Shown here: piece after piece, positions 1 through 64,000 of the stretch | Position numbering within the stretch: position 1 is the first letter of the stretch | Layout: each line of letters opens with the position of its first letter | Source: Dehalococcoidia bacterium | Lineage (GTDB): Bacteria; Chloroflexota; Dehalococcoidia; Bin125 | Reading direction: 5' to 3' | Assembly: GCA_963555985.3 (NCBI GenBank) | Contig: OY820591.1 | Coordinates: forward strand, 1,856,001-1,920,000 | DNA: 64,000 bases | The notes under the pieces: model-generated | Database searches by the model: none | Told to the model about the DNA's origin: nothing | The model's input: the letters and a program-made list of their open reading frames with translations, nothing else | Position numbers and translations under genes: made by a program

Positions 1-998
1 TTGAGCGGCGGCGCGGCTACAGCTTTGTCGTCGGTGCGAACGGGGGCGACGGTGCTGTAGCCGATCTGTCCGAAGGTGATGAGCTGGCCTCCGCTGTCGC
101 CGTCCGGGGCGGCAAGGTTTTCCTTCTGCAAGCGGTCAATGACTGTCTGGTGCGCCTGCTCCCAGATGTCCATACCGATCCACTGCCTGCCGAGTCGCTC
201 TGCAGCGACCGGTGTGGTCGCGCAACCGCAGAATGGGTCGAGGACCATGTCGCCCTCGTTCGATGATGCTTTGATGATCCGCTCATAGAGAGCAAGCGGT
301 TTCTGTGTCGGATAACCAACACGCTCGCGCGTATTCGGACCAAAGGTCATATGCCACCAATCTTCGGGCACTTTGCCTCGGTTCTTTCGTTCAACCTCCG
401 GGCTACTGAAGCCGCCTAGCTCATTCCACTTCGACGGCACGCGAACGGCGTCTCTATTGAACGTCGCGCTTGGGTAGGAGTAGAAGAGGATCGTGTCGTG
501 CTTACGCGGGAAATGCCGCAACGCTCGTTGCGGGCCGGTGTAGCACCATGCGATCTCATTGCGGAAGTTCTTGCGCTCGAAGATGGCGTCCATCAGCGCT
601 TTCACGTAGGCCGACGCGGTGTGGTCGATGTGCAGATAGATGCTGCCGTCCTCCCGCAGCACCCGATGCATCTCCAACAGCCGCACGCCCAACCAGCAGA
701 GATAGGCGGCCATGTCCTCGCCGGCGGCGGCGCGGGCGGCTTCGATCACCTGCCAGACCGCGGGCCAGTCGTCCTGGATGGCGTCGACCCAGTCCTGATG
801 GACGTCTTTGTCCCAGCTCCAGCGGTCTTCGAACTTGGCGCCGGCGGCGAGACTGTCGGGGGTGGCGTGGAAGTCGCGGCCTTTGTTGAAGGGCGGGTCG
901 GTGGCTATGAGGTGGATGGTGTTGGAGTTGAGGCCTTTGAGGAAGGGTAGGTTGTCGCCGTGGAAGAGGGTTCGGTTGGTGAAGTTGAGGGTGGTCAT
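1..998 (-). CDS. Site-specific DNA methyltransferase (N6_N4_Mtase, beta class), 3' end outside the window
   Basis: Manual translation from ATG at 998: MTTLNFTNRTLFHGDNLPFLKG...IATDPPFN...[35 protein letters not shown]. It has the DPPF catalytic and DPFxGxxT SAM-binding motifs and no stop before the window edge, so it is absent from the ORF track. Confidence 0.9.
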   Translation of the reverse strand, partial: MTTLNFTNRTLFHGDNLPFLKGLNSNTIHLIATDPPFNKGRDFHATPDSLAAGAKFEDRWSWDKDVHQDWVDAIQDDWPAVWQVIEAARAAAGEDMAAYLCWLGVRLLEMHRVLREDGSIYLHIDHTASAYVKALMDAIFERKNFRNEIAWCYTGPQRALRHFPRKHDTILFYSYPSATFNRDAVRVPSKWNELGGFSSPEVERKNRGKVPEDWWHMTFGPNTRERVGYPTQKPLALYERIIKASSNEGDMVLDPFCGCATTPVAAERLGRQWIGMDIWEQAHQTVIDRLQKENLAAPDGDSGGQLITFGQIGYSTVAPVRTDDKAVAAPPL

Positions 999-1043
999 GC
1001 TTCATATGTTCGCGTGGGTTGGGGTGGTTTGGCAAGGGGGAGT

Positions 1044-1116
1044 CCCCCCTGTCCCCCGCGTGCGCGGGGGCAGGCTCTACGTGACATCTCCCCCCGCAGA
1101 GAGGGGGCGAGGGGGG
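1044..1116 (+). repeat. REP-like GC-rich palindromic element, family 1
   Basis: CCCCTGTCCCCCGCG-T-GCGCGGGGGCAGG hairpin followed by CATCTCCCCCCGC-AGA-GAGGGGGCGAGGG. Related copies at 4161, 4367, 7967 and 49008. Confidence 0.7.
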
Positions 1117-1219
1117 AGCTCGCGGCGAGATACCCGCGACGGGGCGCGGGTATGACGGATATTGGGCGCGGGTATGACGGAAGGGGGCGGAGGGATGGCG
1201 GAGGCGTTAGGCTGTGGGT

Positions 1220-2383
1220 ATGGAACGGGCGTATTTCGACCATGCGGCGACGACTCCGCTTGATGGGCGGGTGTTGGAGGCGATGGTGCCGGTTTTGGAG
1301 CGGGGTTGGGGGAATCCTTCGGGGATTTATCGGGAGGCTCAGGTTGCTCGGGGGATTTTGGACGGGGCTCGGGATGAGATTGCGGGGGTGTTGGGGTGTT
1401 CACCGAGTGAGGTAGTGCTGACGAGCGGGGGGACGGAGTCGGACAATGCGGCGATTCGGGGGGTGGCGCTGGCGCGTGGGTTTGCGGGGCGGCATTTGAT
1501 CACGTCGGCGATTGAGCATCATGCGGTGCTGCATCCGCTGGAGGCGTTGGAGCGGGAGGGGTTTGAGTTGACGGTGCTGCCGGTGGACGGGGAGGGGTTT
1601 GTGGATCCGGAAGAGGCGGCGGCGGCGGTTCGGGATGACACGATTTTGGTGTCGGTGATGACGGCGAACAACGAGATTGGGACGGTGCAGCCGATTGCGG
1701 AGATTGCAGCGGCGGTGAAGGCCCGGAATCGGCGGACGCTGGTGCATACGGACGCGGTGCAGGCGGCGGGTGCGGTGGATATCCGTCCGGACGTGTTGGG
1801 GGTGGACCTGATGTCGCTGACGGCGCACAAGATTTACGGGCCGAAGGGGTCTGGGGCGCTGTATGTGCGGCGGCGGACGGCGTTGGAGCCAATCTTGCTG
1901 GGTGGGGGTCAGGAGGAGGAGCGGCGCGCGGGTACGGAGTCGGTGGCGCAGGCGGTGGGCCTGGCGACGGCGCTGCAGCTCGCGGAAGCCGAGCGGTCGG
2001 AGCGGACGGCGCATGTGCGGGAGTTGCGGGATGCGTTGTGGCGGGAGTTGCGGGAGCGGGTGAGTCCGCTGCGGCTGAATGGTCCGGCGGACTGGGAGCG
2101 GCGGTTGCCGAATAACTTGCATGTGTGTTTTGCGGGCGTGGAGGGGGAGTCGATTTTGTTGCAGCTGGATATGGAGGGGTTTGCGGCGTCGAGCGGGAGC
2201 GCTTGTTCGACGGGGAGCACGGAGCCGAGTCATGTGTTGACGGCGATCGGGGTGGATCCCGATACGGCGCACTCGGCGGTGCGGTTGAGTCTGGGTCAGA
2301 GCAATACGTTGGAGCAGGTGGAGCGGTTGGCTGGGGCGGTACCTGAGATCGTGGGGCGGTTGCGGGCGTTGTCGCCGGTGTAA
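1220..2383 (+). CDS. iscS: Cysteine desulfurase (IscS/NifS, class V PLP enzyme)
   Basis: YFDHAATTP, GNPSG, HTDAVQ, SLTAHKIYGPKG (PLP Lys) and SSGSAC (catalytic Cys). Confidence 0.93.
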   Translation: MERAYFDHAATTPLDGRVLEAMVPVLERGWGNPSGIYREAQVARGILDGARDEIAGVLGCSPSEVVLTSGGTESDNAAIRGVALARGFAGRHLITSAIEHHAVLHPLEALEREGFELTVLPVDGEGFVDPEEAAAAVRDDTILVSVMTANNEIGTVQPIAEIAAAVKARNRRTLVHTDAVQAAGAVDIRPDVLGVDLMSLTAHKIYGPKGSGALYVRRRTALEPILLGGGQEEERRAGTESVAQAVGLATALQLAEAERSERTAHVRELRDALWRELRERVSPLRLNGPADWERRLPNNLHVCFAGVEGESILLQLDMEGFAASSGSACSTGSTEPSHVLTAIGVDPDTAHSAVRLSLGQSNTLEQVERLAGAVPEIVGRLRALSPV

Positions 2384-2407
2384 TGTTCGCGCGATTGGGG
2401 GATCGAC

Positions 2408-3058
2408 GTGGTGACTGAGACTCAGACGCCGGATGCGCCTGGGGCGGAAGCGGCGTCGGCGGCCGAGCTGCCGGGGTATCCGCTGCGGTTGCAGCTGCCG
2501 CCGGAGTGGGAGTTGACGGACGAGCGGTTGTTGGAGTTGGGGTCGCTGAACGAGGAGTGGTATCTGGAGGCCGACTGCGAGGGAGGGTTGCTGATCATGG
2601 CGCCACCTGGTCCGGAGAGCGGTGAGCGGGAGCTTGAGATCGGTTCGCAGATTCGCCAATGGCGACACTCGAGCGATCGAGGGCGCGCCTTTGGCTCCTC
2701 AATGTTCCAGTTACCGAACGGCTGGCGGCGTGCGCCGGACGCCGCCTGGATTAGCGACGAGCGGCTGGCGGAGATCGCGGGCGACGAGCGCATCATCTGG
2801 CGGGTCTGTCCGGACTTCGTCGTTGAGGTGCGGTCGGCGACTGACGATCTGGACGTGTTGCAGGCGAAGATGGAGATGTGGGTGTCGCAGGGGGCGCGGT
2901 TGGGTTGGTTGGTCGATCCTCGAGAGGAGGCGGTGTGGGTGTACCGGCCGGGGCGGGCGGCGGAACGGATTGAGCGGCCAGCTTCGCTGGTTGCGGAGGA
3001 GATATCGGGCGATTTGGCGATCGATTTATCGCGGGTGTGGCCGTCGCGGGAGAGCTAG
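2408..3058 (+). CDS. Uma2 family (DUF820) PD-(D/E)xK endonuclease, copy 1
   Basis: APDAAW...CPDFVVEVRS...GARLGWLVDP motifs. Confidence 0.9.
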   Translation: MVTETQTPDAPGAEAASAAELPGYPLRLQLPPEWELTDERLLELGSLNEEWYLEADCEGGLLIMAPPGPESGERELEIGSQIRQWRHSSDRGRAFGSSMFQLPNGWRRAPDAAWISDERLAEIAGDERIIWRVCPDFVVEVRSATDDLDVLQAKMEMWVSQGARLGWLVDPREEAVWVYRPGRAAERIERPASLVAEEISGDLAIDLSRVWPSRES

Positions 3059-4161
3059 GCGGTTGACCAGCGGGCGTTCAGGTTGAGATAGCGGGCGATG
3101 TCGTTGATTTCTTGCTCGATTGCTGTTTGGGCGTGGTCGTTGAGGTCGGTGAAGGGGCGGAGGGTGATGTTGACGCGGGTTTTGGTGGAGCGGTATTGCC
3201 AGGTTCCGATCAGGGTTCCGTCGGCGATGATGGTGGGGCGGATCATGCCGCCGCCGGCGTTGACTTGCTTGAGCTGGGTTTCGGGGACGCCGAGGTCGCG
3301 TTTGGCGTAGCCGAGGATGTAGGGGTCGAAAGGGCCGAGCAGACGAACGGTTTCGGGTCGGGCCAGGGTGTCGGCGAGTTGGTTGGCGGTTGATGCGGGG
3401 ATCCACATGGGGCGTCCGTCGACGTCTACCTCGGTGAGTTGGTCGGCGACGGCTTGGTGGGCAGCGCGAGCGGCAACGGCGGGAAGTCCGCTCCACCAGC
3501 GGAAATCGGCGGGGGTGGCGGGTGCGTAGGCGCGGTAGAAGATTTCGGCGAGTCTCGCGGCGGGATTGGCGGGCTGGTTGTCCGGTTCGGTGAGCCAGTC
3601 GTCGATCAGGACGTGGGCGGCTTCGCCGCCGATTTCGGGGCCGAAGCAGATGTGTCCGTTGAGGGAGGCGGAGCGGAGCAGGTGAGGGACGGCCTGGCCT
3701 TCGTGGGGCAGGTCTTGTTCGCGGAAGTGGTCGATGATCTGGTGGCGGGTGAGTGGTCCGCGTTCGCCGAGGAGGCGGCGCATGGCCTGCATGGAGCAGG
3801 CGTGGTCGTCGGGGATGATACCGAGGTCGGCGCGGCGCTTGAGGGCTTTGGCGTCCATTTCCGCGCCGAGCAACTCGAGCAGCCAGCGGAGGTCGGTGCC
3901 TGGGACGGTGTGGAGGGTGCCGCGGTGAAGCCAGGTTCGGACGAGGGTACGGTCGTGGAGGCGGGCTTGGCGGAGGTCTTCGGTGGTGAGTTCGTCAGAG
4001 CGGACTCGGACGGCGAGGAGTTCTCCGAGGCGATCTTGGGATTGGATTGCGGCGCTGGCTCGGGTTGCGTCCAGGGCGTTCGCGGCGGGGGTTCCGCTGA
4101 GGCCTTGGGCGGCGAAGCGGAGTTTGCGGGCTTCGGCGGGGGTGAGGGTGGTCACGGGCAC
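3055..4161 (-). CDS. AlkZ/YcaQ (HTH_42) winged-helix DNA glycosylase family protein
   Basis: AIQSQD (QxQ, AlkZ-type), RTWLHRGTLH, DFRWWSGL, LLGPFDPYILGY and GTW motifs. Confidence 0.88.
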   Translation of the reverse strand: MPVTTLTPAEARKLRFAAQGLSGTPAANALDATRASAAIQSQDRLGELLAVRVRSDELTTEDLRQARLHDRTLVRTWLHRGTLHTVPGTDLRWLLELLGAEMDAKALKRRADLGIIPDDHACSMQAMRRLLGERGPLTRHQIIDHFREQDLPHEGQAVPHLLRSASLNGHICFGPEIGGEAAHVLIDDWLTEPDNQPANPAARLAEIFYRAYAPATPADFRWWSGLPAVAARAAHQAVADQLTEVDVDGRPMWIPASTANQLADTLARPETVRLLGPFDPYILGYAKRDLGVPETQLKQVNAGGGMIRPTIIADGTLIGTWQYRSTKTRVNITLRPFTDLNDHAQTAIEQEINDIARYLNLNARWSTA

Positions 4162-4205
4162 CCCTCCTCTGCCTTCGGCATCTCCCCCGCAAGAGGGGAG
4201 AAGGG
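4161..4205 (+). repeat. REP-like palindrome, family 1
   Basis: CCCCTCCTCTGCCTTCGGCATCTCCCCCGCAAGAGGGGAGAAGGG forms a small hairpin plus a TCTCCCC/GGGGAGA stem. Confidence 0.7.
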
Positions 4206-4273
4206 AACTTACTGCATAGACCTACTGCGTACGCAGAGGCAGGCTTTTGCACAGCTCGCCGATCTGCGCGTTT

Positions 4274-4348
4274 CGTCACTCCCGCGAAAATGGGAATCTA
4301 TATCCCACTCGATGCGCTGTATGGATTCCCGCCTACGCGGGAATGACG
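4274..4348. repeat. Paired inverted (A/C)TTCCC-N8-GGGAAT repeat (dRS3/REP-like), family 2
   Basis: CGTCACTCCCGCGAAAATGGGAATCTA ... TGGATTCCCGCCTACGCGGGAATGACG are two palindromic units in inverted orientation. Confidence 0.75.
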
Positions 4349-4366
4349 GAAATGGGAGTTCTGCAA

Positions 4367-4408
4367 GGGTCTCCTGCGCAGCATCTCTCCGCAGTGCGAG
4401 GGGAGAGG
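4367..4408 (+). repeat. Degenerate REP-like palindrome, family 1
   Basis: CATCTCTCCGCAGTGCGAGGGGAGAGG resembles the 7967 and 49008 copies. Confidence 0.55.
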
Positions 4409-4435
4409 ATCGGCCTAAGCGGCGGTTGGGGGAGC

Positions 4436-4849
4436 TTAGCCGCCGGCGGCGGCTGCGTCGGCGATGCGTTGGTCGTGCTCGTACCACTCGGCGGTTTCTT
4501 CGCCGGGTTCGGGCAGGACCATGCCGCCTTCCATCGACCAACTGGCAGGGCCTTCGGTGATGCGGCCGCTGATCTGGTCGCGGGGGATGCCGGTGTGGTG
4601 GGCGAAGGCGGCCTGGAGGCCTTCGAGGAGCTCGTCCTTCTTGGACTGGGGGCGACCGGCGCGGTTGCCGCCGTCGATGAAGTAGGGGGCGTCCCAGGGG
4701 GACTCGTCGTACTCGTTGAAGACGACGTGGACGAAGGAGCGGGGAGCGTTGGTGGCGCCGCAGTGAACGTCGGTGAAGGCAAGGGCGACGGCCTTGCGGG
4801 TTTCGTAGGGAACCGAGTCTTTGGGGACGACGCAGCGGTAGAAGGGCAT
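4436..4849 (-). CDS. Tautomerase superfamily protein, cis-CaaD-like
   Basis: N-terminal Pro after Met, TDVH...APRSFVHVVF, NRAGR and MEGGMVLPEPGEE..W as in cis-3-chloroacrylic acid dehalogenase-like proteins. Confidence 0.8.
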   Translation of the reverse strand: MPFYRCVVPKDSVPYETRKAVALAFTDVHCGATNAPRSFVHVVFNEYDESPWDAPYFIDGGNRAGRPQSKKDELLEGLQAAFAHHTGIPRDQISGRITEGPASWSMEGGMVLPEPGEETAEWYEHDQRIADAAAAGG

Positions 4850-4894
4850 GAGGGCTCCAGATTCTTGCGCCGGGCGGCGGCGGTTGGGGACAGT

Positions 4895-5218
4895 CTAGGC
4901 GTCGGCGACGCTGACGACCAGTTCGTCGATGGTGGCGCCGGAGATTTCGCTCCAGACCTCGCAGATGCGGGTCATGAGGGCGACGCGGGTGTCCTGATCG
5001 ATGCCGCCGGGGACGGCGCCGCGGACGAGGGAGGTGGTGGAGAGTTCGCCGCCGCGGAAGCCGAAGCCCTGGGGGATGTCGGTGAAGCGGACTTCGCCGA
5101 CGAGGTCGAGGTCGGCGACTTCTTTGGCGACGCTGGCAAGGGCCTGGGCGAGTTGGTCACGGGTGTGTTGGGGGATTTGTCCCTCCTGCATGGTGCAGGC
5201 GAAAGTGATATCGGGCAT
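4895..5218 (-). CDS. Tautomerase superfamily protein
   Basis: Pro-1, double beta-alpha-beta size (107 aa), GFGFRGG; tandem with the preceding tautomerase. Confidence 0.65.
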   Translation of the reverse strand: MPDITFACTMQEGQIPQHTRDQLAQALASVAKEVADLDLVGEVRFTDIPQGFGFRGGELSTTSLVRGAVPGGIDQDTRVALMTRICEVWSEISGATIDELVVSVADA

Positions 5219-5308
5219 AGGCGGGGGTCTCCTGTTCAGGTGAGATTAGAGTAGCGGGCTTGGGACAGTTCAAGCTTCTGCCGCAGTTCGCCGGGATATG
5301 ATGCCGAC

Positions 5309-5947
5309 ATGGTTGTCGCACGACCCGAGGCTGAAGATGTCACCGCGCTGCTCGCGGCTCTTGGCAGCGCGCCGCTGAAACTCAGACTGCCGCCCGATTG
5401 GGTGCTGACCAACGAGAAACTACTTGAGCTTTGCAGCCTGAACGATGCCGTGCCGTTCGAGGTGGACGAGACGGGGGCGTTGATCGTGGGCTTGCCGAGT
5501 GGTCAGGCCAGCTCTTGGATCAGTCTTGAGTTCGCTGTTGCGCTGCACCATTGGATGAGCGTGGAAGCGGGCGACTTGGCCTTTGGCTCAGACGCGCTCT
5601 TCGGCTTGCCGGACGGGAGCCGACGAGTGCCCGACGCAGCCTGGGTCAGCGGCGAGCGGCTCCAGGGAATCGACATCTTCGACGGCAACGTGTGGAGCGT
5701 GACGCCGGACTTCATTGTGGAGGTTCGCTCGCTGACCGACGATATCGAGGATTTGCAGCAGAAGATGGAGCTGTGGTTGCGCAATGGCGTGCGGTTGGGC
5801 TGGCTGGTGGATCCGTTCGATCGGTGGGTGTGGGTGTATCGGCCGGGGGCCGAGGCGGTGATGTTGGAGCGCCCGCAGGAGATGTCGGACGACGAGGTGT
5901 TGCCGGGGATGGTGGTGGATCTGCGGCGGATCTGGCGTCCGGAGTAG
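5309..5947 (+). CDS. Uma2 family endonuclease, copy 2
   Basis: VPDAAW...TPDFIVEVRS...GVRLGWLVDP. Confidence 0.9.
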   Translation: MVVARPEAEDVTALLAALGSAPLKLRLPPDWVLTNEKLLELCSLNDAVPFEVDETGALIVGLPSGQASSWISLEFAVALHHWMSVEAGDLAFGSDALFGLPDGSRRVPDAAWVSGERLQGIDIFDGNVWSVTPDFIVEVRSLTDDIEDLQQKMELWLRNGVRLGWLVDPFDRWVWVYRPGAEAVMLERPQEMSDDEVLPGMVVDLRRIWRPE

Positions 5948-6066
5948 ATTGCGGCGGTGTTTGGGTTTGTTCAGTAACATTTGACCATCCGGGGGCGGGG
6001 CGGTTTTGCGCCCCTTCGCTGGACTGATCGCGACGACAGTCCGCTAGCGCCGCCACGAGCCGAACG

Positions 6067-6705
6067 ATGCCTGAAGTCGCCGTACAGCCCGCTCCGACGC
6101 CGACGATCCCGACGAACGAGGCGACGTTCATCGGCTGCCTGCGGCTCGTGATGCCTGAGGGGATGGCGCTGAGCGATGACCTGCTGCTGGAGATCGGGGC
6201 GCGGAACGAAACCTGGCGTTTCGAGTCCGACGCGGAAGGAGCGCTCCTGATTATGGCTCCTGCGGGGACCTTGAGTGGGCGGCGAGGGATGCTGATCGGC
6301 ACCCAACTTCAGAATTGGGCTGGCGCCGGAGCGGGCGGCGACGTCTTCGATGCCAGTTCGCTCTTTCGCCTGCCCGACGGCAATCGGCGCGCGCCCGATA
6401 TCGCCTGGCTCAGCCCGGAGCGATTGTCCGAAGTGGACGAAGACGATGAGGGCGTCTGGCGAGTCACACCCGACTTCGTGATTGAGATCCGCTCGCGTAA
6501 CGACGACCTATCGGAGCAACAGGCGAAGATGGAGTTGTGGATTGCCAACGGGGCGCGTCTGGGGTGGTTGATCGATCCATTTGAGGAACGTTTATGGGTG
6601 TATCGACCGGATCATGAGCCGGAGGAATTGGCGCGTCCGATACGGATCGGGGATGCGGAAGTGTTGCCGGGGTTGGATGTGGATTTGAGTCGGGTGTGGC
6701 GCTGA
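6067..6705 (+). CDS. Uma2 family endonuclease, copy 3
   Basis: APDIAW...TPDFVIEIRS...GARLGWLIDP. Confidence 0.9.
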   Translation: MPEVAVQPAPTPTIPTNEATFIGCLRLVMPEGMALSDDLLLEIGARNETWRFESDAEGALLIMAPAGTLSGRRGMLIGTQLQNWAGAGAGGDVFDASSLFRLPDGNRRAPDIAWLSPERLSEVDEDDEGVWRVTPDFVIEIRSRNDDLSEQQAKMELWIANGARLGWLIDPFEERLWVYRPDHEPEELARPIRIGDAEVLPGLDVDLSRVWR

Positions 6706-6776
6706 TTGCGGTGGTGTTCGGGTTTGTTCAGGGAAGTTTTTTCTTTGGGCGGACTCGGGAAAACGCGGGCAGGGCT

Positions 6777-7907
6777 TCATGAGGTTGATTGCTCCTCTGT
6801 TCTGGGTTGATTGATAGCGAGTTGGGGAGGGGTGTGAGAGATCGGGAGATGCGTGAGCTGGTCGGTGCGGGTGGGTAGGTCGATGCGGTGGTGGGCGTGG
6901 AAACGGCTGAGGCCGGGGGTTTCGATCATGCGTTGGTTGAGGAGTGGCCAGGTGGCGGCTGAGGTGTCGATGCCGATCCACCGGCGATTGAGTTTCTCGG
7001 CGGCGATGCAGGTAGTGGCGCAGCCGCAGAACGGATCGAGGACGATGTCGCCCTCGTTGGAGGATGCGGCGATGATGCGCTCGATCAAGGCCAGCGGCTT
7101 TTGGGTGGGGTAGCCGACTCGCTCCTTGTTGCCGGGGCCTCCGAGGATGCGGATGTCGTCCCACCAGTCGCGCAGGGGCGGGCCTTGGGCGGAGTAGCGG
7201 GACTCGCGCATTCCGGCGGGAATCTTGCCGTCGGCGACGGCCTGGCGGTATTTCCGCTCGTCGAAGATGGTGACCATGTTGCGGCTGTGGTTGGCGTTGT
7301 AGCCGCGCCGCCTGGCGCTCTCGTAGGTGCGCTTGGTGCCTTCGGTGAAGTCGCCGCGCTGGACGTTGAAGGTGTTGTCGTCGCCGCGCGCGTAGAAGAG
7401 GAGGACGTCGTGCTTGGCTTGCCATTTTTTGGCTTTGGAGGGCATACCGCGGTAGCCCCAGATGATCTCGTTGCGGAAGGCTTGTTTGCCGAAGATCGCA
7501 TCGAGCAGGGCTTTGAGGTAGTGGCTGGCGGTGGGGTCGCAGTGGAGGTAGAGAGAGCCGGTGGGCTTGAGCACGCGGTGCAGTTCGAAGAGGCGGACGC
7601 AGATGAAGGTGAGATAGGCCTGCATCGACTCGCCGTAGGCGCGACCTGCGGCGGTGACGACAGCCCAGATCGCGTGATCGGAGGTTTCGATCTGGGCGAC
7701 CCACTCCTCTTTGATGTCGTCCAGCGTCCAGATGTCGTCGAAGACGGCGCCGGCGGCGCCGGAATCGAGCGGAGCTTGCCAGTGCTTGCCGGTGTTGAAG
7801 GGGGGATCGAGGTAGATCAGGTCAATGCACTCGCTGTTGATGCCGCGGAGTACGTCGAGGTTGTCGAGGGTGAAGATGGTGCGGTTGTCGACGTTGAGTC
7901 TGGGCAT
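6777..7907 (-). CDS. Site-specific DNA methyltransferase (N6_N4_Mtase, beta class), paralog of the 1..998 gene
   Basis: Start [46 protein letters not shown]. The ORF-track N-terminal extension overlaps nuoB and is not used. Confidence 0.9.
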
Positions 7908-7966
7908 GGGATGTCCTTGGGCATATGTTCGCATGTGCTGGGCGGCTTGGCAAGAGGTTGGCGGGC

Positions 7967-8019
7967 ACCCCCCTCTGTCCCAACGGGACCGCTCCCCCCG
8001 CAGTGCGGGGGGAGCGGGG
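7967..8019 (+). repeat. REP-like palindrome, family 1
   Basis: CCCCCTCTGTCCCAACGGGAC-CGCTCCCCCCGCAGTGCGGGGGGAGCGG, with a perfect second stem. Confidence 0.75.
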
Positions 8020-8073
8020 ATTGGGCGTCGTGTATCCTTTGGAGGCCGCTTGGGCGGACGGTTCGGAGGACTC

Positions 8074-8781
8074 ATGGTCCAGCGCACGATTGATACCGGG
8101 GGAGCACCGATTCCGCTGCTTGACCCGGTGACGGATGTCGAGGACGAGCTGCGTTCGCAGTTGCTGGTCTCGACGGTGGACAAGGTGTTTGGCTGGGCGC
8201 GGCGGTCTTCGCTGTGGCCGGCGATGTTCGGGCTGGCGTGCTGCGCGATTGAGATGATTGCGACGGCGAATGCTCGCTATGACTTGGCGCGCTTCGGGGC
8301 GGAGGTGTTCCGGGCGTCGCCGCGGCAGGCGGATCTGATGATCGTGGCGGGGACGGTGACCTGGAAGATGGCTCCGCCGGTGCGGCGGATTTACTTGCAG
8401 ATGGCGGAGCCGAAGTGGGTGATCTCGATGGGGTCGTGCTCGAACATCGGGGGGCCGTTCGCGCATGGGTACTCGACGCTGCCCGGGGTGAACAACGTCG
8501 TGCCGGTGGACGTGTACGTGCCGGGCTGTCCACCGCGGCCGGAGTCGCTGCTGGCGGGGCTGATGCTGCTTCAGCAGGTGATCGACGAGGAGCACGAGCA
8601 CGGCGGTCGGCGGCGGCGGCCGGAGCCGACGGGCGACTTCTCGCGGATGCTGCCTGAGGGCGATCCGATTCGGGCGGAGCTGGAGTCGTTGTTCCCGCCG
8701 TATCTGACGGCGGACGGTCAGCCGCGCGATCGGCGCACGGGGGCGCTGCCCTACGACGAGAACTTCTTCAGCAGCCGCTAG
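8074..8781 (+). CDS. nuoB: NADH-quinone oxidoreductase subunit B
   Basis: [39 protein letters not shown]; GGAGG RBS before ATG 8074. Confidence 0.95.
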
Positions 8782-8819
8782 TCTGTTGCGGAGCCGAGGA
8801 GAGCGGAGAGGGGCGCGAG

Positions 8820-9305
8820 ATGGTGTTCGGCAAGGGTATCGCCAAGGGTCTGCTGACGGTGGTCAAGCATGTCCGCAAGGAGCCGGTGACGGTCGAATTT
8901 CCGGAGCAGGAGCGGGACATCCCTCCGCGCGCGCGGACGAACCTGGTCTGGTTCGTGGAGCGCTGCACGGGCTGCTCAACCTGCGCGCAGAGCTGTCCCG
9001 ACGGCTGCATTCTGGTGGAGACGGAGCCGCGCGAGGACGGGAGCTTCCTCGTCAACCGCTACGAGATCGATTTTCGGCTGTGCATGTACTGCGGTCTGTG
9101 CGCGGAGGCGTGTCCGTATGAGGCAATCCAGGTGGGCGGGTCGTACACGAACGTGGTGACGAATCCGAATCGGCTGTACAAGGACAAGGACGACCTGATC
9201 GAGTTGGCGAACGAGTACCTCGAAGGTCACGACTGGGTGTATCCGAACGGCCAGCGGGCGGTGGAGCAGACGGTGCATCCGACGGAGCGCCGGCAGCATC
9301 ACTAG
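8820..9305 (+). CDS. nuoI: NADH-quinone oxidoreductase subunit I (2x[4Fe-4S])
   Basis: VTVEFPE, CTGCSTCAQSCP and CMYCGLCAEACP. Confidence 0.9.
   Translation: MVFGKGIAKGLLTVVKHVRKEPVTVEFPEQERDIPPRARTNLVWFVERCTGCSTCAQSCPDGCILVETEPREDGSFLVNRYEIDFRLCMYCGLCAEACPYEAIQVGGSYTNVVTNPNRLYKDKDDLIELANEYLEGHDWVYPNGQRAVEQTVHPTERRQHH
9228..9305 (+). repeat. 78-bp direct repeat, copy 1 (3' end of nuoI)
   Basis: 77/78 identical to 10045-10122. Confidence 0.95.
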
Positions 9306-9976
9306 GGCCGCCGCGCCTCCTCAGCCAACTGCCAGACGTAGGACATGTCCACGGTCAACCCGTCTAACACGTCCTCACCGGATAGGGTTGCAGGGCGTTC
9401 CAGCAGTTCCGGGTCAAGCGCCGGGCGGTACACCCAGACAGTCAGCGCGTCCGGATCAATCAGCCAGCCGAGGCGCGCACCGAAGTGTATCCAGAGCGCC
9501 ATCCGGTCCTGCTGCTTGGCGACATCATCGGAGGGCGATTTGATCTCGACTACGAAATCGGGGCAGACCGCCCAATAGCCGCTGCCTCCTCGATGCTCGG
9601 CAGGCAGTTCGTCGTAGCGCTCGGGGCTGATCCATGAGAGGTCGGGTTCCATGCGGGGCGGCTCTTGCGGACGGCCGCCCAGCCAGTAGCCGCCGCTGGA
9701 GGTTCGCGCGCGCCCGCCGCCGCCAGCTGCCCGCCAGACTCCGAGATAGCGTGCGAGTTCCAACTCGATGTCCGAGGTGACGCCGCCCGAGCCCATGTTG
9801 ATCACCAACTCCCCATCGCAGCCGACCTCGAAGCGCCAGCCTGGATGGTCGGCGTCGAGGCGCTGCTGGAGGTCATCGTCGAATGCACCGTTGATCGGAG
9901 GCGGAATCCGAATCAGCGCGGGTACCGCAGGCAGCTCATGCGCCGTCGGCGCGGGCATCGTTGCGGTCTGAGGCAT
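9302..9976 (-). CDS. Uma2 family endonuclease, copy 4
   Basis: EPDLSWIS...CPDFVVEIKS...GARLGWLIDP; its stop overlaps the nuoI stop at CTAG. Confidence 0.9.
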   Translation of the reverse strand: MPQTATMPAPTAHELPAVPALIRIPPPINGAFDDDLQQRLDADHPGWRFEVGCDGELVINMGSGGVTSDIELELARYLGVWRAAGGGGRARTSSGGYWLGGRPQEPPRMEPDLSWISPERYDELPAEHRGGSGYWAVCPDFVVEIKSPSDDVAKQQDRMALWIHFGARLGWLIDPDALTVWVYRPALDPELLERPATLSGEDVLDGLTVDMSYVWQLAEEARRP

Positions 9977-10044
9977 TGGCGTGCCGTCCTCCCGTTGGGG
10001 ACAGTCTATCGGCGGGCGCTCTCGGTGGTCATCGAGTATCTCGG

Positions 10045-10122
10045 CACGACTGGGTGTATCCGAACGGTCAGCGGGCGGTGGAGCAGACGGTGCATCCGAC
10101 GGAGCGCCGGCAGCATCACTAG
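10045..10122 (+). repeat. 78-bp direct repeat, copy 2 (orphan nuoI 3' fragment)
   Basis: Encodes HDWVYPNGQRAVEQTVHPTERRQHH*, with one synonymous change versus nuoI. Confidence 0.95.
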
Positions 10123-10820
10123 CCGGAGTCGTCTGAATCCTCGGCGTCCTCGTCGGCGAAGGCCCAGACTTCGGCCAGATGTACGGTCAAGCCATTGAGC
10201 ACGTTCTCGCCGGAGAGCGTGGCGGGACGCTCTAGCCGTTCGGGCTCCTGACTCGGTCGGTAAATCCAGACCGTTTGTTGGAGCGGGTCAACGAGCCAGC
10301 CGAGTTGGGCGCCGAAGAGCAGCCACTCTTGCACTCGTTGTTGCTGCGCCGGGAGCGAGTCGGACGGCGATCGCACCTCGATCACGAAGGTGGGGCACAG
10401 ACTCCAGAATCCGCGCTTAGGGCGATTGGCGCGCGGGGTCGCTTCCAGCAGCTGCGGGCTGATCCAGGACACGTCCGGTGCGCGTGTCTTGCTGCCTAAG
10501 TCGGGGTGATAGACCTTGTAGGTACCATCGGATTCGCGAGCTCGCCCTCCTCCTCCCGTGGCACGCCAATTGCCCACCTGCCGCATTAATTCGCCGGCGA
10601 TGTCAGAGCTGTCTCCTCCAGCGATCATCCGCACCTCCAGTTCGCAATCCGCTCCGAGTTCGATCTTCCAGCCTTCGTTAAGCCGATTGAGTCGCTCCAG
10701 TTCCTCGTCGGTGGGAGGGGCGGGCAACTGAATGCGCAGGCAGACATCGCGCAATTCGGGCGCGACGAGCAGTGCATCGGCAGTGGTCTCCGTGGTCGGG
10801 CTTGCTTGGGCGGTGGTCAT
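10119..10820 (-). CDS. Uma2 family endonuclease, copy 5
   Basis: APDVSWIS...CPTFVIEVRS...GAQLGWLVDP; its stop overlaps CTAG of the orphan nuoI fragment. Confidence 0.9.
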   Translation of the reverse strand: MTTAQASPTTETTADALLVAPELRDVCLRIQLPAPPTDEELERLNRLNEGWKIELGADCELEVRMIAGGDSSDIAGELMRQVGNWRATGGGGRARESDGTYKVYHPDLGSKTRAPDVSWISPQLLEATPRANRPKRGFWSLCPTFVIEVRSPSDSLPAQQQRVQEWLLFGAQLGWLVDPLQQTVWIYRPSQEPERLERPATLSGENVLNGLTVHLAEVWAFADEDAEDSDDSG

Positions 10821-10896
10821 GCTCGCTCTCCGTGGTCCGGATCGTACATGGCGCGGGATTGGCCCAGGTGGTGCTCAGGACGGACTGGGTGGCGGC

Positions 10897-12585
10897 TCAG
10901 TCGTTCGCTGCCTGCTTCTCGCGTTGGGCGCGGAGGAAGTCCTGGATCGCGTAGTAGGGCGGCTGATACTCGAAATCGCCGTTGATCAGATCCTTGCCGA
11001 CGATCCCCATCAGATGATCGTTGGGGTGCGTGAGTATTGGAGCCTGATCGCGCCACGTATATATGATGATGCCGTGCACATCATCGCGCCGGGTGAGCGA
11101 CTCTAGCTGTCTCACGACGCGGCGAACGTGATCTTCTTCGCTATTGCCCCAAGCTCCGAGATGATCTTCAGTGTGCCACAGGGGGCGATCGTGATCGCCG
11201 TAGCGCGCCATTACTTCGCGGTAGCGGTCCAGCTCGTTAGGATTCCCGTAGTGAATTCCGGCAATGTCGTGCCACAGACCGAACCCCAGCTCATACATCG
11301 CCTCCAGGAAGGTGACGCCATCAATGCCGAAGTTGGGATCAACACCACTCCACCACATACAACAGAGCGATGCAGATACTATGACAGCGTCCGGGTTTTC
11401 GTACCATACGCCCAGCGCCAGGGCCTTCAACTGCAGGATAACCTGTAACGGGTCGCTACCGAGGAAATGCCCGTGGATGTTCACCTCATTGCCCAGTTCG
11501 TAGAGATTGAGCTGCGGAAAACGACGCGCCACGGCGCGGCCGAATTCTTCGGCGTCTCGAAGGTCTCGCACCAGCGAGTTCCAATAACCTTGATACACGG
11601 GATTGGGCTGGGTGATGTCAATAGGCGACGCCCAGTTCTGAGCGCTCACAAGCAGTATGGGCAACGGGGTAAGTCCTGCTGCGCCGAGTGTATCGAATAA
11701 TTGATCGTAGTCGTTGAGTATCGACTGATTGAGCACGCAGTTGGACTCATCCCATCCGCACATCACCCACATATCGATATGGAATCGGGCATGCGTTAGC
11801 CCAAGCTGCGAAATCGCCTCGGCTGCCAGCGCGATCGTATCTTCGCCGTGATAGATCCGTGGATAAGCGAAACGGTAGGTGGTCACGCCGTAGATCATGG
11901 GTTCCGCCAGCTTAAACGGCGACAGCTTGACTACGCGCGGCAACCCGACAAATGCAACCTGCCCCCTCTCATCCGCTGCGTATAAGCGAGCATCGTCATG
12001 CTTGCCCGGCAGCAACTCCACGTTGTCCGACGCCGGACCGTGATGATTCAGACGCCCATCCAGCAACCAATACACCTCGATCTCACCGACGCCGCCCGCT
12101 ACCTCGGCCTTGACCGAGAGGCGCTCGTCGTCGGAGCGGAGCAGGATCAGGTCCTCCAGCGGGCTGTCTTCGTTGGGCCAATGGGCCTCGAAGCGCAGCG
12201 GATCGTCCGGCGGATCGGCCAGGCGCAGTTCGGCGTGCGGATCGATTTCGGCGAGCGGATTGGGAACGACCAGGTCATACTTGGCTTTGGCGGAGAGCAG
12301 ATACTGCGCGCGGGGGAGCAGGTGCAGCTCGGGCAGGGTCGGATCGTCCTGGCCGAGGAAGTGCGAGAGCCACTCTTGACGCACTGCGTCCCAGCGGTGA
12401 ATCTGCGTGACTGGAGTCTCGGCGAAGTCTGCAATTGGATAGGGCTCGGCGCCGTTCCAGGTGATGACGTTTTGGCCCGGCGTCAGGCGAAGCGTGCTGG
12501 TGTGATCGGAGGCTGAGACGAGGGCGGTCAGAGCGACAGCGGCGAGCAGCGCGATGAAGACGAAACTCAAAGGCGAGCGGCTCAT
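10897..12585 (-). CDS. Secreted clan GH-A glycoside hydrolase (GH5/GH39-like) with N-terminal accessory domains
   Basis: Hydrophobic signal peptide; YELGNEVN (acid/base) and LWHTE (nucleophile) motifs. Confidence 0.7.
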   Translation of the reverse strand: MSRSPLSFVFIALLAAVALTALVSASDHTSTLRLTPGQNVITWNGAEPYPIADFAETPVTQIHRWDAVRQEWLSHFLGQDDPTLPELHLLPRAQYLLSAKAKYDLVVPNPLAEIDPHAELRLADPPDDPLRFEAHWPNEDSPLEDLILLRSDDERLSVKAEVAGGVGEIEVYWLLDGRLNHHGPASDNVELLPGKHDDARLYAADERGQVAFVGLPRVVKLSPFKLAEPMIYGVTTYRFAYPRIYHGEDTIALAAEAISQLGLTHARFHIDMWVMCGWDESNCVLNQSILNDYDQLFDTLGAAGLTPLPILLVSAQNWASPIDITQPNPVYQGYWNSLVRDLRDAEEFGRAVARRFPQLNLYELGNEVNIHGHFLGSDPLQVILQLKALALGVWYENPDAVIVSASLCCMWWSGVDPNFGIDGVTFLEAMYELGFGLWHDIAGIHYGNPNELDRYREVMARYGDHDRPLWHTEDHLGAWGNSEEDHVRRVVRQLESLTRRDDVHGIIIYTWRDQAPILTHPNDHLMGIVGKDLINGDFEYQPPYYAIQDFLRAQREKQAAND

Positions 12586-12608
12586 GCTGCGCTTCCCCAG
12601 CCTCAGTA

Positions 12609-13283
12609 TCATTCAGCGCCGCGCGCTTTGCTTTCGTCTATCAATGCCCAGATTTCCGACATCTCCACCTCCAAGCCGACCATTACGTCTTCGCCGCTGA
12701 GTGTTGCGGGACGGTCGAGGCGCTCCGGTTCGCGGTCAGGACGGTAGATCCAAACGGTTTCCTCGAACGGATCGATCAGCCAGCCCAGGCGGACGCCGTA
12801 GCTCATCCAGAGTTCCATGCGCTCTTGCTGATTTTCGGGCGACTGGGAGGGTGATCTGATTTCGAGGATGAAAGCGGGGCAGACGGCGTAGGAGCGGCGC
12901 ATTTCATCGCCTGTGAGCGCCGCCACTTGTTCGGGAGAGACCCAGGAATAGTCGGGAATCAAGAAGCGGCCTTCGTCGGCGACGCCGCCAGGCCAGTAGC
13001 CGGACTGCGAAGAGCGCGGTCTGCCGCCTCCACCGCCGCCAAACCTCCAGTTACCGAACTTCCAGGCAATCACGGACTCGATATCGCCGCTGTCACCGCC
13101 CGCGTGCATATTGATGACCAGCTCTCCATTTTGGTCCAATTCGAATTTCCAACCCGGATTGGCTTCGCTCAGGCGCTCCAAGTCCAGGTCGTTCCACGGC
13201 GATCGTTCGTCGCGGGCGATTCGGATGGCCCCACGCAGTTCTCGCGCCGCTGCGGGAGGCGGTTTGGTCGCCAGTGGCGGCAT
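12609..13283 (-). CDS. Uma2 family endonuclease, copy 6
   Basis: IPDYSWVS...CPAFILEIRS...GVRLGWLIDP; GGAG RBS before ATG 13283. Confidence 0.9.
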   Translation of the reverse strand: MPPLATKPPPAAARELRGAIRIARDERSPWNDLDLERLSEANPGWKFELDQNGELVINMHAGGDSGDIESVIAWKFGNWRFGGGGGGRPRSSQSGYWPGGVADEGRFLIPDYSWVSPEQVAALTGDEMRRSYAVCPAFILEIRSPSQSPENQQERMELWMSYGVRLGWLIDPFEETVWIYRPDREPERLDRPATLSGEDVMVGLEVEMSEIWALIDESKARGAE

Positions 13284-13392
13284 CGCACGCTGCTCCTCTC
13301 CGGAGCGAGGATAGGCGCTCGACCGAGGCGGCGGATTTTGGGCTGCTGATAAACTGAGCCTCGGTTCCACGCGCCCGCACGGGGGAGGCTCT

Positions 13393-15960
13393 ATGGCGAC
13401 GATCACGATCAATGGACGGGCGGTTGAGGCTGCGGTTGGCGCTCCGCTGGTCGAGGTCATCAAGAACGCCGGTTTTCCGATCTCGAACCTGTGCTACCTG
13501 GACGGGCTGCCGCCGTATGCCGGCTGCCGCACCTGCGCGGTCGAGGTTGAGGGGATGCGCGGGTTGCCGCTGTCGTGCACGACGACGGTGATGGACGGGA
13601 TGGTCGTGCGCACCGATACGCCGGCCGTGACGGAGATGCGGCAGGAAGTGCTGGCGGTAATTCTGGCCAACCACTCCGACCGCTGCCTCACCTGCCATCG
13701 CGTGGAGCACTGCCGCACCGGTGAGATCTGTCTACGCGACAACGAGGTCACGCACCGCTGCGTAACCTGCTCGAAGAACTACCGCTGCGAGTTGCAGACC
13801 TCCTGCGACGCGGCTGATGTGGGGCGAGCGAACGTTGAGCCGTACATCGACGAGGCGCGGACGTATTACCGCTATCAGCAGCCGGAGCCGGATCGGGCGA
13901 ATCCGTTCTTTGAGTTCGACCCGCAGATGTGCATCATCTGCACGCGCTGTGTGCGGGCCTGCGACGACCTGCGGCATACGACGGCGATCACGCTGGCCGG
14001 ACGCGGCTTCTCGACCCGGATCGCATTCGGTGCGGGTGGTCAGATTGACGAGTCGAACTGCGATTTCTGCGGGGCGTGCGTAGATGTGTGCCCGACGGCG
14101 ACGCTGATGGAAGCGCCGAACAAGTGGGTGGCGCGTCCGGATCGGTGGGTGACGACGACCTGCACCGAGTGCTCGATGGGCTGCACGATCCAGATGGGTG
14201 TACGCGACGGTCGCGGCGTGCAGGTACGGCCGGGCAACGGGAACGATGTCTCGCGCAATCAGATCTGCGTGCGCGGCCGCTTCGGCTACGACCAGACGCG
14301 GGATCGGGATCGGTTGCGGTCGGCCTGGATTGGTCGGGGCGAGGATGCGTTCGAGCAGGACGGCGATGCCGTGGTCGAACACGCCGCCGCCGCCTTGACC
14401 GCGATCCTTGAAGCGCATGGCTCGTCCGCGGTGGGTATGCTCGGATCTGGTCAGTCCACGCTTGAGGAGCTGTATGCGCTGCGAACGCTCGCCGAGCGCC
14501 TGGGCGTGACGAATCTTGATTCGTCGTTCGGCGCGGTCACGGCTGCGATCGGCTCAGCGTTGCAGGATGCATTCGGTTCCGAGCATCTGCCCTCGCGCCT
14601 GACCTCGGTCGAATCCGCAGATCTGATTGTCGCGATCGGCGATGACATTTCCGCCTCGAACAATGTGCTCGGTGTGCGGATCAAGGATGCGGTGGCGAAT
14701 AACGGCGCTTCGCTGATCTCGATTTCTTCGCGCCGCAATCCGCTCGCCGACTATGCCGTTGACGATGAGCACGCGCTGCATCCCTCCGACGGCGACTTGG
14801 CGGGCGTTTCGCAGGCGCTGGCTGCGTCGCTCTTGCGCGACCTGGACGTTCGTACCTCGCTCTCTGAGCTCGAGGGGCTTGGCGATGTTACGGGTTCGCG
14901 CGACGGTCTCGGCGCGGCGGCGACGACGCTTACGCGGCGGCGCGGGGAAGCGGTAGCGGTAGTGGTCGCGCCCTCGCGCGGCCATGCAGGCCAGGCGGGG
15001 GCGCAGGTTCGGGCGGCGGCGAATTTGGCGATTGCGCTCGCGGGAGCGGACGCGGCTCCGCAGGCGCTGCACGTGCTGCCGCCCGAGGCGAACTCGGTCG
15101 GTCTGCGCGATCTCGGTATTCGTCCCGGTGACGACGGCCTCGATGCCGCCGGCATGTTGGCGGCCGCTCGCAGCGGCGGACTGAAGGCGCTGATCGTCGC
15201 GCGGGACAATCCGGTCCTGCTCCATTCCGACCGCGACGGGACTCTTGCCGCCTTAGCCGCGCTTGACCTGCTGTTGGTGATTGACGAAGTGGAGACTGAA
15301 ACCGTCGCCGCGGCGACGCACGTGCTGCCCGATGTCTCGGCGTTCGCCAAAGATGGTCATGTCGCCAACGCCGACCGTCAGATCCTGCGGCTGCGAGCGG
15401 CGACCGCTGAGCAGCGCGGCGGACGCAGCCTGAGCGCATGGCTCGCCGAGCTGTCGAGCCGCCTCGAGGCGATTGACGGCGCGCCTGAGACTCCCGCGAA
15501 TCCGCGCGAGGCGCGAGCGGCGATCGCGCGAAGCGACAGCCGCTACGCCGCGCTCACGGAGGTTGGCACGACCCAGTCGCGGATGAGTCCCAACGGGGCG
15601 GCGACGCAGCGAATGCTGGCCGTGCCTGCAACCGGGGCGGTTGGCGGTCTGACGCTGTTGAGCGGGCGTGATCTCTACACGGATCGGCTCTCGGCGGCGC
15701 GCGGCGACGCTGACGCCGACCTGCTGCATCGCGGTGAGGGCCTTCAGATTCACCCGGCCGACGCAGCCGAGCGCGGGATCGAAAACGGCGCGGCGGTGCG
15801 GGTCAGCGCGAACGGCACGCAACTCGAGCTGGCGGCCGAGGTGACCGAGGACGTGCCGCAAGGCGCGGTCTGGGCGTCGATTTTGGCCCAGCGCGGGGCT
15901 GTGCAAGCGTTCTTGAGCGGCGAGCGCTTGGTTGGGGTAGGGGTCGCGCCCGCCGGGTAA
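13393..15960 (+). CDS. NuoG/FdhA-like molybdopterin-oxidoreductase-fold Fe-S protein
   Basis: N-terminal 2Fe-2S (CY..GCRTC..C), HxxxCxxC, CIICTRCVRAC, CDFCGACVDVCP, CTECSMGC...ICVRGRFG and a C-terminal molybdopterin-dinucleotide-type domain (IHPADA..RGI). No obvious catalytic Cys/Sec. Confidence 0.8.
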   Translation: MATITINGRAVEAAVGAPLVEVIKNAGFPISNLCYLDGLPPYAGCRTCAVEVEGMRGLPLSCTTTVMDGMVVRTDTPAVTEMRQEVLAVILANHSDRCLTCHRVEHCRTGEICLRDNEVTHRCVTCSKNYRCELQTSCDAADVGRANVEPYIDEARTYYRYQQPEPDRANPFFEFDPQMCIICTRCVRACDDLRHTTAITLAGRGFSTRIAFGAGGQIDESNCDFCGACVDVCPTATLMEAPNKWVARPDRWVTTTCTECSMGCTIQMGVRDGRGVQVRPGNGNDVSRNQICVRGRFGYDQTRDRDRLRSAWIGRGEDAFEQDGDAVVEHAAAALTAILEAHGSSAVGMLGSGQSTLEELYALRTLAERLGVTNLDSSFGAVTAAIGSALQDAFGSEHLPSRLTSVESADLIVAIGDDISASNNVLGVRIKDAVANNGASLISISSRRNPLADYAVDDEHALHPSDGDLAGVSQALAASLLRDLDVRTSLSELEGLGDVTGSRDGLGAAATTLTRRRGEAVAVVVAPSRGHAGQAGAQVRAAANLAIALAGADAAPQALHVLPPEANSVGLRDLGIRPGDDGLDAAGMLAAARSGGLKALIVARDNPVLLHSDRDGTLAALAALDLLLVIDEVETETVAAATHVLPDVSAFAKDGHVANADRQILRLRAATAEQRGGRSLSAWLAELSSRLEAIDGAPETPANPREARAAIARSDSRYAALTEVGTTQSRMSPNGAATQRMLAVPATGAVGGLTLLSGRDLYTDRLSAARGDADADLLHRGEGLQIHPADAAERGIENGAAVRVSANGTQLELAAEVTEDVPQGAVWASILAQRGAVQAFLSGERLVGVGVAPAG

Positions 15961-16256
15961 GGCCGTGAGGTCGCTGCGGCAATGACGGAGCGGAGTTTCG
16001 CACAAGTCTCCTGGGCTGGAACGTGGTACAAATTGGAGAGCGAGGGTGAATGCCCCGAGCGGCGCGGTCGGCGCGGTTTGCATCGGCTGCACGATCAATG
16101 TGTTGCTGACAGGGGGGCGTGGGAACAGATCGGAATGATTGTTCATCGCTCGATTGCAGCGTCTATCGATCGGGAACAACACGCGCGCCCACTTCAGTAC
16201 AAACGCGCAACGCGGCATGAATTTGCAGGTGACTAGAAAGAGAGCAGGTGCAAGAG

Positions 16257-17624
16257 ATGACCGAATTCGAGATGAGCGACAGCACGCCAGGGGAGTCGGC
16301 ACAGGCCAGGCACTACGTGTTTGTGGACGGGCCGAGCGTTGACGGGACCCTGGGTCGAGTCCTGAACGCGCAACCCGATCTGCGCACCCGCCCGGACTGG
16401 CACGGCCTGATTCCCTTTGTCCGGCGTGAGTGGGGCGAGGCTGATGCGGTCGCCACCTTCGTGATGTGGAGTCCGGGCAATCCGGGCTTCATGAACTTTC
16501 TGGAACGGGCCGGGTTCCGGCTGGATGTGGCCGACCGCTTGATCGATCCGGACGGGATCGTCCGGATCATCACCGAGCGGATTGAGCAGATCGAAGCCGA
16601 TCTCGGTCCGGACGACGGATACGACGTGATGGTCGCCACGCACAACCGGCGGCTGATCGGACAACTGACCTCGGTCGCGCCCTCGGCGGAACGGATCGGT
16701 CTGCTGGGTTTCGACGAATGGCTGCCGGACGATCAGGAGCTTGAGGAACGGATCGAGGTGTTTGATCTGGAAACGGACGCGCGCTTGTTCCGCGTCGACC
16801 TTGGCCGTGGTCAGAGCGAGGAGGACGGTCCCGCTCGTCCCGAGGTTGAGTCAGGCATCGTGGGGCCGGAGCTGCGGGCGCGGACGGCGATGGAGTTCGA
16901 GACTCCGGTGCCCAGAGCGCGGCCGATCGTCTCTCCGCCGCGAACTGCCAGCCCGCCGTTCCCGGATGAGATCGAGAGCGTGGTGGCGCCGGCGGCAGGC
17001 CCATTGCCGCCGCTGGAAGAACCGGACGAGCCGCCGCCGGGTCCTGCGCGCGACTTTTATCTGCTCGTCGACGGACGCAGCATCGACCAGGAGCTCGGCG
17101 AGATCATCGGTGAGAAGCCGCAGGCCGACTCACGTCCGCGTTGGGAGCTGGTCTACCGTTTCGCCATGCAGCGCTCTCGCGCCGAACACCGACAGATTCG
17201 CGCCCTGTTCGTGCATATTGGACCGGGTCACGCGGGGTTCAAGCGTGCGTTGCAGCATTTGGGATACCGCACGATGCCGGTGATGCCCGACGGCTACAAC
17301 ACCGCACGCTCGGTGGTCGAGGAAGCCGTCTGCCGGGTGCTGGAGGCTCGCGCCCTGCGCGGTGAGGAGGGGCAACCGGCGCCGGATGTGATGGTGATTG
17401 CGCACAGCGTCAGCGTGTTCGAGCGGCTCAGCGCGCTCCCCGACTCGGGGCAGCGGCTGATGGCGCTGGGCTTTCCCGAGCGGATGCCGGTCGACATCTA
17501 TCCCCGGATCGAACGCTTCGACATTGAATACGACGCGGCTGCGTTCCTCTCACCGCTGCCGCGGATGCAAGGCGTCGATGTCGACGACTTCGATCCCGAT
17601 GCGGAGTTGGATCGGCTCTTCTGA
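16257..17624 (+). CDS. Tandem NYN/LabA-like (PIN-fold) domain protein with Pro-rich linker, active sites degenerate
   Basis: Two repeats VFVDGPSVD..LG..L...P...RPDW and LLVDGRSID..LG..I...P...RPRW, each ending in FDLE/FDIE; start codon uncertain (16248, 16257 or 16272). Confidence 0.7.
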   Translation: MTEFEMSDSTPGESAQARHYVFVDGPSVDGTLGRVLNAQPDLRTRPDWHGLIPFVRREWGEADAVATFVMWSPGNPGFMNFLERAGFRLDVADRLIDPDGIVRIITERIEQIEADLGPDDGYDVMVATHNRRLIGQLTSVAPSAERIGLLGFDEWLPDDQELEERIEVFDLETDARLFRVDLGRGQSEEDGPARPEVESGIVGPELRARTAMEFETPVPRARPIVSPPRTASPPFPDEIESVVAPAAGPLPPLEEPDEPPPGPARDFYLLVDGRSIDQELGEIIGEKPQADSRPRWELVYRFAMQRSRAEHRQIRALFVHIGPGHAGFKRALQHLGYRTMPVMPDGYNTARSVVEEAVCRVLEARALRGEEGQPAPDVMVIAHSVSVFERLSALPDSGQRLMALGFPERMPVDIYPRIERFDIEYDAAAFLSPLPRMQGVDVDDFDPDAELDRLF

Positions 17625-17639
17625 TTCGGGCGGTTGGGT

Positions 17640-18773
17640 CTAGAGATCGAACGGGAGCGCGGCGCCGATCCCGAAGGTGACAGCCGTAGCCAAGAGACCG
17701 ACTGCGACGGATCGGGCCGCGGCATAGAGTGGATGCCGGCTGGTGATGAAGCTGCTGAGCACGCCGGCGACGCCGAGCAGTGTGGCGCAGGCTGCGACGG
17801 CGGCGATCAGCGTCCACCAGCCGGGCGTCCAGCCGGCGAGCGCCGCCACCAGGAATGGGATCACGGGCACGATCGCGCCGAGTGAGAAGGCCGTGAAACT
17901 GCCGGCGGCAGCGCGAACGGGGGAACCCAGGTCGGACGGATCCAGGCCGAGCTCTTCACGCGCGAGCGTATCGAGCGCCGTCGCCGGATCGGCCATGAGT
18001 TCGTCGGCGACTTGCTCGGCGAGGCTCTGCGAAAGTCCTTTGCGACGATAGATTCGCACCAATTCGGCGCGTTCCTCGGCGGGGTCGAGGAGCAGTTCGT
18101 CGCGCTCGTGCGCGATCTGCTGTTCCTGCAGCTCGGCCTGGCTGCGCACTGAGATGTACTCGCCGGCCGCCATCGAGAATGCGCCCGCGAGCCAGCCGCC
18201 AATCCCGGCAACGAGGATCACATCGGAGTCGATGGCGACGCCCGCAACCCCGGCCACGAGCGCCAGGTTCGAGACGATCCCGTCGTTGAGACCGAAGAGC
18301 GTCGCGCGGAACGCGCCGGCAGAGCTTTGCCCGGCCAGCGCCTCCTCATGTCCGATCTGATCGTCAATGCTGGCCAGGGTCGCGCGGTGCTCGCGTTCCT
18401 CATCCGCCAGTGTGCCCGCGTCGGGGTCGGCTTCGTAGCGGCGAATGTCCGTCAGTTCCTCGCGCCGAAGCTGATCGATGACAAAGCCGAGCCCGCCGAA
18501 GCGCGCCCACCAAGCCATCAGCCGGCGTCGAAACGACGGCGGCGGCGGGTTGAGCAGCAGGTGATCGGAGCCGAGCAACGCGCACCAGTGCGCTGCATGT
18601 TCACGCTCGGAATCCGCCATCTCGCGGAGTGCTTGCGCGAGCTTCGGCTCGGTCCGGCGGGACAGTTGGTCGTAGAGCCAGGCCGCGCCGAGCTCGTCGA
18701 CCACCATTTCGGTGACCTTCTGCCGGCGCTCTTCGGTGAGCGGAGCTTGCGGTCTTGGCGGCGTGACGACCAT
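17640..18773 (-). CDS. VIT1/CCC1 family metal transporter with N-terminal rubrerythrin-like domain
   Basis: E..H helices, FGLNDGIVSN, SMAAGEYISVRSQ and TLAREELGLDP. Confidence 0.9.
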   Translation of the reverse strand: MVVTPPRPQAPLTEERRQKVTEMVVDELGAAWLYDQLSRRTEPKLAQALREMADSEREHAAHWCALLGSDHLLLNPPPPSFRRRLMAWWARFGGLGFVIDQLRREELTDIRRYEADPDAGTLADEEREHRATLASIDDQIGHEEALAGQSSAGAFRATLFGLNDGIVSNLALVAGVAGVAIDSDVILVAGIGGWLAGAFSMAAGEYISVRSQAELQEQQIAHERDELLLDPAEERAELVRIYRRKGLSQSLAEQVADELMADPATALDTLAREELGLDPSDLGSPVRAAAGSFTAFSLGAIVPVIPFLVAALAGWTPGWWTLIAAVAACATLLGVAGVLSSFITSRHPLYAAARSVAVGLLATAVTFGIGAALPFDL

Positions 18774-18970
18774 GACTCGATTGTAGGCGGGGATCAGAGT
18801 CGGAATTGACAGGCGGAAGTCAAACTTTGGTATCCAGCCGGACTCCCCTGCAAAGTGAGAGGCTCGAATGTGACGGACTGTACGCGCGAGTTGGACGAGG
18901 GGCTACGACATTCGCGGAATCCGCGCGATGATCGGGATGAGCGCGCGACCGGATCGGGGAGGGCTTAGAC

Positions 18971-19840
18971 ATGCTCACGCTGGGATTGCCGAAAGGTTCG
19001 TTGGAAGCGCCCACGCTGGAGCTGTTCCGGCGGGCGGGGTTCGATATTTCTACCGCATCGCGTTCCTACTTCCCCCAGATCGACGACGAAGGCATCACCT
19101 GCGTGATGTTTCGCGCGCAGGAGATGGCCCGTTACGTTGAGGATGGCGTGGCGGACTGCGGGATCACGGGTCACGACTGGGTGATGGAGACCGGCGCGGA
19201 CGTGATCGAGGTGGCGGAGCTGAACTACTCGCGCGCAACCTCGCGTCCGGCGCGCTGGGTGCTGGCGGTACCGGCAGAGAGCGGCGTGACCGAAGTCAGC
19301 CAGCTTGAGGGTGGCGTGATCGCTACAGAGCTGGTCGCAACCACGCGGGCGTATTTCGAGGCGCAAGGGATCAACGTCAAGGTTGAGTTCTCCTGGGGCG
19401 CGACTGAGGTCAAGGCGCGGATCATCGACGGCATCGTGGACATTACCGAGACCGGTTCGAGCCTGCGCGCGAACAACCTGCGCGTGATTGCGGAGGTGCT
19501 CCAGAGCACGACGCGGCTGATCGCCAACCGCGACGCCTGGGCCGATCCGGGGCGGCGGGAGAAGATCGAGGCGATCCACACGCTCCTGCAAGGCGCGATC
19601 GCGGCGCGGTCGAAGGTGGGGCTGAAGCTGAACACACCGCGCGCGAGTTTGCAGGATGTGCTCGCTGTGATCGGCAAATTCGGCGAGCACGCGCCGACGA
19701 TTTCCCCCTTGATCGACGAGGGTTGGGTCGCGCTGGAGATCATTCTCGACGAGCGGGTGGAACGGGAGATGATTCCTGAGTTGCGAAGGGCGGGCGCGTC
19801 GGGCTTAGTCAGCTACCCGTTGAACAAGGTGATTTCGTGA
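18971..19840 (+). CDS. hisG: ATP phosphoribosyltransferase, long form
   Basis: LGLPKGSL, RAQEMARYVEDG..DCGITG, FSWGATEVK, IVDITETGSSLRANNL and a C-terminal regulatory domain. Confidence 0.96.
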   Translation: MLTLGLPKGSLEAPTLELFRRAGFDISTASRSYFPQIDDEGITCVMFRAQEMARYVEDGVADCGITGHDWVMETGADVIEVAELNYSRATSRPARWVLAVPAESGVTEVSQLEGGVIATELVATTRAYFEAQGINVKVEFSWGATEVKARIIDGIVDITETGSSLRANNLRVIAEVLQSTTRLIANRDAWADPGRREKIEAIHTLLQGAIAARSKVGLKLNTPRASLQDVLAVIGKFGEHAPTISPLIDEGWVALEIILDERVEREMIPELRRAGASGLVSYPLNKVIS

Positions 19841-19859
19841 AAGGGAGCTCGGCGGCAGG

Positions 19860-20993
19860 CTACTGATCCTGCTCGTCCTGTTCGGCGGAAGGTTCGGGTT
19901 CCACGGACGGAGGTTGGGGCCGAAAGCGTTCCGGGACGTTATGACGAGGGTCACCCTTGCGGAAATCGCTCCAACAGTCGATGTGACCTTCGCTGGTGAT
20001 GGCGCAGGCGGCCTGGTCTCCGAAGAGGCGGGTGTAGGTGCGGGCAGCAGTGGTCTCGCGGTCGGGGCCGCCTTCGAAGAGCAAGGTGAAGCGGATGGGC
20101 CAGGATTGGAAGCGGATAATGCGGGGCGGGCAGTGGTCGATGTGCGCGGGGATGACGTGGTAGCACCAGTGCAGGGTCTGGCGGCATTGGAGCGAGCCAT
20201 CGACGATGGCACAGCCTTGAGCGGCCAGGATGTGGACATTGCGGAAGAGTTGGGTGTAGGGCGGCGGCGGACCGGGGGCGGTACGGGATTGGGCGGTGCG
20301 GCAGCGCACATCTTCCTGAGCGGTGACGCCGCAGAAGCCGTTGCCGCTGGAGGCGATCCGGACGAAGGGGCCGGCGTCGGAGACGAATTGGTCGATGGTC
20401 AGGTCGCCCCAGCAGGTCGTGCGTCCTTCGGAGTCGAGAGCGCAGAATTCGCGGCCGGTGCTGATGAGATCGGTGAAGTTGTTATAGGCGGGAGCGGGAC
20501 TGCGCGGTAGCGGCAGTCCCCAGCAGGCGATCTCGCCCTCAATCGTGCGGGCGCAGGCGTAGTGCCGCCAGGGATGCACGACGATCTGGACGAGGTCGGT
20601 GCGGTCGGGAGGCAGGAGTTGGGCGAGGCCGGCGAGATGGAGATCGGCTTCGGGGTCGCGAGCCAGGACGTCCTCAATGGCAGCCCGGAGATAATCGTAA
20701 CCAGCGCCCCAGCAGATAGGGGCTCCCTCGGAGGTGATGGCGCAGGCGTCGGCGGGACCAAGGCTGAGGTCGGTGAAGGAGCCTTGGGGGACGTCACGAA
20801 CGAGGGGGATGTCGAAGCCCCAGCAGGCAATCTCGCCGGCGTCGGTGAGGGCGCAGGCGGCGGTCGGACCGATGGCGATTTCGACGGGGGTATCGGCGCG
20901 GGCGGGGACGATAGAAAGCAGGGCGAGGAACACAAGAAGCGCAAGCGCGGCGAGCGGCGCGAGGAGGTGGAACACGGTGCGGGTGGGCTGCAT
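19860..20993 (-). CDS. Secreted RCC1/BLIP-II-like beta-propeller repeat protein, copy 1
   Basis: Signal peptide and repeated ACA(L/I)TxxGxxxCWG units. Confidence 0.75.
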   Translation of the reverse strand: MQPTRTVFHLLAPLAALALLVFLALLSIVPARADTPVEIAIGPTAACALTDAGEIACWGFDIPLVRDVPQGSFTDLSLGPADACAITSEGAPICWGAGYDYLRAAIEDVLARDPEADLHLAGLAQLLPPDRTDLVQIVVHPWRHYACARTIEGEIACWGLPLPRSPAPAYNNFTDLISTGREFCALDSEGRTTCWGDLTIDQFVSDAGPFVRIASSGNGFCGVTAQEDVRCRTAQSRTAPGPPPPYTQLFRNVHILAAQGCAIVDGSLQCRQTLHWCYHVIPAHIDHCPPRIIRFQSWPIRFTLLFEGGPDRETTAARTYTRLFGDQAACAITSEGHIDCWSDFRKGDPRHNVPERFRPQPPSVEPEPSAEQDEQDQ

Positions 20994-21061
20994 GGGGCAC
21001 GCTTTGGCGGTGATTGGAGAATGGTAGCTGAGGGCAAGCGGTCAAGAGTGAGTCAGAGACG

Positions 21062-21145
21062 GTGGAGCCGGAGATGATTCCTGAATTGCGCCGGGCGGGC
21101 GCGTCGGGGTTGGTCAGTTATCCGTTGAACAAGGTGATTTCGTGA
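21062..21145 (+). repeat. Orphan copy of the hisG 3' end (direct repeat of 19757-19840, offset 1305 bp)
   Basis: Encodes VEPEMIPELRRAGASGLVSYPLNKVIS*. There are 9 nt differences in 84 bp, 8 of them synonymous, and homology continues into the downstream gene. Confidence 0.95.
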
Positions 21146-21164
21146 AAGGGAGCTCGGCGGCAGG

Positions 21165-22292
21165 TTACTGATCCTGCTCGTCCTGTTCGGCGGGAGGTTC
21201 GGGTTCCACGGACGGAGGTTGGGGCCGAAAGCGTTCCGGGACGTTGTGGCGAGGGTCGCCCTTGCGGAAATCGCTCCAACAGTCGATGTGACCTTCGGTG
21301 GTGATGGCGCAGGCGGCCTGGTCTCCGAAGAGGCGGACGTATTCGCGGGAGGCGGTGGTTTCACGGTCGGGTCCGCCTTCGAAGAGCAAGGTGAAACGGA
21401 TGAGCCAGGATTGGAAACGGATGAGGTCGGGTGGGCAATACTCGACGTCTGGAGAGAAGTAGTAGGAACACCAGTGGTGGGTCTGGCGGCAATGCAGTGA
21501 GCCGTCATCGAACACCGCGCAGCCTTGCGCGCCGATGACGTGGACGTTGCGGAATATCTGGGCATAGGGCTGTGGCGGGCCCGGCGCGGTGGGGGAATCG
21601 TGGGTGCGGCAGCGCACCTCGCCTTGGGCGGTGACGCCGCAGAATCCGTTGCCGCTGGCGGCGATGCGGACAAAGGGGCCGGGGTCGGAGACGAATTGGT
21701 CGATGGTGAGGTCGCCCCAGCAGGTCGTGCGTCCTTCGGAGTCGAGGGCGCAAAATTCTCGACCGGTGCTGATCAGCTCGGTGAAGTCGGCGCTGGTGGG
21801 GGCGGGGCTGCGCGGCAGGGGCAGGCCCCAGCAGGCGATCTCGCCCTGGATGGTGCGTGCGCAAGCGTAGTGTCGCCACGGGTGCACGACGATCTGGACG
21901 AGGTCGGTGCGGTCGGGAGGCAGGAGTTGGGGCAGGCCGCTGAGTTGGAGGTCGGCTTCGGGGTCGCGGGCGAGAATGGAGTCGATGCTGGCTCTGACAT
22001 AGGCGTAACCGGCGCCCCAGCAGGCGGCGGTTCCCTCGGAGGTGATGGCGCAGGCGTCAGCGGGACCGAGACTGAGGTCGGTGAACACGCCCTCGGGCAC
22101 GTCGTGGACGAGGGGGATGTCGAAGCCCCAGCAGGCGATCTCGCCAGCGTCGGTGAGGGCGCAGACGGCGGTGGGGCTGATCTCGATATGGACGGGCGTC
22201 TCGGCGCGAGCAGGGGCAATGAGGAACAGGACGAGGAGAACAAGCGCGACGAGCGGCGCGAGGGCGCGGAAGACAGTGAAGACAGGCGGCAT
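21165..22292 (-). CDS. Secreted RCC1/BLIP-II-like repeat protein, copy 2
   Basis: Collinear paralog of 19860-20993. Confidence 0.75.
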   Translation of the reverse strand: MPPVFTVFRALAPLVALVLLVLFLIAPARAETPVHIEISPTAVCALTDAGEIACWGFDIPLVHDVPEGVFTDLSLGPADACAITSEGTAACWGAGYAYVRASIDSILARDPEADLQLSGLPQLLPPDRTDLVQIVVHPWRHYACARTIQGEIACWGLPLPRSPAPTSADFTELISTGREFCALDSEGRTTCWGDLTIDQFVSDPGPFVRIAASGNGFCGVTAQGEVRCRTHDSPTAPGPPQPYAQIFRNVHVIGAQGCAVFDDGSLHCRQTHHWCSYYFSPDVEYCPPDLIRFQSWLIRFTLLFEGGPDRETTASREYVRLFGDQAACAITTEGHIDCWSDFRKGDPRHNVPERFRPQPPSVEPEPPAEQDEQDQ

Positions 22293-22401
22293 CGGGCGCT
22301 TTCGCAGTGGTTAGGCGCAAGATAGAGGAGGACGAATCGGCGAGAACGTCAGCAATCGTCGGCTAGGATCGCTGCACGAGACAGCTTGATTGGAATACGA
22401 A

Positions 22402-23841
22402 ATGGCCCTGCGAACCCCCGCCGAATACGTCGAATCGCTGCGCGACGACCGCGAAATCTGGTACCGCGGCGAGCGCGTCGACGACGTGACCACGCATCCG
22501 ACGATCAGCAAGGCCGTCAAGCACGCCTGCATCGATTACGAAATGGCGGAGTCGGACGAGTACCGCGAGCTCGCTACCTACGAGGAAGACGGCGAGAGCT
22601 ACAGCGCCTACTACCGCATCCCGCGCTCGACCGACGACCTGCTCAACCGCTCGAAGCTGATCGAGGCCGCCACCGCCGAAGGCGACACGCTGGTCGTGCT
22701 GATCAAGGAGATCGGTACCGACGCGCTCTTCGCGCTGCTGGCGGTGACCGCCGAGTTCGAGGATCCGGTCTATTTCGAGCGCGCGCAGGCCTTCTACGAG
22801 CACTGCCGCCGCAACGATCTGGCGCTGGCGGTGGCGCAGACGGATGTCAAGGGCGACCGGATCAAGCGCCCCTCGCAACAGTCCGACCCCGACATGTACC
22901 TGCGTGTGGTCGAACGCCGCCCGGACGGCGTAGTCGTGCGCGGCGCGAAGGCGCACACCTCGGTCGTGACCAACACCAACGAGGTGATCGTCCTGCCCAC
23001 CCGCGCGATGGGCGCGGACGAGGGCGACTGGTCGATTGCGTTCGCGCTGCCCGTGAACACGCCGGGGCTGCGCTTCATCGCCTCGCCTTTCGGCGACAAC
23101 GCCAGCCACGAGGGCGAGCGCCCGATCTCGGCGGTGCGCAAGATGATGGAGACGATCACAATCTTCGACGACGTGTTCGTGCCCAACGAGCGCATCTTCC
23201 TCGACGGCGACACCGACGCGGCGGGACAACTCGCGCTGACCTTCGTCGAGTACCACCGCTTTACCGCCGTCTCGTACAAGCTGCCTTTGATCGATGCCTT
23301 GGGCGGCTGCGCGGCGCTGGCGGCGGACTACAACGGGATCATCGGCGTCTCGCATGTGCGCGAGAAGTTCATCGATCTGATCTCATACGCAGAGACGACC
23401 CGCGCCCTGATCGAGAAATCCGCCGAACGCTGCATCGCCAAGCCCAACGGTCAGGTCGCGCCCGATCCGATGACCGTCAACATCGCCAAATCGCACTTCG
23501 CGCACGGCTACCACGAAGCGGTGCAGCACGTGCAGGAGATCGCAGGCGGGATTCTCGTCACTGGACCGGGCGACGAGGACTGGGAGCACGAAGAGTTGCG
23601 CCCGTTCCTCCAGAAATACCTGGCCGGACGCGACGGCGTGGACGGCGAACAGCGGATGCGCTTGCTCAACTTCATCCGTGATCTGACCTCATCCGACTAC
23701 GGCGCATACCAGGAAGTCTTGGCGATTCATGCGGAGGGGTCGTTGCAAGCCGAGCGCTTGCAGGTCTTCCGCGCGTTCAACGAGAACGGCGGCGCGCGCC
23801 GAGTGATGCGGCTCGCAGGTAGAATGGCGGGCGTAAGGTAG
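22402..23841 (+). CDS. 4-hydroxyphenylacetate 3-hydroxylase / 4-hydroxybutyryl-CoA dehydratase family flavoprotein
   Basis: EYVESLRD..W..GERV.DVTTHP, AQTDVKGDR, VVRGAKAH and HAEGS. Confidence 0.88.
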   Translation: MALRTPAEYVESLRDDREIWYRGERVDDVTTHPTISKAVKHACIDYEMAESDEYRELATYEEDGESYSAYYRIPRSTDDLLNRSKLIEAATAEGDTLVVLIKEIGTDALFALLAVTAEFEDPVYFERAQAFYEHCRRNDLALAVAQTDVKGDRIKRPSQQSDPDMYLRVVERRPDGVVVRGAKAHTSVVTNTNEVIVLPTRAMGADEGDWSIAFALPVNTPGLRFIASPFGDNASHEGERPISAVRKMMETITIFDDVFVPNERIFLDGDTDAAGQLALTFVEYHRFTAVSYKLPLIDALGGCAALAADYNGIIGVSHVREKFIDLISYAETTRALIEKSAERCIAKPNGQVAPDPMTVNIAKSHFAHGYHEAVQHVQEIAGGILVTGPGDEDWEHEELRPFLQKYLAGRDGVDGEQRMRLLNFIRDLTSSDYGAYQEVLAIHAEGSLQAERLQVFRAFNENGGARRVMRLAGRMAGVR

Positions 23842-23893
23842 GCCGCCGCTCTCCACCTACCGGTTGCAGGGGCGCGGCCCGCTAGGACAGCTC

Positions 23894-24571
23894 ATGCCCG
23901 AACTGCCGCTGTTTCCGCTGCAAATCGTGGTCTTCCCGGGCGAGGAAGTGCCGCTGCACATTTTCGAGCCGCGCTATCGGCAGTTGGTCAAGGACACCGC
24001 CGAGTCGGGCGCGTCGTTCGGGATCGTGCTGACCCGCCGAGGCCGCGGCATGGGCGGGCAGGGTATGGATCCAGCCGACCGCGAGCCTACGCACGAGATC
24101 GGCTGCACAGTGCGAATGGAGGCGACGGAGGCGTTCCCAGACGGTCGCTACAACATTATGTGCCGGGGCGAGCGGCGCTTTCGGATCATCGAGAAATTGG
24201 GCGAGCGTCCGTACTGGGTCGCGGAGGTGGAGTTTCTCGACGATCCCGCCGACGCCTACAGCGCGGCGGCGGGGCAGGCGTATGTCGATACGGCTGCGCT
24301 CTACCGCGAACATCTCGGCCTGGCGCTGGCGTTGCAGAACAGTTGGCAGCGGCGCTACCGCCTGCCGAGCGGCTCAGTTGAGTTGGTCAATCACATCGGT
24401 TCGCGGCTGGAAGCGCCGCCCTCAGTGAAACAGGAAGTACTGAAAGCCGAAACCGCGGTTGAACAGCTGAATCTGCTCTCCCGCGTGTTGCGAACCACGA
24501 ATCGGCAGTTGCAGGATCGGGTGGAGCTGCACCACCGCCAGCGCTACAGCGGACTCGGCGCGGGCAACTAG
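23894..24571 (+). CDS. LON peptidase substrate-binding domain protein
   Basis: LPLFPL..VVFPG..PLHIFEPRYRQL, DGRYNI..RGERRFRI. Confidence 0.9.
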   Translation: MPELPLFPLQIVVFPGEEVPLHIFEPRYRQLVKDTAESGASFGIVLTRRGRGMGGQGMDPADREPTHEIGCTVRMEATEAFPDGRYNIMCRGERRFRIIEKLGERPYWVAEVEFLDDPADAYSAAAGQAYVDTAALYREHLGLALALQNSWQRRYRLPSGSVELVNHIGSRLEAPPSVKQEVLKAETAVEQLNLLSRVLRTTNRQLQDRVELHHRQRYSGLGAGN

Positions 24572-25725
24572 AGCGCGTCTGCGCCATTCTGCCGGACATG
24601 GCGCGCGATCGTGAGCCGCAGCAACTCGGTCGGGCCTTCCGCAATGCGCAAACTGCGCGACCAGCGGTAGAGCCGTTCGAGCGGATGTCCGCGCAGCAGC
24701 GCTTGCGCCCCGTGCAGTTGGATCGCCCGATCGACCGTCCGGTGCAGGGTCTCGGTGGCATGCCACTTGGCCGCGGCGACTTGCGTGCCGGCGGTCGGCT
24801 CGTCGCACTCTCGCGCCTCGGCTGCCCGATAGAGCATGACGCGGGCTGCGTAGGTGTCAGCCACCGCGTCGGCGAAGATCGCTTGCACTTGCTGCTGCTC
24901 AGCTAACGGCTGACCGCTGCGGTGCGGCGCTTCGATTCGGGCCAGCGTTTGGCGATTGATCCAGCGCGACCAGCCAACCGCATCGGCGGCGACGCCGAGC
25001 CGCATCCGGTCGATGTTCGCCATCGCGCGGGGCAGGCCGTCGCCGACTTTTCCGAGTAGACGGCGTTGCGGTACCGGCGTTCGGTCGAAGTGAAACGGCG
25101 AGTGCGTGCTCCCGTCGATCGAATGGCCAAGCTCGCCTTGCGTGACTCCCGGCGCATCACGGTCAATAACCAGCAGCGCAGTCCCGCCGCCGTCGGCGTC
25201 GCTCGGCACATTGGCGACGACGACCAGCCAATCCGCATCCGCGCCGCCGGTCACGAACGCCTTGCCGCCGCTGACCAGGAATCCCGCCTGTCCGTCGGGC
25301 AGTGTCGCCGGTACGGCTTGAGTTGGCTGCGGATTCGAGCGGTCTTCGGTGAAAGCAAACGCGGCCGTCCGCTGTCCCGCGAGCACTGGCTCATACAGTT
25401 CGCCGCGTTGACGGTCGTTGTCGGCGAGGCGCATGATCCCCGGTCCGGCGCCGAGCGCTGTTGAAGCGAATGGATTGCCGCTGAGCGCAAGCGCCTCGCG
25501 CGCGCCGGTGAGCAGGCGCGGCCCGGCGTTCCGCCCGCCCTCGTGCGCCGGCAGCGCGAGCCGGTAGATGCCGGCGGCCTCGGCGCGCCGCGCGATCTCG
25601 CGCCGAATCTCCGGCGCGCGCGATTCAGGATCGACGCCAATCGTCAGTGGATCGACCTCCTCGGCGATGAAGCGGGCGATGCGCTCCTGGAGCTCGGCGA
25701 TGTCTTGGGGCAGATCGAAATTCAT
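24568..25725 (-). CDS. Acyl-CoA dehydrogenase family protein
   Basis: AFAFTE, GGKAFVTGG, AIQLHGAQ and RSLRIAEGPTE. Confidence 0.9.
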   Translation of the reverse strand: MNFDLPQDIAELQERIARFIAEEVDPLTIGVDPESRAPEIRREIARRAEAAGIYRLALPAHEGGRNAGPRLLTGAREALALSGNPFASTALGAGPGIMRLADNDRQRGELYEPVLAGQRTAAFAFTEDRSNPQPTQAVPATLPDGQAGFLVSGGKAFVTGGADADWLVVVANVPSDADGGGTALLVIDRDAPGVTQGELGHSIDGSTHSPFHFDRTPVPQRRLLGKVGDGLPRAMANIDRMRLGVAADAVGWSRWINRQTLARIEAPHRSGQPLAEQQQVQAIFADAVADTYAARVMLYRAAEARECDEPTAGTQVAAAKWHATETLHRTVDRAIQLHGAQALLRGHPLERLYRWSRSLRIAEGPTELLRLTIARHVRQNGADAL

Positions 25726-25744
25726 GGCGGCTCCGGAAAGTTGA

Positions 25745-26884
25745 TCAGTCTGTGGCTTGGGCGAGCATGAACGCCTGCGTATCGCCCGGCTCAGCGTCGG
25801 TCAGAGCAACGCCGAGCAGGTTGGCGCGAGCGAGCCTCGCGCGGGCGTCGGCAAGCTGGTCGGCGGGCGTGTGTGAGGCGGCAACCAGCACCACACGATC
25901 GCAACAGCCGGCTAGCAAGAGAGCGTCGGGATCGACGAGTGCTGGTCCGAGCACGACCACCTGCTGCGGCTGACGGCGATAGAGCTCGAGGGCGCGCCGG
26001 ATCAGCTCGCTGCGGGGAATCGCCGCCCAGCGTGAGCCTTCGAGCCAGAGCGGCGGGGGTGTAGTGATCTCCAGCTGGAACGCGGGCGGTCTCGCGTCGA
26101 GCCAGAGCACGGCGTGTTCGCGTCCGGCCAGCGCGCGCGCCGCCTGCGCCGCCGCATCGTAGGCATTGACGGAGGCGTCAAGCGGAATGAAGGCCGCAAC
26201 CGACGCGACTGAGCGATCCATCATGTCGAGCGCATCGGCGAGTTGCTGTGCTGAAGGCGGAGGCTCATCACTGCGCGGCGTCCGCTCATGTGCATCCTCC
26301 GGGAGCACCGCGATCGTGCGCAGGCCGACACGGCCCGCACGACCGAGGCTGGAGCCTACCGAAGCAGCGCGAGCGGGACGCGCGAGCGCGGCAGCCAAGG
26401 CGAACCCACCGACCAATCCGACAGCCGCAGCGATCGCGCCGTTGCGCTCGGTGCTCGGCGCCGCTCGGCGCACTCTGGGCTGGGTCAGACCGAGCACCCG
26501 TAGACCGGAGTCGCCTTCGTAGCGCATTCTTGCTTCATTAGCGGCGGCTTCGGCGATGCTGAGAGCGAGATTCTCGGCATCGTACGATTCGACGGCGCGA
26601 ACGGTGAGGATGATCAGCGTGTCGCGCAGCTCCACGCTCAACTCGGATACCTGCGCAGAGCCCGTCTCCGAGCTCATCATCGTGCCCGTCGCGCTGTCGA
26701 CCAGGTCGGGATCGTGCAGCAAGGCCGCGTATTCGGCGGGCGGGCGCTCGTCCGCAGCCCAGAGCCGCACGCTCGCTTCCCAGGCGGCATCGACGGAGCG
26801 GGAGATGAGGACGGCAATCAACACAGCCGCGAGCGTCGTCGCGAGCGGGACCCACCAGGGAAATCCATTGCGTACGGGGTTCAC
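25745..26884 (-). CDS. Wzz/CpsC-CpsD-like polysaccharide chain-length regulator, degenerate
   Basis: Two TM helices flanking an extracytoplasmic region plus a C-terminal CpsD-like fold (D..LLA..CD.VVLV...LLGVAL) without a Walker A motif; start uncertain. Confidence 0.55.
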   Translation of the reverse strand: MNPVRNGFPWWVPLATTLAAVLIAVLISRSVDAAWEASVRLWAADERPPAEYAALLHDPDLVDSATGTMMSSETGSAQVSELSVELRDTLIILTVRAVESYDAENLALSIAEAAANEARMRYEGDSGLRVLGLTQPRVRRAAPSTERNGAIAAAVGLVGGFALAAALARPARAASVGSSLGRAGRVGLRTIAVLPEDAHERTPRSDEPPPSAQQLADALDMMDRSVASVAAFIPLDASVNAYDAAAQAARALAGREHAVLWLDARPPAFQLEITTPPPLWLEGSRWAAIPRSELIRRALELYRRQPQQVVVLGPALVDPDALLLAGCCDRVVLVAASHTPADQLADARARLARANLLGVALTDAEPGDTQAFMLAQATD

Positions 26885-26951
26885 GATTTCGAGTGTATCG
26901 CGGGCTTGAGCGGCGTCATTCCGCCGCCTCTGGGCAAGTATGTTGTGCGCC

Positions 26952-29900
26952 ATGCGGAACTGGGGACTGTTGGCAATCGGGGTCGTGCTGATCGTGACGA
27001 CGGGCGCGGTTCGGGCAGCCGAAACGCCAAAGCCGCTGGCGCACGTGAGCGTGCGAGCCGCGATTGACCAGGATGTCGCTGACTTCGCCGATCGCCTGCG
27101 ATCACTGGACATGGATGTGGAGTTGGCATTGCCCGAGCTCGGGCGCTGGCAAGGCTGGATCGCGCATGAGCGCTTGGAGGCTTTGCGATCTGCGCCGGGC
27201 GTGCTCGATGTGGCTCGCCCCCGCTACGGCGTCTTCGCTGCGGGCACGGTGAACAGCGAGGGCGACGACGCGCTGGGCGCGGCGGCGGCGCGAGTCGCGT
27301 TTGACGTGGACGGATCGGGCGTGCGCGTAGCGGTGATCTCCAACGGTGTAAGCGGATTGGAGGCGGCGCAGACAGCGGGCGACGCGCCCGCAGGCGTCAA
27401 AGCCTACGCCTTTGGCAGCGGCAATCTGGCCGGGGGCGACGAAGGCACCGCCATGATCGAGATCATCCACGATCTCGCTCCGGGCGCCGAGCTTTCCTTC
27501 GGCGCAGTCGCCACTGATCTAGACCACATCGCGGCGGTCAACTGGTTCGCCGCCCGCGTAGACGTGATCGTCGACGATGTCAGCTTCTTCTACCCGGCCG
27601 ATCAGGCGAGCGAAGTCTCGCTGAACACGACCCGCGCGCTTGAGCATCCGGATTGGCCGCTTCGCGCATATGTGACCGCTGCGGGGAACTGGGCTGAGCG
27701 GCATTGGTCGGGAGAGTTCGTCGCGGGGATTGACGGAGCACGTCTGGGCCTGCCCGACGCCGGGCCGGTTCATCAATTTGGAGGCAGCGCGCTCAACGGA
27801 CACGGCAATGCGTTTTCGTTGGATGCCGATGAGCGCGTGACCATCGCTCTGCATTGGGATGACGTCTGGGAACGTTCGACCAACGACTATCAGCTCTATC
27901 TGCTGGACGAGAGCGGTAGCGTCGTCGCTTCGAGCAGAGACAGTCAGGGCATCGACACGTTCCTCCCCCAAGAGGTGCTCCAGTTTCAGAATGGCGGCGC
28001 GCCGGCGCGATACGCGGTCGTGATCCAAAACTGGCGAGGCGCAGCGGAACCCCGCCGGCTCGATCTGTTTGCGATCGATCACCTGGCGCGAGGGGGAACA
28101 CCACTGCGGCTGGAGACGCGCACCGCCGCCGGCAGTCTGTTGGCGCAATCGGACGCGCTCCACGCCATCACGGTCGGCGCGGCGCTGCAAGACGACTCGG
28201 ACATCGCACCCTACTCGAGCCGCGGGCCAACCTGGAACGGCGCCCAGAAACCGGAACTTGCCGCCATTGACGGAGTCACCGTGAGCGCAGCGACGACGTT
28301 CCGTCCGCGCTTCTCAGGTTCATCCGCAGCGGCCCCGCACGTGGCCGCAGCAGCGGCGCTGCTCCTCGAAGCCCAGCCCGCGCTGCTGGCGCGGGACGGC
28401 GGAGACGCGCTCTTGGAGCGACGCCTGCTGCGAGAGTTTCTCTTCAGCACAGCGCGCGACATTGGTGATCTGGGTATCGACACGGCCTCCGGCCACGGCG
28501 TCCTGAACGCGCTGTTGGCCGTGCGCGCCGCTGACCGGCGCGTGATCGTCGTGCGCTCGACTGCGGACCGCGGCCCCGATTCGCTCAGAGAGGCAATCGA
28601 GCGGGCCAATGCAGGCGAAGCAGACGCGATCCTGTTCTCGGATGAGGCGGCAGATCGGGTAATCCAACTGGAGTCGGCGCTGCCCGCCGTCACCGCGCCG
28701 GGCGTAGTGATCGATGGCAGCGGCTGGGCGATCGACGCTGGCGCGACTGAGCGCGGGATCGAGCTGATCGGAGACGGAATCGAGCTCTGGGGTATCAGGG
28801 TGCTTGGCGCGGGAGAGGTCGGAGTCTGGATCGAGGGCGATGGAGTCAGTTTGGTTCGCGTCGTCGCCGACGGGAACGGCGCGCACTCGCTCTGGGGAGG
28901 AGGCGCGGGCGTGTGGCTCGAATCAGCGGCATCGATCGTGCTCAGGGATGTCGAGATCATTCGCAACTGGGGCGACGGCCTCGTGATCGAGAACGGCTCC
29001 TCGGCAGTCGTTGAGGAGAGCTGGATTGGGGTAGAACGAGGCTCGGACGAGACAGCCGAGCCGACCTCAAACATGGGCTACGGAATTCGCGTCGCGCCGG
29101 CGGCCGGCGACGTACGGATTGGGCCGAGAGCTCGGCCCCAGCCCATTTTTGAGGCCGAACTGGTCGACCCGCTTGGCATCCTCACGACGACTCTGAGCGG
29201 ACGCTCCGATGTTGCGCATACGATTCGAGGCTGGGTGACGGTGGACGGCGTGCCCGCATCGGCAGGCACGCTCGTCACGGCCTATCTGGATCGAGCGCCG
29301 GCGGCAGTAGTAGCGACCGACGAATGGGGTCGGTTTACGGCCACGGTGTCGGGTCCTGGCAGACAAATCCGCTTTGCAGTCGGCGGGGTTGCGCTGGACG
29401 ACTCAGTGCCATTCTCGGCAGCGACAGAGACGGAGGTGTCCCTACGAGCGGCAAGCGCGGGACGGCGCGCGGCTGCGTCCGTCTCCGGGGGCAATGTGAT
29501 TGCCGGCAACGCACTCGGAGGCGTGCACATCGGCGCAGACGGAGTGGGTGCGCGTGAGGTCTGGGGCAATATGAGCTGGGGTCAGCGGGAGCCCGTCTCC
29601 GGCGGAGGCCCGCCGCCATCGCTCAGTTGGCTGACCTGGCGCGGCGACGCCGCCTCGCTGGGCGGCCGCGCTGAAGGCGCGACCCGAGTCGATCTGTACG
29701 CAGGAACGCAGGGCGGGCCGCGACGCTACATCGGATCGGCGGACGTGTATGAGGGCCGGTTCGCGCTGGAGCGGGTGATTGCCGGACAGTTCGATCAGTT
29801 CTCGGCGTTCGCATTCGATCACGAGACCCGTGTGAGCGGGGAGAGCGCAGTGCTGCACGGAGCGAACGCGCCCACAATCGAGTCGATTGACCCGGTCGTA

Positions 29901-30425
29901 GGAAGCACACTCGGCGGTGAGTTGGTTGCGATTTGCGGTCAAGGCTTGGCTGAAGGAGCGACCGCAGTCGTGAGTTCGTGGGGCGAGCCCGACGTGTGGT
30001 TCGGCGGCGTCAGTGCGGCGGTGGCCTCGTGGACGGATTCGTGCGTCATGGTGCGAGCGCCGTCGTGGCCGCTCAAACTGTCGGAGGCAGGCACCGTGGA
30101 TGTCGCGCTGCGCCGCTCGGACGGGCGCGTCGCGGTCGTCCAACTCGGCTATCGCTATGCGCCGGGGCAATTGGCGCGGCTCTCGCCGGGCTGGAACCTG
30201 ACGACTTGGTCAGGTCCTGAGATCCGGGTCGAAGACGCGCTTGGAGCATTGGCCGAGCGGGTCCGCCGCGTCTATGCCTGGGATAGCTGGGCGCGCGAGT
30301 GGCGATTGTTCAGCCGCGAGCTCATGCCCGAGCTGATCACGTTGCACTGGCTCTCACCGCAGATGTCGCTGTGGATCCTGCTCGACGGCGATGAGGACGC
30401 GATCTGGGAGCAGCCCACCGGCTAA
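26952..30425 (+). CDS. Secreted S8 (subtilisin-like) peptidase with beta-helix, IPT/TIG and C-terminal accessory domain
   Basis: VAVISNG, DEGTAMIEIIHDLAPGA, TAAGN, YSSRGP, KPELAA, GSSAAAPHVA; D.GP.SLREAI plus parallel beta-helix repeats; PTIESIDP..G...GG (IPT). Confidence 0.85.
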   Translation: MRNWGLLAIGVVLIVTTGAVRAAETPKPLAHVSVRAAIDQDVADFADRLRSLDMDVELALPELGRWQGWIAHERLEALRSAPGVLDVARPRYGVFAAGTVNSEGDDALGAAAARVAFDVDGSGVRVAVISNGVSGLEAAQTAGDAPAGVKAYAFGSGNLAGGDEGTAMIEIIHDLAPGAELSFGAVATDLDHIAAVNWFAARVDVIVDDVSFFYPADQASEVSLNTTRALEHPDWPLRAYVTAAGNWAERHWSGEFVAGIDGARLGLPDAGPVHQFGGSALNGHGNAFSLDADERVTIALHWDDVWERSTNDYQLYLLDESGSVVASSRDSQGIDTFLPQEVLQFQNGGAPARYAVVIQNWRGAAEPRRLDLFAIDHLARGGTPLRLETRTAAGSLLAQSDALHAITVGAALQDDSDIAPYSSRGPTWNGAQKPELAAIDGVTVSAATTFRPRFSGSSAAAPHVAAAAALLLEAQPALLARDGGDALLERRLLREFLFSTARDIGDLGIDTASGHGVLNALLAVRAADRRVIVVRSTADRGPDSLREAIERANAGEADAILFSDEAADRVIQLESALPAVTAPGVVIDGSGWAIDAGATERGIELIGDGIELWGIRVLGAGEVGVWIEGDGVSLVRVVADGNGAHSLWGGGAGVWLESAASIVLRDVEIIRNWGDGLVIENGSSAVVEESWIGVERGSDETAEPTSNMGYGIRVAPAAGDVRIGPRARPQPIFEAELVDPLGILTTTLSGRSDVAHTIRGWVTVDGVPASAGTLVTAYLDRAPAAVVATDEWGRFTATVSGPGRQIRFAVGGVALDDSVPFSAATETEVSLRAASAGRRAAASVSGGNVIAGNALGGVHIGADGVGAREVWGNMSWGQREPVSGGGPPPSLSWLTWRGDAASLGGRAEGATRVDLYAGTQGGPRRYIGSADVYEGRFALERVIAGQFDQFSAFAFDHETRVSGESAVLHGANAPTIESIDPVVGSTLGGELVAICGQGLAEGATAVVSSWGEPDVWFGGVSAAVASWTDSCVMVRAPSWPLKLSEAGTVDVALRRSDGRVAVVQLGYRYAPGQLARLSPGWNLTTWSGPEIRVEDALGALAERVRRVYAWDSWAREWRLFSRELMPELITLHWLSPQMSLWILLDGDEDAIWEQPTG

Positions 30426-30487
30426 ACGGCATCGATCGTATCAATCGCTATGATCCGAGCACATACACAGTTCGAGAGGATTCAGAC

Positions 30488-31327
30488 GTGGTGACGATCA
30501 CGAAACACGAGGACCCCAAGGCCGGCGTCGATCTGGGCACGGCAGAGGTGCTGATCGACGAGACGGCGTTGTCCGACTACTTCGAGGGCCTGGAGTTGGA
30601 GCGGCCTGCCGAACTGGGCTCAGCGCCGTCCATGCTCGCGGCCAATGCCGACCTCTCCACGCGAATGCACTTCGCCAACGACTTCGGCAATCTCTGGCTG
30701 CGCCAGGAGTGGGACTTCCGCCAGCCGCTCCGCCCGGGTGTGCAGTACTCCGCCTCCGCGAAATCCCTCGACATCTACGAGCGCCGCGATCGCACCGTGA
30801 TTCTGACTGAGACCGTGCTCAAAGACCCCGACGGCGACATCGCGGTCGTGCAGCGCCACCACCAGTCGTTCGTGCTCTACCAGAGCGAAGGCCAGGTCAC
30901 GCTGCGCGACCCCTCGAAAAAGGAAGGCGCGCGCAGCTACTCGCTGCCGGAGGGCGAAGCGTTCGGCCCGCTCGTGCGCACGATCTCGCTGGAGATGTGC
31001 GGCTCCTTCTTCCACGGCAACAAGAACTACCACACCGACAAAGAGGCCTCGGAAGAGCTCGGTTTCACCGATGTCGTCGTGGGCGGCAAGATGACCATGT
31101 CGCTGCTCGGCGAACTGCTCGATCAGCGCTTCGGCGACGCCTGGAAGTCGTCCGGCAAGCTCCTGGTCAAGTTCGCCAACATCGTCTGGCCGAACGAGAC
31201 CGTCTCGGTCAAAGGCGTGCTCCAGGGCGCGAACGAGGACGACCCGGAGCGCCGCAACATCGCCTGCTGGGTCGAAAAAGACAACGGCACAATCGCCGTC
31301 GTCGCCGAGGGCAGCCTCAAGCTCTAG
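30488..31327 (+). CDS. Double hot-dog MaoC-like dehydratase
   Basis: NYHTD...A.ELGF..VVVGG motif and two hot-dog-sized halves. Confidence 0.75.
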   Translation: MVTITKHEDPKAGVDLGTAEVLIDETALSDYFEGLELERPAELGSAPSMLAANADLSTRMHFANDFGNLWLRQEWDFRQPLRPGVQYSASAKSLDIYERRDRTVILTETVLKDPDGDIAVVQRHHQSFVLYQSEGQVTLRDPSKKEGARSYSLPEGEAFGPLVRTISLEMCGSFFHGNKNYHTDKEASEELGFTDVVVGGKMTMSLLGELLDQRFGDAWKSSGKLLVKFANIVWPNETVSVKGVLQGANEDDPERRNIACWVEKDNGTIAVVAEGSLKL

Positions 31328-31334
31328 TAGCGCT

Positions 31335-31601
31335 ATGGCGACCGTCTACATCCCGATCGGCATGAGATCGCTCACTGGAGGTGAGCGAGTCGTACACGCA
31401 TCGGGTCGCACGGTCGCCGAAGTCGTGGACGACCTCGAAGCGAGCTACCCCGGCTTCCACGAGACGCTCGTGGAGGGCGGGCGTCTACGTCGCGGATTGA
31501 CGATCGCCGTGAACAGCGTCGAGCAGCCGCTAGGTCTGTTGGCCAAGGTGCCGGAAAACGCGGAAGTCCACATCCTCCCCGCAATGGCCGGCGGCGCTTG
31601 A
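31335..31601 (+). CDS. MoaD/ThiS family sulfur carrier protein
   Basis: TVAEVV..LE..YPG, IAVN and C-terminal ILPAMAGGA. Confidence 0.85.
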   Translation: MATVYIPIGMRSLTGGERVVHASGRTVAEVVDDLEASYPGFHETLVEGGRLRRGLTIAVNSVEQPLGLLAKVPENAEVHILPAMAGGA

Positions 31602-31875
31602 CATGAAGGCTGGGATCCCCTAGGGTGGATGCGATCCAGCCAAACGTGACGGTTTGGAGCCAGACTCGGAGGGAGTGACGAATGGAAAGACCGCTCGCCT
31701 CCGCGCTCAGTATCACAAAACTCCTGATGTATAGCACCTTACAGATCATGTGTCGAACAGAACAAGCGCCGATGTTTGCAAGGATGAAGAGCCAAGTTAG
31801 TTACGCCTTGCTACTTGAGAGAGTGGCCGGGTCTCGGCTCTGTCCTACACGCTCCATCGAGTAACTGCCTGTTCT

Positions 31876-32010
31876 TCCTGATCTGTGAGGCGCTGCCTTC
31901 AAGGGTCGAGCGCGGAAGGTGAGCTGCCTGGCGGCGTAGCGTCGTCGGGTTGGCGGACGCCAGCGTGAGTCTCTGGTGTGCCCACCGTCAGGAGCGTGGC
32001 ACGACTCCTG
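31876..32010. ncRNA. Candidate structured RNA / leader element, family not recognised
   Basis: Several nested complementary segments in a ~500-bp intergenic region (see findings); no family match recognised. Confidence 0.25.
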
Positions 32011-32105
32011 CCTACTGAACCGCCAAATGTGCCAGAAGTCGGAGAAGGGCGCAGCCCCGATTTTCTAAGAACGTTTGCGCACCTGACCTAGGAGAGGAAC
32101 TTCCC

Positions 32106-33488
32106 ATGGTCAACCTGAACACGAGCGCCGTGCCAGAGTGCAGCGGCGACAAGGTCCACCTCGTCGTGGATGCGAACAGCATCTTCCTCAGCCAGAAGCA
32201 GCTGCTCGGACACGAACCAAGACGAAACGATAGGATCGACTTCGCGCGCGTCGCCAATCTGGTCGCGCAGCGTTCGTCGGATGCTCTTGACGCCGACTAT
32301 CTGGACCTCGAACGCGGCGGCAGTGCCGAGTCGAATCCGTTCTATTTCAGGCTGCGTCAGATCGGCTTCCGCTTAGGGCTAACACCCCGCTCTGATGGGG
32401 TAGCGCCGGACTGGCGGGTGAATCTGGACCGCGTACTCGCACGGTTCGCCGAGCTTCGGACATGTAGCTGTGACGTGTACTACGTTGCTGGTCGCATGCG
32501 CGACGAGGTCCAGACCGCCCTGCTTGATCTGGCCGAGCAAGGGCGCGATGTCTGGCTGATGCTGCTCGGCCGAGACTCCGGTCTTCAGTCCTACGAACTC
32601 GACCAGTTCGCCGACGTGATCGACCTCGTTGAGATCCGGGCTGCTGGACGGCACTACTACCAAGGCGTGTCCGAGCCTCCGCGGGCCGAGCCAGAACCTG
32701 ATGGTCCGTCCTCCGTCTCGGATGTCACATCGACAGATGGCGACCGGCTTGGAGCGATCGGGTATGCCCTCGCTCAGCAGGCACCTGAGATTCTGGAAGC
32801 GCCCGAGTCCGATCCCGAAAGCGAGATCGAACCCTTGGCGGCGCGAGAGCCAGAGCTGATTGAGGTGCCAACCCGGTATCTCAACAACGAACGGGAGCCG
32901 TGGCTGCTCGCCATCGATGTCGAGAACACCGACGGAGTCCTGTATGAGATCCTCGGCGGCCGCGAGTTGAACCAAGAAACGCGCATTCAGTGGGACCGGT
33001 TGCGGGAATGGGTTGACGCCCAGGAGGACATTGAGTCCGCGCTCGTCATCCCGGTCCTGCAGTCCACTTCACCGGGTGTCGCGGGGTTCGCCTCCTACCT
33101 CGCAGGTCTTGGCTTTCGTCCGCTACTGCTCGAGCCTGAGCCCGATTGCAAAGTCGTGGACGAGGCGATCATAAAGCTGCTGGATTCGATGCAGACCCGC
33201 ACTGGCAACGTGATGCTGGTCAGCAACGACGGCGACTTCTTCGAGGAGTTGCACAGGCTCCAGGACCATCCTGATGGTACTGAGCGACGGATCGTTGTCG
33301 CTGGCTTTGTCGACCGGATGAGCCAGAAGTATCGGAAGGCTGACTGGATCGATGTTCTGGATCTCCAGCGCGACCTCGACCTCTTTCTCCACCAGCTACC
33401 CAATCGGTATCTGCCAATCCGTCTGGGTGACTTCGACGCTCCTGCGTTGTTGGACGAAAGCGGATTGTTCGCAGAGGAGGCTACGTAG
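32106..33488 (+). CDS. Tandem NYN/LabA-like (PIN-fold) domain protein; C-terminal domain keeps acidic catalytic residues
   Basis: N-domain LVVDANSI; C-domain AIDVENTD...KVVDEAI...SNDGDF...LDLQRD; acidic/Pro linker. Confidence 0.8.
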   Translation: MVNLNTSAVPECSGDKVHLVVDANSIFLSQKQLLGHEPRRNDRIDFARVANLVAQRSSDALDADYLDLERGGSAESNPFYFRLRQIGFRLGLTPRSDGVAPDWRVNLDRVLARFAELRTCSCDVYYVAGRMRDEVQTALLDLAEQGRDVWLMLLGRDSGLQSYELDQFADVIDLVEIRAAGRHYYQGVSEPPRAEPEPDGPSSVSDVTSTDGDRLGAIGYALAQQAPEILEAPESDPESEIEPLAAREPELIEVPTRYLNNEREPWLLAIDVENTDGVLYEILGGRELNQETRIQWDRLREWVDAQEDIESALVIPVLQSTSPGVAGFASYLAGLGFRPLLLEPEPDCKVVDEAIIKLLDSMQTRTGNVMLVSNDGDFFEELHRLQDHPDGTERRIVVAGFVDRMSQKYRKADWIDVLDLQRDLDLFLHQLPNRYLPIRLGDFDAPALLDESGLFAEEAT

Positions 33489-33499
33489 GCTCGCCGACC

Positions 33500-33531
33500 G
33501 GGGTGGGCCGGAGTGAAATCCGGCCCGCCCC
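33500..33531. terminator. GC-rich hairpin downstream of the NYN gene, possible terminator
   Basis: GGGGTGGGCCGGA-GTGAAA-TCCGGCCCGCCCC; no clear U-tract. Confidence 0.5.
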
Positions 33532-33590
33532 TTGGCGTGCCTGCGGATATCCTGTGCGCATCATGCCCCTGCAGTCGAGAGGACGCCCCG

Positions 33591-35879
33591 ATGACCACCG
33601 AAACCAAACCTGACTACAACGTCGTCGGTACCCGGCCCCTGCGACCCGATGGCGTCGACAAGGTCACCGGACGCGCCCGCTATGGCGCCGACATCGCCCT
33701 GCCCGGAATGCTCTACGGACGAGTCAAGCGCTCCCCCCACGCCCACGCGCGGATCGTCTCGATTGATACCTCCAAAGCGGAAGCGCTGGACGGCGTCAAG
33801 TGCGTGATCACCCACGCCAATCTGCCCGGCGCAACCGATGAGGTTGTCGATTTCGGCGAGTCGGTCTCGCCCTACAAGTGGGTGCTCGAAAATGTCCTGG
33901 CCTCGGACAAGGCGCTCTATCAAGGCCACGCGGTCGCGGCGCTCTGCGCGACCGACCCGCACATCGCCGAGGACGCGCTCGACCTGATCGAGATCGAGTA
34001 CGAAGTCCTCCCGCCCGTGCTCTCAGTCCACGACGCGATGGCCGACGGCGCGCCGCTCCTGCATCCGGGCATGAAGACAGTCGAAATGGTCGCGCGTTTC
34101 ATCCCGGGCGAGGGTCGCGGCGAGCAGGAGACCAACATCGCCTCACAGCTCGAATTCGAGCAGGGCGATCCGCAGCAAGGCTTCGCCGAGGCCGACTTGA
34201 TCCTCGAGGGCGAATTCGAGACCGCAGCCGCCCATCAGGGCTACATCGAGCCACAGAACGGTACCGCCCACTGGAACTCCGACGGCACCCTGACTGTCTG
34301 GGTCTCCACCCAGGGACCGTTCGCGGTGCGAGCCACCGTCGCGCGGATGCTGGGCATCCCCCTGGCCCGCGTCAAGGTCGTGCCCATGGAGATCGGCGGC
34401 GGTTTCGGCGGCAAACTGCCCGCCTACATGGAACCGAGCGCCGCGATCATGTCCAAGCTCACCGGCCGCCCGGTCAAGATGTACATGAACCGCGAAGAGG
34501 TCCTGATCGGTACCGGCCCCACCTCAGCGACCTACGTCCGCTGCCGGATCGGGGCCAAGAACGACGGCACGATCACCGCAGTCGAGGCGACGCTGGCATA
34601 CGAGGCGGGCGCCTTCCCCGGCTCGCCCGTCGGCGCCGGCGCGACCTGCATGTTGTCCTCCTACGACATACCCAACCTCTACATCAACGCCCTCGACGTC
34701 GTCACCAACAAGCCCAAGTGCCAGGCCTACCGCGCGCCCGGATCGCCGCAGGGCACGTTCGCGGTCGAGTCGCTGATCGATCAGCTCGCCGAACGCCTGG
34801 AACGCGACCCGATGGAGCTGCGCGCGCAGAACACCGCACGCGAGGGTACCCGCCGCGCCGACGGTGTGGTCATGCCCCGGATCGGCGCCGAAGAGACGAT
34901 GGATGCGGCGATGGACTCGCCCCACTACCGCTCCGAGATCAGCGCGGACGAAGAAGGCCGCCTGGTCGGACGCGGCGTCTCGATGGGTTTCTGGACCAAC
35001 GGCGGCATGGAGTCCGCCGCCTACGCCGCGCTCAACGAAGACGGCACCGTCAACCTCTCCGTCGGCTCGGTCGACATCGGCGGCCAACGCGCCGGACTAG
35101 CCATGCAGTTCGCCGAGACCCTCGGCATCGACTACGACCTCGTGCGTCCCCAGGTCGTCGACACCGACTCAATCGGCTTCACCCACGTGACCGGCGGCTC
35201 GCGCGTCGCCTACGCGACCGGAATCGCCGTCCACGAGGCCGCCCTCGACGCCCGCCGCCAGATGGAGGAGCGCGCAGCGCTGCTCTGGCAAGTGGACGCC
35301 GACTCCGTGAGCTACGAGAACGGGATCGTGCGCGGACCGGAAGGCCGCGAGCTGACGTTCGCCGAACTCTGCAAGCAGATGCCCGGCAGCGGCGGCATGA
35401 TCCAGGGCCGCGCCGACGTGCTGCCCACCCGCCCCGGCCCCGCCTACGGCTGCCACATCGTGGACGTGGCCGTCGATCCCGACACCGGCAAGGTGGACAT
35501 CCTGCGCTACTCGGCTGTCCAGGACGTGGGCACGGCGATTCATCCCGCTTATGTCGAGGGGCAAGTCCAGGGCGGCGTCGCCCAAGGCGCGGGCATGGCC
35601 CTGACCGAGGAATACGTCTACTCGTCCGAAGGCCGCATGACCAACGCCAGCCTGCTCGACTACCGCATGCCCACCGCGCTCGACCTGCCCGAGATCGAGA
35701 CGATCCTGGTCGAAGTCCCCAATCCCGGTCACCCCTACGGCGTCCGCGGCGTCGGCGAAGTCCCCATCGTCCCGCCCCTCGCCGCCATCGCCAACGCCAT
35801 CTACGACGCCACCGGCATTCGCATGAACTCCCTCCCCGCCAGCCCCACCAAGCTGCTGGATCGGCTGCTGGAGGAGTAA
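33591..35879 (+). CDS. Xanthine dehydrogenase/CoxL family molybdopterin-binding subunit
   Basis: DKVTGRARY..D, IGGGFGGK, AYRAPG, EGQVQGG..QG and RGVGEVP. Confidence 0.93.
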   Translation: MTTETKPDYNVVGTRPLRPDGVDKVTGRARYGADIALPGMLYGRVKRSPHAHARIVSIDTSKAEALDGVKCVITHANLPGATDEVVDFGESVSPYKWVLENVLASDKALYQGHAVAALCATDPHIAEDALDLIEIEYEVLPPVLSVHDAMADGAPLLHPGMKTVEMVARFIPGEGRGEQETNIASQLEFEQGDPQQGFAEADLILEGEFETAAAHQGYIEPQNGTAHWNSDGTLTVWVSTQGPFAVRATVARMLGIPLARVKVVPMEIGGGFGGKLPAYMEPSAAIMSKLTGRPVKMYMNREEVLIGTGPTSATYVRCRIGAKNDGTITAVEATLAYEAGAFPGSPVGAGATCMLSSYDIPNLYINALDVVTNKPKCQAYRAPGSPQGTFAVESLIDQLAERLERDPMELRAQNTAREGTRRADGVVMPRIGAEETMDAAMDSPHYRSEISADEEGRLVGRGVSMGFWTNGGMESAAYAALNEDGTVNLSVGSVDIGGQRAGLAMQFAETLGIDYDLVRPQVVDTDSIGFTHVTGGSRVAYATGIAVHEAALDARRQMEERAALLWQVDADSVSYENGIVRGPEGRELTFAELCKQMPGSGGMIQGRADVLPTRPGPAYGCHIVDVAVDPDTGKVDILRYSAVQDVGTAIHPAYVEGQVQGGVAQGAGMALTEEYVYSSEGRMTNASLLDYRMPTALDLPEIETILVEVPNPGHPYGVRGVGEVPIVPPLAAIANAIYDATGIRMNSLPASPTKLLDRLLEE

Positions 35880-35944
35880 AGCGGGGAGGCGAAACCATGC
35901 CGCCTGAACCGAACTAGGATTGACGAGAGGGAGTTGCGAGGCCT

Positions 35945-36256
35945 ATGGCTCTCATCAACATCCAGCGCTTCCGTGACGTTTTGATCAGGTCTGGTGTGGC
36001 CGAGGAAGCGCCCGCATTGGAGGTGTCAGTCGGGCTCGACAACGAGTTGACCGACTTTGCAGACGGTCTGGCGACCAAGCAGGACCTCCGTCTGCTATCC
36101 GCTGAGATGAGAGAATTTGCGGCAGAGATGCGGCAACTCTTCGCCGAGCAGGAAGCCCGTCATCAGCAGCAGCTCAATCGGCTCGCCGCCCTCATGCTCG
36201 CCGGCTCCGCCCTCATCGCCACCGTCACCGGCATCCTCGTCGCCGTCTTCGGCTAG
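35945..36256 (+). CDS. DUF1640/CCDC90-like membrane-anchored coiled-coil protein
   Basis: Helical head, LATKQDL neck, coiled coil and C-terminal TM helix. Confidence 0.7.
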   Translation: MALINIQRFRDVLIRSGVAEEAPALEVSVGLDNELTDFADGLATKQDLRLLSAEMREFAAEMRQLFAEQEARHQQQLNRLAALMLAGSALIATVTGILVAVFG

Positions 36257-36320
36257 GGGCCTACGCACGCAGATCGAGGATGTCTCCCAAGAAGCTCTGG
36301 CCAATCGCTTGATCTCCGCC

Positions 36321-36600
36321 TCGCAACGCAGTACATTCGTACTGTATGCGATCAGCCGCGATGCGAGGCCCGTCATGTCCGCCGTTCTGCCTCTCCAGCC
36401 TGTAAACCCGCCCTATCCAAACGGCTCCCCACACCTTCCAACACGCGCACAAAATCTGCGTCAGGCTGACAAAACCAGCGCCGAACTGACCAAAACTAAC
36501 CATCCTGAACACACGATCTCCCATAAAACACTGCAATTCCACACGCTGCTCAGCGCTAGAAAGAGAATTTCCCGCAAACTATCCACCCGCCCGCCCGCAC
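36321..36600 (+). repeat. Dispersed ~300-bp promoter + 10-nt-period element, copy A (divergent)
   Basis: Palindrome CAGTAC-ATTC-GTACTG at 36329-36344, 10-nt-phased CTGAC/CTAAC/TGAAC units at ~36456-36510, and tail GAGAATTTCCCGCAAAC. Confidence 0.5.
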
Positions 36601-36666
36601 ACCCGCCGTCGTGTCCAATCCACGGCGTCGAGCAGCGTGACTAGGCCCAGGCGATAAGGCGCGAAT

Positions 36667-38049
36667 ATGCCCAAGAGTGATCTCCCCTTCGGCAGCGACT
36701 TCTCCCCCACCGACAAAGACCTTGGCCATCTACTCGAGCTCGCTGACGAGTGCGGGTCGGATTGGCGCGAGTTCGAGCGCCGCGTCCGTGCCGCATACAC
36801 GGAGGACAAGAACACATCCGACAGCAACAAGAACAAGCTGTCTAACAACACCAAGCTCGGAATGCGCTCGTACGGCCTGATCGGGCCGGATGATGCAACC
36901 CTCACCGAGCTCGGCGAGCGGCTACTCGCTCTGCGAGACAAGCCTGAGCAGATGTACGAGGAGTTCGCACGGCACATCCTCGTCAATCGCAAGGGGTTGA
37001 CGCTGACTCAGTGCATCCGCGACATGACCACGGCAGGTGAAGAAGTGACCGGCGTCACGATTCGGCGCGAGCTAGAGGAGCGCGGCGTGTACGTCCCGGT
37101 GAACTCGCGCAACCACTTCACCATGCGCCTCTGGCTCGCAAAAGCAGGTGTGTTCAGCAAGGACTTCCGCCTGAACGAATCACGCCTCGAAGAGATTCTC
37201 GGCACGACGATCGAGAGTGTCGACGCACTCGCGCAACTGACACCCGAACAACGCGCTTACCTGCGCACCATCGCCAGCATCGACACGGACGCGCCTCAAT
37301 GGTCGAACGACCTCGCCAAACTCGCCGCGGCCGCGCACGGAGTCGACTTCAGGGACCAGGGCATCCCCAAGCTCGTCCTCTATCCGCTCAAAGAGGCTGG
37401 CTTCATCACTCTCGAACGCGGAACGAAGCAACCCGGCAGAGGCGCAAAGCCGTTCCTCGTGAAGCCCACTGACCGCGTGCGGACCGAGCTGGTGGAACCG
37501 CTGCTCAAACAGATCGACGAGCAAGTGCTGCCCGATCTCCGTCCCTGGCTGCGGCGACCGCTCTCGGAAATTCGAGCCGACATCAACTCGGACGATCGGC
37601 ACGTGCGCGGTCTGGCGCTGGAGGCGCTGGCTTTCAAGCTGATGCGCTTGGTCAACCTCGATTACGTGACAACCCGATTGCGAGGCTCTCAAACGGGCGG
37701 GGCAGAAGTCGACTTGATCTTCGAGAGCACCCGGCTGCTGTTCAATCGCTGGCAGGTGCAGTGCAAGAACACCAGGCGTGTATCCCTTGACGATGTGGCC
37801 AAAGAGGTCGGCTTGACGCACATGCTCAAGAGCAACGCCATCGTCATGCTCACGACTGGCGATGTTGGACGCGAAGCGCGCCGCTACGCGGCGGAAGTCA
37901 TGCGAACGTCCAATCTCTGCATAATGATGGTGGACGGCGCTGATCTCCGCAGCATCGAGGCCAATCCGGCAAGCTTGGTAGATATTCTGACCCGAGAGGC
38001 CAGGAACGCCATGCAGGTGAAGACGCTCCAGCTGGACGGCGGCAACTGA
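36667..38049 (+). CDS. Restriction endonuclease with C-terminal Mrr-like catalytic domain
   Basis: RGLALEAL...GGAEVDL...WQVQCKN (PD-QxK); its stop overlaps the MTase start (TGATG). Confidence 0.8.
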   Translation: MPKSDLPFGSDFSPTDKDLGHLLELADECGSDWREFERRVRAAYTEDKNTSDSNKNKLSNNTKLGMRSYGLIGPDDATLTELGERLLALRDKPEQMYEEFARHILVNRKGLTLTQCIRDMTTAGEEVTGVTIRRELEERGVYVPVNSRNHFTMRLWLAKAGVFSKDFRLNESRLEEILGTTIESVDALAQLTPEQRAYLRTIASIDTDAPQWSNDLAKLAAAAHGVDFRDQGIPKLVLYPLKEAGFITLERGTKQPGRGAKPFLVKPTDRVRTELVEPLLKQIDEQVLPDLRPWLRRPLSEIRADINSDDRHVRGLALEALAFKLMRLVNLDYVTTRLRGSQTGGAEVDLIFESTRLLFNRWQVQCKNTRRVSLDDVAKEVGLTHMLKSNAIVMLTTGDVGREARRYAAEVMRTSNLCIMMVDGADLRSIEANPASLVDILTREARNAMQVKTLQLDGGN

Positions 38050-39185
38050 TGACAGACCTGCACGCGCCCGTTCTGGAGACCGCGCTTGGCCGCATCACCT
38101 GCGCCGACTCGCGCGACATGCTCGCGGACTACCCCGACGGCTCGGTCGATTGCATCCTCACCAGTCCGCCCTTCGGACTGGTGCGCAAGAAGGCATACGG
38201 CAACGTCGACGCCGCCGACTACCTCGATTGGTTCGCCTCCTTCGCATCGGAGTTTCACCGCGTCTTGACTGAAAACGGCAGCCTGGTGATCGACATCGGC
38301 GGTGCCTGGAATCGCGGAATGCCGACCCGCAGCCTCTACCACTTCAAGTTGGTCGTCATGCTCTGCGAACAGTTCGGGTTTCATCTTGCGCAAGAGTTCT
38401 ACTGGTGGAATCCGTCCAAGCTGCCCAGCCCGGCGGAGTGGGTGACGGTGCGCCGCATTCGCGTCAAAGACGCAGTGAACACGGTCTGGTGGCTATCGAA
38501 AACACCCTGGCCCAAGGCGAGCAACCGCCGCGTCCTCCAGCCCTATAGCGACAGTATGCAAGACCTCTTGGCCAACGGATATCGCCCGATGCGGCGACCG
38601 TCCGGCCACGACATCAGCGACAAGTTCGCCGCCGACAACGGGGCCGCGATCCCACCGAACCTGATCGCGATCCCAAACACCGAGAGCAATGGGAGCTACC
38701 AGCGCTACTGCAAAGAGCGCGGCTTCAGACCGCATCCTGCCAGGTTCCCGGCAAAATTGCCCGAGTACTTCGTGCGCATGTTGACAAACCCCGGCGACCT
38801 AGTTGTCGATCCGTTCGCCGGCAGCTGCGTCACCGGAGAGGTCTGCGAACGGTTGGGACGCCGTTGGCATTGCATCGAGCTCGATCCCGAGTATTGCGAG
38901 GGCGCAAAGGGGCGATTCTTGGGACAATCCGACCTTCCCAACGTTGAGAGAAAAGCTGGCAAGTCAGGCGCGACCCGCTACCAGATCCCCGCGCCGGGAC
39001 TCCTCTGGGCCGAACTCGACGAAGAGCCGCTTCATCCCGACGGTGGAATCAACCGGCCCAGGCGGAAGCAGGACGCCTCGGCCTCTCCACCAAATGGCGT
39101 CTCAGAACGAGCTGGCGACTTGGAGTATGTCGAAGGCGCCTATGCCCCGCGAATGCTCAAAGAGCCTCAACCACAGGAGGAATAG
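38049..39185 (+). CDS. Beta-class DNA methyltransferase, PvuII/SfiI-like (probable N4-cytosine)
   Basis: TSPPF, WWNPSKLPSPAEWV..RRIRVKD, HPARFP and DPFAGS. Confidence 0.9.
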   Translation: MTDLHAPVLETALGRITCADSRDMLADYPDGSVDCILTSPPFGLVRKKAYGNVDAADYLDWFASFASEFHRVLTENGSLVIDIGGAWNRGMPTRSLYHFKLVVMLCEQFGFHLAQEFYWWNPSKLPSPAEWVTVRRIRVKDAVNTVWWLSKTPWPKASNRRVLQPYSDSMQDLLANGYRPMRRPSGHDISDKFAADNGAAIPPNLIAIPNTESNGSYQRYCKERGFRPHPARFPAKLPEYFVRMLTNPGDLVVDPFAGSCVTGEVCERLGRRWHCIELDPEYCEGAKGRFLGQSDLPNVERKAGKSGATRYQIPAPGLLWAELDEEPLHPDGGINRPRRKQDASASPPNGVSERAGDLEYVEGAYAPRMLKEPQPQEE

Positions 39186-39237
39186 TCGACTCGCCTCAAC
39201 CAAACTGTGACCCCCGCAACATTCCGCCAATCCCGCT

Positions 39238-39490
39238 CCTGAAACAGAACACATATACGTATATGATTGGCTGTAGCCAACGCCCCGTCCGCAATCAACA
39301 GAACCTGCCATGATCGCCAGAAACCGCTCGAACTACCCAACACATACCCGAAAGAACCCAAACAAGCCCGAACACTCCCGAACGGAATCGAACAGAATCG
39401 AACGCATCCGAACACAATCGGACACCCTGGCTGCGAATTCCTCGCCCACAACAGCAAATTCGCCGCCGTCGCCCGGAAATTCCCCAACGC
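39238..39490 (+). repeat. Dispersed promoter + 10-nt-period element, copy B
   Basis: CTGAAA-17-TATGAT, then CCTGCCATGA, then eight 10-nt units centred on CGAAC (39347-39426), then ATTCGC..TCGCCC.GAAATTCCCC; homologous to 50845-51110 on the minus strand. Confidence 0.75.
39239..39267 (+). promoter_or_regulatory. sigma70-like promoter with SOS-box-like motif in the spacer
   Basis: -35 CTGAAA, 17-nt spacer containing GAAC-ACAT-ATAC, -10 TATGAT. Confidence 0.5.
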
Positions 39491-39557
39491 ATCCCAGGCA
39501 AACCCGCAACCGCACCGATCCACACAGATCGTCGTCTGTATGAACGGGATCTAGACC

Positions 39558-40565
39558 ATGCACTACCGAATCCCTGAAACTGCGGAGTGGCCCTCTGAAT
39601 TCGCCGACCGCATCGTCGCCGGGGATGCGGCGGCGCGCCTGCGCGACCTCCCCGACAACTGCATCGCTCTGGCGGTCACCAGCCCGCCCTACTGGGATGT
39701 GGTCGACTACGGCGTCCACGGACAGCTAGGACAGGCCAGTTACGAGCGCTACCTGGAGCAGCTGCTCGCGGTCTGGCGCGAAACGGCGCGGGTGCTCATC
39801 CCGAACGGGAAGCTCGCCGTCGTCACCCCGATCATGCCCATCCCCAAAAGCCAAATCAGCGACCAGCACACCCGCCATCTCAAGAACATCGCCGCAGATA
39901 TCGAGGCGAGCATCCTCCGCGAGATCGCCGACTTGCACCGCTACAGCCTCTTCGTCTGGAAGAAGCAGACCACCACCAAGATGTTCGGCAGCTACCCCTA
40001 TCCGCCGAACATCTACGAGGACAACACGATCGAGTTCATCAACGTCTACGTCAAAGCCGGCGCCCCGCCCGCAATCCCCAAAGCGGCGAAGGAACGCAGC
40101 AAGCTCTCACAGGAAGAGTGGCTCAATCTCTCCATGCAGATCTGGCCCATCTACCCGCAAGATGTCCAGCGAGCCGGCGGGCATCCAGCCCCATTTCCGG
40201 TTGTACTGCCGCAACGACTGATCGCGATGTACACATTCGCCGCCGACCCCGCCCACAGCTTCGCCGGCGACATCGTGCTCGACATGTTCAACGGCTCAGG
40301 CGCGACCACACTGGCCGCGAAAACCATGCAGCGCCGCTGGCTCGGCATCGATCTGCATCCGGGCTACTGCGAATACGCCGAGAACCGCTTGCGCTCCGAG
40401 TACGTAAACCCCCAAGGACTCATTCTCGACGGACATCGAGTCCTGGCCGCGACGGGCGGGACAACGCCGTCTCAGTTTCCGAAACCCGAACCCGGCTCGC
40501 GTCAATCCGAACTGTTCGGCAGCAAGAGCGCAAGCTCGAAGTCCAACATCGCAGCCGCAGACTGA
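39558..40565 (+). CDS. Beta-class DNA methyltransferase (SPPY, probable N4-cytosine)
   Basis: VTSPPYW, HPAPFP and VLDMFNGSGAT. Confidence 0.9.
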   Translation: MHYRIPETAEWPSEFADRIVAGDAAARLRDLPDNCIALAVTSPPYWDVVDYGVHGQLGQASYERYLEQLLAVWRETARVLIPNGKLAVVTPIMPIPKSQISDQHTRHLKNIAADIEASILREIADLHRYSLFVWKKQTTTKMFGSYPYPPNIYEDNTIEFINVYVKAGAPPAIPKAAKERSKLSQEEWLNLSMQIWPIYPQDVQRAGGHPAPFPVVLPQRLIAMYTFAADPAHSFAGDIVLDMFNGSGATTLAAKTMQRRWLGIDLHPGYCEYAENRLRSEYVNPQGLILDGHRVLAATGGTTPSQFPKPEPGSRQSELFGSKSASSKSNIAAAD

Positions 40566-40575
40566 GCGCGGCCGC

Positions 40576-41295
40576 TCACACCCCGTACTCGCGCGCCAGA
40601 CCGTCCAGCAGATCCACTACCAGCTGCGGAGCCGAGAAGAACGGACTGTGATCCGTGCCCCACTCGACAATCCGATCCGCCCGCCGCGCCTGGATGCGCT
40701 GGCCCTCGGGTGTCAGGCAGCGATCCTCCGCGCATACCACGTACGTGGTCGGAACCTTCTCGTAGGCGAGTTCGCGCGGTGGCGTGATCGTCACACCGTG
40801 CATGTCGTCTGGAACCAGCGAGGCGACCGCAAACTCGTAGTCCTCGTCCGAGCACTGGTGATAGAACGTGTTGCGCAGCGCCTCCGCCTTGACCGTCACC
40901 GAACCGTCCTCCGCCGGCACCAGCAGTTCGATCAAATGCGGCGGCACCAATTCCTCCGGGTAGCCGCCCTCGGCGTCGGGCATCATCGCCGTCAGATAGA
41001 CCAGATGCTTGACTCGCTCGTCGCCAAGCGGCGCGACCGTGAGCACATTGCCCCCGAACGAGTGCCCCATCATCACGATCGGCCCCTCAATCCCGGCCAT
41101 CTGCTCGCGTGTCATTTGCTCGTTCTCGTCCGAGTCGTCCGCGCCGCGCAGCGGATCGCCGCGCCGCCGGTCAATGCAGAGTGTCGGCACCCCGCGCGCT
41201 TCCAGTCCCTCGACCACCTTGTTCCAACACCACGGACCGTGCCAGGCGCCGTGCACCAGCACCACCGTCGCAGGCGTCGTCGATGAAGTCGTCAT
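40576..41295 (-). CDS. Alpha/beta hydrolase (Abhydrolase_6, esterase-like)
   Basis: VLVHGAWHG, GHSFGG nucleophile elbow, D and HSPF triad residues. Confidence 0.9.
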   Translation of the reverse strand: MTTSSTTPATVVLVHGAWHGPWCWNKVVEGLEARGVPTLCIDRRRGDPLRGADDSDENEQMTREQMAGIEGPIVMMGHSFGGNVLTVAPLGDERVKHLVYLTAMMPDAEGGYPEELVPPHLIELLVPAEDGSVTVKAEALRNTFYHQCSDEDYEFAVASLVPDDMHGVTITPPRELAYEKVPTTYVVCAEDRCLTPEGQRIQARRADRIVEWGTDHSPFFSAPQLVVDLLDGLAREYGV

Positions 41296-41315
41296 GCTTG
41301 TACTCCAAGTCTGAG

Positions 41316-41876
41316 TTAAGACGGAAATCGATCCGTCGTCTCCGGTTCAAACTGCACGCCGAACGAATTCAGCGCCATCGAAACGATGTGGTACTGGCCA
41401 ACGGTAAAGACGGCATCCATGAGCTGCTGGACGGAGTAGCGCTCGGCGAGCGCATCCCAAGTCTCGTCGCTGATGAAGGCGTCGTCGTGGAGCTCGTCGG
41501 CTGCGCGCAGCAAGGTCGCCTCGAAAGCGTCCCAACCCTCAGCGTCCGGACCGTCGGCGACGCGCCGAATCTCATCATCGCTGAGTCCCACCGAGCGTCC
41601 GAACCGGCTGTGCTGGGCGAACTCGTACTCCGACTGGCAGTTCCAGCCGGTGCGCAGGATCAGCAGTTCGCGCTCGCGCGGGGGAAGCGAGGTATCACGC
41701 ATGATGTGTTGGCTGAACGCCTGTCGCGCGCGGGCGAGCGCCGGATACTGGGCGATGGTGCGCTGGACATTCAGCGGCGGGCGTCCGCCGAACGAGGCGG
41801 CCGCGAGCGCCTCGCGCTGTTCCTCGGTCGCTTCGTCATCCTGGACAGGCGGGATGCGCGGTTTGGAGAGTCGCAT
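41316..41876 (-). CDS. Carboxymuconolactone decarboxylase/AhpD family protein
   Basis: LPPRERELLILR......SEYEFAQH, LLRAADELH and FTVGQY. Confidence 0.88.
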   Translation of the reverse strand: MRLSKPRIPPVQDDEATEEQREALAAASFGGRPPLNVQRTIAQYPALARARQAFSQHIMRDTSLPPRERELLILRTGWNCQSEYEFAQHSRFGRSVGLSDDEIRRVADGPDAEGWDAFEATLLRAADELHDDAFISDETWDALAERYSVQQLMDAVFTVGQYHIVSMALNSFGVQFEPETTDRFPS

Positions 41877-41900
41877 CGGCGTCTCCGCCAATCAAATGCC

Positions 41901-41977
<77 letters not shown>

Positions 41978-42032
41978 ACGCTAGGCAGCGTAGCATCGCG
42001 CGGCCTGAGCGGGGGCGGGCTAGAATACGGTC

Positions 42033-42311
42033 ATGGCTCTTGACCGACTCCGATTCCACAACATCCTCGTGCAAGAAATGGACGCGCCCCCCAATGCGGC
42101 GACCGGGCTGGCTGAAGTTGTTGATGAGGGCATCAAAGACGCCACCGACAACCTGGCCACGAAGCAGGACTTGGAATTGCTGCGCCTCCAAGTCCTCAGT
42201 GCATTCCACGAAGAGATGACTAGGCAACTCCGTTGGCTCCTCGCTGCCGGAGTCACAATTGGCGGCGCAATCATTGCGCTCCTGATCGCCCTTATTGCCC
42301 GCGGCGGCTAA
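42033..42311 (+). CDS. DUF1640/CCDC90-like membrane-anchored protein
   Basis: LATKQDL neck, short stalk and C-terminal TM helix. Confidence 0.7.
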
Positions 42312-42766
42312 TCAGCCGACGGACGCTTGAGCATCATCCCTGCACGGCGGCAGCGAAGCACCAGTTCCCCGCGCTGATTATGAGCGCGGTGCTCGAAAGT
42401 GACGATCCCGCGATCGGGGCGGCTGCGCGACTCGCGGCGCTCGATCACTTCAGTCTCGCAGGTGAGCGTGTCGCCGATGAAGACCGGACTCGGGAACGTG
42501 GTCTGATCGAAGCCGAGGTTGCCCAAGGTCGTGCCCAGGGTCGTATCTGCGACCGAGAGTCCGACGGCCAGTCCGAGCGTGAAGATGCTGTTGACGATCC
42601 GCTGACCGTACTGTGTGCCCCCGGCGAACTCCGCATCGAGATGCAGCGGCTGCGCGTTGTGCGTGAGCGCCGTGAAGAGCAGGTTGTCAGCCTCGGTCAC
42701 CGTACGCGAGGGCTGATGCTGGATCACCAGCCCGGGTTCGAGCTCTTCAAACCAGAGTCCGGGCAT
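42308..42766 (-). CDS. MaoC family dehydratase
   Basis: RTVTEADN..F...T.N.QPLHLD and PVFIGDTL. Confidence 0.92.
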
Positions 42767-42786
42767 AGCGCCTCTCGTTCCCGCGT

Positions 42787-43494
42787 CTAGCCGAAGCGAG
42801 CCATGTCGTCGGCTGCGTACTGGGCGACAGCATGGTCGGCTTGGGCAGTCTCGGCAAGGCGCGTCAACAGCGATCCGAGCTGGTCGGCGGGGATCGCGCA
42901 GGTCATTTCGGCGTTCGGCATGCCGGTACGCACGCGCGAAAGCTGACAGCCAACCGAGGCCGCCATCTCACCCGCCTTGGCGATCGCAATGATGTGACAC
43001 TGCGGCTTGCCCTCGATCCGCAGGTCGGGGAAGGCGTCGTGCAGCACCATCAGCTGGCGTCCGGTGATGCGGATCAGCACCACATTGGGGTCAGTTGCCT
43101 CCGCAAGCGGTCCGTAGACCACTTCCTCCGGCGTCTCCTCAACCACGGGAAGACCCATCGCAGCCTCCGGTGTGACCCAGCCGGACTCGAGCAGCGCGCC
43201 CACATCGCCGTTCTCGAGCACATCGGTGAGCTTGAGAAAGCCGTGCGTGACCGAGCCGACCGAGCAGTTGGCATGGTCTTGTGCGACGGTTGAGAAGGTG
43301 CGGTCAGCCGCGTGCGTCCAGAACACACAGCCGGCGGGGACGCGCCCGGTGCGTCCGTCCGCAGCCGGTTCCGGCATCGGCAAGTCGAAACCGTCGATCC
43401 CCGACGCCTCAGCGTGAAACGAGATTCCGAGGGGCGCATTCGCCAGGCCGAGCGCGCTCTGGAGCTGATCAGCGAGGTCGGTCCAGTTGGTCAT
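42787..43494 (-). CDS. DUF169 family protein
   Basis: Conserved Cys pattern: GCVFW, HANCSVG, KPQC, SVGC..SR. Confidence 0.75.
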
Positions 43495-44807
43495 TGAGAG
43501 CTGCTTTCCGGCGCGGCTTCCGCCTGCGTCGTGCGGGGCAGGCGGAAGGCTTCGCGCAATGTCGGCACGATGTTACGCCAGTACTGCGAGACCATCAACG
43601 CTGCGATCGCGAGATAGATAATCCCGAACACGATTCTGGGGGTGTTGTTCTCCTGCAAGAAGAACTGCGTGATCAGCTGGGCCAGGAACAGACTGAGCAG
43701 GGCGACCCCCGCTCTCGCTGTGAGGCGTCGATCGATGATCAGCATCACGCCAAACACTGACTGGGCGGCGGTGATGAACACCTCGGCGCGCTGGACGTCA
43801 CTGGAGGCAATCCCGCTCACTGCGCCGCCGGCCGCGACAAAGGCGATCGGTATTGAGGCAATCAGCAGCGTCCATTGGTTGACTTTGCTCGAAATCAGCA
43901 TATTGACGCCGAGACCCGCCGAGCCTCGCCAGACCAGATAGAGCGCGGCCAGAAACTCGGGCGACTCCGAGGCGAGCGGCGCGATCCACTGGATTACGAA
44001 AAACTCGCCGATCCCAATGTCTCGGCCAACCTGTTCGAGGCCGTGGACAAACGGCTCGGCCGACATCGCGATCACGAGCGCTGAGTAGGCGATGATCAGG
44101 GAAACGACGACCCGTCGGCGTGCGGTGGGCAAATTGCCGATCCGCGCAGCGGGCCCCTCAAGTTCGGGTTCCTCGACGGGCGAACGAGTCAAGCGAATCA
44201 CGTACCAGAAAAAGAGCAGCCCCAGGACGACCGTGTCTTCAATCGCGAGCCGGCCCTTGGCCACGATCACGAAGGAATAGACCGAGGCGACCAGGAGAAT
44301 GCCGATGTCCAGGCCGATGCCTCCCGGCAAAGTGAGCAGCGGCTCTTCCGGGTCCGGGTCGCGACGACGGAGGAAGTGCCAGGAACTTCTGGCAGCGCCG
44401 ACGACGATCTTGCGCGGGCCGCCGCGTTTCCAGGCGAAGAGGAAAATCACCATCGCCCAACCGACGCCGAGCAGCAGTCGATTGGCGCCGGTCATGTTGG
44501 CCAGCGCAAGCTCGTCCTTGCCGGGAATGCCTTTGCCGGCTTCCCAGGCGAGCAGCAGGTCAACCGCGTACTCGGGCAAGACGGCGATAAACGCGACCAG
44601 GGCGACCGACAGCGCCGCCGGGATGTCGTGCTGCGCCGCTTCCGCCCCCGTCGAAATCAGAAACGCCGCCGACAGAATCCCGACGCCGAAGATCGCGACC
44701 TGTGGCTCGGTGTCGAGGTGGATGCCGCCGATGCGGAAGATCAGCGCCGGCAGCCCGACAAGGGCGGCCCCGATCAGCAGCGTCCAGGAGGATCGGAGTT
44801 GCACCAA
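43491..44807 (-). CDS. Ca2+/cation antiporter (CaCA, Na+/Ca2+ exchanger family)
   Basis: alpha-1 repeat AVLPEYAVD..ANMTGAN, alpha-2 repeat PLASESPE..SSKVNQ and multiple TM helices. Confidence 0.88.
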   Translation of the reverse strand: MVQLRSSWTLLIGAALVGLPALIFRIGGIHLDTEPQVAIFGVGILSAAFLISTGAEAAQHDIPAALSVALVAFIAVLPEYAVDLLLAWEAGKGIPGKDELALANMTGANRLLLGVGWAMVIFLFAWKRGGPRKIVVGAARSSWHFLRRRDPDPEEPLLTLPGGIGLDIGILLVASVYSFVIVAKGRLAIEDTVVLGLLFFWYVIRLTRSPVEEPELEGPAARIGNLPTARRRVVVSLIIAYSALVIAMSAEPFVHGLEQVGRDIGIGEFFVIQWIAPLASESPEFLAALYLVWRGSAGLGVNMLISSKVNQWTLLIASIPIAFVAAGGAVSGIASSDVQRAEVFITAAQSVFGVMLIIDRRLTARAGVALLSLFLAQLITQFFLQENNTPRIVFGIIYLAIAALMVSQYWRNIVPTLREAFRLPRTTQAEAAPESSSQ

Positions 44808-44859
44808 GCCAGCCTATTCCACCGATCCCTCAACGATCAGCGAGACATCGGGGCTACGC

Positions 44860-45392
44860 TCAGTCCGTAACCAGCCGCTGAGCTAGTTCACGCGCTGCGG
44901 TTACGCCCAATCCGCGCAGCCGTACGATCTTGTGATCACTGCCGCGTACTCCGATCACCACCCACTCCGGACTGGATTGGAAAGTCTCGGACCGAATCGC
45001 TTCGTCGTCCTGACGATACTGCTCAACCGCGTGTCGTACGTCTTCCATCTCAGTATCGAGAGCGACTGCGGTACGCGCGCCCAACAGCAACAGAGTGATT
45101 TCGCGCATGGTCATCAACTTCGCAGACGAGAATCGGTTCGCATTCAGTTGCAGCATTGGCGCGGCCTGATCAACGGAATACAACAGCGAAACTTGGCCAG
45201 ACTCGATTCTGAGATAGGCGGAAATGGCATCCGTTCGCAGTTCCGGCGTGGGGTACAGATCGTCCTGTTCGATGGGTTGAAACGACGCATCGAATGGGTC
45301 GGCGCTTTCGGTTTGCGAGGCCGGCTCAGCAGACTCGCCGTTGCGGTTCCAGCTTCAGTTTGCGGCTGCATCTGCTCGCGAGTCTCGAGCAC
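44860..45392 (-). pseudogene. Hypothetical gene interrupted by a probable frameshift near 45340-45350
   Basis: Strong RBS AAGGAGG precedes GTG 45392 (MLETREQMQPQTEAG). The protein-like frame (...DPFDASFQPIEQDDLYPTPELRTD...LVTD*) is offset and has an in-frame TGA just upstream. Confidence 0.5.
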
Positions 45393-45422
45393 TTTGCCTT
45401 CCTCCTTCGATGCACAACCGTA

Positions 45423-47531
45423 CTAGATTGTAGCTAGCTCTTGCAGCACCTCCGACAGCGCCTCTTCCCACTCCGCTTCCGCTAGTCGTCGTGTCGGTGT
45501 GTACCTCAGCTGCGTACGACCTACGGATACTTGCGAGGGCATCGAGAGCCCTCGCTGTCGCGGTGTGAAGCTGAGACCGGGCGCGAGCCGAATGACCACC
45601 GCATCCGACTCGTATTGGATGCTCGCTGCCCCAATTCGCGCTGCTTGGGTCTTCAGTTTGACTGCGCCGAGCAGGTTCGACGCCGGCAGCGGCAGGGCGC
45701 CGAACCGATCTTCGAGCTCCTGCTCGATTGCTTCGACCATCTCGGCTGTTTCGGCCGCCGCTAGCCGCTGATAGACGGTCATGCGCAGACCGAGATCCTC
45801 GACGTAGGTCGTGGGCAGATAGCGCGGGAGGGGGAGGTCGATGCTGACCTGCGGACCCTGGCGAGGTTGGGGCGGCGGTTTGCGCTCGCGTTTGGCTTTG
45901 GCTTGCTCGACTGCTTCCGCCAGCAGCTGGGTGAAGAGCGTGAATCCGACCGCTCCGATGTGGCCCGACTGTTGCTGACCGAGTAGATTGCCCGCGCCGC
46001 GAATCTCCAGGTCTCGAAGTGCGAGCTGAAAGCCCGCGCCGAGTTCTGAGGCGTCCAGGATCGCGGCGAGCCGGCGTTGGGCGGTTTCGCTGAGCGAGCG
46101 ATAGGGCGCGGTCATCAGATAGGCGTAGGCGCGAACACTGGCGCGGCCGACCCTCCCACGCAGTTGATAGAGCTGGGCCAGACCGAGCCGTTCGGCGCGG
46201 TCGATGATGATCGTGTTGACGCGGGGAATATCGAGTCCCGACTCAATAATCGTTGAGCAAACCAGTACATCCGCTTCGCCGTGCGTGAACTTGTGCATGG
46301 TTCGGCGCAGAATTGAAGGCGACATCTGGCCGTGAGCGATCAGGAAACTCGCCTCTGGGACGAGTTCGCGCAGCCGACGCGTCTCCAGCTCGATCGTGCG
46401 TACCTCGTTGTAGAGAAAGTACGTCTGCCCTCCGCGATCGCGTTCGCGCAGGATTGCCTCGCGGATCACGCTCTCGTCGCGTTCCATTACCTGCGTGTGG
46501 ATGGGCAAGCGCTCTTCGGGCGGCGTCGCGATCGTGGACATGTCGCGGATACCGGTCACGGCCTGGTGGAGCGAGCGCGGGATCGGGGTGGCGGTGAGCG
46601 TGAGCACATCAACCTCGCGCCGGAGGCGCTTGAGCGCCTCTTTGTGGACGACGCCGAAGCGTTGCTCCTCGTCGATGATCACGAGCCCGAGGTCTCTAAA
46701 CGCGACATCTTTCTGAATCAGGCGATGAGTGCCAATCACCAGATCGATCGCGCCGGATTTGAGGCCGGCCAGCACTTCTCGCTCTTCAGCCGGCGTGCAC
46801 TGCCGTGAGAGCAAGGCGACGCGGACATTCATCGCGGCCAGACGCTCGCTGAACGTGTCGAAATGCTGTTGGGTGAGCACAGTCGTGGGGACGAGCATGG
46901 CCACCTGGTGACCCGACATGATCGCCTTAAACGCAGCCCGCACCGCAATCTCGGTCTTGCCGTAGCCGACATCTCCGACGATCAGCCGATCCATCGGCTT
47001 GGCGGCCTCCTGATCGGCGCGAACTTCTTCAATCGCTTGATGCTGGTCGGGCGTCTCGATGTAGGGGAACGAAGCTTCGAGTTCGATCTGCCAGGGGCTG
47101 TCGGGATCGATCTCGATCCCGGGCATGGTCTCGCGGGCTGCGTGCAATTCGAGCAAGTCTTCTGCGATCTCAATGACCGCGCCGCGAACGCGCTGTTTGG
47201 CGCGAGTCCACTGCTGGGTACCAAGCCGGGTGAGGGTTGGCGGCTGGTCGGACGGACCTACATAGGGCTGGACGCGGTGCAGCTGATCGCTGGGCACGAG
47301 CAGACGGTCGCCCTGGGCGTAGCGAAGATCGAGATACTCGCCGGTTCGTCCCGCGATCTCTTCAAGCACGACGCCATGGAATTTGGCGATGCCGGAGTCG
47401 ACGTGGACGACGAAGTCGCCGGGTTGCAGGGTTTCGAGCAGGTGTGGATCGGCAGTGCGGACAGCGCGGCGCGATGTCGCGCGGCGTTGGCGCTGGCGAG
47501 TGAAGCCGAAGATTTCGGTGTCGGTGATCAC
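45423..47531 (-). CDS. mfd: Transcription-repair coupling factor, C-terminal part (RID, translocase, TRCF domains)
   Basis: GDFVVHVDSGI, ETPDQ, GDVGYGKTE, DEEQRFG, TATPIPR, QLRGRVGR and DLEIRGAGNLLG. Confidence 0.92.
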   Translation of the reverse strand: MITDTEIFGFTRQRQRRATSRRAVRTADPHLLETLQPGDFVVHVDSGIAKFHGVVLEEIAGRTGEYLDLRYAQGDRLLVPSDQLHRVQPYVGPSDQPPTLTRLGTQQWTRAKQRVRGAVIEIAEDLLELHAARETMPGIEIDPDSPWQIELEASFPYIETPDQHQAIEEVRADQEAAKPMDRLIVGDVGYGKTEIAVRAAFKAIMSGHQVAMLVPTTVLTQQHFDTFSERLAAMNVRVALLSRQCTPAEEREVLAGLKSGAIDLVIGTHRLIQKDVAFRDLGLVIIDEEQRFGVVHKEALKRLRREVDVLTLTATPIPRSLHQAVTGIRDMSTIATPPEERLPIHTQVMERDESVIREAILRERDRGGQTYFLYNEVRTIELETRRLRELVPEASFLIAHGQMSPSILRRTMHKFTHGEADVLVCSTIIESGLDIPRVNTIIIDRAERLGLAQLYQLRGRVGRASVRAYAYLMTAPYRSLSETAQRRLAAILDASELGAGFQLALRDLEIRGAGNLLGQQQSGHIGAVGFTLFTQLLAEAVEQAKAKRERKPPPQPRQGPQVSIDLPLPRYLPTTYVEDLGLRMTVYQRLAAAETAEMVEAIEQELEDRFGALPLPASNLLGAVKLKTQAARIGAASIQYESDAVVIRLAPGLSFTPRQRGLSMPSQVSVGRTQLRYTPTRRLAEAEWEEALSEVLQELATI

Positions 47532-48922
47532 GGTGAGACGGGAGCGGCCTGTGCGGGATCGATCAGCCGCCAGCCCTCGCTCAGGGGGGCGCGGGCGACT
47601 GCGACCGCCGTCCCGTTTGGGGCGTCTCCGGCGGAGAGAGCCTGGAAGGGGATGCCGTAGTCGCCCATCAACTCCGAGAGCCGCGCAGCCTGAAGCGAAA
47701 TCAGCGCGCGCGGGCCGTCGTCCTGGCGGCGCAAGCGCTCGAAGAGGTCGGCGAGTTTGCCGGCGAGACGCTCGACCGGCTGGAAGGGCAGCCGCTGCGT
47801 GCCTGAGGCAAGACGTGACAGCTGACGCTGAGGCAAGGTGAGCGCTCTGAGCCGCTGCTCGAGTTCGGCGGCGGTGAGCCAGGGATGGGGCAGACCGCGA
47901 GGGATTCGAGCCGCGTGCTCCAGTTCGGCGCGGGCGTGCTCTGCGCGGGCGTCGCGCTCCTCCGCTCGCGCGAGCGCTTCATGGAGTTCGTCGATCAGGA
48001 CGAGCGTGTTTGGCGGGAGCTGCTCGAACAGCGTCGCGGGAGCGAGGAACGGCGTCCAGAAGTCGGGACGTGAGGGCGCCTCTCCGACTCTCAAGCACTC
48101 GAGATCCAGATTGAGTGCCATGGCCTCAGCGCTGAGTTCCGGCTCACTCGAGTCTGGCCTCCCAGGAGCGGCGCCGATGTCCTCGAACAGCGAGTTCAGG
48201 CGCGCCTCGGCGGCGCTCGGATTCCACTCGCGGGCGGGTCGGAGTTCGATTGCGTCAAGGGAACCGGTCGACCGCTGTGTGGCGGGGTCGAAACGGCGCA
48301 GCGAGTCAACCTCGTCGCCGAAGAGTTCGATCCGTGCTGGCTGATCATCGACGATGGGCCAAAGATCGATGATGCCTCCGCGCACGGCGAAGGTCGCGGG
48401 TGTGACGACCAGCCGCTCGCGCTGGTAACCGGCTGCATCGAGCGCGCGCAGCAGCGCGTCCAGCCGGAGTTGGCCGCCGCGCTCGATTCGGATCGGAACG
48501 GATTCCGCGCCCAGCGTGCGCTGCGTCACGGCGTCGGCGTCGGTGATCAGGATCGGATCAGTAGAGCGAAGCGCGGCGAGTGCGGCGAGACGGGCTTCGA
48601 TCACGTCCGCCGGAGGCGGTTGGCGGTCGTAGGGCACGAGGTCGCGGGAAGGGAACTGGCGCAGGCGCGTCCGTTGTTCGTGATCGAGCCAGACGGGCAG
48701 CTGCTCGAGCAGATCGTCGGCTGCGGCCGGGGTGGGAGTGAGTACGACGACCGGACCGGAGTGCTCCGCAGCGAGCGCGGCGATCAGGGCGGGCTTGGCG
48801 GCGTCCGGCACTCCGAGCGTCTCTTGATCGCGGTAATCGGCAAGCGCGCTGCGCACGATCGGCTGTAGCCCGGCGAGTAGGCCGGAGGTGTCGTGGTGGC
48901 CGCTGAGATTCGCCGCGGTCAA
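47528..48922 (-). CDS. mfd: Transcription-repair coupling factor, N-terminal UvrB-homology part (frameshifted relative to the C-terminal part)
   Basis: FAVRGGIIDLWP..RIELFGDEVDSLRRFDPATQRS. Confidence 0.88.
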   Translation of the reverse strand: MTAANLSGHHDTSGLLAGLQPIVRSALADYRDQETLGVPDAAKPALIAALAAEHSGPVVVLTPTPAAADDLLEQLPVWLDHEQRTRLRQFPSRDLVPYDRQPPPADVIEARLAALAALRSTDPILITDADAVTQRTLGAESVPIRIERGGQLRLDALLRALDAAGYQRERLVVTPATFAVRGGIIDLWPIVDDQPARIELFGDEVDSLRRFDPATQRSTGSLDAIELRPAREWNPSAAEARLNSLFEDIGAAPGRPDSSEPELSAEAMALNLDLECLRVGEAPSRPDFWTPFLAPATLFEQLPPNTLVLIDELHEALARAEERDARAEHARAELEHAARIPRGLPHPWLTAAELEQRLRALTLPQRQLSRLASGTQRLPFQPVERLAGKLADLFERLRRQDDGPRALISLQAARLSELMGDYGIPFQALSAGDAPNGTAVAVARAPLSEGWRLIDPAQAAPVSP

Positions 48923-49007
48923 GCCTGCTGAGCCTTCTCCGCTACGTGGGTTCGGATTGAGTGTAGGAGGCTGCGCTTACGGCAGTCTCTTGGCCAACGC
49001 TGTTCAG

Positions 49008-49057
49008 ACCCCCTCTGTCCCCACGGAACATCTCCCCCCGCGGTGCGGGGGAGAGGG
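49008..49057 (+). repeat. REP-like palindrome, family 1
   Basis: ACCCCCTCTGTCCCCACGGAACATCTCCCCCCGCGGTGCGGGGGAGAGGG. Confidence 0.75.
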
Positions 49058-49079
49058 ATCTGGCTTGGGCGGCGCTTTC

Positions 49080-50141
49080 TCAGGTCTGGGTGGTGGGGAC
49101 GAGGCGGTGAGGGCCGACGAAGCCGATGTGGATCTTGTTGGTGCGGCCTTTGCTGTCGTCGTGGAAGTAGAGACGAGGGATGTGCTGCCCTCCGCCCTCG
49201 GCGATCTTCATGTGCGCCTCCATCGTGATGTAGCCGCTGGGATCGATTTTCTGGTCGACCAGGAAGCGGCGCGCTCGCCGGAGCGGACCGGAGTTCATGA
49301 TCGTGTCGGACTCGCTCATGGCGAGTTTCTTGGAGGAGGCAGGCCAGGCGTGGGGGTTGTTGGTGTGCTCGCACCACTCCCAGAAGCCGCCGTTGAAGAA
49401 CTCGGCTTCGGCGGCGTAGGCGTCGAGCGCGCGCAGGGCTTTCCAGAGTTCGCGCGCCCAGTCGCCTGACTTTTCGTCTGCTTCGAGGTCGTCGATCTCG
49501 CGCGGCGCGGCGTCGGAGATCACGATGTTCTCGCACTCTTCGCGGGCCACCGCGATCACGCCGCTGATCGTGGGGACGGGCGGGCCGTCGTATCCGTCCG
49601 AGGGTTCGGCGGCGACCGCGCGTCCGTCCTGGATGAGGGCGTCGTAGGTATCGAGCTTGAGCTGGATACGGTGGCGCTCCTCGTTCGCTTCGGCGAGTTC
49701 GCGTTCGCGCTGTTCGCGATCCTGCCGGGCGCTTCTGAGTTCCGCGCGCAGTTCGTTGAGATCGCGCTCACGGGCGGTCTCGGCCTCGCTTAACCGGCGG
49801 CGGAGTTCCTCGGCCTCAGTTTGCGCGAGTTGATCGCGCCGGTTCGCGTCCGACTCCAGGTCGGCGGCGCGTTGGCGCTCGGCTCCGAGTTCGGCTTCGA
49901 GTGTTTCGATCTGCGCTTGCGCGTCGGCCGAGTTCGCTCCCAGCCGATCGGCGGCGAGTTGCCGGATTCGCTCGCGCGCACGCGCTGCGGTTGCTAAGGC
50001 ATGATCGAGGTCTGCGCGAATCTCAGCTTCATCGTGATCCAAGAGGTATTCGACGAGCTCCACCGCAGACGGGTAGAGCGAGCGGGCGATGGCGAAGGCG
50101 GCGAGAGCGCCGATGGCGTCGGCTGAACGGTCGTTGGACAT
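49080..50141 (-). CDS. Coiled-coil protein with conserved-looking C-terminal domain (possible RNase toxin fold)
   Basis: Long E/R/A heptad region; C-terminal AHMKI...PRLYFHDD...IHIGFVGPH. Confidence 0.7.
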   Translation of the reverse strand: MSNDRSADAIGALAAFAIARSLYPSAVELVEYLLDHDEAEIRADLDHALATAARARERIRQLAADRLGANSADAQAQIETLEAELGAERQRAADLESDANRRDQLAQTEAEELRRRLSEAETARERDLNELRAELRSARQDREQRERELAEANEERHRIQLKLDTYDALIQDGRAVAAEPSDGYDGPPVPTISGVIAVAREECENIVISDAAPREIDDLEADEKSGDWARELWKALRALDAYAAEAEFFNGGFWEWCEHTNNPHAWPASSKKLAMSESDTIMNSGPLRRARRFLVDQKIDPSGYITMEAHMKIAEGGGQHIPRLYFHDDSKGRTNKIHIGFVGPHRLVPTTQT

Positions 50142-50160
50142 GGGAGTTCCTTTCGCTGGC

Positions 50161-50799
50161 TCACTTGGGTGTGCGGTTGTAGGCGTTCATGGCGGACTCC
50201 ACGCCGTGTTCGAGGATGTGCAGGACAGCCTCGGCGGCGCGCCGCTCGGCTTGCGTGAGCAAGGGCCGCTGTTCGGGCGTGGGATCGCTGAGCAGGTAGT
50301 CGGCCACGTCGTCGGGATGACGCGACGGCTGTCCGTCCACGATCGGCCGCCCAACGCCGATGCGAATGCGGGGGAAGTTGAGCTCGCCGATCGTCTGTCG
50401 AATCGAGCGCATCCCGCGCTGGCCGGCGTCGGAACCATGAGGACGGATGCGGATGCGTCCCGGCGGAAGATCGAGTTCGTCAACGAGCAGGATCAGCTCG
50501 GAGGGGTCGGCGCGGTACTTGTCGAGCAGGGCTTGGACGGCCTTGCCCGATCCGTTCATGAAAGTGCGCGGCAGTATCACCGCGACCGGACCAACGGGCG
50601 TCTCCGCCTGGGAGACGCGGAAATGGCGCTCGCGTGCGGGCTTGGGGAGATTGAGCAGGGAGCACAGCTGCTCGGCGGCGCGGAGGCCGGCGTTGTGGCG
50701 ATGGCGCGCGTATTCGGGCCCAGGGTTGCCGAGGCCGACGATCAGCCGGGCGTCCTGAAGCGGGGTCAGTCCGCGGCGCCGGGAGAGGAGTTTCGGCAT
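50161..50799 (-). CDS. pth: Peptidyl-tRNA hydrolase
   Basis: LIVGLGNPG..Y..HRHNAG, PRTFMN.SG, DELDLP.G and RIRIGVGRP; start taken at ATG 50799. Confidence 0.93.
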   Translation of the reverse strand: MPKLLSRRRGLTPLQDARLIVGLGNPGPEYARHRHNAGLRAAEQLCSLLNLPKPARERHFRVSQAETPVGPVAVILPRTFMNGSGKAVQALLDKYRADPSELILLVDELDLPPGRIRIRPHGSDAGQRGMRSIRQTIGELNFPRIRIGVGRPIVDGQPSRHPDDVADYLLSDPTPEQRPLLTQAERRAAEAVLHILEHGVESAMNAYNRTPK

Positions 50800-50844
50800 C
50801 TTCGGCCTCACCGGATCCATGTCGCACGGGGCGGAATTGGCGGG

Positions 50845-51110
50845 GTTCGGGGAATTTCTCGGGCGAAATGTGCGAATGCGCCGCCGGTACCGGTGAAAAG
50901 CACCGTCGGTAGTCCAGATTTGTCCAGATTTGGCTCGATTCGTCCAGATTTTGCGATGTTCTGAGCGGAAATGAGCGGGTGAATCCGAGTTTGTCCAGGC
51001 GTATCCGGACTCGGGGAGCGGAAGGTGCGGGTGGTCATGGCAGGCTCCGCGTAGAGGTGGGGGAGCGTTGGGCACGAGCTATCGTATACGCACTTGCGTT
51101 CTGTGTCAGG
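50845..51110 (-). repeat. Dispersed promoter + 10-nt-period element, copy C
   Basis: Minus strand: CTGACA-17-TACGAT with GAAC-GCAA-GTGC in the spacer, CCTGCCATGA, AATCTGGACN-type units (50911-50950), and ATTCGC..TCGCCCGAGAAATTCCCC. Confidence 0.75.
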
Positions 51111-51149
51111 TTGTGAGTCGAGGGCGGTGTCTAGTAGTTGACAGGTCTG

Positions 51150-52730
51150 CTAGTCCGTATCGGCGGCGTACTTCTCGCCGAGAGCGGTTTCCCAGCGGAG
51201 GTAGTGCTGCATGTCGGCGTAGCCTCGCTGGGGGCCGAAGCTGAGGATGTCGTTGGGTGGGGACATCACTCCGGTCAGACCCAGTTCGAGCGGCAATCTC
51301 TGCTCACGGTAGGCCGCCATGCCTCCGCGCACGGCGCTGACGTCGTCACGACCGAGCCTCAGCAGCGTGCGCACGGCTAGCAGAGACTGCGTTCCGTCCT
51401 CGCAGATCAGGATGATCGGCTCGTCATCGTAAGCTCTCACGTTTCGTTCCAGCCACGCCCGCGGCTCCCATTCCGCGCCCGGTGGATGGCCGTCAGCGAA
51501 CTCTTGGCTCGTGCCAACGTGGATCACCCGTGCGTCCAGCGGGTCGAACGCTTTGTCCGGCTCGACAATCGGAACCGATTCGCGTGCTTTCGTGAGCAAG
51601 GGCGGCTCATGGTACTCCGAACCGGACTCCAGCGAGTGCCCGGCCGCCGTCCATGCGCCGGTTCCGCCTTCGAGCGCGTAGACGTGTCGATGCCCCATCT
51701 GGCGGTACCAGGAGGCGGTCAGCGTAGCGCGGGCGAGGCCGTCGCAGGCGAAGACGATCGGGGCATGGTGGACGACGGCGACGTCGTCGCTGCGCTGGAC
51801 GGCCTGTCCGCCCGGGAACCAACGGAAGCCGGGGATGTGTCCGGCCTCATGCTCCTCCTCGGTGCGCACGTCGATGAAGTAGACGCTCTCGTCGTGACTG
51901 CGCTCGCTCAGCTCGTCCAGTTGCTCAACGCCGATCAGCTGCACGCCGTCCTCGGCGGCGCAGCGGCGGGCGTACTGCTCGGCCGCGATCCGGCCCGTCT
52001 CGCTGACTGTGGGCAGCGACATCGTGCTGTCCAGCCGCTCCAGCTTGTGCCCGGCGAGCATCCAGCCGGCGGTGCCGTTTTTCAGGCCGACCACCTCGCG
52101 CTGCAAACCCATGCGCTGGAGGACGCGGGTACCGATGATGCTGCGCGTGCGTCCGGCGCAGTTGATCACGACCGTCGCGTCCTGGGGTGCGTCGGCGAGG
52201 ATGTCGGAAATGCGGTAGGCCAACTCGCCGCCCGGGAGGCTGCGCCCGCCCGGAATGTGGGAGCGGAAGTATTCCTCCGGCGTGCGCGTGTCGAGGATCA
52301 CGAGCGGGTCGCCGCGTTCGATCCGCGCGTGGAGATCGTCGGCCTCAATCTCGGGCACGTGGTGGACGACTTCCACCCGTTCGCCGAAGTCCTTGCTGGG
52401 CACGTTGACGCCCCACTCGGTGGGCAGATCGAGGTAGGACCAGCGGTTGACGCCGCCGGTCAGCGTGTACACGTCGGTGTAACCGCACTCTTCGACGGTC
52501 GCGGCGGCCAGGTGGACGCGCTGCTCGTTCTCGTCGCAGAGGATGACCGGCGTATCGGTGTGGGGCACGGCGTGGGGGAGGTCGAATTCGAGCATCCTGC
52601 GTGGAATCAGCGAGGAGCCGGGGATGTGGGAGGCGTTGTATTCGGGCGGATCGCGGACGTCGATCAGGGCGAAGGGCGCGTCGTCGGAGAGTCGGAGTTG
52701 GAGGTCTTGGGGAGTGATTGTGGTGGGCAT
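51150..52730 (-). CDS. Multi-rhodanese-domain sulfurtransferase (four domains)
   Basis: Repeated DVR..EY...HIPG; GVNVPSKDFGE; NCAGRTRSIIG. Confidence 0.88.
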   Translation of the reverse strand: MPTTITPQDLQLRLSDDAPFALIDVRDPPEYNASHIPGSSLIPRRMLEFDLPHAVPHTDTPVILCDENEQRVHLAAATVEECGYTDVYTLTGGVNRWSYLDLPTEWGVNVPSKDFGERVEVVHHVPEIEADDLHARIERGDPLVILDTRTPEEYFRSHIPGGRSLPGGELAYRISDILADAPQDATVVINCAGRTRSIIGTRVLQRMGLQREVVGLKNGTAGWMLAGHKLERLDSTMSLPTVSETGRIAAEQYARRCAAEDGVQLIGVEQLDELSERSHDESVYFIDVRTEEEHEAGHIPGFRWFPGGQAVQRSDDVAVVHHAPIVFACDGLARATLTASWYRQMGHRHVYALEGGTGAWTAAGHSLESGSEYHEPPLLTKARESVPIVEPDKAFDPLDARVIHVGTSQEFADGHPPGAEWEPRAWLERNVRAYDDEPIILICEDGTQSLLAVRTLLRLGRDDVSAVRGGMAAYREQRLPLELGLTGVMSPPNDILSFGPQRGYADMQHYLRWETALGEKYAADTD

Positions 52731-52816
52731 GGCGCGATCCAATGGCGGCGAGGTAGCAGGTATCCTAGCAGGTATGAGCGGATTGCGGGCGCTACCATGC
52801 CGGGGAAGGTTGCACG

Positions 52817-53323
52817 ATGGCGACGCTGGATGAGGCCAAGCTGCGTCGAACCCTGGTCGAACGCGGCCTCTGCGACCCGGAGACGGCTCTGGCCATCGGC
52901 GAGGTCTACTCCGAGTTGTGGGCCGAGGCGACCAGCGACTTCGTGACTGAAGATCGGGTGACCGCCGCCATCGTGGAGCTCCGCTCGGCCCTCCAAGAGG
53001 CGCTGCAAGAGAGCGAACGTCTACAGATTGATCGCCACGAGGCTCTCCGGCGCGAGTTCCATGAGCTCCGCCTCGAGATGCTGCAACGCGACGACCTCCG
53101 CGCCTCCGAACTCCAGGAGTTCAGACGCGAAGTCGCCGAGCGCGACGAACGTCTGCGCCGCGAGATCGCTGAGCGCGACTCCGGTCTACGGAAAGAAATC
53201 GCCGAACGCGACGCCGGCCTCCGCGACGATCAAGCCAACCGCGATCGCCGAACCCAGTGGCTGATCGGCCTCGGCTTCACCGCCTTCGGCGCCCTCGCTT
53301 CGGTTCTCGCGGTGTTCACCTGA
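52817..53323 (+). CDS. DUF1640/CCDC90-like membrane coiled-coil protein with extended 11-aa-repeat stalk
   Basis: Head similar to the 35945 gene, FVTEDRV neck, (R/K)EIAERDxxLR repeats and C-terminal TM helix. Confidence 0.65.
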   Translation: MATLDEAKLRRTLVERGLCDPETALAIGEVYSELWAEATSDFVTEDRVTAAIVELRSALQEALQESERLQIDRHEALRREFHELRLEMLQRDDLRASELQEFRREVAERDERLRREIAERDSGLRKEIAERDAGLRDDQANRDRRTQWLIGLGFTAFGALASVLAVFT

Positions 53324-53429
53324 GACTCTGCTCAGCCGGTCGGAGCTTGGATGCCTTCTTAGAGGTGAAGGGCGGCACTGGACTCGCAAGTTTGGCGGCT
53401 GGCAAAATGACTCACTGAGGCAACCCGAT

Positions 53430-55277
53430 CTACTGCGTCGGGCCAGGCCACACCCTACGCGCGACTACCGACAGTCTTTCGCCGCGCTGGACAATGTCAG
53501 TTTCGCGCCATTCGTCGCCCGCGTAATTCAGCAGGTCACGGTTTAAGGCGCTTGCCGTGAATTGCCGAAATTCATCACGTTTTTCCGGCCAGCATCGGTT
53601 GGACACCGTGCTATTGAAACTCGAAGTGACGAGGGTCAGATTTCCCATGGCATGGATCAGACGCCGACGACGCACAATTGGCTCTTCATCAACATCGGTT
53701 CCTATAGTGGCCTCTTCCAATGGATAGCAGTCTTGCCATTCCTGGGGCATGATGTGCTCGATTGCAACTCGCTTCCAGACGGTCTGCAACTCAGTCTTCT
53801 TCGATTCCATCTCACTTTCCAACGCCATCAACGCCATGCGCAGTCGTGCAGCCGACACTCCAGTACGTCCGTACTGACGCTCCTGGACGAAGTACCGCTC
53901 AAAGCTCGCATCGTCCGGCCATTGCCGTCTGTCACCCTCTTGTTCACTCAAGTAGTCCAAGACGGCTTCTTCTGCACGATTGGGACCGATTTCCTTCAGG
54001 CGACTCAACAGTCCCAACATGACCTCGAAGTATCCTCTCGTGCCTAGCGCGCAGATCATCCGCCGAACCAGAAAACTCTCGATCGCCACCAGCGCCTGTT
54101 CTTGGCGAGTGGCTTCCAGCTCGTTCGTTCTCAGCCACAACAACACTGGAGTCAACACACCTGCATTCATCGTGCGCCAGCGCGAGAAGAACATACCGAC
54201 ACGAGTGTTGTCGTCCATCTCCTCCATTTCCCTGAAGACCACGGAATGCAATCCCATCTCTTCCGCCACTTCCAAAATGGACGCGCCGATGGCCTTGGAA
54301 TCGTTAGCGTAGGATTGAAACTCGCGAGCTAACCGATTGGAGGGCCTAGCCACCACTTGACGGCCAAGTTTCATGGTGAGCCAATAGGCGAGAAACGCAT
54401 CCACCCTTGATCGACGGGCGTAGCCCGATCCGATTTCGGCGTCCCACCATTCGTCGTCAAAGTGACCGGAGTTTTCGCCGATCCTCTCGCTCGCTTCTGT
54501 TTCCGAGTGACCATCTTCGCTCGCACGATTGAGCATGAAATTCTTGACGTGATCCCAAGCCAACAACGGGGTACCTCTGGCGTTCAATGTCTCGTAGATC
54601 ACGTGTTGATTCTCGTTGTCGTCCAGCGCCAACAGCACGACGTTGAGACGGAACCGCAGCACAGCTTCCAGCGCTTGCGCCCGTTCTTGACGCTGCTCCG
54701 ACACTCGAGAGAGCCAACTGGAGATAGACTGATAGAAGAACTCCCAACACTGCGCAATTCGGGATTCCAGTTGATCCGACGACAGAGGGATCCTGTCAAT
54801 AATCGCGGTGAACACTGCTCGATCTCGGTGGGTCGGATGCACCTTGTACTTATGCCTACTATCGGCTCGATACACTCGTGGAGCGTTCTGGATGAGCGGC
54901 GCAACTCCCTCCAACGCATCGGATTCAATTTCGTCGAACGCTCGATACGCAGCCGCGAGCATCAGCTGGATCGTGGTCAGGCGCTGCTGTCCATCAATGA
55001 CTGTCCAACGAGTGGGCGCGCTTGGTGTCTGCTTACCCGCTCGCTGGATGACGATGGCACCTAGAAAATGCACTGGCTCGACGTATCCGTTTCCTGAGAG
55101 TTCACCATCAGCTTCAGAGTCCTCATCCAACAGCCGCTCAGCCATTTGCGAGACATCGGCCCACAGCGGTTCCCACTGATTCTCGCGGCTCCAGACATAC
55201 ATGCGCTGGAAGTCAGGAACCTCGTAGTGAACGTTCCCCTCGAAGATTTCCTCTAGCGGTTGAAAGAACGTTTCCAT
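53430..55277 (-). CDS. DUF262 + DUF1524 (GmrSD-like, type IV restriction) protein
   Basis: VPDFQRMYVW, VIDGQQRLTT, YETLNARG; C-terminal IEHIMPQ...GNLTLV...N. The ORF-track extension overlaps the next gene and is not used. Confidence 0.92.
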   Translation of the reverse strand: METFFQPLEEIFEGNVHYEVPDFQRMYVWSRENQWEPLWADVSQMAERLLDEDSEADGELSGNGYVEPVHFLGAIVIQRAGKQTPSAPTRWTVIDGQQRLTTIQLMLAAAYRAFDEIESDALEGVAPLIQNAPRVYRADSRHKYKVHPTHRDRAVFTAIIDRIPLSSDQLESRIAQCWEFFYQSISSWLSRVSEQRQERAQALEAVLRFRLNVVLLALDDNENQHVIYETLNARGTPLLAWDHVKNFMLNRASEDGHSETEASERIGENSGHFDDEWWDAEIGSGYARRSRVDAFLAYWLTMKLGRQVVARPSNRLAREFQSYANDSKAIGASILEVAEEMGLHSVVFREMEEMDDNTRVGMFFSRWRTMNAGVLTPVLLWLRTNELEATRQEQALVAIESFLVRRMICALGTRGYFEVMLGLLSRLKEIGPNRAEEAVLDYLSEQEGDRRQWPDDASFERYFVQERQYGRTGVSAARLRMALMALESEMESKKTELQTVWKRVAIEHIMPQEWQDCYPLEEATIGTDVDEEPIVRRRRLIHAMGNLTLVTSSFNSTVSNRCWPEKRDEFRQFTASALNRDLLNYAGDEWRETDIVQRGERLSVVARRVWPGPTQ

Positions 55278-55321
55278 CTTCTTGCCCCGGTCGCATCCAG
55301 CGTGAATCCGTTGCCTGTCGC

Positions 55322-56734
55322 TTACACCGCCCGCAACCTTGATGCCTTCCGTAACGCATTTGCGGCTCGCTCGAAGCTGGGGAATGTTGCGATCCCCTCC
55401 TCCTGCAACCTCAGACGCGCCTTGAGCGCTGCCTCTTCCTGGTGACTGGGGTGGAGCGCGGTCAGGAAGGGCTTCTCCGACTCGCTCATGAACTGCTTCA
55501 ATGACCCGATTAGCCGATCGAACTCTTCTGGCTTGTCCTGCCAGCGGCGGGCCATGAAGGTGGCGGAGAGCTCCATCCCGACCGCGTCGATGTTCTCGTC
55601 CTGGTTGAGGATGTCGAAGATCGTGTCGAGGTGTTTGGGGTCCTGACCGATCGTGCCGGCGGCGTCGAGCGGATTGCGATAGCTGCCGCCGATGATGTTG
55701 AAGAAGTCGGCGAGCTGAGCGTAACTCTCGTCGGAGAGCGTGGGCACTTTCCAACCGGCCTTCTCGAAGGCGTCGGTGAGGACGACCGATTGTCCGCCGG
55801 TCATTGCGATTAATCCGAGCCGGTTGCCCTGGGTGCGCTTGGTCAGCAGCGTCGCTTTGACCACGTCGATCATCTCGTCGAGGTTATGTACAGCGACTGC
55901 GCCGACCTGCTGGATCATCGCCTCCCAGATCGCCTGGTCGCTGGCGAGTGAGGCGGTGTGCGAGCGGATCGCGCGCCCGCCGCCCTCGGTCTGACCGCCC
56001 TTCCAGATGATCACGGGCTTCTTCGCCGCCACCTCGCGCAGCGTCCGGAACAGGCGCCGACCGTCGCGCGCGCCCTCGATGTACATCCCGATCACCTCGG
56101 TCTGAGGGTCGTCCGCCAGGTATTCGAGGTAGTCGGCGGCTTCAAGGATGATCCCGTTGCCGAAGCTGACTAGGGTGGAGCAGTAGAGCCCGTGCGCAGC
56201 GCCGGTGAGGGAGAAATTCATTCCGTGCGTGCCGCTCTGCGAGACGAAGCCGATGTTGCCCTGGATCCCGGCGGGCTGGTCGCGGTTGAAGCGGACGCCG
56301 AGGCCGGGCACGTGCAGGCCCATGCAGTTGGGGCCGATCAGAGCGAGTCCGGCAGGGTCGGCGATCTCGAAGATCTTGTCCTGGAGCTGTACGCCGATGT
56401 CCTCGCCGGTCTCAGCGAAACCGGAGGTGAAGAGGGTCACGCCGCCCACATCGGCGTCGACGCAGGATTGGACGATGAAGGGCGCGACCTGGCGCGGGAC
56501 GGCGCAGACGGCGAAGTCGATCCGCTCCGGGATGTCGGTCAGCGACTTGTAGTTGGGCACGCCCAGTTCTTCAATGCCGGGGATCTCGTTCTCGTCGACC
56601 TGGACGCTGTAGAGCGGGCCGTCAAAGGGCTGGAGCGAGCGCAGCCAGTTGTAGCCGCTGGCTTTCTTGTCGCCGATCACGGCGACGGCCTTGGGCGCCA
56701 GCGCGCGGGTGAGGCGTTCACGGGTGACGGCCAT
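55322..56734 (-). CDS. Acyl-CoA synthetase (ADP-forming) alpha / CoA-binding subunit
   Basis: GFAE, IGPNCMG, SQSG, SHTASLA and NPLD. Confidence 0.9.
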   Translation of the reverse strand: MAVTRERLTRALAPKAVAVIGDKKASGYNWLRSLQPFDGPLYSVQVDENEIPGIEELGVPNYKSLTDIPERIDFAVCAVPRQVAPFIVQSCVDADVGGVTLFTSGFAETGEDIGVQLQDKIFEIADPAGLALIGPNCMGLHVPGLGVRFNRDQPAGIQGNIGFVSQSGTHGMNFSLTGAAHGLYCSTLVSFGNGIILEAADYLEYLADDPQTEVIGMYIEGARDGRRLFRTLREVAAKKPVIIWKGGQTEGGGRAIRSHTASLASDQAIWEAMIQQVGAVAVHNLDEMIDVVKATLLTKRTQGNRLGLIAMTGGQSVVLTDAFEKAGWKVPTLSDESYAQLADFFNIIGGSYRNPLDAAGTIGQDPKHLDTIFDILNQDENIDAVGMELSATFMARRWQDKPEEFDRLIGSLKQFMSESEKPFLTALHPSHQEEAALKARLRLQEEGIATFPSFERAANALRKASRLRAV

Positions 56735-56750
56735 CGGAGGTCTCCTGGGT

Positions 56751-56785
56751 GTTCGGGCTCGTTCGGATTTGTTCGGCTCTGTTCG
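56751..56785 (-). repeat. Short 10-nt-period CGAAC array (four units)
   Basis: Plus strand GTTCGGGCTC GTTCGGATTT GTTCGGCTCT GTTCG. Confidence 0.65.
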
Positions 56786-56800
56786 CTTGGGGACGAAGGC

Positions 56801-57499
56801 TTACGCCTCGGCTGCGAGCAGAATGCGGGCGTCTACCGCCACCGCTCCATCAGGCCGGGCGAAGACCGGGTTGAGATCGAGTTCGGCGATCTCCGGATGC
56901 GCGTCGGCGAACTCGGAGAGTTGAAGCAGCATCGCTTCGATCGCTTCGAGGTTGGCGGCGGGCTGTCCGCGCACGCCTTCGAGGATGGGAAAACCCTGGA
57001 TCTCGCGGATCATCTCGGCGGCGTCGCGCGCTTCGAGCGGGACGATCCGGAAGGCGACATCCTTGAGCACCTCAACGAAGACGCCGCCCAGACCGAACAT
57101 CAGCACCGGCCCGAACTGCTGGTCCTGGGTGACGCCGAGGATCACCTCGACGCCCGGCTCGGCCATCGGCTGGACCGAAACTCCCTGCGCCTGGGCGTCG
57201 GGCACGGCGGCGATCACTCGCTCGTGAATGCGCTGACAGGCGGCGCGCAGCGCTGCTTCGTCGGCGACGCCCAACTCGACCCCGCCGACATCGGTCTTGT
57301 GCGTGATCTTGTCGGAGACGACCTTGAGCGCGACCGGGTAGCCGAGCTCGGCGGCGTGCGCGGCGGCCTCGTCGATCGAGGTGGCGAGGCGGGTTTCGGT
57401 CACGCTGAGTCCGGCGTCGGCGAGCAGTTGTTTGGCCTCCACCTCGGAGAGAATGGTGCGCTGTTGGGCGCGGGCTTGGGCGATCACTTCGGCGGTCAT
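56801..57499 (-). CDS. Acyl-CoA synthetase (ADP-forming) beta / ATP-grasp subunit
   Basis: LSEVEAKQLL, GYPVALK..HKTDVGGV, FGPVLMFGLGG and ELDLNPV. Confidence 0.92.
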   Translation of the reverse strand: MTAEVIAQARAQQRTILSEVEAKQLLADAGLSVTETRLATSIDEAAAHAAELGYPVALKVVSDKITHKTDVGGVELGVADEAALRAACQRIHERVIAAVPDAQAQGVSVQPMAEPGVEVILGVTQDQQFGPVLMFGLGGVFVEVLKDVAFRIVPLEARDAAEMIREIQGFPILEGVRGQPAANLEAIEAMLLQLSEFADAHPEIAELDLNPVFARPDGAVAVDARILLAAEA

Positions 57500-57598
57500 C
57501 GGCGGCGCTCCGGGGCTGAGTGCGGTCGTGGAGGCAGTGTATAGGCAGCTTCGGCGCGGGCATTTTGTATACTCCGTTGCGCAGTTTGGAGGAGCACG

Positions 57599-57820
57599 AT
57601 GGCGAACGGCGACGATCCATTCGAGGGCTGGCTCGACATCGTGGAGGCCGCGCGTGAGCTGGGCATCCATCCACAGTCGATGCGCCGCCTGATCAAGCAG
57701 GGCCGGGTCCCGGCGCGGATGTACGGCGGCAAGTACCTGATCGAGCGAGACCAGCTGCTGATGTTCAAGGCCAACTACGACCCCCGCCCAGGCCGCAAAC
57801 GCTCGCCGCGCCTCCTCTAA
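57599..57820 (+). CDS. Small excisionase-like HTH_17 DNA-binding protein
   Basis: WLDIVEAARELGIHPQSMRRLIKQGRVPA; GGAGGA RBS. Confidence 0.85.
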   Translation: MANGDDPFEGWLDIVEAARELGIHPQSMRRLIKQGRVPARMYGGKYLIERDQLLMFKANYDPRPGRKRSPRLL

Positions 57821-58007
57821 ACGCCCGAAACGACTTGCAAATCCCCGAGCCCGCTGAAGTCGCCGGGCAATAATCACGTTGATCGTTCCGAAGAATTACA
57901 ATTACGCGAACTCGCCCGTCCCCATCATGGCGTATGGTGAAGATGCCGGTGCGAACGCCAATGAACGTAGGGCCGAACCTGGCGCGGAGCAGAGAGAGAA
58001 TTGGCCG

Positions 58008-60047
58008 ATGGTCGCAATGAGAGACGCTCACACAGGCCGTGCGGCCGGCGCAGCGGCGCTATCGTTCACCCTGCCCGAAGAGCTGCTCCTGATGGTGCTC
58101 AACGAGGAGAGCGGCTACTTCTATCAGGTGCCGGGCTGGAGCATGAACTGCGCCCTGGTCGGCGCGGCGATCGCGGAACTCTCCTTCATCGGCCGCATTG
58201 ATAGCGATATGGACTCGCTGATCTTGCTGGACGCCACCGAGACGGGCAATCCCAACCTGGACCCGATCCTGCGCGAGATCGCGGCGGAATCGCAGCAACA
58301 CGATGTCCGCTACTGGATCGAACGACTCGCGCCCCTGGCCGAAACGATCGTCCACCAGACGCTGGATCGCCTCGTCGAGCGCGGCGTCCTCGAACACCAT
58401 CCCGGCGAGTTCTGGACGATCTCCCAGTTCGCCTTGCATTCCGCCGTCGAGCGCGACGGCGAGCGGGTCGAGTTCGTCAAAACCCGCGTCCGCCAGATCA
58501 TCTTCGCCGAGCAACTGCCCGACCCGCGCGACGTGATCATCATCACCCTGGCCCAGACCTGCGATGTGCTCCGTTTCGTGTATGAACTCAACGAGCCCTT
58601 CGTCGAGCGCGTCGAGTGGATCTGCCGCATGGACCTGATCGGCCAGGCGATCGGCGCGGCGGTCAGCGAGAGCATCGCCGCGCCCGTCCTGCGTCACGCC
58701 CCTTTGACCAAGCCGATCCCCAAAGCCCCGCTGCGCGACCTCATCTTCAACCGCCATCTCCGCCAAGGCAACCTGCCTGCCCTCTTCGCCTCGCTCGCCG
58801 AGAAGCACGGCCCCGTCTTCGAGCTGCGTCCACCCTTCCGCGACCCCATGATCTTCCTCGTCAGCGCCGAAGCCAACCGATGGGTCCATCGGGAGGGGCG
58901 GCTCTATCTGCGCTCCAAAGAGTACTTCCAGGATGTCGACAAGGCTTATGGCGTGTCGCGCTCGATCCACTCCACCGACGGCGCCGACCACTTCAGCTTT
59001 CGCAAAGCGATGCAGCCGGTCTACGCCCGCTCGACCGTGACCCAGCGCCTGGACGACATCTACGAACTGGCCCGCGGACACATGGCGACCTGGACGGTCG
59101 GAGACTCGATGCCCGCGCAGACCATGCTGCGTCCCTATATGAATGCTCAAGCTTCACAGCTCTTGGCCAGCATCGACACGCAAGACGTGATCGACGAAGC
59201 GCTCAAGTACAAGGAGCGAGTGCTCTCAGTCGCTTTGATGAAAGTGCTGCCAAAGTTCATGATGCACACCCCCACGATGCGCCGACGCACCAGGCTGATC
59301 CGGCAGATCATCGAGCGCATGCAGCTCACCCATAGCCCCGCCCAGCGATCGGGAAAACCCCTGGACGTGGTCGATGGATATCTGGCGCTGCACGGGACCG
59401 ATCCCCAGTTCTTGCCCGAAACCGACCTGGCCTTGCCCCTGGGCGCCATGCTCATGACCGCCATGTACCTGGGCGACCAACTCGGCTTCGCGCTCTACTG
59501 GATGGTCGCCAATCCCGACCTGCATGAGCGCGTCGCCGCCGAAGCCGACGGCCTCTTCGCCAACGGCGACCCGTCCGAGGCCGACCTGACCCTGGAGAAC
59601 ATCGACGTCACCCACCGCCTGCTGATGGAGACCCTGCGCCTCACCCCCATCGCTCCGGTTGCCATGCGCACCGTGATGAACACTTGCGTGGTCGAGGGTC
59701 ACGAGTTGCCAGTCGGCTCCCTGCTCTACATCCCCAACACCGCCGTCCACTACATGGAAAGCGAATTCCCCGACCCCTGGAAGTTCGACATCGACCGCTA
59801 CCTGCCTCCGCGCAACGAGCATGTCGGCGGCGCCTACTCGCCTTACGGCCTCGGTACCCACTCCTGCCTCGGCTTCCGCTGGTCCGAGCTGCACCTCGCG
59901 CTCAACCTGCTCATGCTCGCCCACTACTTCCGCTTCGAGCTGGCCCGTCCCTACAAGCGGCTCCCAATGGACCCGCTCCCCTCCCAGTCCCCCAGCAACA
60001 AGCTCAAGTTCCGCATCGCCGAGCAGCGCCACGAGCTCTCCCGCTAA
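58008..60047 (+). CDS. GPP34 (GOLPH3/Vps74-like) domain fused to cytochrome P450
   Basis: N-terminal LPEELLLMVLN...GAAIAEL...GRID...LVERGVL (GPP34); C-terminal ETLR, FDIDRY and YGLGTHSCLG heme motif; start uncertain. Confidence 0.85.
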   Translation: MVAMRDAHTGRAAGAAALSFTLPEELLLMVLNEESGYFYQVPGWSMNCALVGAAIAELSFIGRIDSDMDSLILLDATETGNPNLDPILREIAAESQQHDVRYWIERLAPLAETIVHQTLDRLVERGVLEHHPGEFWTISQFALHSAVERDGERVEFVKTRVRQIIFAEQLPDPRDVIIITLAQTCDVLRFVYELNEPFVERVEWICRMDLIGQAIGAAVSESIAAPVLRHAPLTKPIPKAPLRDLIFNRHLRQGNLPALFASLAEKHGPVFELRPPFRDPMIFLVSAEANRWVHREGRLYLRSKEYFQDVDKAYGVSRSIHSTDGADHFSFRKAMQPVYARSTVTQRLDDIYELARGHMATWTVGDSMPAQTMLRPYMNAQASQLLASIDTQDVIDEALKYKERVLSVALMKVLPKFMMHTPTMRRRTRLIRQIIERMQLTHSPAQRSGKPLDVVDGYLALHGTDPQFLPETDLALPLGAMLMTAMYLGDQLGFALYWMVANPDLHERVAAEADGLFANGDPSEADLTLENIDVTHRLLMETLRLTPIAPVAMRTVMNTCVVEGHELPVGSLLYIPNTAVHYMESEFPDPWKFDIDRYLPPRNEHVGGAYSPYGLGTHSCLGFRWSELHLALNLLMLAHYFRFELARPYKRLPMDPLPSQSPSNKLKFRIAEQRHELSR

Positions 60048-60077
60048 CCAACCCGCGCCTCTCTCATCCCGCTCTCC

Positions 60078-60154
60078 ATCATTCCCGGGTAGGCGAGAAT
60101 CCAGCGGCTCCTCCGTCATTCCCGTGCTGTCGCAGGAATCTCGTCGATTCCCGC
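60078..60154. repeat. Degenerate ATTCCC-N-GGAAT repeats, family 2
   Basis: TCATTCCCGGGTAGGCGAGAATCCA and CGTCATTCCCGTGCTGTCGCAGGAATCT. Confidence 0.55.
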
Positions 60155-60186
60155 TCTGCCTTGTCAATGCTCTGTACCATGTCGAA

Positions 60187-61137
60187 ATGGCTGACGATCA
60201 ACCTGAAAACCACCACTTCGTACCGCGATACTACCTGCGACACTTCGCGATCCCATCTCGTCCTGGCAAACGGCCGGTTTTCATCGACGCTTACGACCGT
60301 CAATACGGAACAACCAAACGAAAGAAAGCGATCAAGGGCGTGGCCAGCGAGCGCGATTTCTACACACTGCCTATCCCAGTAGATGACGATCCCTTCTTTC
60401 TGGAACGGGGCTTCTTCCAAAAGGTCGATCAATTGGGAAGCGAAATGCTCCATGACATAGTTACCGCAAGACGCATACTCCCCGAGCAACGTGCTCGTCT
60501 GAGGGAACATCTAGCGGTGCAGATTGTCCGCACCAAGTGGTTCCGGGAATATGCTCTACACAACGTTCCAAAATCACAGAATCCAAAACTGGCAATGAGA
60601 TTCGCGGACGCCGGACCGCCACCGGAATCCACCAAGCAAGAAAAGGAAACCTTCTGGCAAGAAACTGAAAGCATGATCACCGCAGGATGGGATGACGCTC
60701 TTCAAGGCCCGAATGCAATCATCGCAATGCCTCTCGGTCGATTTCCAACTATTCGCCGAGAGCTAGAGAAATTCGCAACTTACCAACTTACGTGGTTTCC
60801 ACATACTGGATTGTTGACATCAGATAACCCGATCGTGTTCCGCCATAAGGAGTCGGGGTTTCTCGGGAATCCAATTCACATTGGCATTAACAATGCAAGC
60901 GAACTTTGGTATCCAATCACTCCCCAGATCGCACTAAGGCTGTCCCGAGAGCCTGAGTTTTCCCTTCAGAACATGTCTTTGCAAATTCCTCAAGTATTAG
61001 AAATCAACAATGCGGTTGCCCGAGCGAGCTACAGATCGGTGCTATGGAAACCAAACACGATCGCGGAGCATTTCGTAAGCTTACCTCCGCCACTCACCAA
61101 TGCTCAAGCTGATCCAAGTCATCTCGACGGAAAGTAA
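60187..61137 (+). CDS. DUF4238 domain protein
   Basis: HHFVPRYYLRHF, DFY, QIVRT, LTSDNP and PITPQIAL; lower GC than flanks. Confidence 0.85.
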   Translation: MADDQPENHHFVPRYYLRHFAIPSRPGKRPVFIDAYDRQYGTTKRKKAIKGVASERDFYTLPIPVDDDPFFLERGFFQKVDQLGSEMLHDIVTARRILPEQRARLREHLAVQIVRTKWFREYALHNVPKSQNPKLAMRFADAGPPPESTKQEKETFWQETESMITAGWDDALQGPNAIIAMPLGRFPTIRRELEKFATYQLTWFPHTGLLTSDNPIVFRHKESGFLGNPIHIGINNASELWYPITPQIALRLSREPEFSLQNMSLQIPQVLEINNAVARASYRSVLWKPNTIAEHFVSLPPPLTNAQADPSHLDGK

Positions 61138-61144
61138 ACGATGC

Positions 61145-61969
61145 TTAGTAGTAATCACCGCAGTGATCGAGGTTTGGTTGGACCGGTGTATCCCAGAAAC
61201 CATCCAGTGAGAACGGCAGATACTCCGTTGTGCCATTGCCGACAAGCCTGATCCCCAGATTCTCTGCGTGACGGATATGCAGATAGAATCGCGTATCGAG
61301 ACGGATATCTACAATCCGAATTCCCCAGGGAGCAGACGAATCGTCTACATCCCACCTCAGATTACGCACAGTCGTGACTCCGTCGGCAGATGCAGGATAA
61401 ACTGCATAGTCCGCGTTATAGAAATATCCGGCATCCCGTGCTGGCTCCAAGTCCACCTGATGTACTTCCGCAATGCGATGGCCGGCTCGGCACCCGATCG
61501 CCAGCCAGACTGCGGAGCCAACGGGCTCGTGAGCGTACGTGTCCGCTTTAACCCACAGAGTCGAATTTAACCAGGATGCTCCCGTATCGTCGACATTAAC
61601 CCGGACACTGGTGAAAAATCGCCCATCATCGTAGTGGACTTGCCCCTCTTCACGTTCAATCGGTCCTTTTTCATCCCCTCCTGTCTCGGAGCTGAGGCCT
61701 GTCTCAATGGAGATCGGAGATGAGTTGAGCCATCTGTTGTTTCCGGGGTCGGCTGGGAAAAACCGCGACCGTGGCAAGATCCGTTCATTCCATTCGCCAT
61801 TGACGCGCTGCTGAAGCGCGAATTCTGTCTTGCCGTCATCCAAACGGCGTGCGCTGATTCTCACGTCTGAGGCATCAGAGTCGATGCTCTGACCAATGGC
61901 AGCTGCGGTAATGGCGACTAATAGAGCGGCGACGACGCCGACAACCACCCTGAGTTGAGACTTACTCAC
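61145..61969 (-). CDS. Secreted hypothetical protein
   Basis: Signal peptide followed by the module VRISARRLDDGKTEFALQQR..W.ERILPRSRFFP...RWLNSSPI. Confidence 0.7.
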   Translation of the reverse strand: MSKSQLRVVVGVVAALLVAITAAAIGQSIDSDASDVRISARRLDDGKTEFALQQRVNGEWNERILPRSRFFPADPGNNRWLNSSPISIETGLSSETGGDEKGPIEREEGQVHYDDGRFFTSVRVNVDDTGASWLNSTLWVKADTYAHEPVGSAVWLAIGCRAGHRIAEVHQVDLEPARDAGYFYNADYAVYPASADGVTTVRNLRWDVDDSSAPWGIRIVDIRLDTRFYLHIRHAENLGIRLVGNGTTEYLPFSLDGFWDTPVQPNLDHCGDYY

Positions 61970-62438
61970 CGATGTCCACCTTCCCGATGAACGGAATGAC
62001 GTCTATTGCCAGATGGCCGCGATCGTTCACGCCCAAACCAGAATAGCCGCCCACTCCAGCACCGTGACCACTGCCAACCCGCAGAAAGAGAAGATGCAGG
62101 TTCCGATTCGACTTGCGCCTGAGGCGTTTGGACTCGGCGTACCAGGCATCATGAGCCGCCGTGCGCCAGCGGCGCTCTTCACTCCTCTCGCGCATCCATC
62201 GGCTGTGCTCGGCACCCTGCTGGTCGTAGTAATCCTTCCACACATCCCATGACTCAGCCGAGCTCATCACAAGGCGTTGCAAGACCTTGTGCCGCCGTTC
62301 CCAGTCGGCACACCGCTGTGCGGAGACAGCCCCGATCCGGTCGTACTCCGCATTACGGCGCGCGTCGTTGGTGGCCATCTCGGGAACGCAGAGCCACCAT
62401 TCCAGAGGTCTCCTGATGAATCGCAAGATGCTGCCCAT
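61962..62438 (-). CDS. Hypothetical protein, possibly frameshifted near 62110
   Basis: ATG immediately after the acs stop; W/R/E-rich. An alternative frame ending at 62027 supplies a TM-like C-terminus. Confidence 0.4.
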   Translation of the reverse strand: MGSILRFIRRPLEWWLCVPEMATNDARRNAEYDRIGAVSAQRCADWERRHKVLQRLVMSSAESWDVWKDYYDQQGAEHSRWMRERSEERRWRTAAHDAWYAESKRLRRKSNRNLHLLFLRVGSGHGAGVGGYSGLGVNDRGHLAIDVIPFIGKVDIGE

Positions 62439-62439
62439 G

Positions 62440-64000
<1,561 letters not shown>

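Follow-up and report, generated by a model that had tools for sequence, protein, structure and literature searches.

The window analysed in this study is a stretch of 64,000 nt of DNA from a Dehalococcoidia bacterium. Within it, an intact hisG gene is followed by two genes on the opposite strand, g1 and g2, and then by a gene for an HpaB-family protein (Table 1). A preliminary description of this DNA had reported that a unit made of the last 28 codons of hisG and a convergent RCC1-like gene occurs twice, 1305 bp apart, and our coordinates and counts agree with this. The repeat spans about 19756 to about 21050, and blastn gave 83.5% identity over 1264 nt. In both units, an identical 19-nt spacer separates the hisG end from its minus-strand cargo gene, and the g1 and g2 proteins are 81% identical. 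The N-terminus of g1 is hydrophobic and signal-like. The region upstream of g1 is homologous to that upstream of g2 over about 50-65 nt, and an in-frame TGA is located at 21029-21031, ahead of the second, orphan hisG end.

Table 1. Genes and other features at the hisG locus, in window positions.
Feature	Position	Strand	Description
VIT1/rubrerythrin-type gene	17640..18773	-	Pfam PF01988; conserved left flank; syntenic within family
hisG, ATP phosphoribosyltransferase long form, intact	18971..19840	+	Pfam HisG + HisG_C
Functional hisG end, 27 codons + stop	19757..19840	+	
Low-divergence tract, unit-1 copy	19816..20031	.	last 8 hisG codons, spacer, last 57 g1 codons
g1, secreted RCC1-repeat (beta-propeller type) gene, unit-1 cargo	19860..20993	-	377 aa; Pfam RCC1_2 PF13540, E 2.5e-11
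g1 upstream region	20994..21061	.	ends at unit junction, about 21046-21061
Orphan (displaced) hisG end, 27 codons + stop	21062..21145	+	without gene body in front
g2, diverged second allele of RCC1-repeat gene, unit-2 cargo	21165..22292	-	375 aa; PF13540, E 2.6e-13
g2-HpaB intergenic region	22293..22389	.	between divergent genes; right end of island
HpaB-family 4-hydroxyphenylacetate 3-hydroxylase homologue	22390..23841	+	Pfam PF11794 + PF03241; conserved right flank

The flanks of this island are shared with relatives. The hisG gene of the window is 82-85% identical to hisG of the sister genus, the HpaB homologue is 88-95% identical there, and the g2-HpaB intergenic region corresponds by homology to the spacer that separates the RCC1-type gene from HpaB in relatives. 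The HisG cluster P0040 is 96% identical to the HisG protein of the window. A scan of 19700-22450 found 0 promoter-like sites (sigma-70) and 1 terminator-like site, which is chance level. A search of g2 against PDB sequences gave no match at E <= 0.01.

Divergence of the two hisG ends

Of the 84 nt of the hisG end, 9 differ between the two copies; eight of these differences are synonymous and one is non-synonymous (Arg/Pro), as the preliminary description had counted. Written as functional/orphan, the differing codons are GAA/GAG, CGG/CCG, GAG/GAA, CGA/CGC, AGG/CGG, GGC/GGG, TTA/TTG, AGC/AGT and TAC/TAT; the Arg/Pro change (CGG/CCG) is in the third of the 28 codons. Nei-Gojobori analysis of the tails (S = 20, N = 61, sd = 8, nd = 1) showed a dS of 0.57 and a dN of 0.017, and the values for g1/g2 were 0.46 and 0.118. 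Third positions differ in 7 of 27 tail codons and in 103 of 317 codons of the g1/g2 body, and only 2 of the 54 first and second positions of the tail differ. The HisG tail is conserved in relatives, with the last 24 residues invariant in 19 of the 23 sister-genus genomes listed. The non-coding upstream parts of the two units were aligned with 46 matches, 19 mismatches and 12 gap columns, and this divergence (19/65 aligned positions, 29%) is higher than that of the tail (9/84; Fisher p = 0.0056).

The repeat may have arisen within the lineage by tandem duplication, through illegitimate recombination in which sister chromosomes were joined at a short microhomology, after which the orphan would have decayed in place and the synonymous excess would be due to chance and occasional conversion. 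This is the simplest account of the structure, a single head-to-tail repeat whose junction lies at a few shared bases. We modelled decay in place under 12 mutation spectra, with the functional copy taking synonymous changes only and the orphan taking all changes. The probability of at most 1 non-synonymous change of 9 was 0.0035 to 0.019, for a test of only nine differences at a locus that was picked from a very large scan, in which some such cases occur by chance. In a model with only the orphan mutating, the probability was 1e-4 to 1e-3. Tandem duplication also has to account for a tail dS like that of the cargo combined with so few changes at positions 1 and 2, and for the much higher divergence of the neutral DNA of the units.

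The changes were then polarised by the sister-genus tails. About five of the nine were placed on the functional branch and about three on the orphan branch, and one was ambiguous. The orphan branch alone, with about 1 non-synonymous and 2-3 synonymous changes, is not significant, which is consistent with tandem duplication. Outgroup polarisation was too uncertain to decide which hisG end is older. A compositional hint of a foreign tail was also sought, and GC3 was uninformative, with 6 of 27 codons ending in A or T in each tail. Run X5 contained a minor haplotype (depth 3.3 of 8.5), represented by one low-depth unitig, which has an identical junction and in which the orphan reads GAA CGG (Glu-Arg). 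Since this orphan is spelled like the functional end, the Pro codon appears to be a late change in the orphan, and all differences between the older orphan and the functional end would have been synonymous.

The divergence is not even along the units. The tract at 19816-20031 (216 nt), whose unit-2 partner is 21121-21336, has 6 differences between units, and dS in the last 57 cargo codons is 0.085 vs 0.46 for the whole gene. This is presumably a gene-conversion or crossover tract, and such evident conversion between units fits tandem duplication as well. Because the units are mosaic and the tract is near-identical, their history must include at least one subsequent conversion or crossover. The tail is no lower in dS than the cargo, and therefore no recent conversion has reset the tail.

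Phylogeny of the cargo genes

The RCC1-type genes were placed in a tree of 56 rows, including 30 further metagenomic homologues. In this tree, g2 pairs with P0009 (100/97), and g1 falls within a 26-row clade (99/93) without g2, its nearest relatives being P0002, P0004 and P0005 at 79-81%. An AU test rejected g1+g2 as a single clade at p = 0.036, a marginal rejection of a group that was chosen for the test after seeing the tree. Thus, when the metagenomic homologues are included, the cargo copies join different relatives, which is the clustering that the preliminary description had proposed to look for. In a tree of genome-derived sequences alone, g1 and g2 were mutually nearest, in a weak clade (63/82), as expected from tandem duplication; the AU result and the 8 synonymous to 1 non-synonymous differences of the tails are moderately strong evidence against it. 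A scan of metagenome contigs with g1 gave 15 pattern matches, with no relative among them.

The dS values of tail and cargo, the contrast with non-coding DNA and the cargo phylogeny support the earlier claim that the two hisG ends each evolved within a working gene. We consider an in-lineage tandem duplication with decay in place to be unlikely.

The hisG-HpaB gap in relatives

We compared the locus with 37 sister-genus genomes; the set contains a single genome of the window's own genus. In these 37 genomes, the hisG-HpaB gap behaves as a hotspot and occurs in at least 7 arrangements. It is empty in 6, holds an RCC1-type gene alone in 3 and gene Y, a PPC-domain gene, alone in 3, and carries other cargo in 2. 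Gene Y followed by an RCC1-type gene was found in 18 (one with two RCC1-type copies), and an RCC1-type gene, an orphan hisG end and then Y in 3; the remaining 2 are cut by a contig end. Across species, the cargo comprises the RCC1-type gene, gene Y, a Uma2 gene and a NERD + UvrD-like gene. In G021, G060 and G069, the order is hisG, one RCC1-type gene, HpaB. In G046, which has tandem RCC1-type genes, no duplicated flank was found between the copies.

The hisG end is single in 34 of the 37 sister-genus genomes and in other genera. The displaced end starts at about codon -44 in G068, about -57 in G055 and further upstream in G049; in the genome of the window (G000) it starts at -28. The older displaced end of G068 has 12 synonymous to 14 non-synonymous differences, an example of a decayed end that speaks against tandem duplication with decay in place for the orphan of the window. 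In the three relatives with a displaced end, the ORF of gene Y ends inside it. We considered whether the orphan could be kept by this frame, and the differences in G068, 4.5 synonymous to 21.5 non-synonymous, showed no constraint. Neither is it kept by a gene on the other strand in G000, where no real gene overlaps the orphan: the g2 stop is 19 nt beyond it, and an antisense ORF of 206 aa is only a shadow of g2 in another frame.

Neither the tree of the RCC1-type gene nor that of gene Y agrees with the flank tree. In the RCC1-type tree, G049 is sister to G068 (99/96), but the two belong to different flank clades, and G006 and G021 form a pair (100/100) in the RCC1-type tree and are far apart in the flank tree. 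These conflicts indicate that the locus recombines between lineages.

An old tandem duplication of the whole hisG plus cargo, in which both hisG copies long remained functional until a late deletion left 28 codons, would make both tails diverge in the manner of coding sequence with no need for foreign DNA. The junction can equally be read as a deletion scar, and deletions at short repeats do occur at the locus, since gene Y was lost between lineage-specific 10-11-nt direct repeats in G060 and G069. However, a redundant hisG would have to be held under purifying selection to a dS of about 0.5, and no second hisG match was found in the family genomes, of which 36 of 65 were searched with hisG (E <= 1e-30, E <= 1e-50). 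The clustering of g1 and g2 with different relatives would also be left unexplained unless the relatives each lost one copy. A whole-gene duplication of this kind is therefore quite improbable.

Mobility genes, unit boundaries and other loci

The statement that no integrase is nearby holds for the 21 ORFs of window positions 6-36 kb (Pfam), and no integrase or transposase was found in these 30 kb, which reach 13 kb beyond the island on its left and 14 kb on its right. The unit boundaries showed no terminal inverted repeats and no conserved core. The units do not resemble integron cassettes, as no attC-type inverted repeats were found at the unit ends and no integrase, nor an integrase-driven island, as no recombinase adjoins them in the 30 kb scanned and the repeat boundaries vary. 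The preliminary description had also suggested scanning the genome for orphan 3'-end duplicates, and at least 5 other loci were found. For example, the orphan 3'-end copy at C1:978667/979438 has 6 synonymous to 1 non-synonymous difference.

Each unit could be a site-specific integrative cassette that brings a replacement gene end to a site at the hisG 3' end, with its recombinase encoded elsewhere. Stacking of varied cargo at one gene end in several species points in this direction, as do the other repeated 3'-end loci of the window genome, some in 3-4 copies. However, the start of the duplicated hisG segment differs between genomes, and neither a core nor inverted repeats mark its boundaries. 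Most sister-genus genomes with cargo lack an orphan end, among them 21 with Y beside hisG. The repeats at which Y was deleted are lineage-specific, and the scanned 30 kb showed no integrase. These observations make an integrative cassette very unlikely.

Support for the assembly

The arrangement was examined with Logan unitigs from 4 runs, which derive from no more than 3 samples of 1 study, possibly with the source of the assembly itself among them. Zero-difference unitigs lead from the g1 5' end through the junction into the orphan at 20799-21151 (X2, depth 24.6), 20800-21151 (X3) and 20594-21164 (X4). A further unitig, 18900-19846, covers hisG with its functional end (X2, depth 24.9), and another, 22116-22566, joins the g2 5' end to HpaB. 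Unitig depths were alike across the hisG end, the junction and g2-HpaB. Because the records are unitigs, read-table depth and uncovered bins were set aside as evidence.

The preliminary description had raised the concern of a chimera of two strains, with no single read across both units. None of the records extends across both units, but the junction is bridged by independent unitigs from 4 runs, and the arrangement is therefore not an assembly chimera. It is hardly conceivable that two strain variants of one locus were strung in tandem by the assembly, which is of metagenome type with an estimated contamination of 7.5% and has a second haplotype in one run: zero-difference unitigs from 3 runs connect the orphan with the g1 5' end, others link the flanks at equal depth, a collapsed bubble cannot create a junction, and the window sits on a contig of 3.1 Mb (3.145 Mb).

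Discussion

The reading that we favour, with a probability of roughly 0.55, is that two alleles of hisG end plus cargo had separate histories until recombination, acting without a recombinase, brought them together. The displaced hisG end is best read as the scar of recombination between lineages. Two units of hisG end, spacer and cargo would have diverged in separate lineages, each end as part of a working hisG. Recombination would then have united both units in one chromosome, and a dedicated recombinase would not have been needed. One side may have been anchored by homology, in hisG or in the cargo gene, and the other side would be an illegitimate join of the cargo upstream region to hisG codon -28. 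The outcome would be a complete hisG and, displaced from it, a 28-codon end that no longer has any use. Gene conversion or crossover would later have homogenised about 216 nt, from the last 8 hisG codons through the spacer to the cargo 3' end. We infer the meeting of the units, the one-sided anchor and this order of events from the sequence comparisons, and either unit may have been the immigrant.

If the two units evolved apart, the locus is a clean, internally controlled case in which the date and type of a recombination event can be read from a short non-coding relic: the displaced end retains the purifying-selection signature of its former life. What look like neighbouring paralogues of a fast-evolving secreted protein can then be stacked alleles from different lineages, and such stacking changes the reading of tandem surface-protein genes in uncultured symbiont genomes.

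A broader proposal is that this Dehalococcoidia lineage routinely collects accessory genes just past core genes, at their 3' ends, by homology-anchored recombination without a recombinase, duplicating the gene end each time. A single lineage-wide process would account for the hisG locus, for at least 5 other loci of the window genome and for the displaced hisG ends of three sister-genus species. We regard this proposal as doubtful. If true, surface-protein allele arrays would grow as alleles are imported from other lineages and not as they are duplicated locally, and the accessory genes collected would be surface-protein alleles, nucleases and restriction genes.

Comparison with known systems

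Homology-facilitated illegitimate recombination occurs during natural transformation in Acinetobacter and Streptococcus. A one-sided homologous anchor with a join at a few shared bases would give the junction of the hisG locus without a recombinase. In the known cases, the join usually deletes recipient DNA, whereas the hisG locus shows a duplication. The process is not known from this phylum.

The ssrA-specific islands of Dehalococcoides, which McMurdie and colleagues are said to have described in 2011, reportedly integrate at the 3' end of a tRNA/tmRNA gene and carry a replacement end. They belong to the same bacterial class, and at both loci cassettes are stacked behind one gene, each bounded by a copy of the gene end. 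However, the ssrA islands have a site-specific integrase, a repeat of fixed length and an RNA gene as target, whereas the hisG locus has a protein gene as target, a repeat of variable length and no integrase in the 30 kb scanned.

Ordinary tandem duplication with concerted evolution shares with the hisG locus the head-to-tail repeat, the microhomology junction and the conversion tract. It differs in that here a non-coding gene-end copy has diverged like coding DNA and the cargo copies form no clade (p-AU 0.036).

Gene capture at a gene 3' end without an integrase has already been published as 'insertion with long target duplication' (Furuta, Abe and Kobayashi 2010, Nucleic Acids Res 38:2428, PMC2853133), a paper in which Nobusato et al. 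2000 is reference 37. Such insertions are described there as inserts of <20 kb with direct repeats of >30 bp. The insert in the window is about 1.2 kb, and its repeat is 84 nt of hisG, or about 275 nt with the conserved tract. As described there, the repeat is single-copy in relatives, and the hisG end likewise is single-copy in the sister genus and other genera. The duplication is long and of variable length in both the described cases and the hisG locus, neither shows an integrase, transposase or other mobile element, and in some of the described cases the repeat overlaps a gene 3' end, as it does here. The differences lie in the cargo, in the origin of the insert and in the divergence of the repeat. 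The published screen targeted restriction-modification genes, whereas the cargo of the hisG locus is a secreted RCC1-repeat gene. Unlike the described cases, the hisG-locus insert is a diverged allele of its neighbour and thus resembles a tandem duplication. The described repeats are mostly near-identical (e.g. 44/46), whereas the hisG-end repeat has diverged at synonymous sites. The hisG locus is not a new kind of system; it fits this known kind of insertion. The mechanism of long target duplication is left open in that paper, and the series of 37 relatives, with its several arrangements of one gap, provides material for working it out.

Organization of the two units

The last 28 codons of hisG, a spacer and a convergent gene of RCC1 repeats occur twice at this locus, and the HpaB-type gene follows the second unit. 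The cargo genes of units 1 and 2, g1 and g2, encode proteins that are 81% identical, and both have a hydrophobic N-terminus. The displaced (orphan) hisG end is preceded by an in-frame TGA (21029-21031) and followed by a 19-nt spacer identical to that between hisG and g1. The repeat extends from ~19756 to ~21050, and the two units were 83.5% identical across 1264 nt (blastn). The preliminary description had reported two units at an offset of 1305, with 9 differences between the hisG ends, 8 of them synonymous. Coordinates and counts confirmed every detail: 9 of 84 nt differ, and the remaining change is Arg/Pro at the third codon.

Features of the hisG locus (window positions), gap cargo in two sister-genus loci (L092, L088) and orphan 3'-end copies on contig C1 of the same genome, outside the window (s, synonymous; n, non-synonymous differences)
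Feature	Position	Strand	Remarks
hisG	18971-19840	+	Pfam HisG and HisG_C
Low-divergence tract	19816-20031		last 8 hisG codons, spacer, last 57 cargo codons
g1	19860-20993	-	Pfam RCC1_2 repeats; convergent, 19 nt beyond hisG
Orphan hisG end	21062-21145	+	repeat of hisG 3' end; last 28 codons, no gene body upstream
g2	21165-22292	-	Pfam RCC1_2 repeats; second convergent gene
HpaB-type gene	22390-23841	+	after g2
Uma2 putative restriction endonuclease gene	L092:2614-3306		gap cargo
NERD plus UvrD-like helicase gene	L088:2466-4378		gap cargo
Three 3'-end copies	C1:523793, 526770 and 529865		region 523793-529917
Orphan pair	C1:978667/979438		region 978667-979485; 6 s : 1 n
Orphan copies	C1:2505318		region 2505318-2515008; two additional ungapped copies (3 s : 1 n; 2 s : 4 n), one gapped copy
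Orphan pair	C1:2766469/2765711		region 2765711-2766557; 5 s : 3 n
Orphan pair	C1:623239/622480		region 622480-623300; 3 s : 4 n

The arrangement lies in a 3.145-Mb contig and was checked in four public sequencing runs, which come from at most three samples of one study, possibly the assembly's own source. Independently built unitigs matched with 0 differences over hisG up to the functional end, from the g1 5' end through the junction and the entire orphan end, and from the g2 5' end into HpaB. The depths of these stretches in run X2 were similar (24.9, 24.6 and 28.3, respectively). No unitig among the records of the four runs bridged both units, so their linkage rests on the junction and the long contig. 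The same unit junction was found in a minor haplotype of run X5 (depth 3.3 of 8.5), whose orphan end has GAA CGG, as in the functional end, in place of GAG CCG. This haplotype carries 8 substitutions within 65 nt around the junction, with identical sequence on both sides (20988-21112); two of the 8 make up the change to GAA CGG.

Divergence between the units

The divergence of the two hisG ends was compared with that of the cargo genes by the Nei-Gojobori method. The ends gave a dS of 0.57 (8 of 20 synonymous sites) and a dN of 0.017 (1 of 61 non-synonymous sites), and g1 and g2 gave 0.46 and 0.118. Third positions differed in 7 of 27 codons of the tail and 103 of 317 of the cargo body. In the non-coding upstream parts of the units, 19 of 65 aligned positions differed and a further 12 columns were gaps, against 9 differing positions of 84 in the tail (Fisher p = 0.0056). 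The tails thus look like a coding pair as old as the cargo pair, unlike equally old non-coding DNA.

A rival account is a duplication decaying in place, with the synonymous-rich pattern due to chance. Modelled with a functional copy that takes synonymous changes only and an orphan that takes all, the probability of at most 1 non-synonymous change among 9 ranged from 0.0035 to 0.019 with the transition and GC-to-AT biases assumed. With 9 sites and a case picked from a large scan, this is moderate, not overwhelming, evidence against in-place decay. Polarisation with outgroup tails placed ~5 changes on the functional branch, and ~1 non-synonymous and 2-3 synonymous changes on the orphan branch, which by itself proves nothing. 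Because the minor haplotype has GAA CGG, the Pro codon of the orphan appears to be a late change, and the older orphan may have differed from the functional end by synonymous changes only. The functional end uses GAA, CGA, AGG and TTA at four of nine differing codons, where the orphan and nearly all relatives have GAG, CGC, CGN and a G-ending Leu codon (orphan TTG; relatives mostly CTG); overall GC3 is equal in the two tails.

All 9 differences fall within 19757-19815. The following 216 nt contain only 6 differences between the units (dS 0.085), and beyond this tract divergence returns to ~20%. It follows from this mosaic that the units underwent conversion or crossover with each other at least once after their origin.

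The hisG-HpaB gap in relatives

The order VIT1, hisG, HpaB and a Lon-N-like gene is kept in 10 of 13 family loci, namely those having both hisG and HpaB. The two genus-g9 loci had no HpaB match, and one locus ends at a contig end. In the six other genera with HpaB, it follows hisG at 57 to ~400 nt. Only the window's genome, which alone makes up its genus, and 26 of the 37 sister-genus genomes had the RCC1-type gene, invariably in the hisG-HpaB gap; it occurred in 0 of 27 genomes of the 8 other genera. In the sister genus, the gap is empty in 6 genomes, holds the RCC1-type gene alone in 3, Y (the gene for a ~860-aa PPC-domain secreted protein) alone in 3, Y and then the RCC1-type gene in 18 (one with two RCC1-type copies), and the RCC1-type gene, an orphan hisG end and then Y in 3 (G049, G055, G068). 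Two genomes carry the other cargo listed in the table, and in two the gap is interrupted by a contig end. With at least seven arrangements among these 37 genomes (L082-L092, L062-L081), the gap is a hotspot for accessory genes.

Neither the RCC1-type gene tree nor the Y tree agrees with that of the flanks. By the RCC1-type gene, G049 and G068 group as sisters, as do G006 and G021; by flank, the first two belong to separate clades and the other two lie far apart. Species thus exchange the content of the gap.

Two tandem RCC1-type genes with 72% nucleotide identity lie behind Y in G046 (L078, G046:C26:82000-101000; oriented 14816-17387). One copy is on a very long branch, and no duplicated flank was found between them. 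Y itself runs antisense and codon-aligned across the last 38 hisG codons, as in L023 (G013:C6:3000-13500; hisG 7611-8477 on the minus strand, Y 5112-7727 on the opposite strand), and ends opposite a hisG Ser codon (TCA), whose reverse complement serves as the Y stop. The 116-nt convergent overlap is retained in 21 of 21 genomes with Y adjoining hisG (L023 and 20 further sister-genus loci); where a displaced hisG end is present (three genomes), Y terminates at the same stop, within the orphan copy. In G060 and G069 (L068, L069; compared with G041, L067), Y was deleted between two copies of a 10-11-nt direct repeat, of which one follows the hisG stop closely and the second precedes the Y start by ~60 nt; hisG stayed intact.

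Origin of the two units

A tree from the sequences of 24 genomes alone placed g1 and g2 in a weak clade (63/82). A search of a large protein collection returned 39 proteins; the 7 that matched a genome-derived row in full or as a fragment of it were dropped, and g1 and g2 were retained under genome names. In the 56-row tree built from this set, metagenomic homologue P0009 was sister to g2 (100/97), and g1 lay inside a 26-row clade (99/93) with P0002, P0004 and P0005, with g2 outside. Constraining g1 and g2 together made the best tree 41.7 log-likelihood units worse. The expectation that each copy has different relatives was thus marginally borne out (p-AU 0.036).

The best-supported explanation is that two diverged units, each a hisG end with its cargo, were brought together by recombination, anchored by homology at one side and joined illegitimately at the other; both the inter-lineage step and this route are inferred. 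The unit junction has just a few shared bases. An RCC1-only donor and a Y-only recipient would likewise give the arrangement of G049, G055 and G068, and genomes of both kinds exist in the sister genus. The preliminary description had proposed that both ends evolved as working alleles in different lineages and that one unit arrived and displaced the other. Its core is supported by the coding-type tails and separate cargo affinities; either unit may be the one that arrived.

Besides in-place duplication, an old duplication of the whole hisG followed by a late deletion is a rival account of the coding-type tails. In G068 the displaced end differs from the working end at 12 synonymous and 14 non-synonymous sites and has the appearance of an older relic, in contrast to the 8:1 in the window. 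A recombinase acting in trans is a further rival. No integrase or transposase was found among 21 ORFs (window 6-36 kb), and the unit ends lack inverted repeats. In G049, G055 and G068 the orphan copies begin at differing hisG codons (~-44, ~-57 and further upstream), which speaks against a fixed recombination site.

Other orphan ends and comparison with known insertions

A scan of the window's genome, covering ungapped pairs with a crude ORF filter, found other orphan 3'-end copies of 15-23 codons, some in 3-4 copies. In several, synonymous differences outnumber non-synonymous ones (6:1, 3:1, 5:3), and the cargo between them varies (large secreted proteins, a PIN-like ORF and others). Elsewhere in the window (5309-10820), a cluster of Uma2-family putative nuclease genes lies at 6067-6705, 9302-9976 and 10119-10820 (Pfam E 1e-28 to 5e-30), with an N6/N4 DNA methylase gene amid them (6777-8183). 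A similar ORF at ~5309-5947 was recognised solely from repeat similarity (66.6% identity, ~760 nt spacing).

Furuta, Abe and Kobayashi 2010 defined 'insertion with long target duplication' (PMC2853133). Such inserts are shorter than 20 kb, lack mobile-element genes and lie between direct repeats of more than 30 bp whose sequence is present once in a relative. Many bacteria have them, most of these being competent, and that paper left open how they arise. Restriction-modification cargo, by which that screen selected its cases, is absent from the hisG locus, whereas three of the defining features are present. The two-unit hisG locus fits this already published insertion type.

Follow-up and report, generated by a model that had tools for sequence, protein, structure and literature searches.

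The question raised by positions 39238-39490 (+) of the window (that is, of the whole 64,000-nt stretch analysed, to which all plain coordinates below refer) is what a segment made of a promoter, an ATG and a 10-nt repeat array, and apparently recurring on the other strand at 50845-51110 (-), is for, and whether it works as a gene, as an RNA or as DNA. The earlier note had taken the two segments (copies B and C) for collinear homologs; their local alignment score of 87, against 27.1 ± 4.8 (maximum 48) in 500 dinucleotide shuffles, bears this out, and all the motifs claimed for both were found in place. Copy B, on the + strand throughout, starts with a TGT-N10-ACA dyad (39206..39221), centred about -60 from the predicted start site and possibly an activator site; for class I activators, the position is -61. 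There follow (39239..39267) a weak -35 element, CTGAAA (39239-39244), a 17-nt spacer and a -10 element, TATGAT (39262-39267), the spacer containing a LexA-type box, GAAC-ACAT-ATAC (39247..39258), with two mismatches to GAAC-N4-GTTC. The leader and ATG (39296..39312, the ATG at 39310) resemble the start of HTH and terS-like genes and are followed by no conserved ORF, the next feature being a phased array of 10-nt direct repeats of the CGAAC type (39329..39423; AA/AT/TT period 10.6), and then a tail (39434..39484) with AATT at 39436, 39457 and 39478, 21 nt or two helical turns apart, homologous to the post-array stretch in HTH genes. The in-phase units start at 39329, 39349, 39359, 39369, 39379, 39389, 39399, 39409 and 39419; six are exact CGAAC and three are variants, so that the "eight CGAAC-centred units" first counted were about right. 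Copy C (50849..51143, -), flanked by a rhodanese gene and pth, is a full family member with repeat units of the CTGGAC type, different from those of B, and has its own TGT-N10-ACA dyad at 51143-51128 (-); given this dyad upstream in both copies, the element begins about 35 nt earlier than first described.

The position of copy B between two methyltransferase genes looks incidental. To its left lie a Mrr_cat restriction endonuclease and an N6/N4 methyltransferase (REase and MTase1; 36667..39185, +), a widespread cassette situated between B and a further copy, A (36290..36600, +), which belongs to a sister subfamily with a TTGA -35, a GTAC-N4-GTAC box (36331-36342), an ATG, a degenerate array and a different tail, and which stands left of the REase gene. 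To its right lies a second N6/N4 methyltransferase (39558..40565, +), elsewhere not found with the REase-MTase1 cassette: among 80 homologous metagenome loci, REase adjoins MTase1 in 36, while the element and the second methyltransferase occur in none. The suggestion that B drives this second gene does not hold as a general purpose of the element, since only 23 of 38 copies have a same-strand gene ahead (p = 0.26) and the second methyltransferase is foreign to the widespread cassette; read-through from B may nonetheless reach it. Neither B nor C is an assembly artefact, because short-read contigs from four public runs of one study span both (B in three runs, C in two), with no joint skipping either copy among the matches listed. 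In the same window, mfd (45423-48922) is split at 47553, a place at which an additional base is present in the contigs of each of the four runs; this split is therefore likely an assembly error.

B and C belong to a cassette family that is real, of old standing and under selection, and of which the sources searched contain no description. A profile built from B and C gave 58 matches in the studied 3.33-Mb genome (G000), 40 of them full length, in agreement with the dispersed family that had been proposed; 38 full copies lie on the main contig (C1), and two near-duplicates on small contigs. The common order is TGT-N10-ACA, GAAC-N4-GTNC within the 17-nt spacer between -35 and -10, the -10 element, leader, ATG, the array of 10-nt direct repeats and three AATT 21 nt apart. 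Across the 38 copies, motif columns are 97-100% conserved versus about 70% in spacers (TGT/ACA 98%, box columns 97%, key -10 bases 100%, ATG 97% with GTG variants), and mean identity over the family is only 64%. As to array type, 33 copies (C included) are of the CTGGAC type, three of the TGAAAC type and two (B and C1:2968050) of the CGAAC type. Counting arrays of the three types with or without the remainder of the cassette, about 100 are found at 94 sites of the main contig, versus five matches on the reversed sequence; full cassettes are present also in the relatives G006, G013 and G018.

Several observations on individual arrays may be added. One orthologous gap (L139 versus G000:C1:2087935) is occupied in G013 by a CTGGAC cassette, and in G000 by a CGAAC cassette whose promoter belongs to another subfamily. 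Bare CGAAC arrays lacking the promoter occupy short intra-operon gaps (window positions 6730 and 56751-56785 (-); C1:77167, 900489, 1172113, 2428555 and 2960617); where examined they lie on the sense strand, and two are kept at orthologous gaps of other genera. A short CRISPR-like repeat array directly adjoins a CGAAC array at G000:C1:1757950-1758250. Finally, a distinct family of 13 near-identical MITE copies carries a CTGGAC array (C1:129927, 348537, 479077 and 10 more), 11 of them with both terminal inverted repeats and mostly with CTAG flanks.

In occurring as dozens of short intergenic copies that do not code and mostly stand behind genes, the family recalls MITEs and REP/BIME elements, and a selfish or relic non-autonomous mobile element, whose motifs would be kept for copying with no gain to the host, has to be considered. 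It would account for the gain and loss of arrays at orthologous gaps (13 of 17 arrays of relatives have no array at the matching G000 site), for the placement of 32 of 38 copies co-directionally behind a gene (p = 2e-5), for the presence of an array in the 13-copy MITE, and for the C-rich, G-poor strand bias common to the cassette and to the HTH, terS-like and terL genes (fourfold-site C:G about 73-75:14-16 versus 48:37 genome-wide). The cassette differs from such elements, however, in having neither hairpin nor, in the family-1 alignment, terminal inverted repeats or target-site duplications (these belong to the separate 13-copy family, and an origin as a MITE or IS remnant was rejected), and in consisting of old, diverged copies with a promoter and a phased array: only 1 of 703 pairs exceeds 90% identity, the copies form a star-like tree whose terminal branches have a median length of 0.3, and the motif columns are near-invariant. 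Moreover, four of the 17 arrays persist across genera at orthologous gaps holding a G000 array, no Y1 transposase was found in G000, and REP-like hairpins, whose association was likewise rejected, are not enriched beside copies (13/38 versus 173/493 gaps). A purely selfish element is thus an unlikely account of the family.

If the cassette is selected, the question becomes at which level. That the ATG might open a frameshift-tolerant micro-ORF, as had been suggested, is contradicted by the ORFs starting from it, which run from 23 to more than 500 codons, in frames distributed 19/12/7, with codon-position conservation of 0.717/0.727/0.717; in the cassette copies, there is no conserved frame, stop, length or codon pattern such as a small protein family would have. 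The micro-peptide, which has on its side the conservation of the ATG and its replacement by GTG, is largely refuted and extremely improbable. The structured small RNA, another of the options initially offered, fares no better: the fold of B has z = -0.29 versus shuffles, the alignment yields only two tiny hairpins, both from the palindromic unit, and no Rfam family corresponds to it, the window containing only a tRNA at gathering score and five element loci a single chance-level snoRNA match outside the element. An unstructured SOS-induced RNA, whose spaced repeats would bind a protein (as a sponge or a Rho-loading tract) and whose ATG would recruit ribosomes, agrees better with the conserved promoter, leader and ATG, with the sense-strand orientation of the bare intra-operon arrays, and with the C-rich, G-poor composition; yet it is very unlikely, since neither fold nor alignment reveals structure and since the spacing of the motifs fits B-DNA, also upstream of the predicted start site.

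Indeed, the AA/AT/TT period of 10-11 exceeds 95% of shuffles in 35 of 38 copies, with a recurrence every 10.2-10.6 nt and a phasing of 10.4 bp. Distances between motifs vary by whole turns: the ATG lies 109-112 nt from the array in 29 of 38 copies and is off by about 10 or 20 nt in seven of the other nine, and of 36 copies, 32 have 38-41 nt between TGT and box, the remaining four having 29, 29, 30 and 49 nt. Such whole-turn indels, together with the 10.4-bp phasing and the 21-nt spacing of the AATT tail, point to a face-of-helix constraint, which we infer to be imposed by a protein; of the functions initially listed for the element, it is the phased protein-binding array that these sequence patterns favour.

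The promoter in front of the array carries what appears to be an SOS signal. GAAC-N4-GTTC is found upstream of recA as a perfect match in 13 of 23 genomes of the class, a count that rises to 19 of 23 when one mismatch is allowed (versus 9 of 23 control stretches); its use as host motif rests on these class recA boxes, a published Chloroflexota LexA motif not having been retrieved from the literature. G000 itself has lexA, and its own recA box reads GTAC-N4-GTTC. Among the cassettes, 31 of 38 have a box with at most one mismatch to GAAC-N4-GTTC, B being among the weaker ones, and since the box overlaps the promoter, the LexA-type reading first given to it appears sound. A loose version of the box precedes 16 of 19 HTH genes examined and 23 of 29 terS-like genes in G000, versus 102 of 2861 genes overall, and the cassette promoter matrix has 18 matches outside the family, 14 of which precede terS-like ORFs. 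It is likely, with good confidence, that LexA represses the cassette promoter.

The origin of the cassette is suggested by the HTH genes just mentioned. The 3' part of about 20 paralogs in G000 contains an array, and so does that of 5-20 paralogs per genome in seven relatives; array and tail together occupy this place in HTH genes of G000, G006, G013 and G018, with the AATT tail after the array in several, and one HTH gene of G013 begins ATGACCGCC and bears a CTGGAC array, like the main cassette subfamily. Because the same array and tail occur inside HTH genes with similar promoters, the cassette corresponds to an HTH gene minus its coding core, and very likely derives from a small-terminase-like HTH gene through loss of that core.

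Whether the HTH protein recognises the array may be judged from how the two are paired among 41 genomes. The CTGGAC pattern occurs in four of them (93, 68, 19 and 2 matches), and three of these four also possess the HTH subtype whose genes contain that array; the TGAAAC pattern has 30 matches in G000, the sole genome with that HTH subtype, and one match elsewhere; the YGAAC pattern occurs in six genomes, all among the eight with multi-copy HTH genes. Against such a pairing, G006 has a CTGGAC array and no matching HTH was found there. Both G014 and G022 have seven HTH genes, with dispersed arrays numbering only four and two by a loose pattern and none by a strict one. Arg at the first position of the recognition helix is coupled to TGGAC arrays in 9 of 9 rows, as against 0 of 33 others, a count that comprises only two independent pairs (p = 0.5) and is based on 43 of 76 rows labelled by eye; the other 33 rows, in which no array was clear and three of which have Arg, were left out. 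Descent alone could explain the match between array and HTH type; on the other hand, the persistence of the motifs on long branches argues for use of the array rather than mere descent. On these grounds, the array probably binds its cognate HTH protein.

What such binding would achieve is less clear, and a transcriptional role deserves attention: the array would be a site for an Ltr-like activator, for autorepression or a roadblock, or a decoy sink setting the threshold of the SOS response or of the particle programme. As far as the available part of PMC3753634 goes, RinA, ArpU and LtrC bind direct repeats that immediately follow the genes encoding them, each being specific for its own repeats. 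The HTH arrays resemble these systems in that the gene encoding the HTH protein has, at its 3' end, direct repeats specific to that protein, and in their tie to packaging genes. In addition, the HTH matches sigma-70 region 4 and other regulator folds, promoter and ATG are retained across the cassettes, and in phage contig L307 a 10-nt array of the AATCTGGAC type separates a RinA-like gene from an HNH/terS-like pair (gene identities assigned by eye). The differences are, however, considerable: the Ltr proteins bind DNA via their C-terminal region while the HTHs considered here are N-terminal, the repeats lie inside the gene, gene-less copies are dispersed, and neither a late promoter nor terS or any common gene follows the family-1 or HTH arrays. 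Furthermore, the sequence beyond the array shows no -10-like element at a constant distance, the gene faced by the copy is on the opposite strand in 15 of 38 cases, and the neighbours are unrelated genes. Some transcriptional role is therefore conceivable but rather improbable.

The preferred reading, in which the arrays are docking sites for DNA packaging, depends in part on what the HTH protein is. Its predicted fold, in which three helices form the HTH and a long helical hairpin comes next, is compatible with TerS without being diagnostic; in a fold search many unrelated HTH proteins came first, G20C TerS having rank 23 (Z 6.3). In a comparison with the terL-adjacent terS of six relatives, hhalign gave 93% over 72 columns with those genes kept outside the profile (89% over 52 columns in an earlier alignment), the likeness residing mostly in the HTH and the next helix and the C-terminal part alone being not significant. 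The HTH-less terS that adjoins TerL in G000 shows no likeness to the HTH family, and the terS genes of the relatives' intact clusters carry no array. Close relatives of the HTH were not found in viral contigs or named phages; a broad HTH profile search was left out of consideration, being dominated by multi-HTH proteins and devoid of gene context. That the HTH protein is a TerS is only slightly more likely than not. Among the viral contigs, L309 and L310 carry AT-rich genes that encode C2H2 zinc-finger-like proteins and have 10-nt TGAAAC arrays at and before their start, an apparent parallel, and in L306:1490-1550 a CTGGAC-type array, possibly representing excisionase sites, is flanked by a tRNA-like end and an integrase gene.

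The genome of G000 also holds genes for a particle. There are five TerL copies and about 29 small terS-like genes, a capsid gene (C1:1976328-1977221; Atlas 0.98 and weak Pfam capsid matches), an endolysin gene and a portal-like gene (C1:1960832-1962778). The latter has no PHROG, Pfam or PDB match and was identified by reading the region and by an Atlas score of 0.97 to clusters containing 13-30% P22/SU10 portal families; the PF04860 portal is absent from G000. Of 40 relatives, 10 have the capsid as a single copy with 67-75% identity, the portal-like gene is present in 11 relatives, and a LexA-type box stands upstream of the capsid in 15 of 19 loci. All eight genomes with multi-copy HTH genes have the capsid and portal-like genes, a co-occurrence confounded by kinship. 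Conserved single-copy head and packaging genes with no replication or integration genes beside them (neighbours read by eye from translations) are what is expected of a GTA. The scaffold-capsid-lysis operon (C1:1975852-1979501) and the portal-like gene (L188, L189) are present as single copies in three to four genera. A different conserved cluster, terS-terL-portal-protease-capsid-tail, occurs in another six relatives, for three of which it was read from end to end. In this second GTA-like cluster (L174, L175 and L179, in G009, G008 and G005), HTH-terS, terL, an HK97-type portal, protease, capsid and tail genes lie at a common locus, terL and portal are single-copy in six genomes of three genera, and host or defence genes are inserted after terL.

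With these components, a mechanism can be proposed in which copy B would be one of about 40 chromosomal cassettes acting as DNA, each offering a phased docking array to its cognate HTH protein. DNA damage would lift LexA from the promoters of the HTH, terS/terL and capsid genes; each array would then be wrapped by HTH oligomers along a single face of the helix, and would serve TerL as a site for cutting and for the filling of procapsids. In other words, binding of the HTH at an array may recruit TerL and start packaging of the neighbouring host DNA, making the array a pac-like site of a domesticated, SOS-controlled, GTA-like system of virus-like particles; this is quite possible, though we stop short of calling it probable, and the binding step is firmer than the packaging step.

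The comparison with known pac sites is instructive. According to the accessible part of PMC10028697, the pac site of P1 has seven hexamer repeats inside pacA, and, from the portion of PMC4737164 available, that of SPP1, situated where terS starts, has direct repeats and bent DNA. Likewise, the array and AATT tail, with their 10.4-bp period, place repeats and bend-prone DNA inside the gene of a protein with an N-terminal HTH and a link to terminase. Different are the number of candidate arrays (about 100 over a bacterial chromosome), their mostly gene-less state, their several types and the LexA-type promoter in front; moreover, the SF6 TerS DNA-binding domain is reported, in the same portion of PMC4737164, to bind its repeats non-specifically, which counts against the docking analogy. 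SaPIs provide a second parallel: in what is available of PMC12597102 (for the first point, text and reference list), operon I is under LexA control, and terS is SOS-induced and can package from pseudo-pac sites. The likeness lies in SOS-type control of small-terminase-like genes outside a prophage; the cassette loci, in contrast, have no island, integrase or replication module, many copies are solitary, and conserved genes for capsid, a portal-like protein and TerL are the host's own. With RcGTA and the Caulobacter GTA, the particle genes of G000 share single-copy, vertically conserved head, terminase and lysis genes, no phage replication genes nearby and a DNA-damage link; they differ in the P22/SU10-like portal, the tail genes not found, the amplified terS/terL and the dedicated repeat arrays. 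Known GTAs, as far as the consulted part of PMC9632790 extends, package random DNA. A literature search for the cassette or for a Dehalococcoidia or Chloroflexota GTA, in which most subscription journals were outside coverage, found no description, nor was a giant-virus analogue (MIGE) found.

The pac reading is open to several doubts: particle genes occur without arrays in three relatives (G021, G024 and G011 have capsid, portal-like and terL genes without multi-copy HTH genes or arrays, so that arrays are not required); in G000, terL has no HTH gene next to it; a search of that genome with tail proteins of the relatives revealed no tail genes; and the spacing of the arrays along the main contig is random, no more even than chance (p = 0.31). 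The promoter and ATG, the best-conserved parts of the cassette, also count against it, since a pac site should not need them.

Overall, the family appears from its sequence features to be a variant of phage-derived HTH/repeat docking systems, new in the sources searched. A bolder and more doubtful proposal is that this Dehalococcoidia lineage has a domesticated, LexA-controlled and possibly tail-less GTA, in which several TerS-like HTHs with their own repeat codes would address about 100 pac cassettes, one every 30-35 kb, so that the cell would select the parts of its chromosome packaged after DNA damage. Known pac sites belong to phages or their satellites and known GTAs package at random; a chromosome with many maintained, subtype-specific arrays sharing the promoter of terminase genes would, if this were true, represent site-directed packaging of host DNA. 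Even if the packaging role is wrong, the family constitutes a natural series of HTH/repeat pairs for the study of specificity codes, and it draws attention to two sets of GTA-like genes of this bacterial family that had gone unreported.
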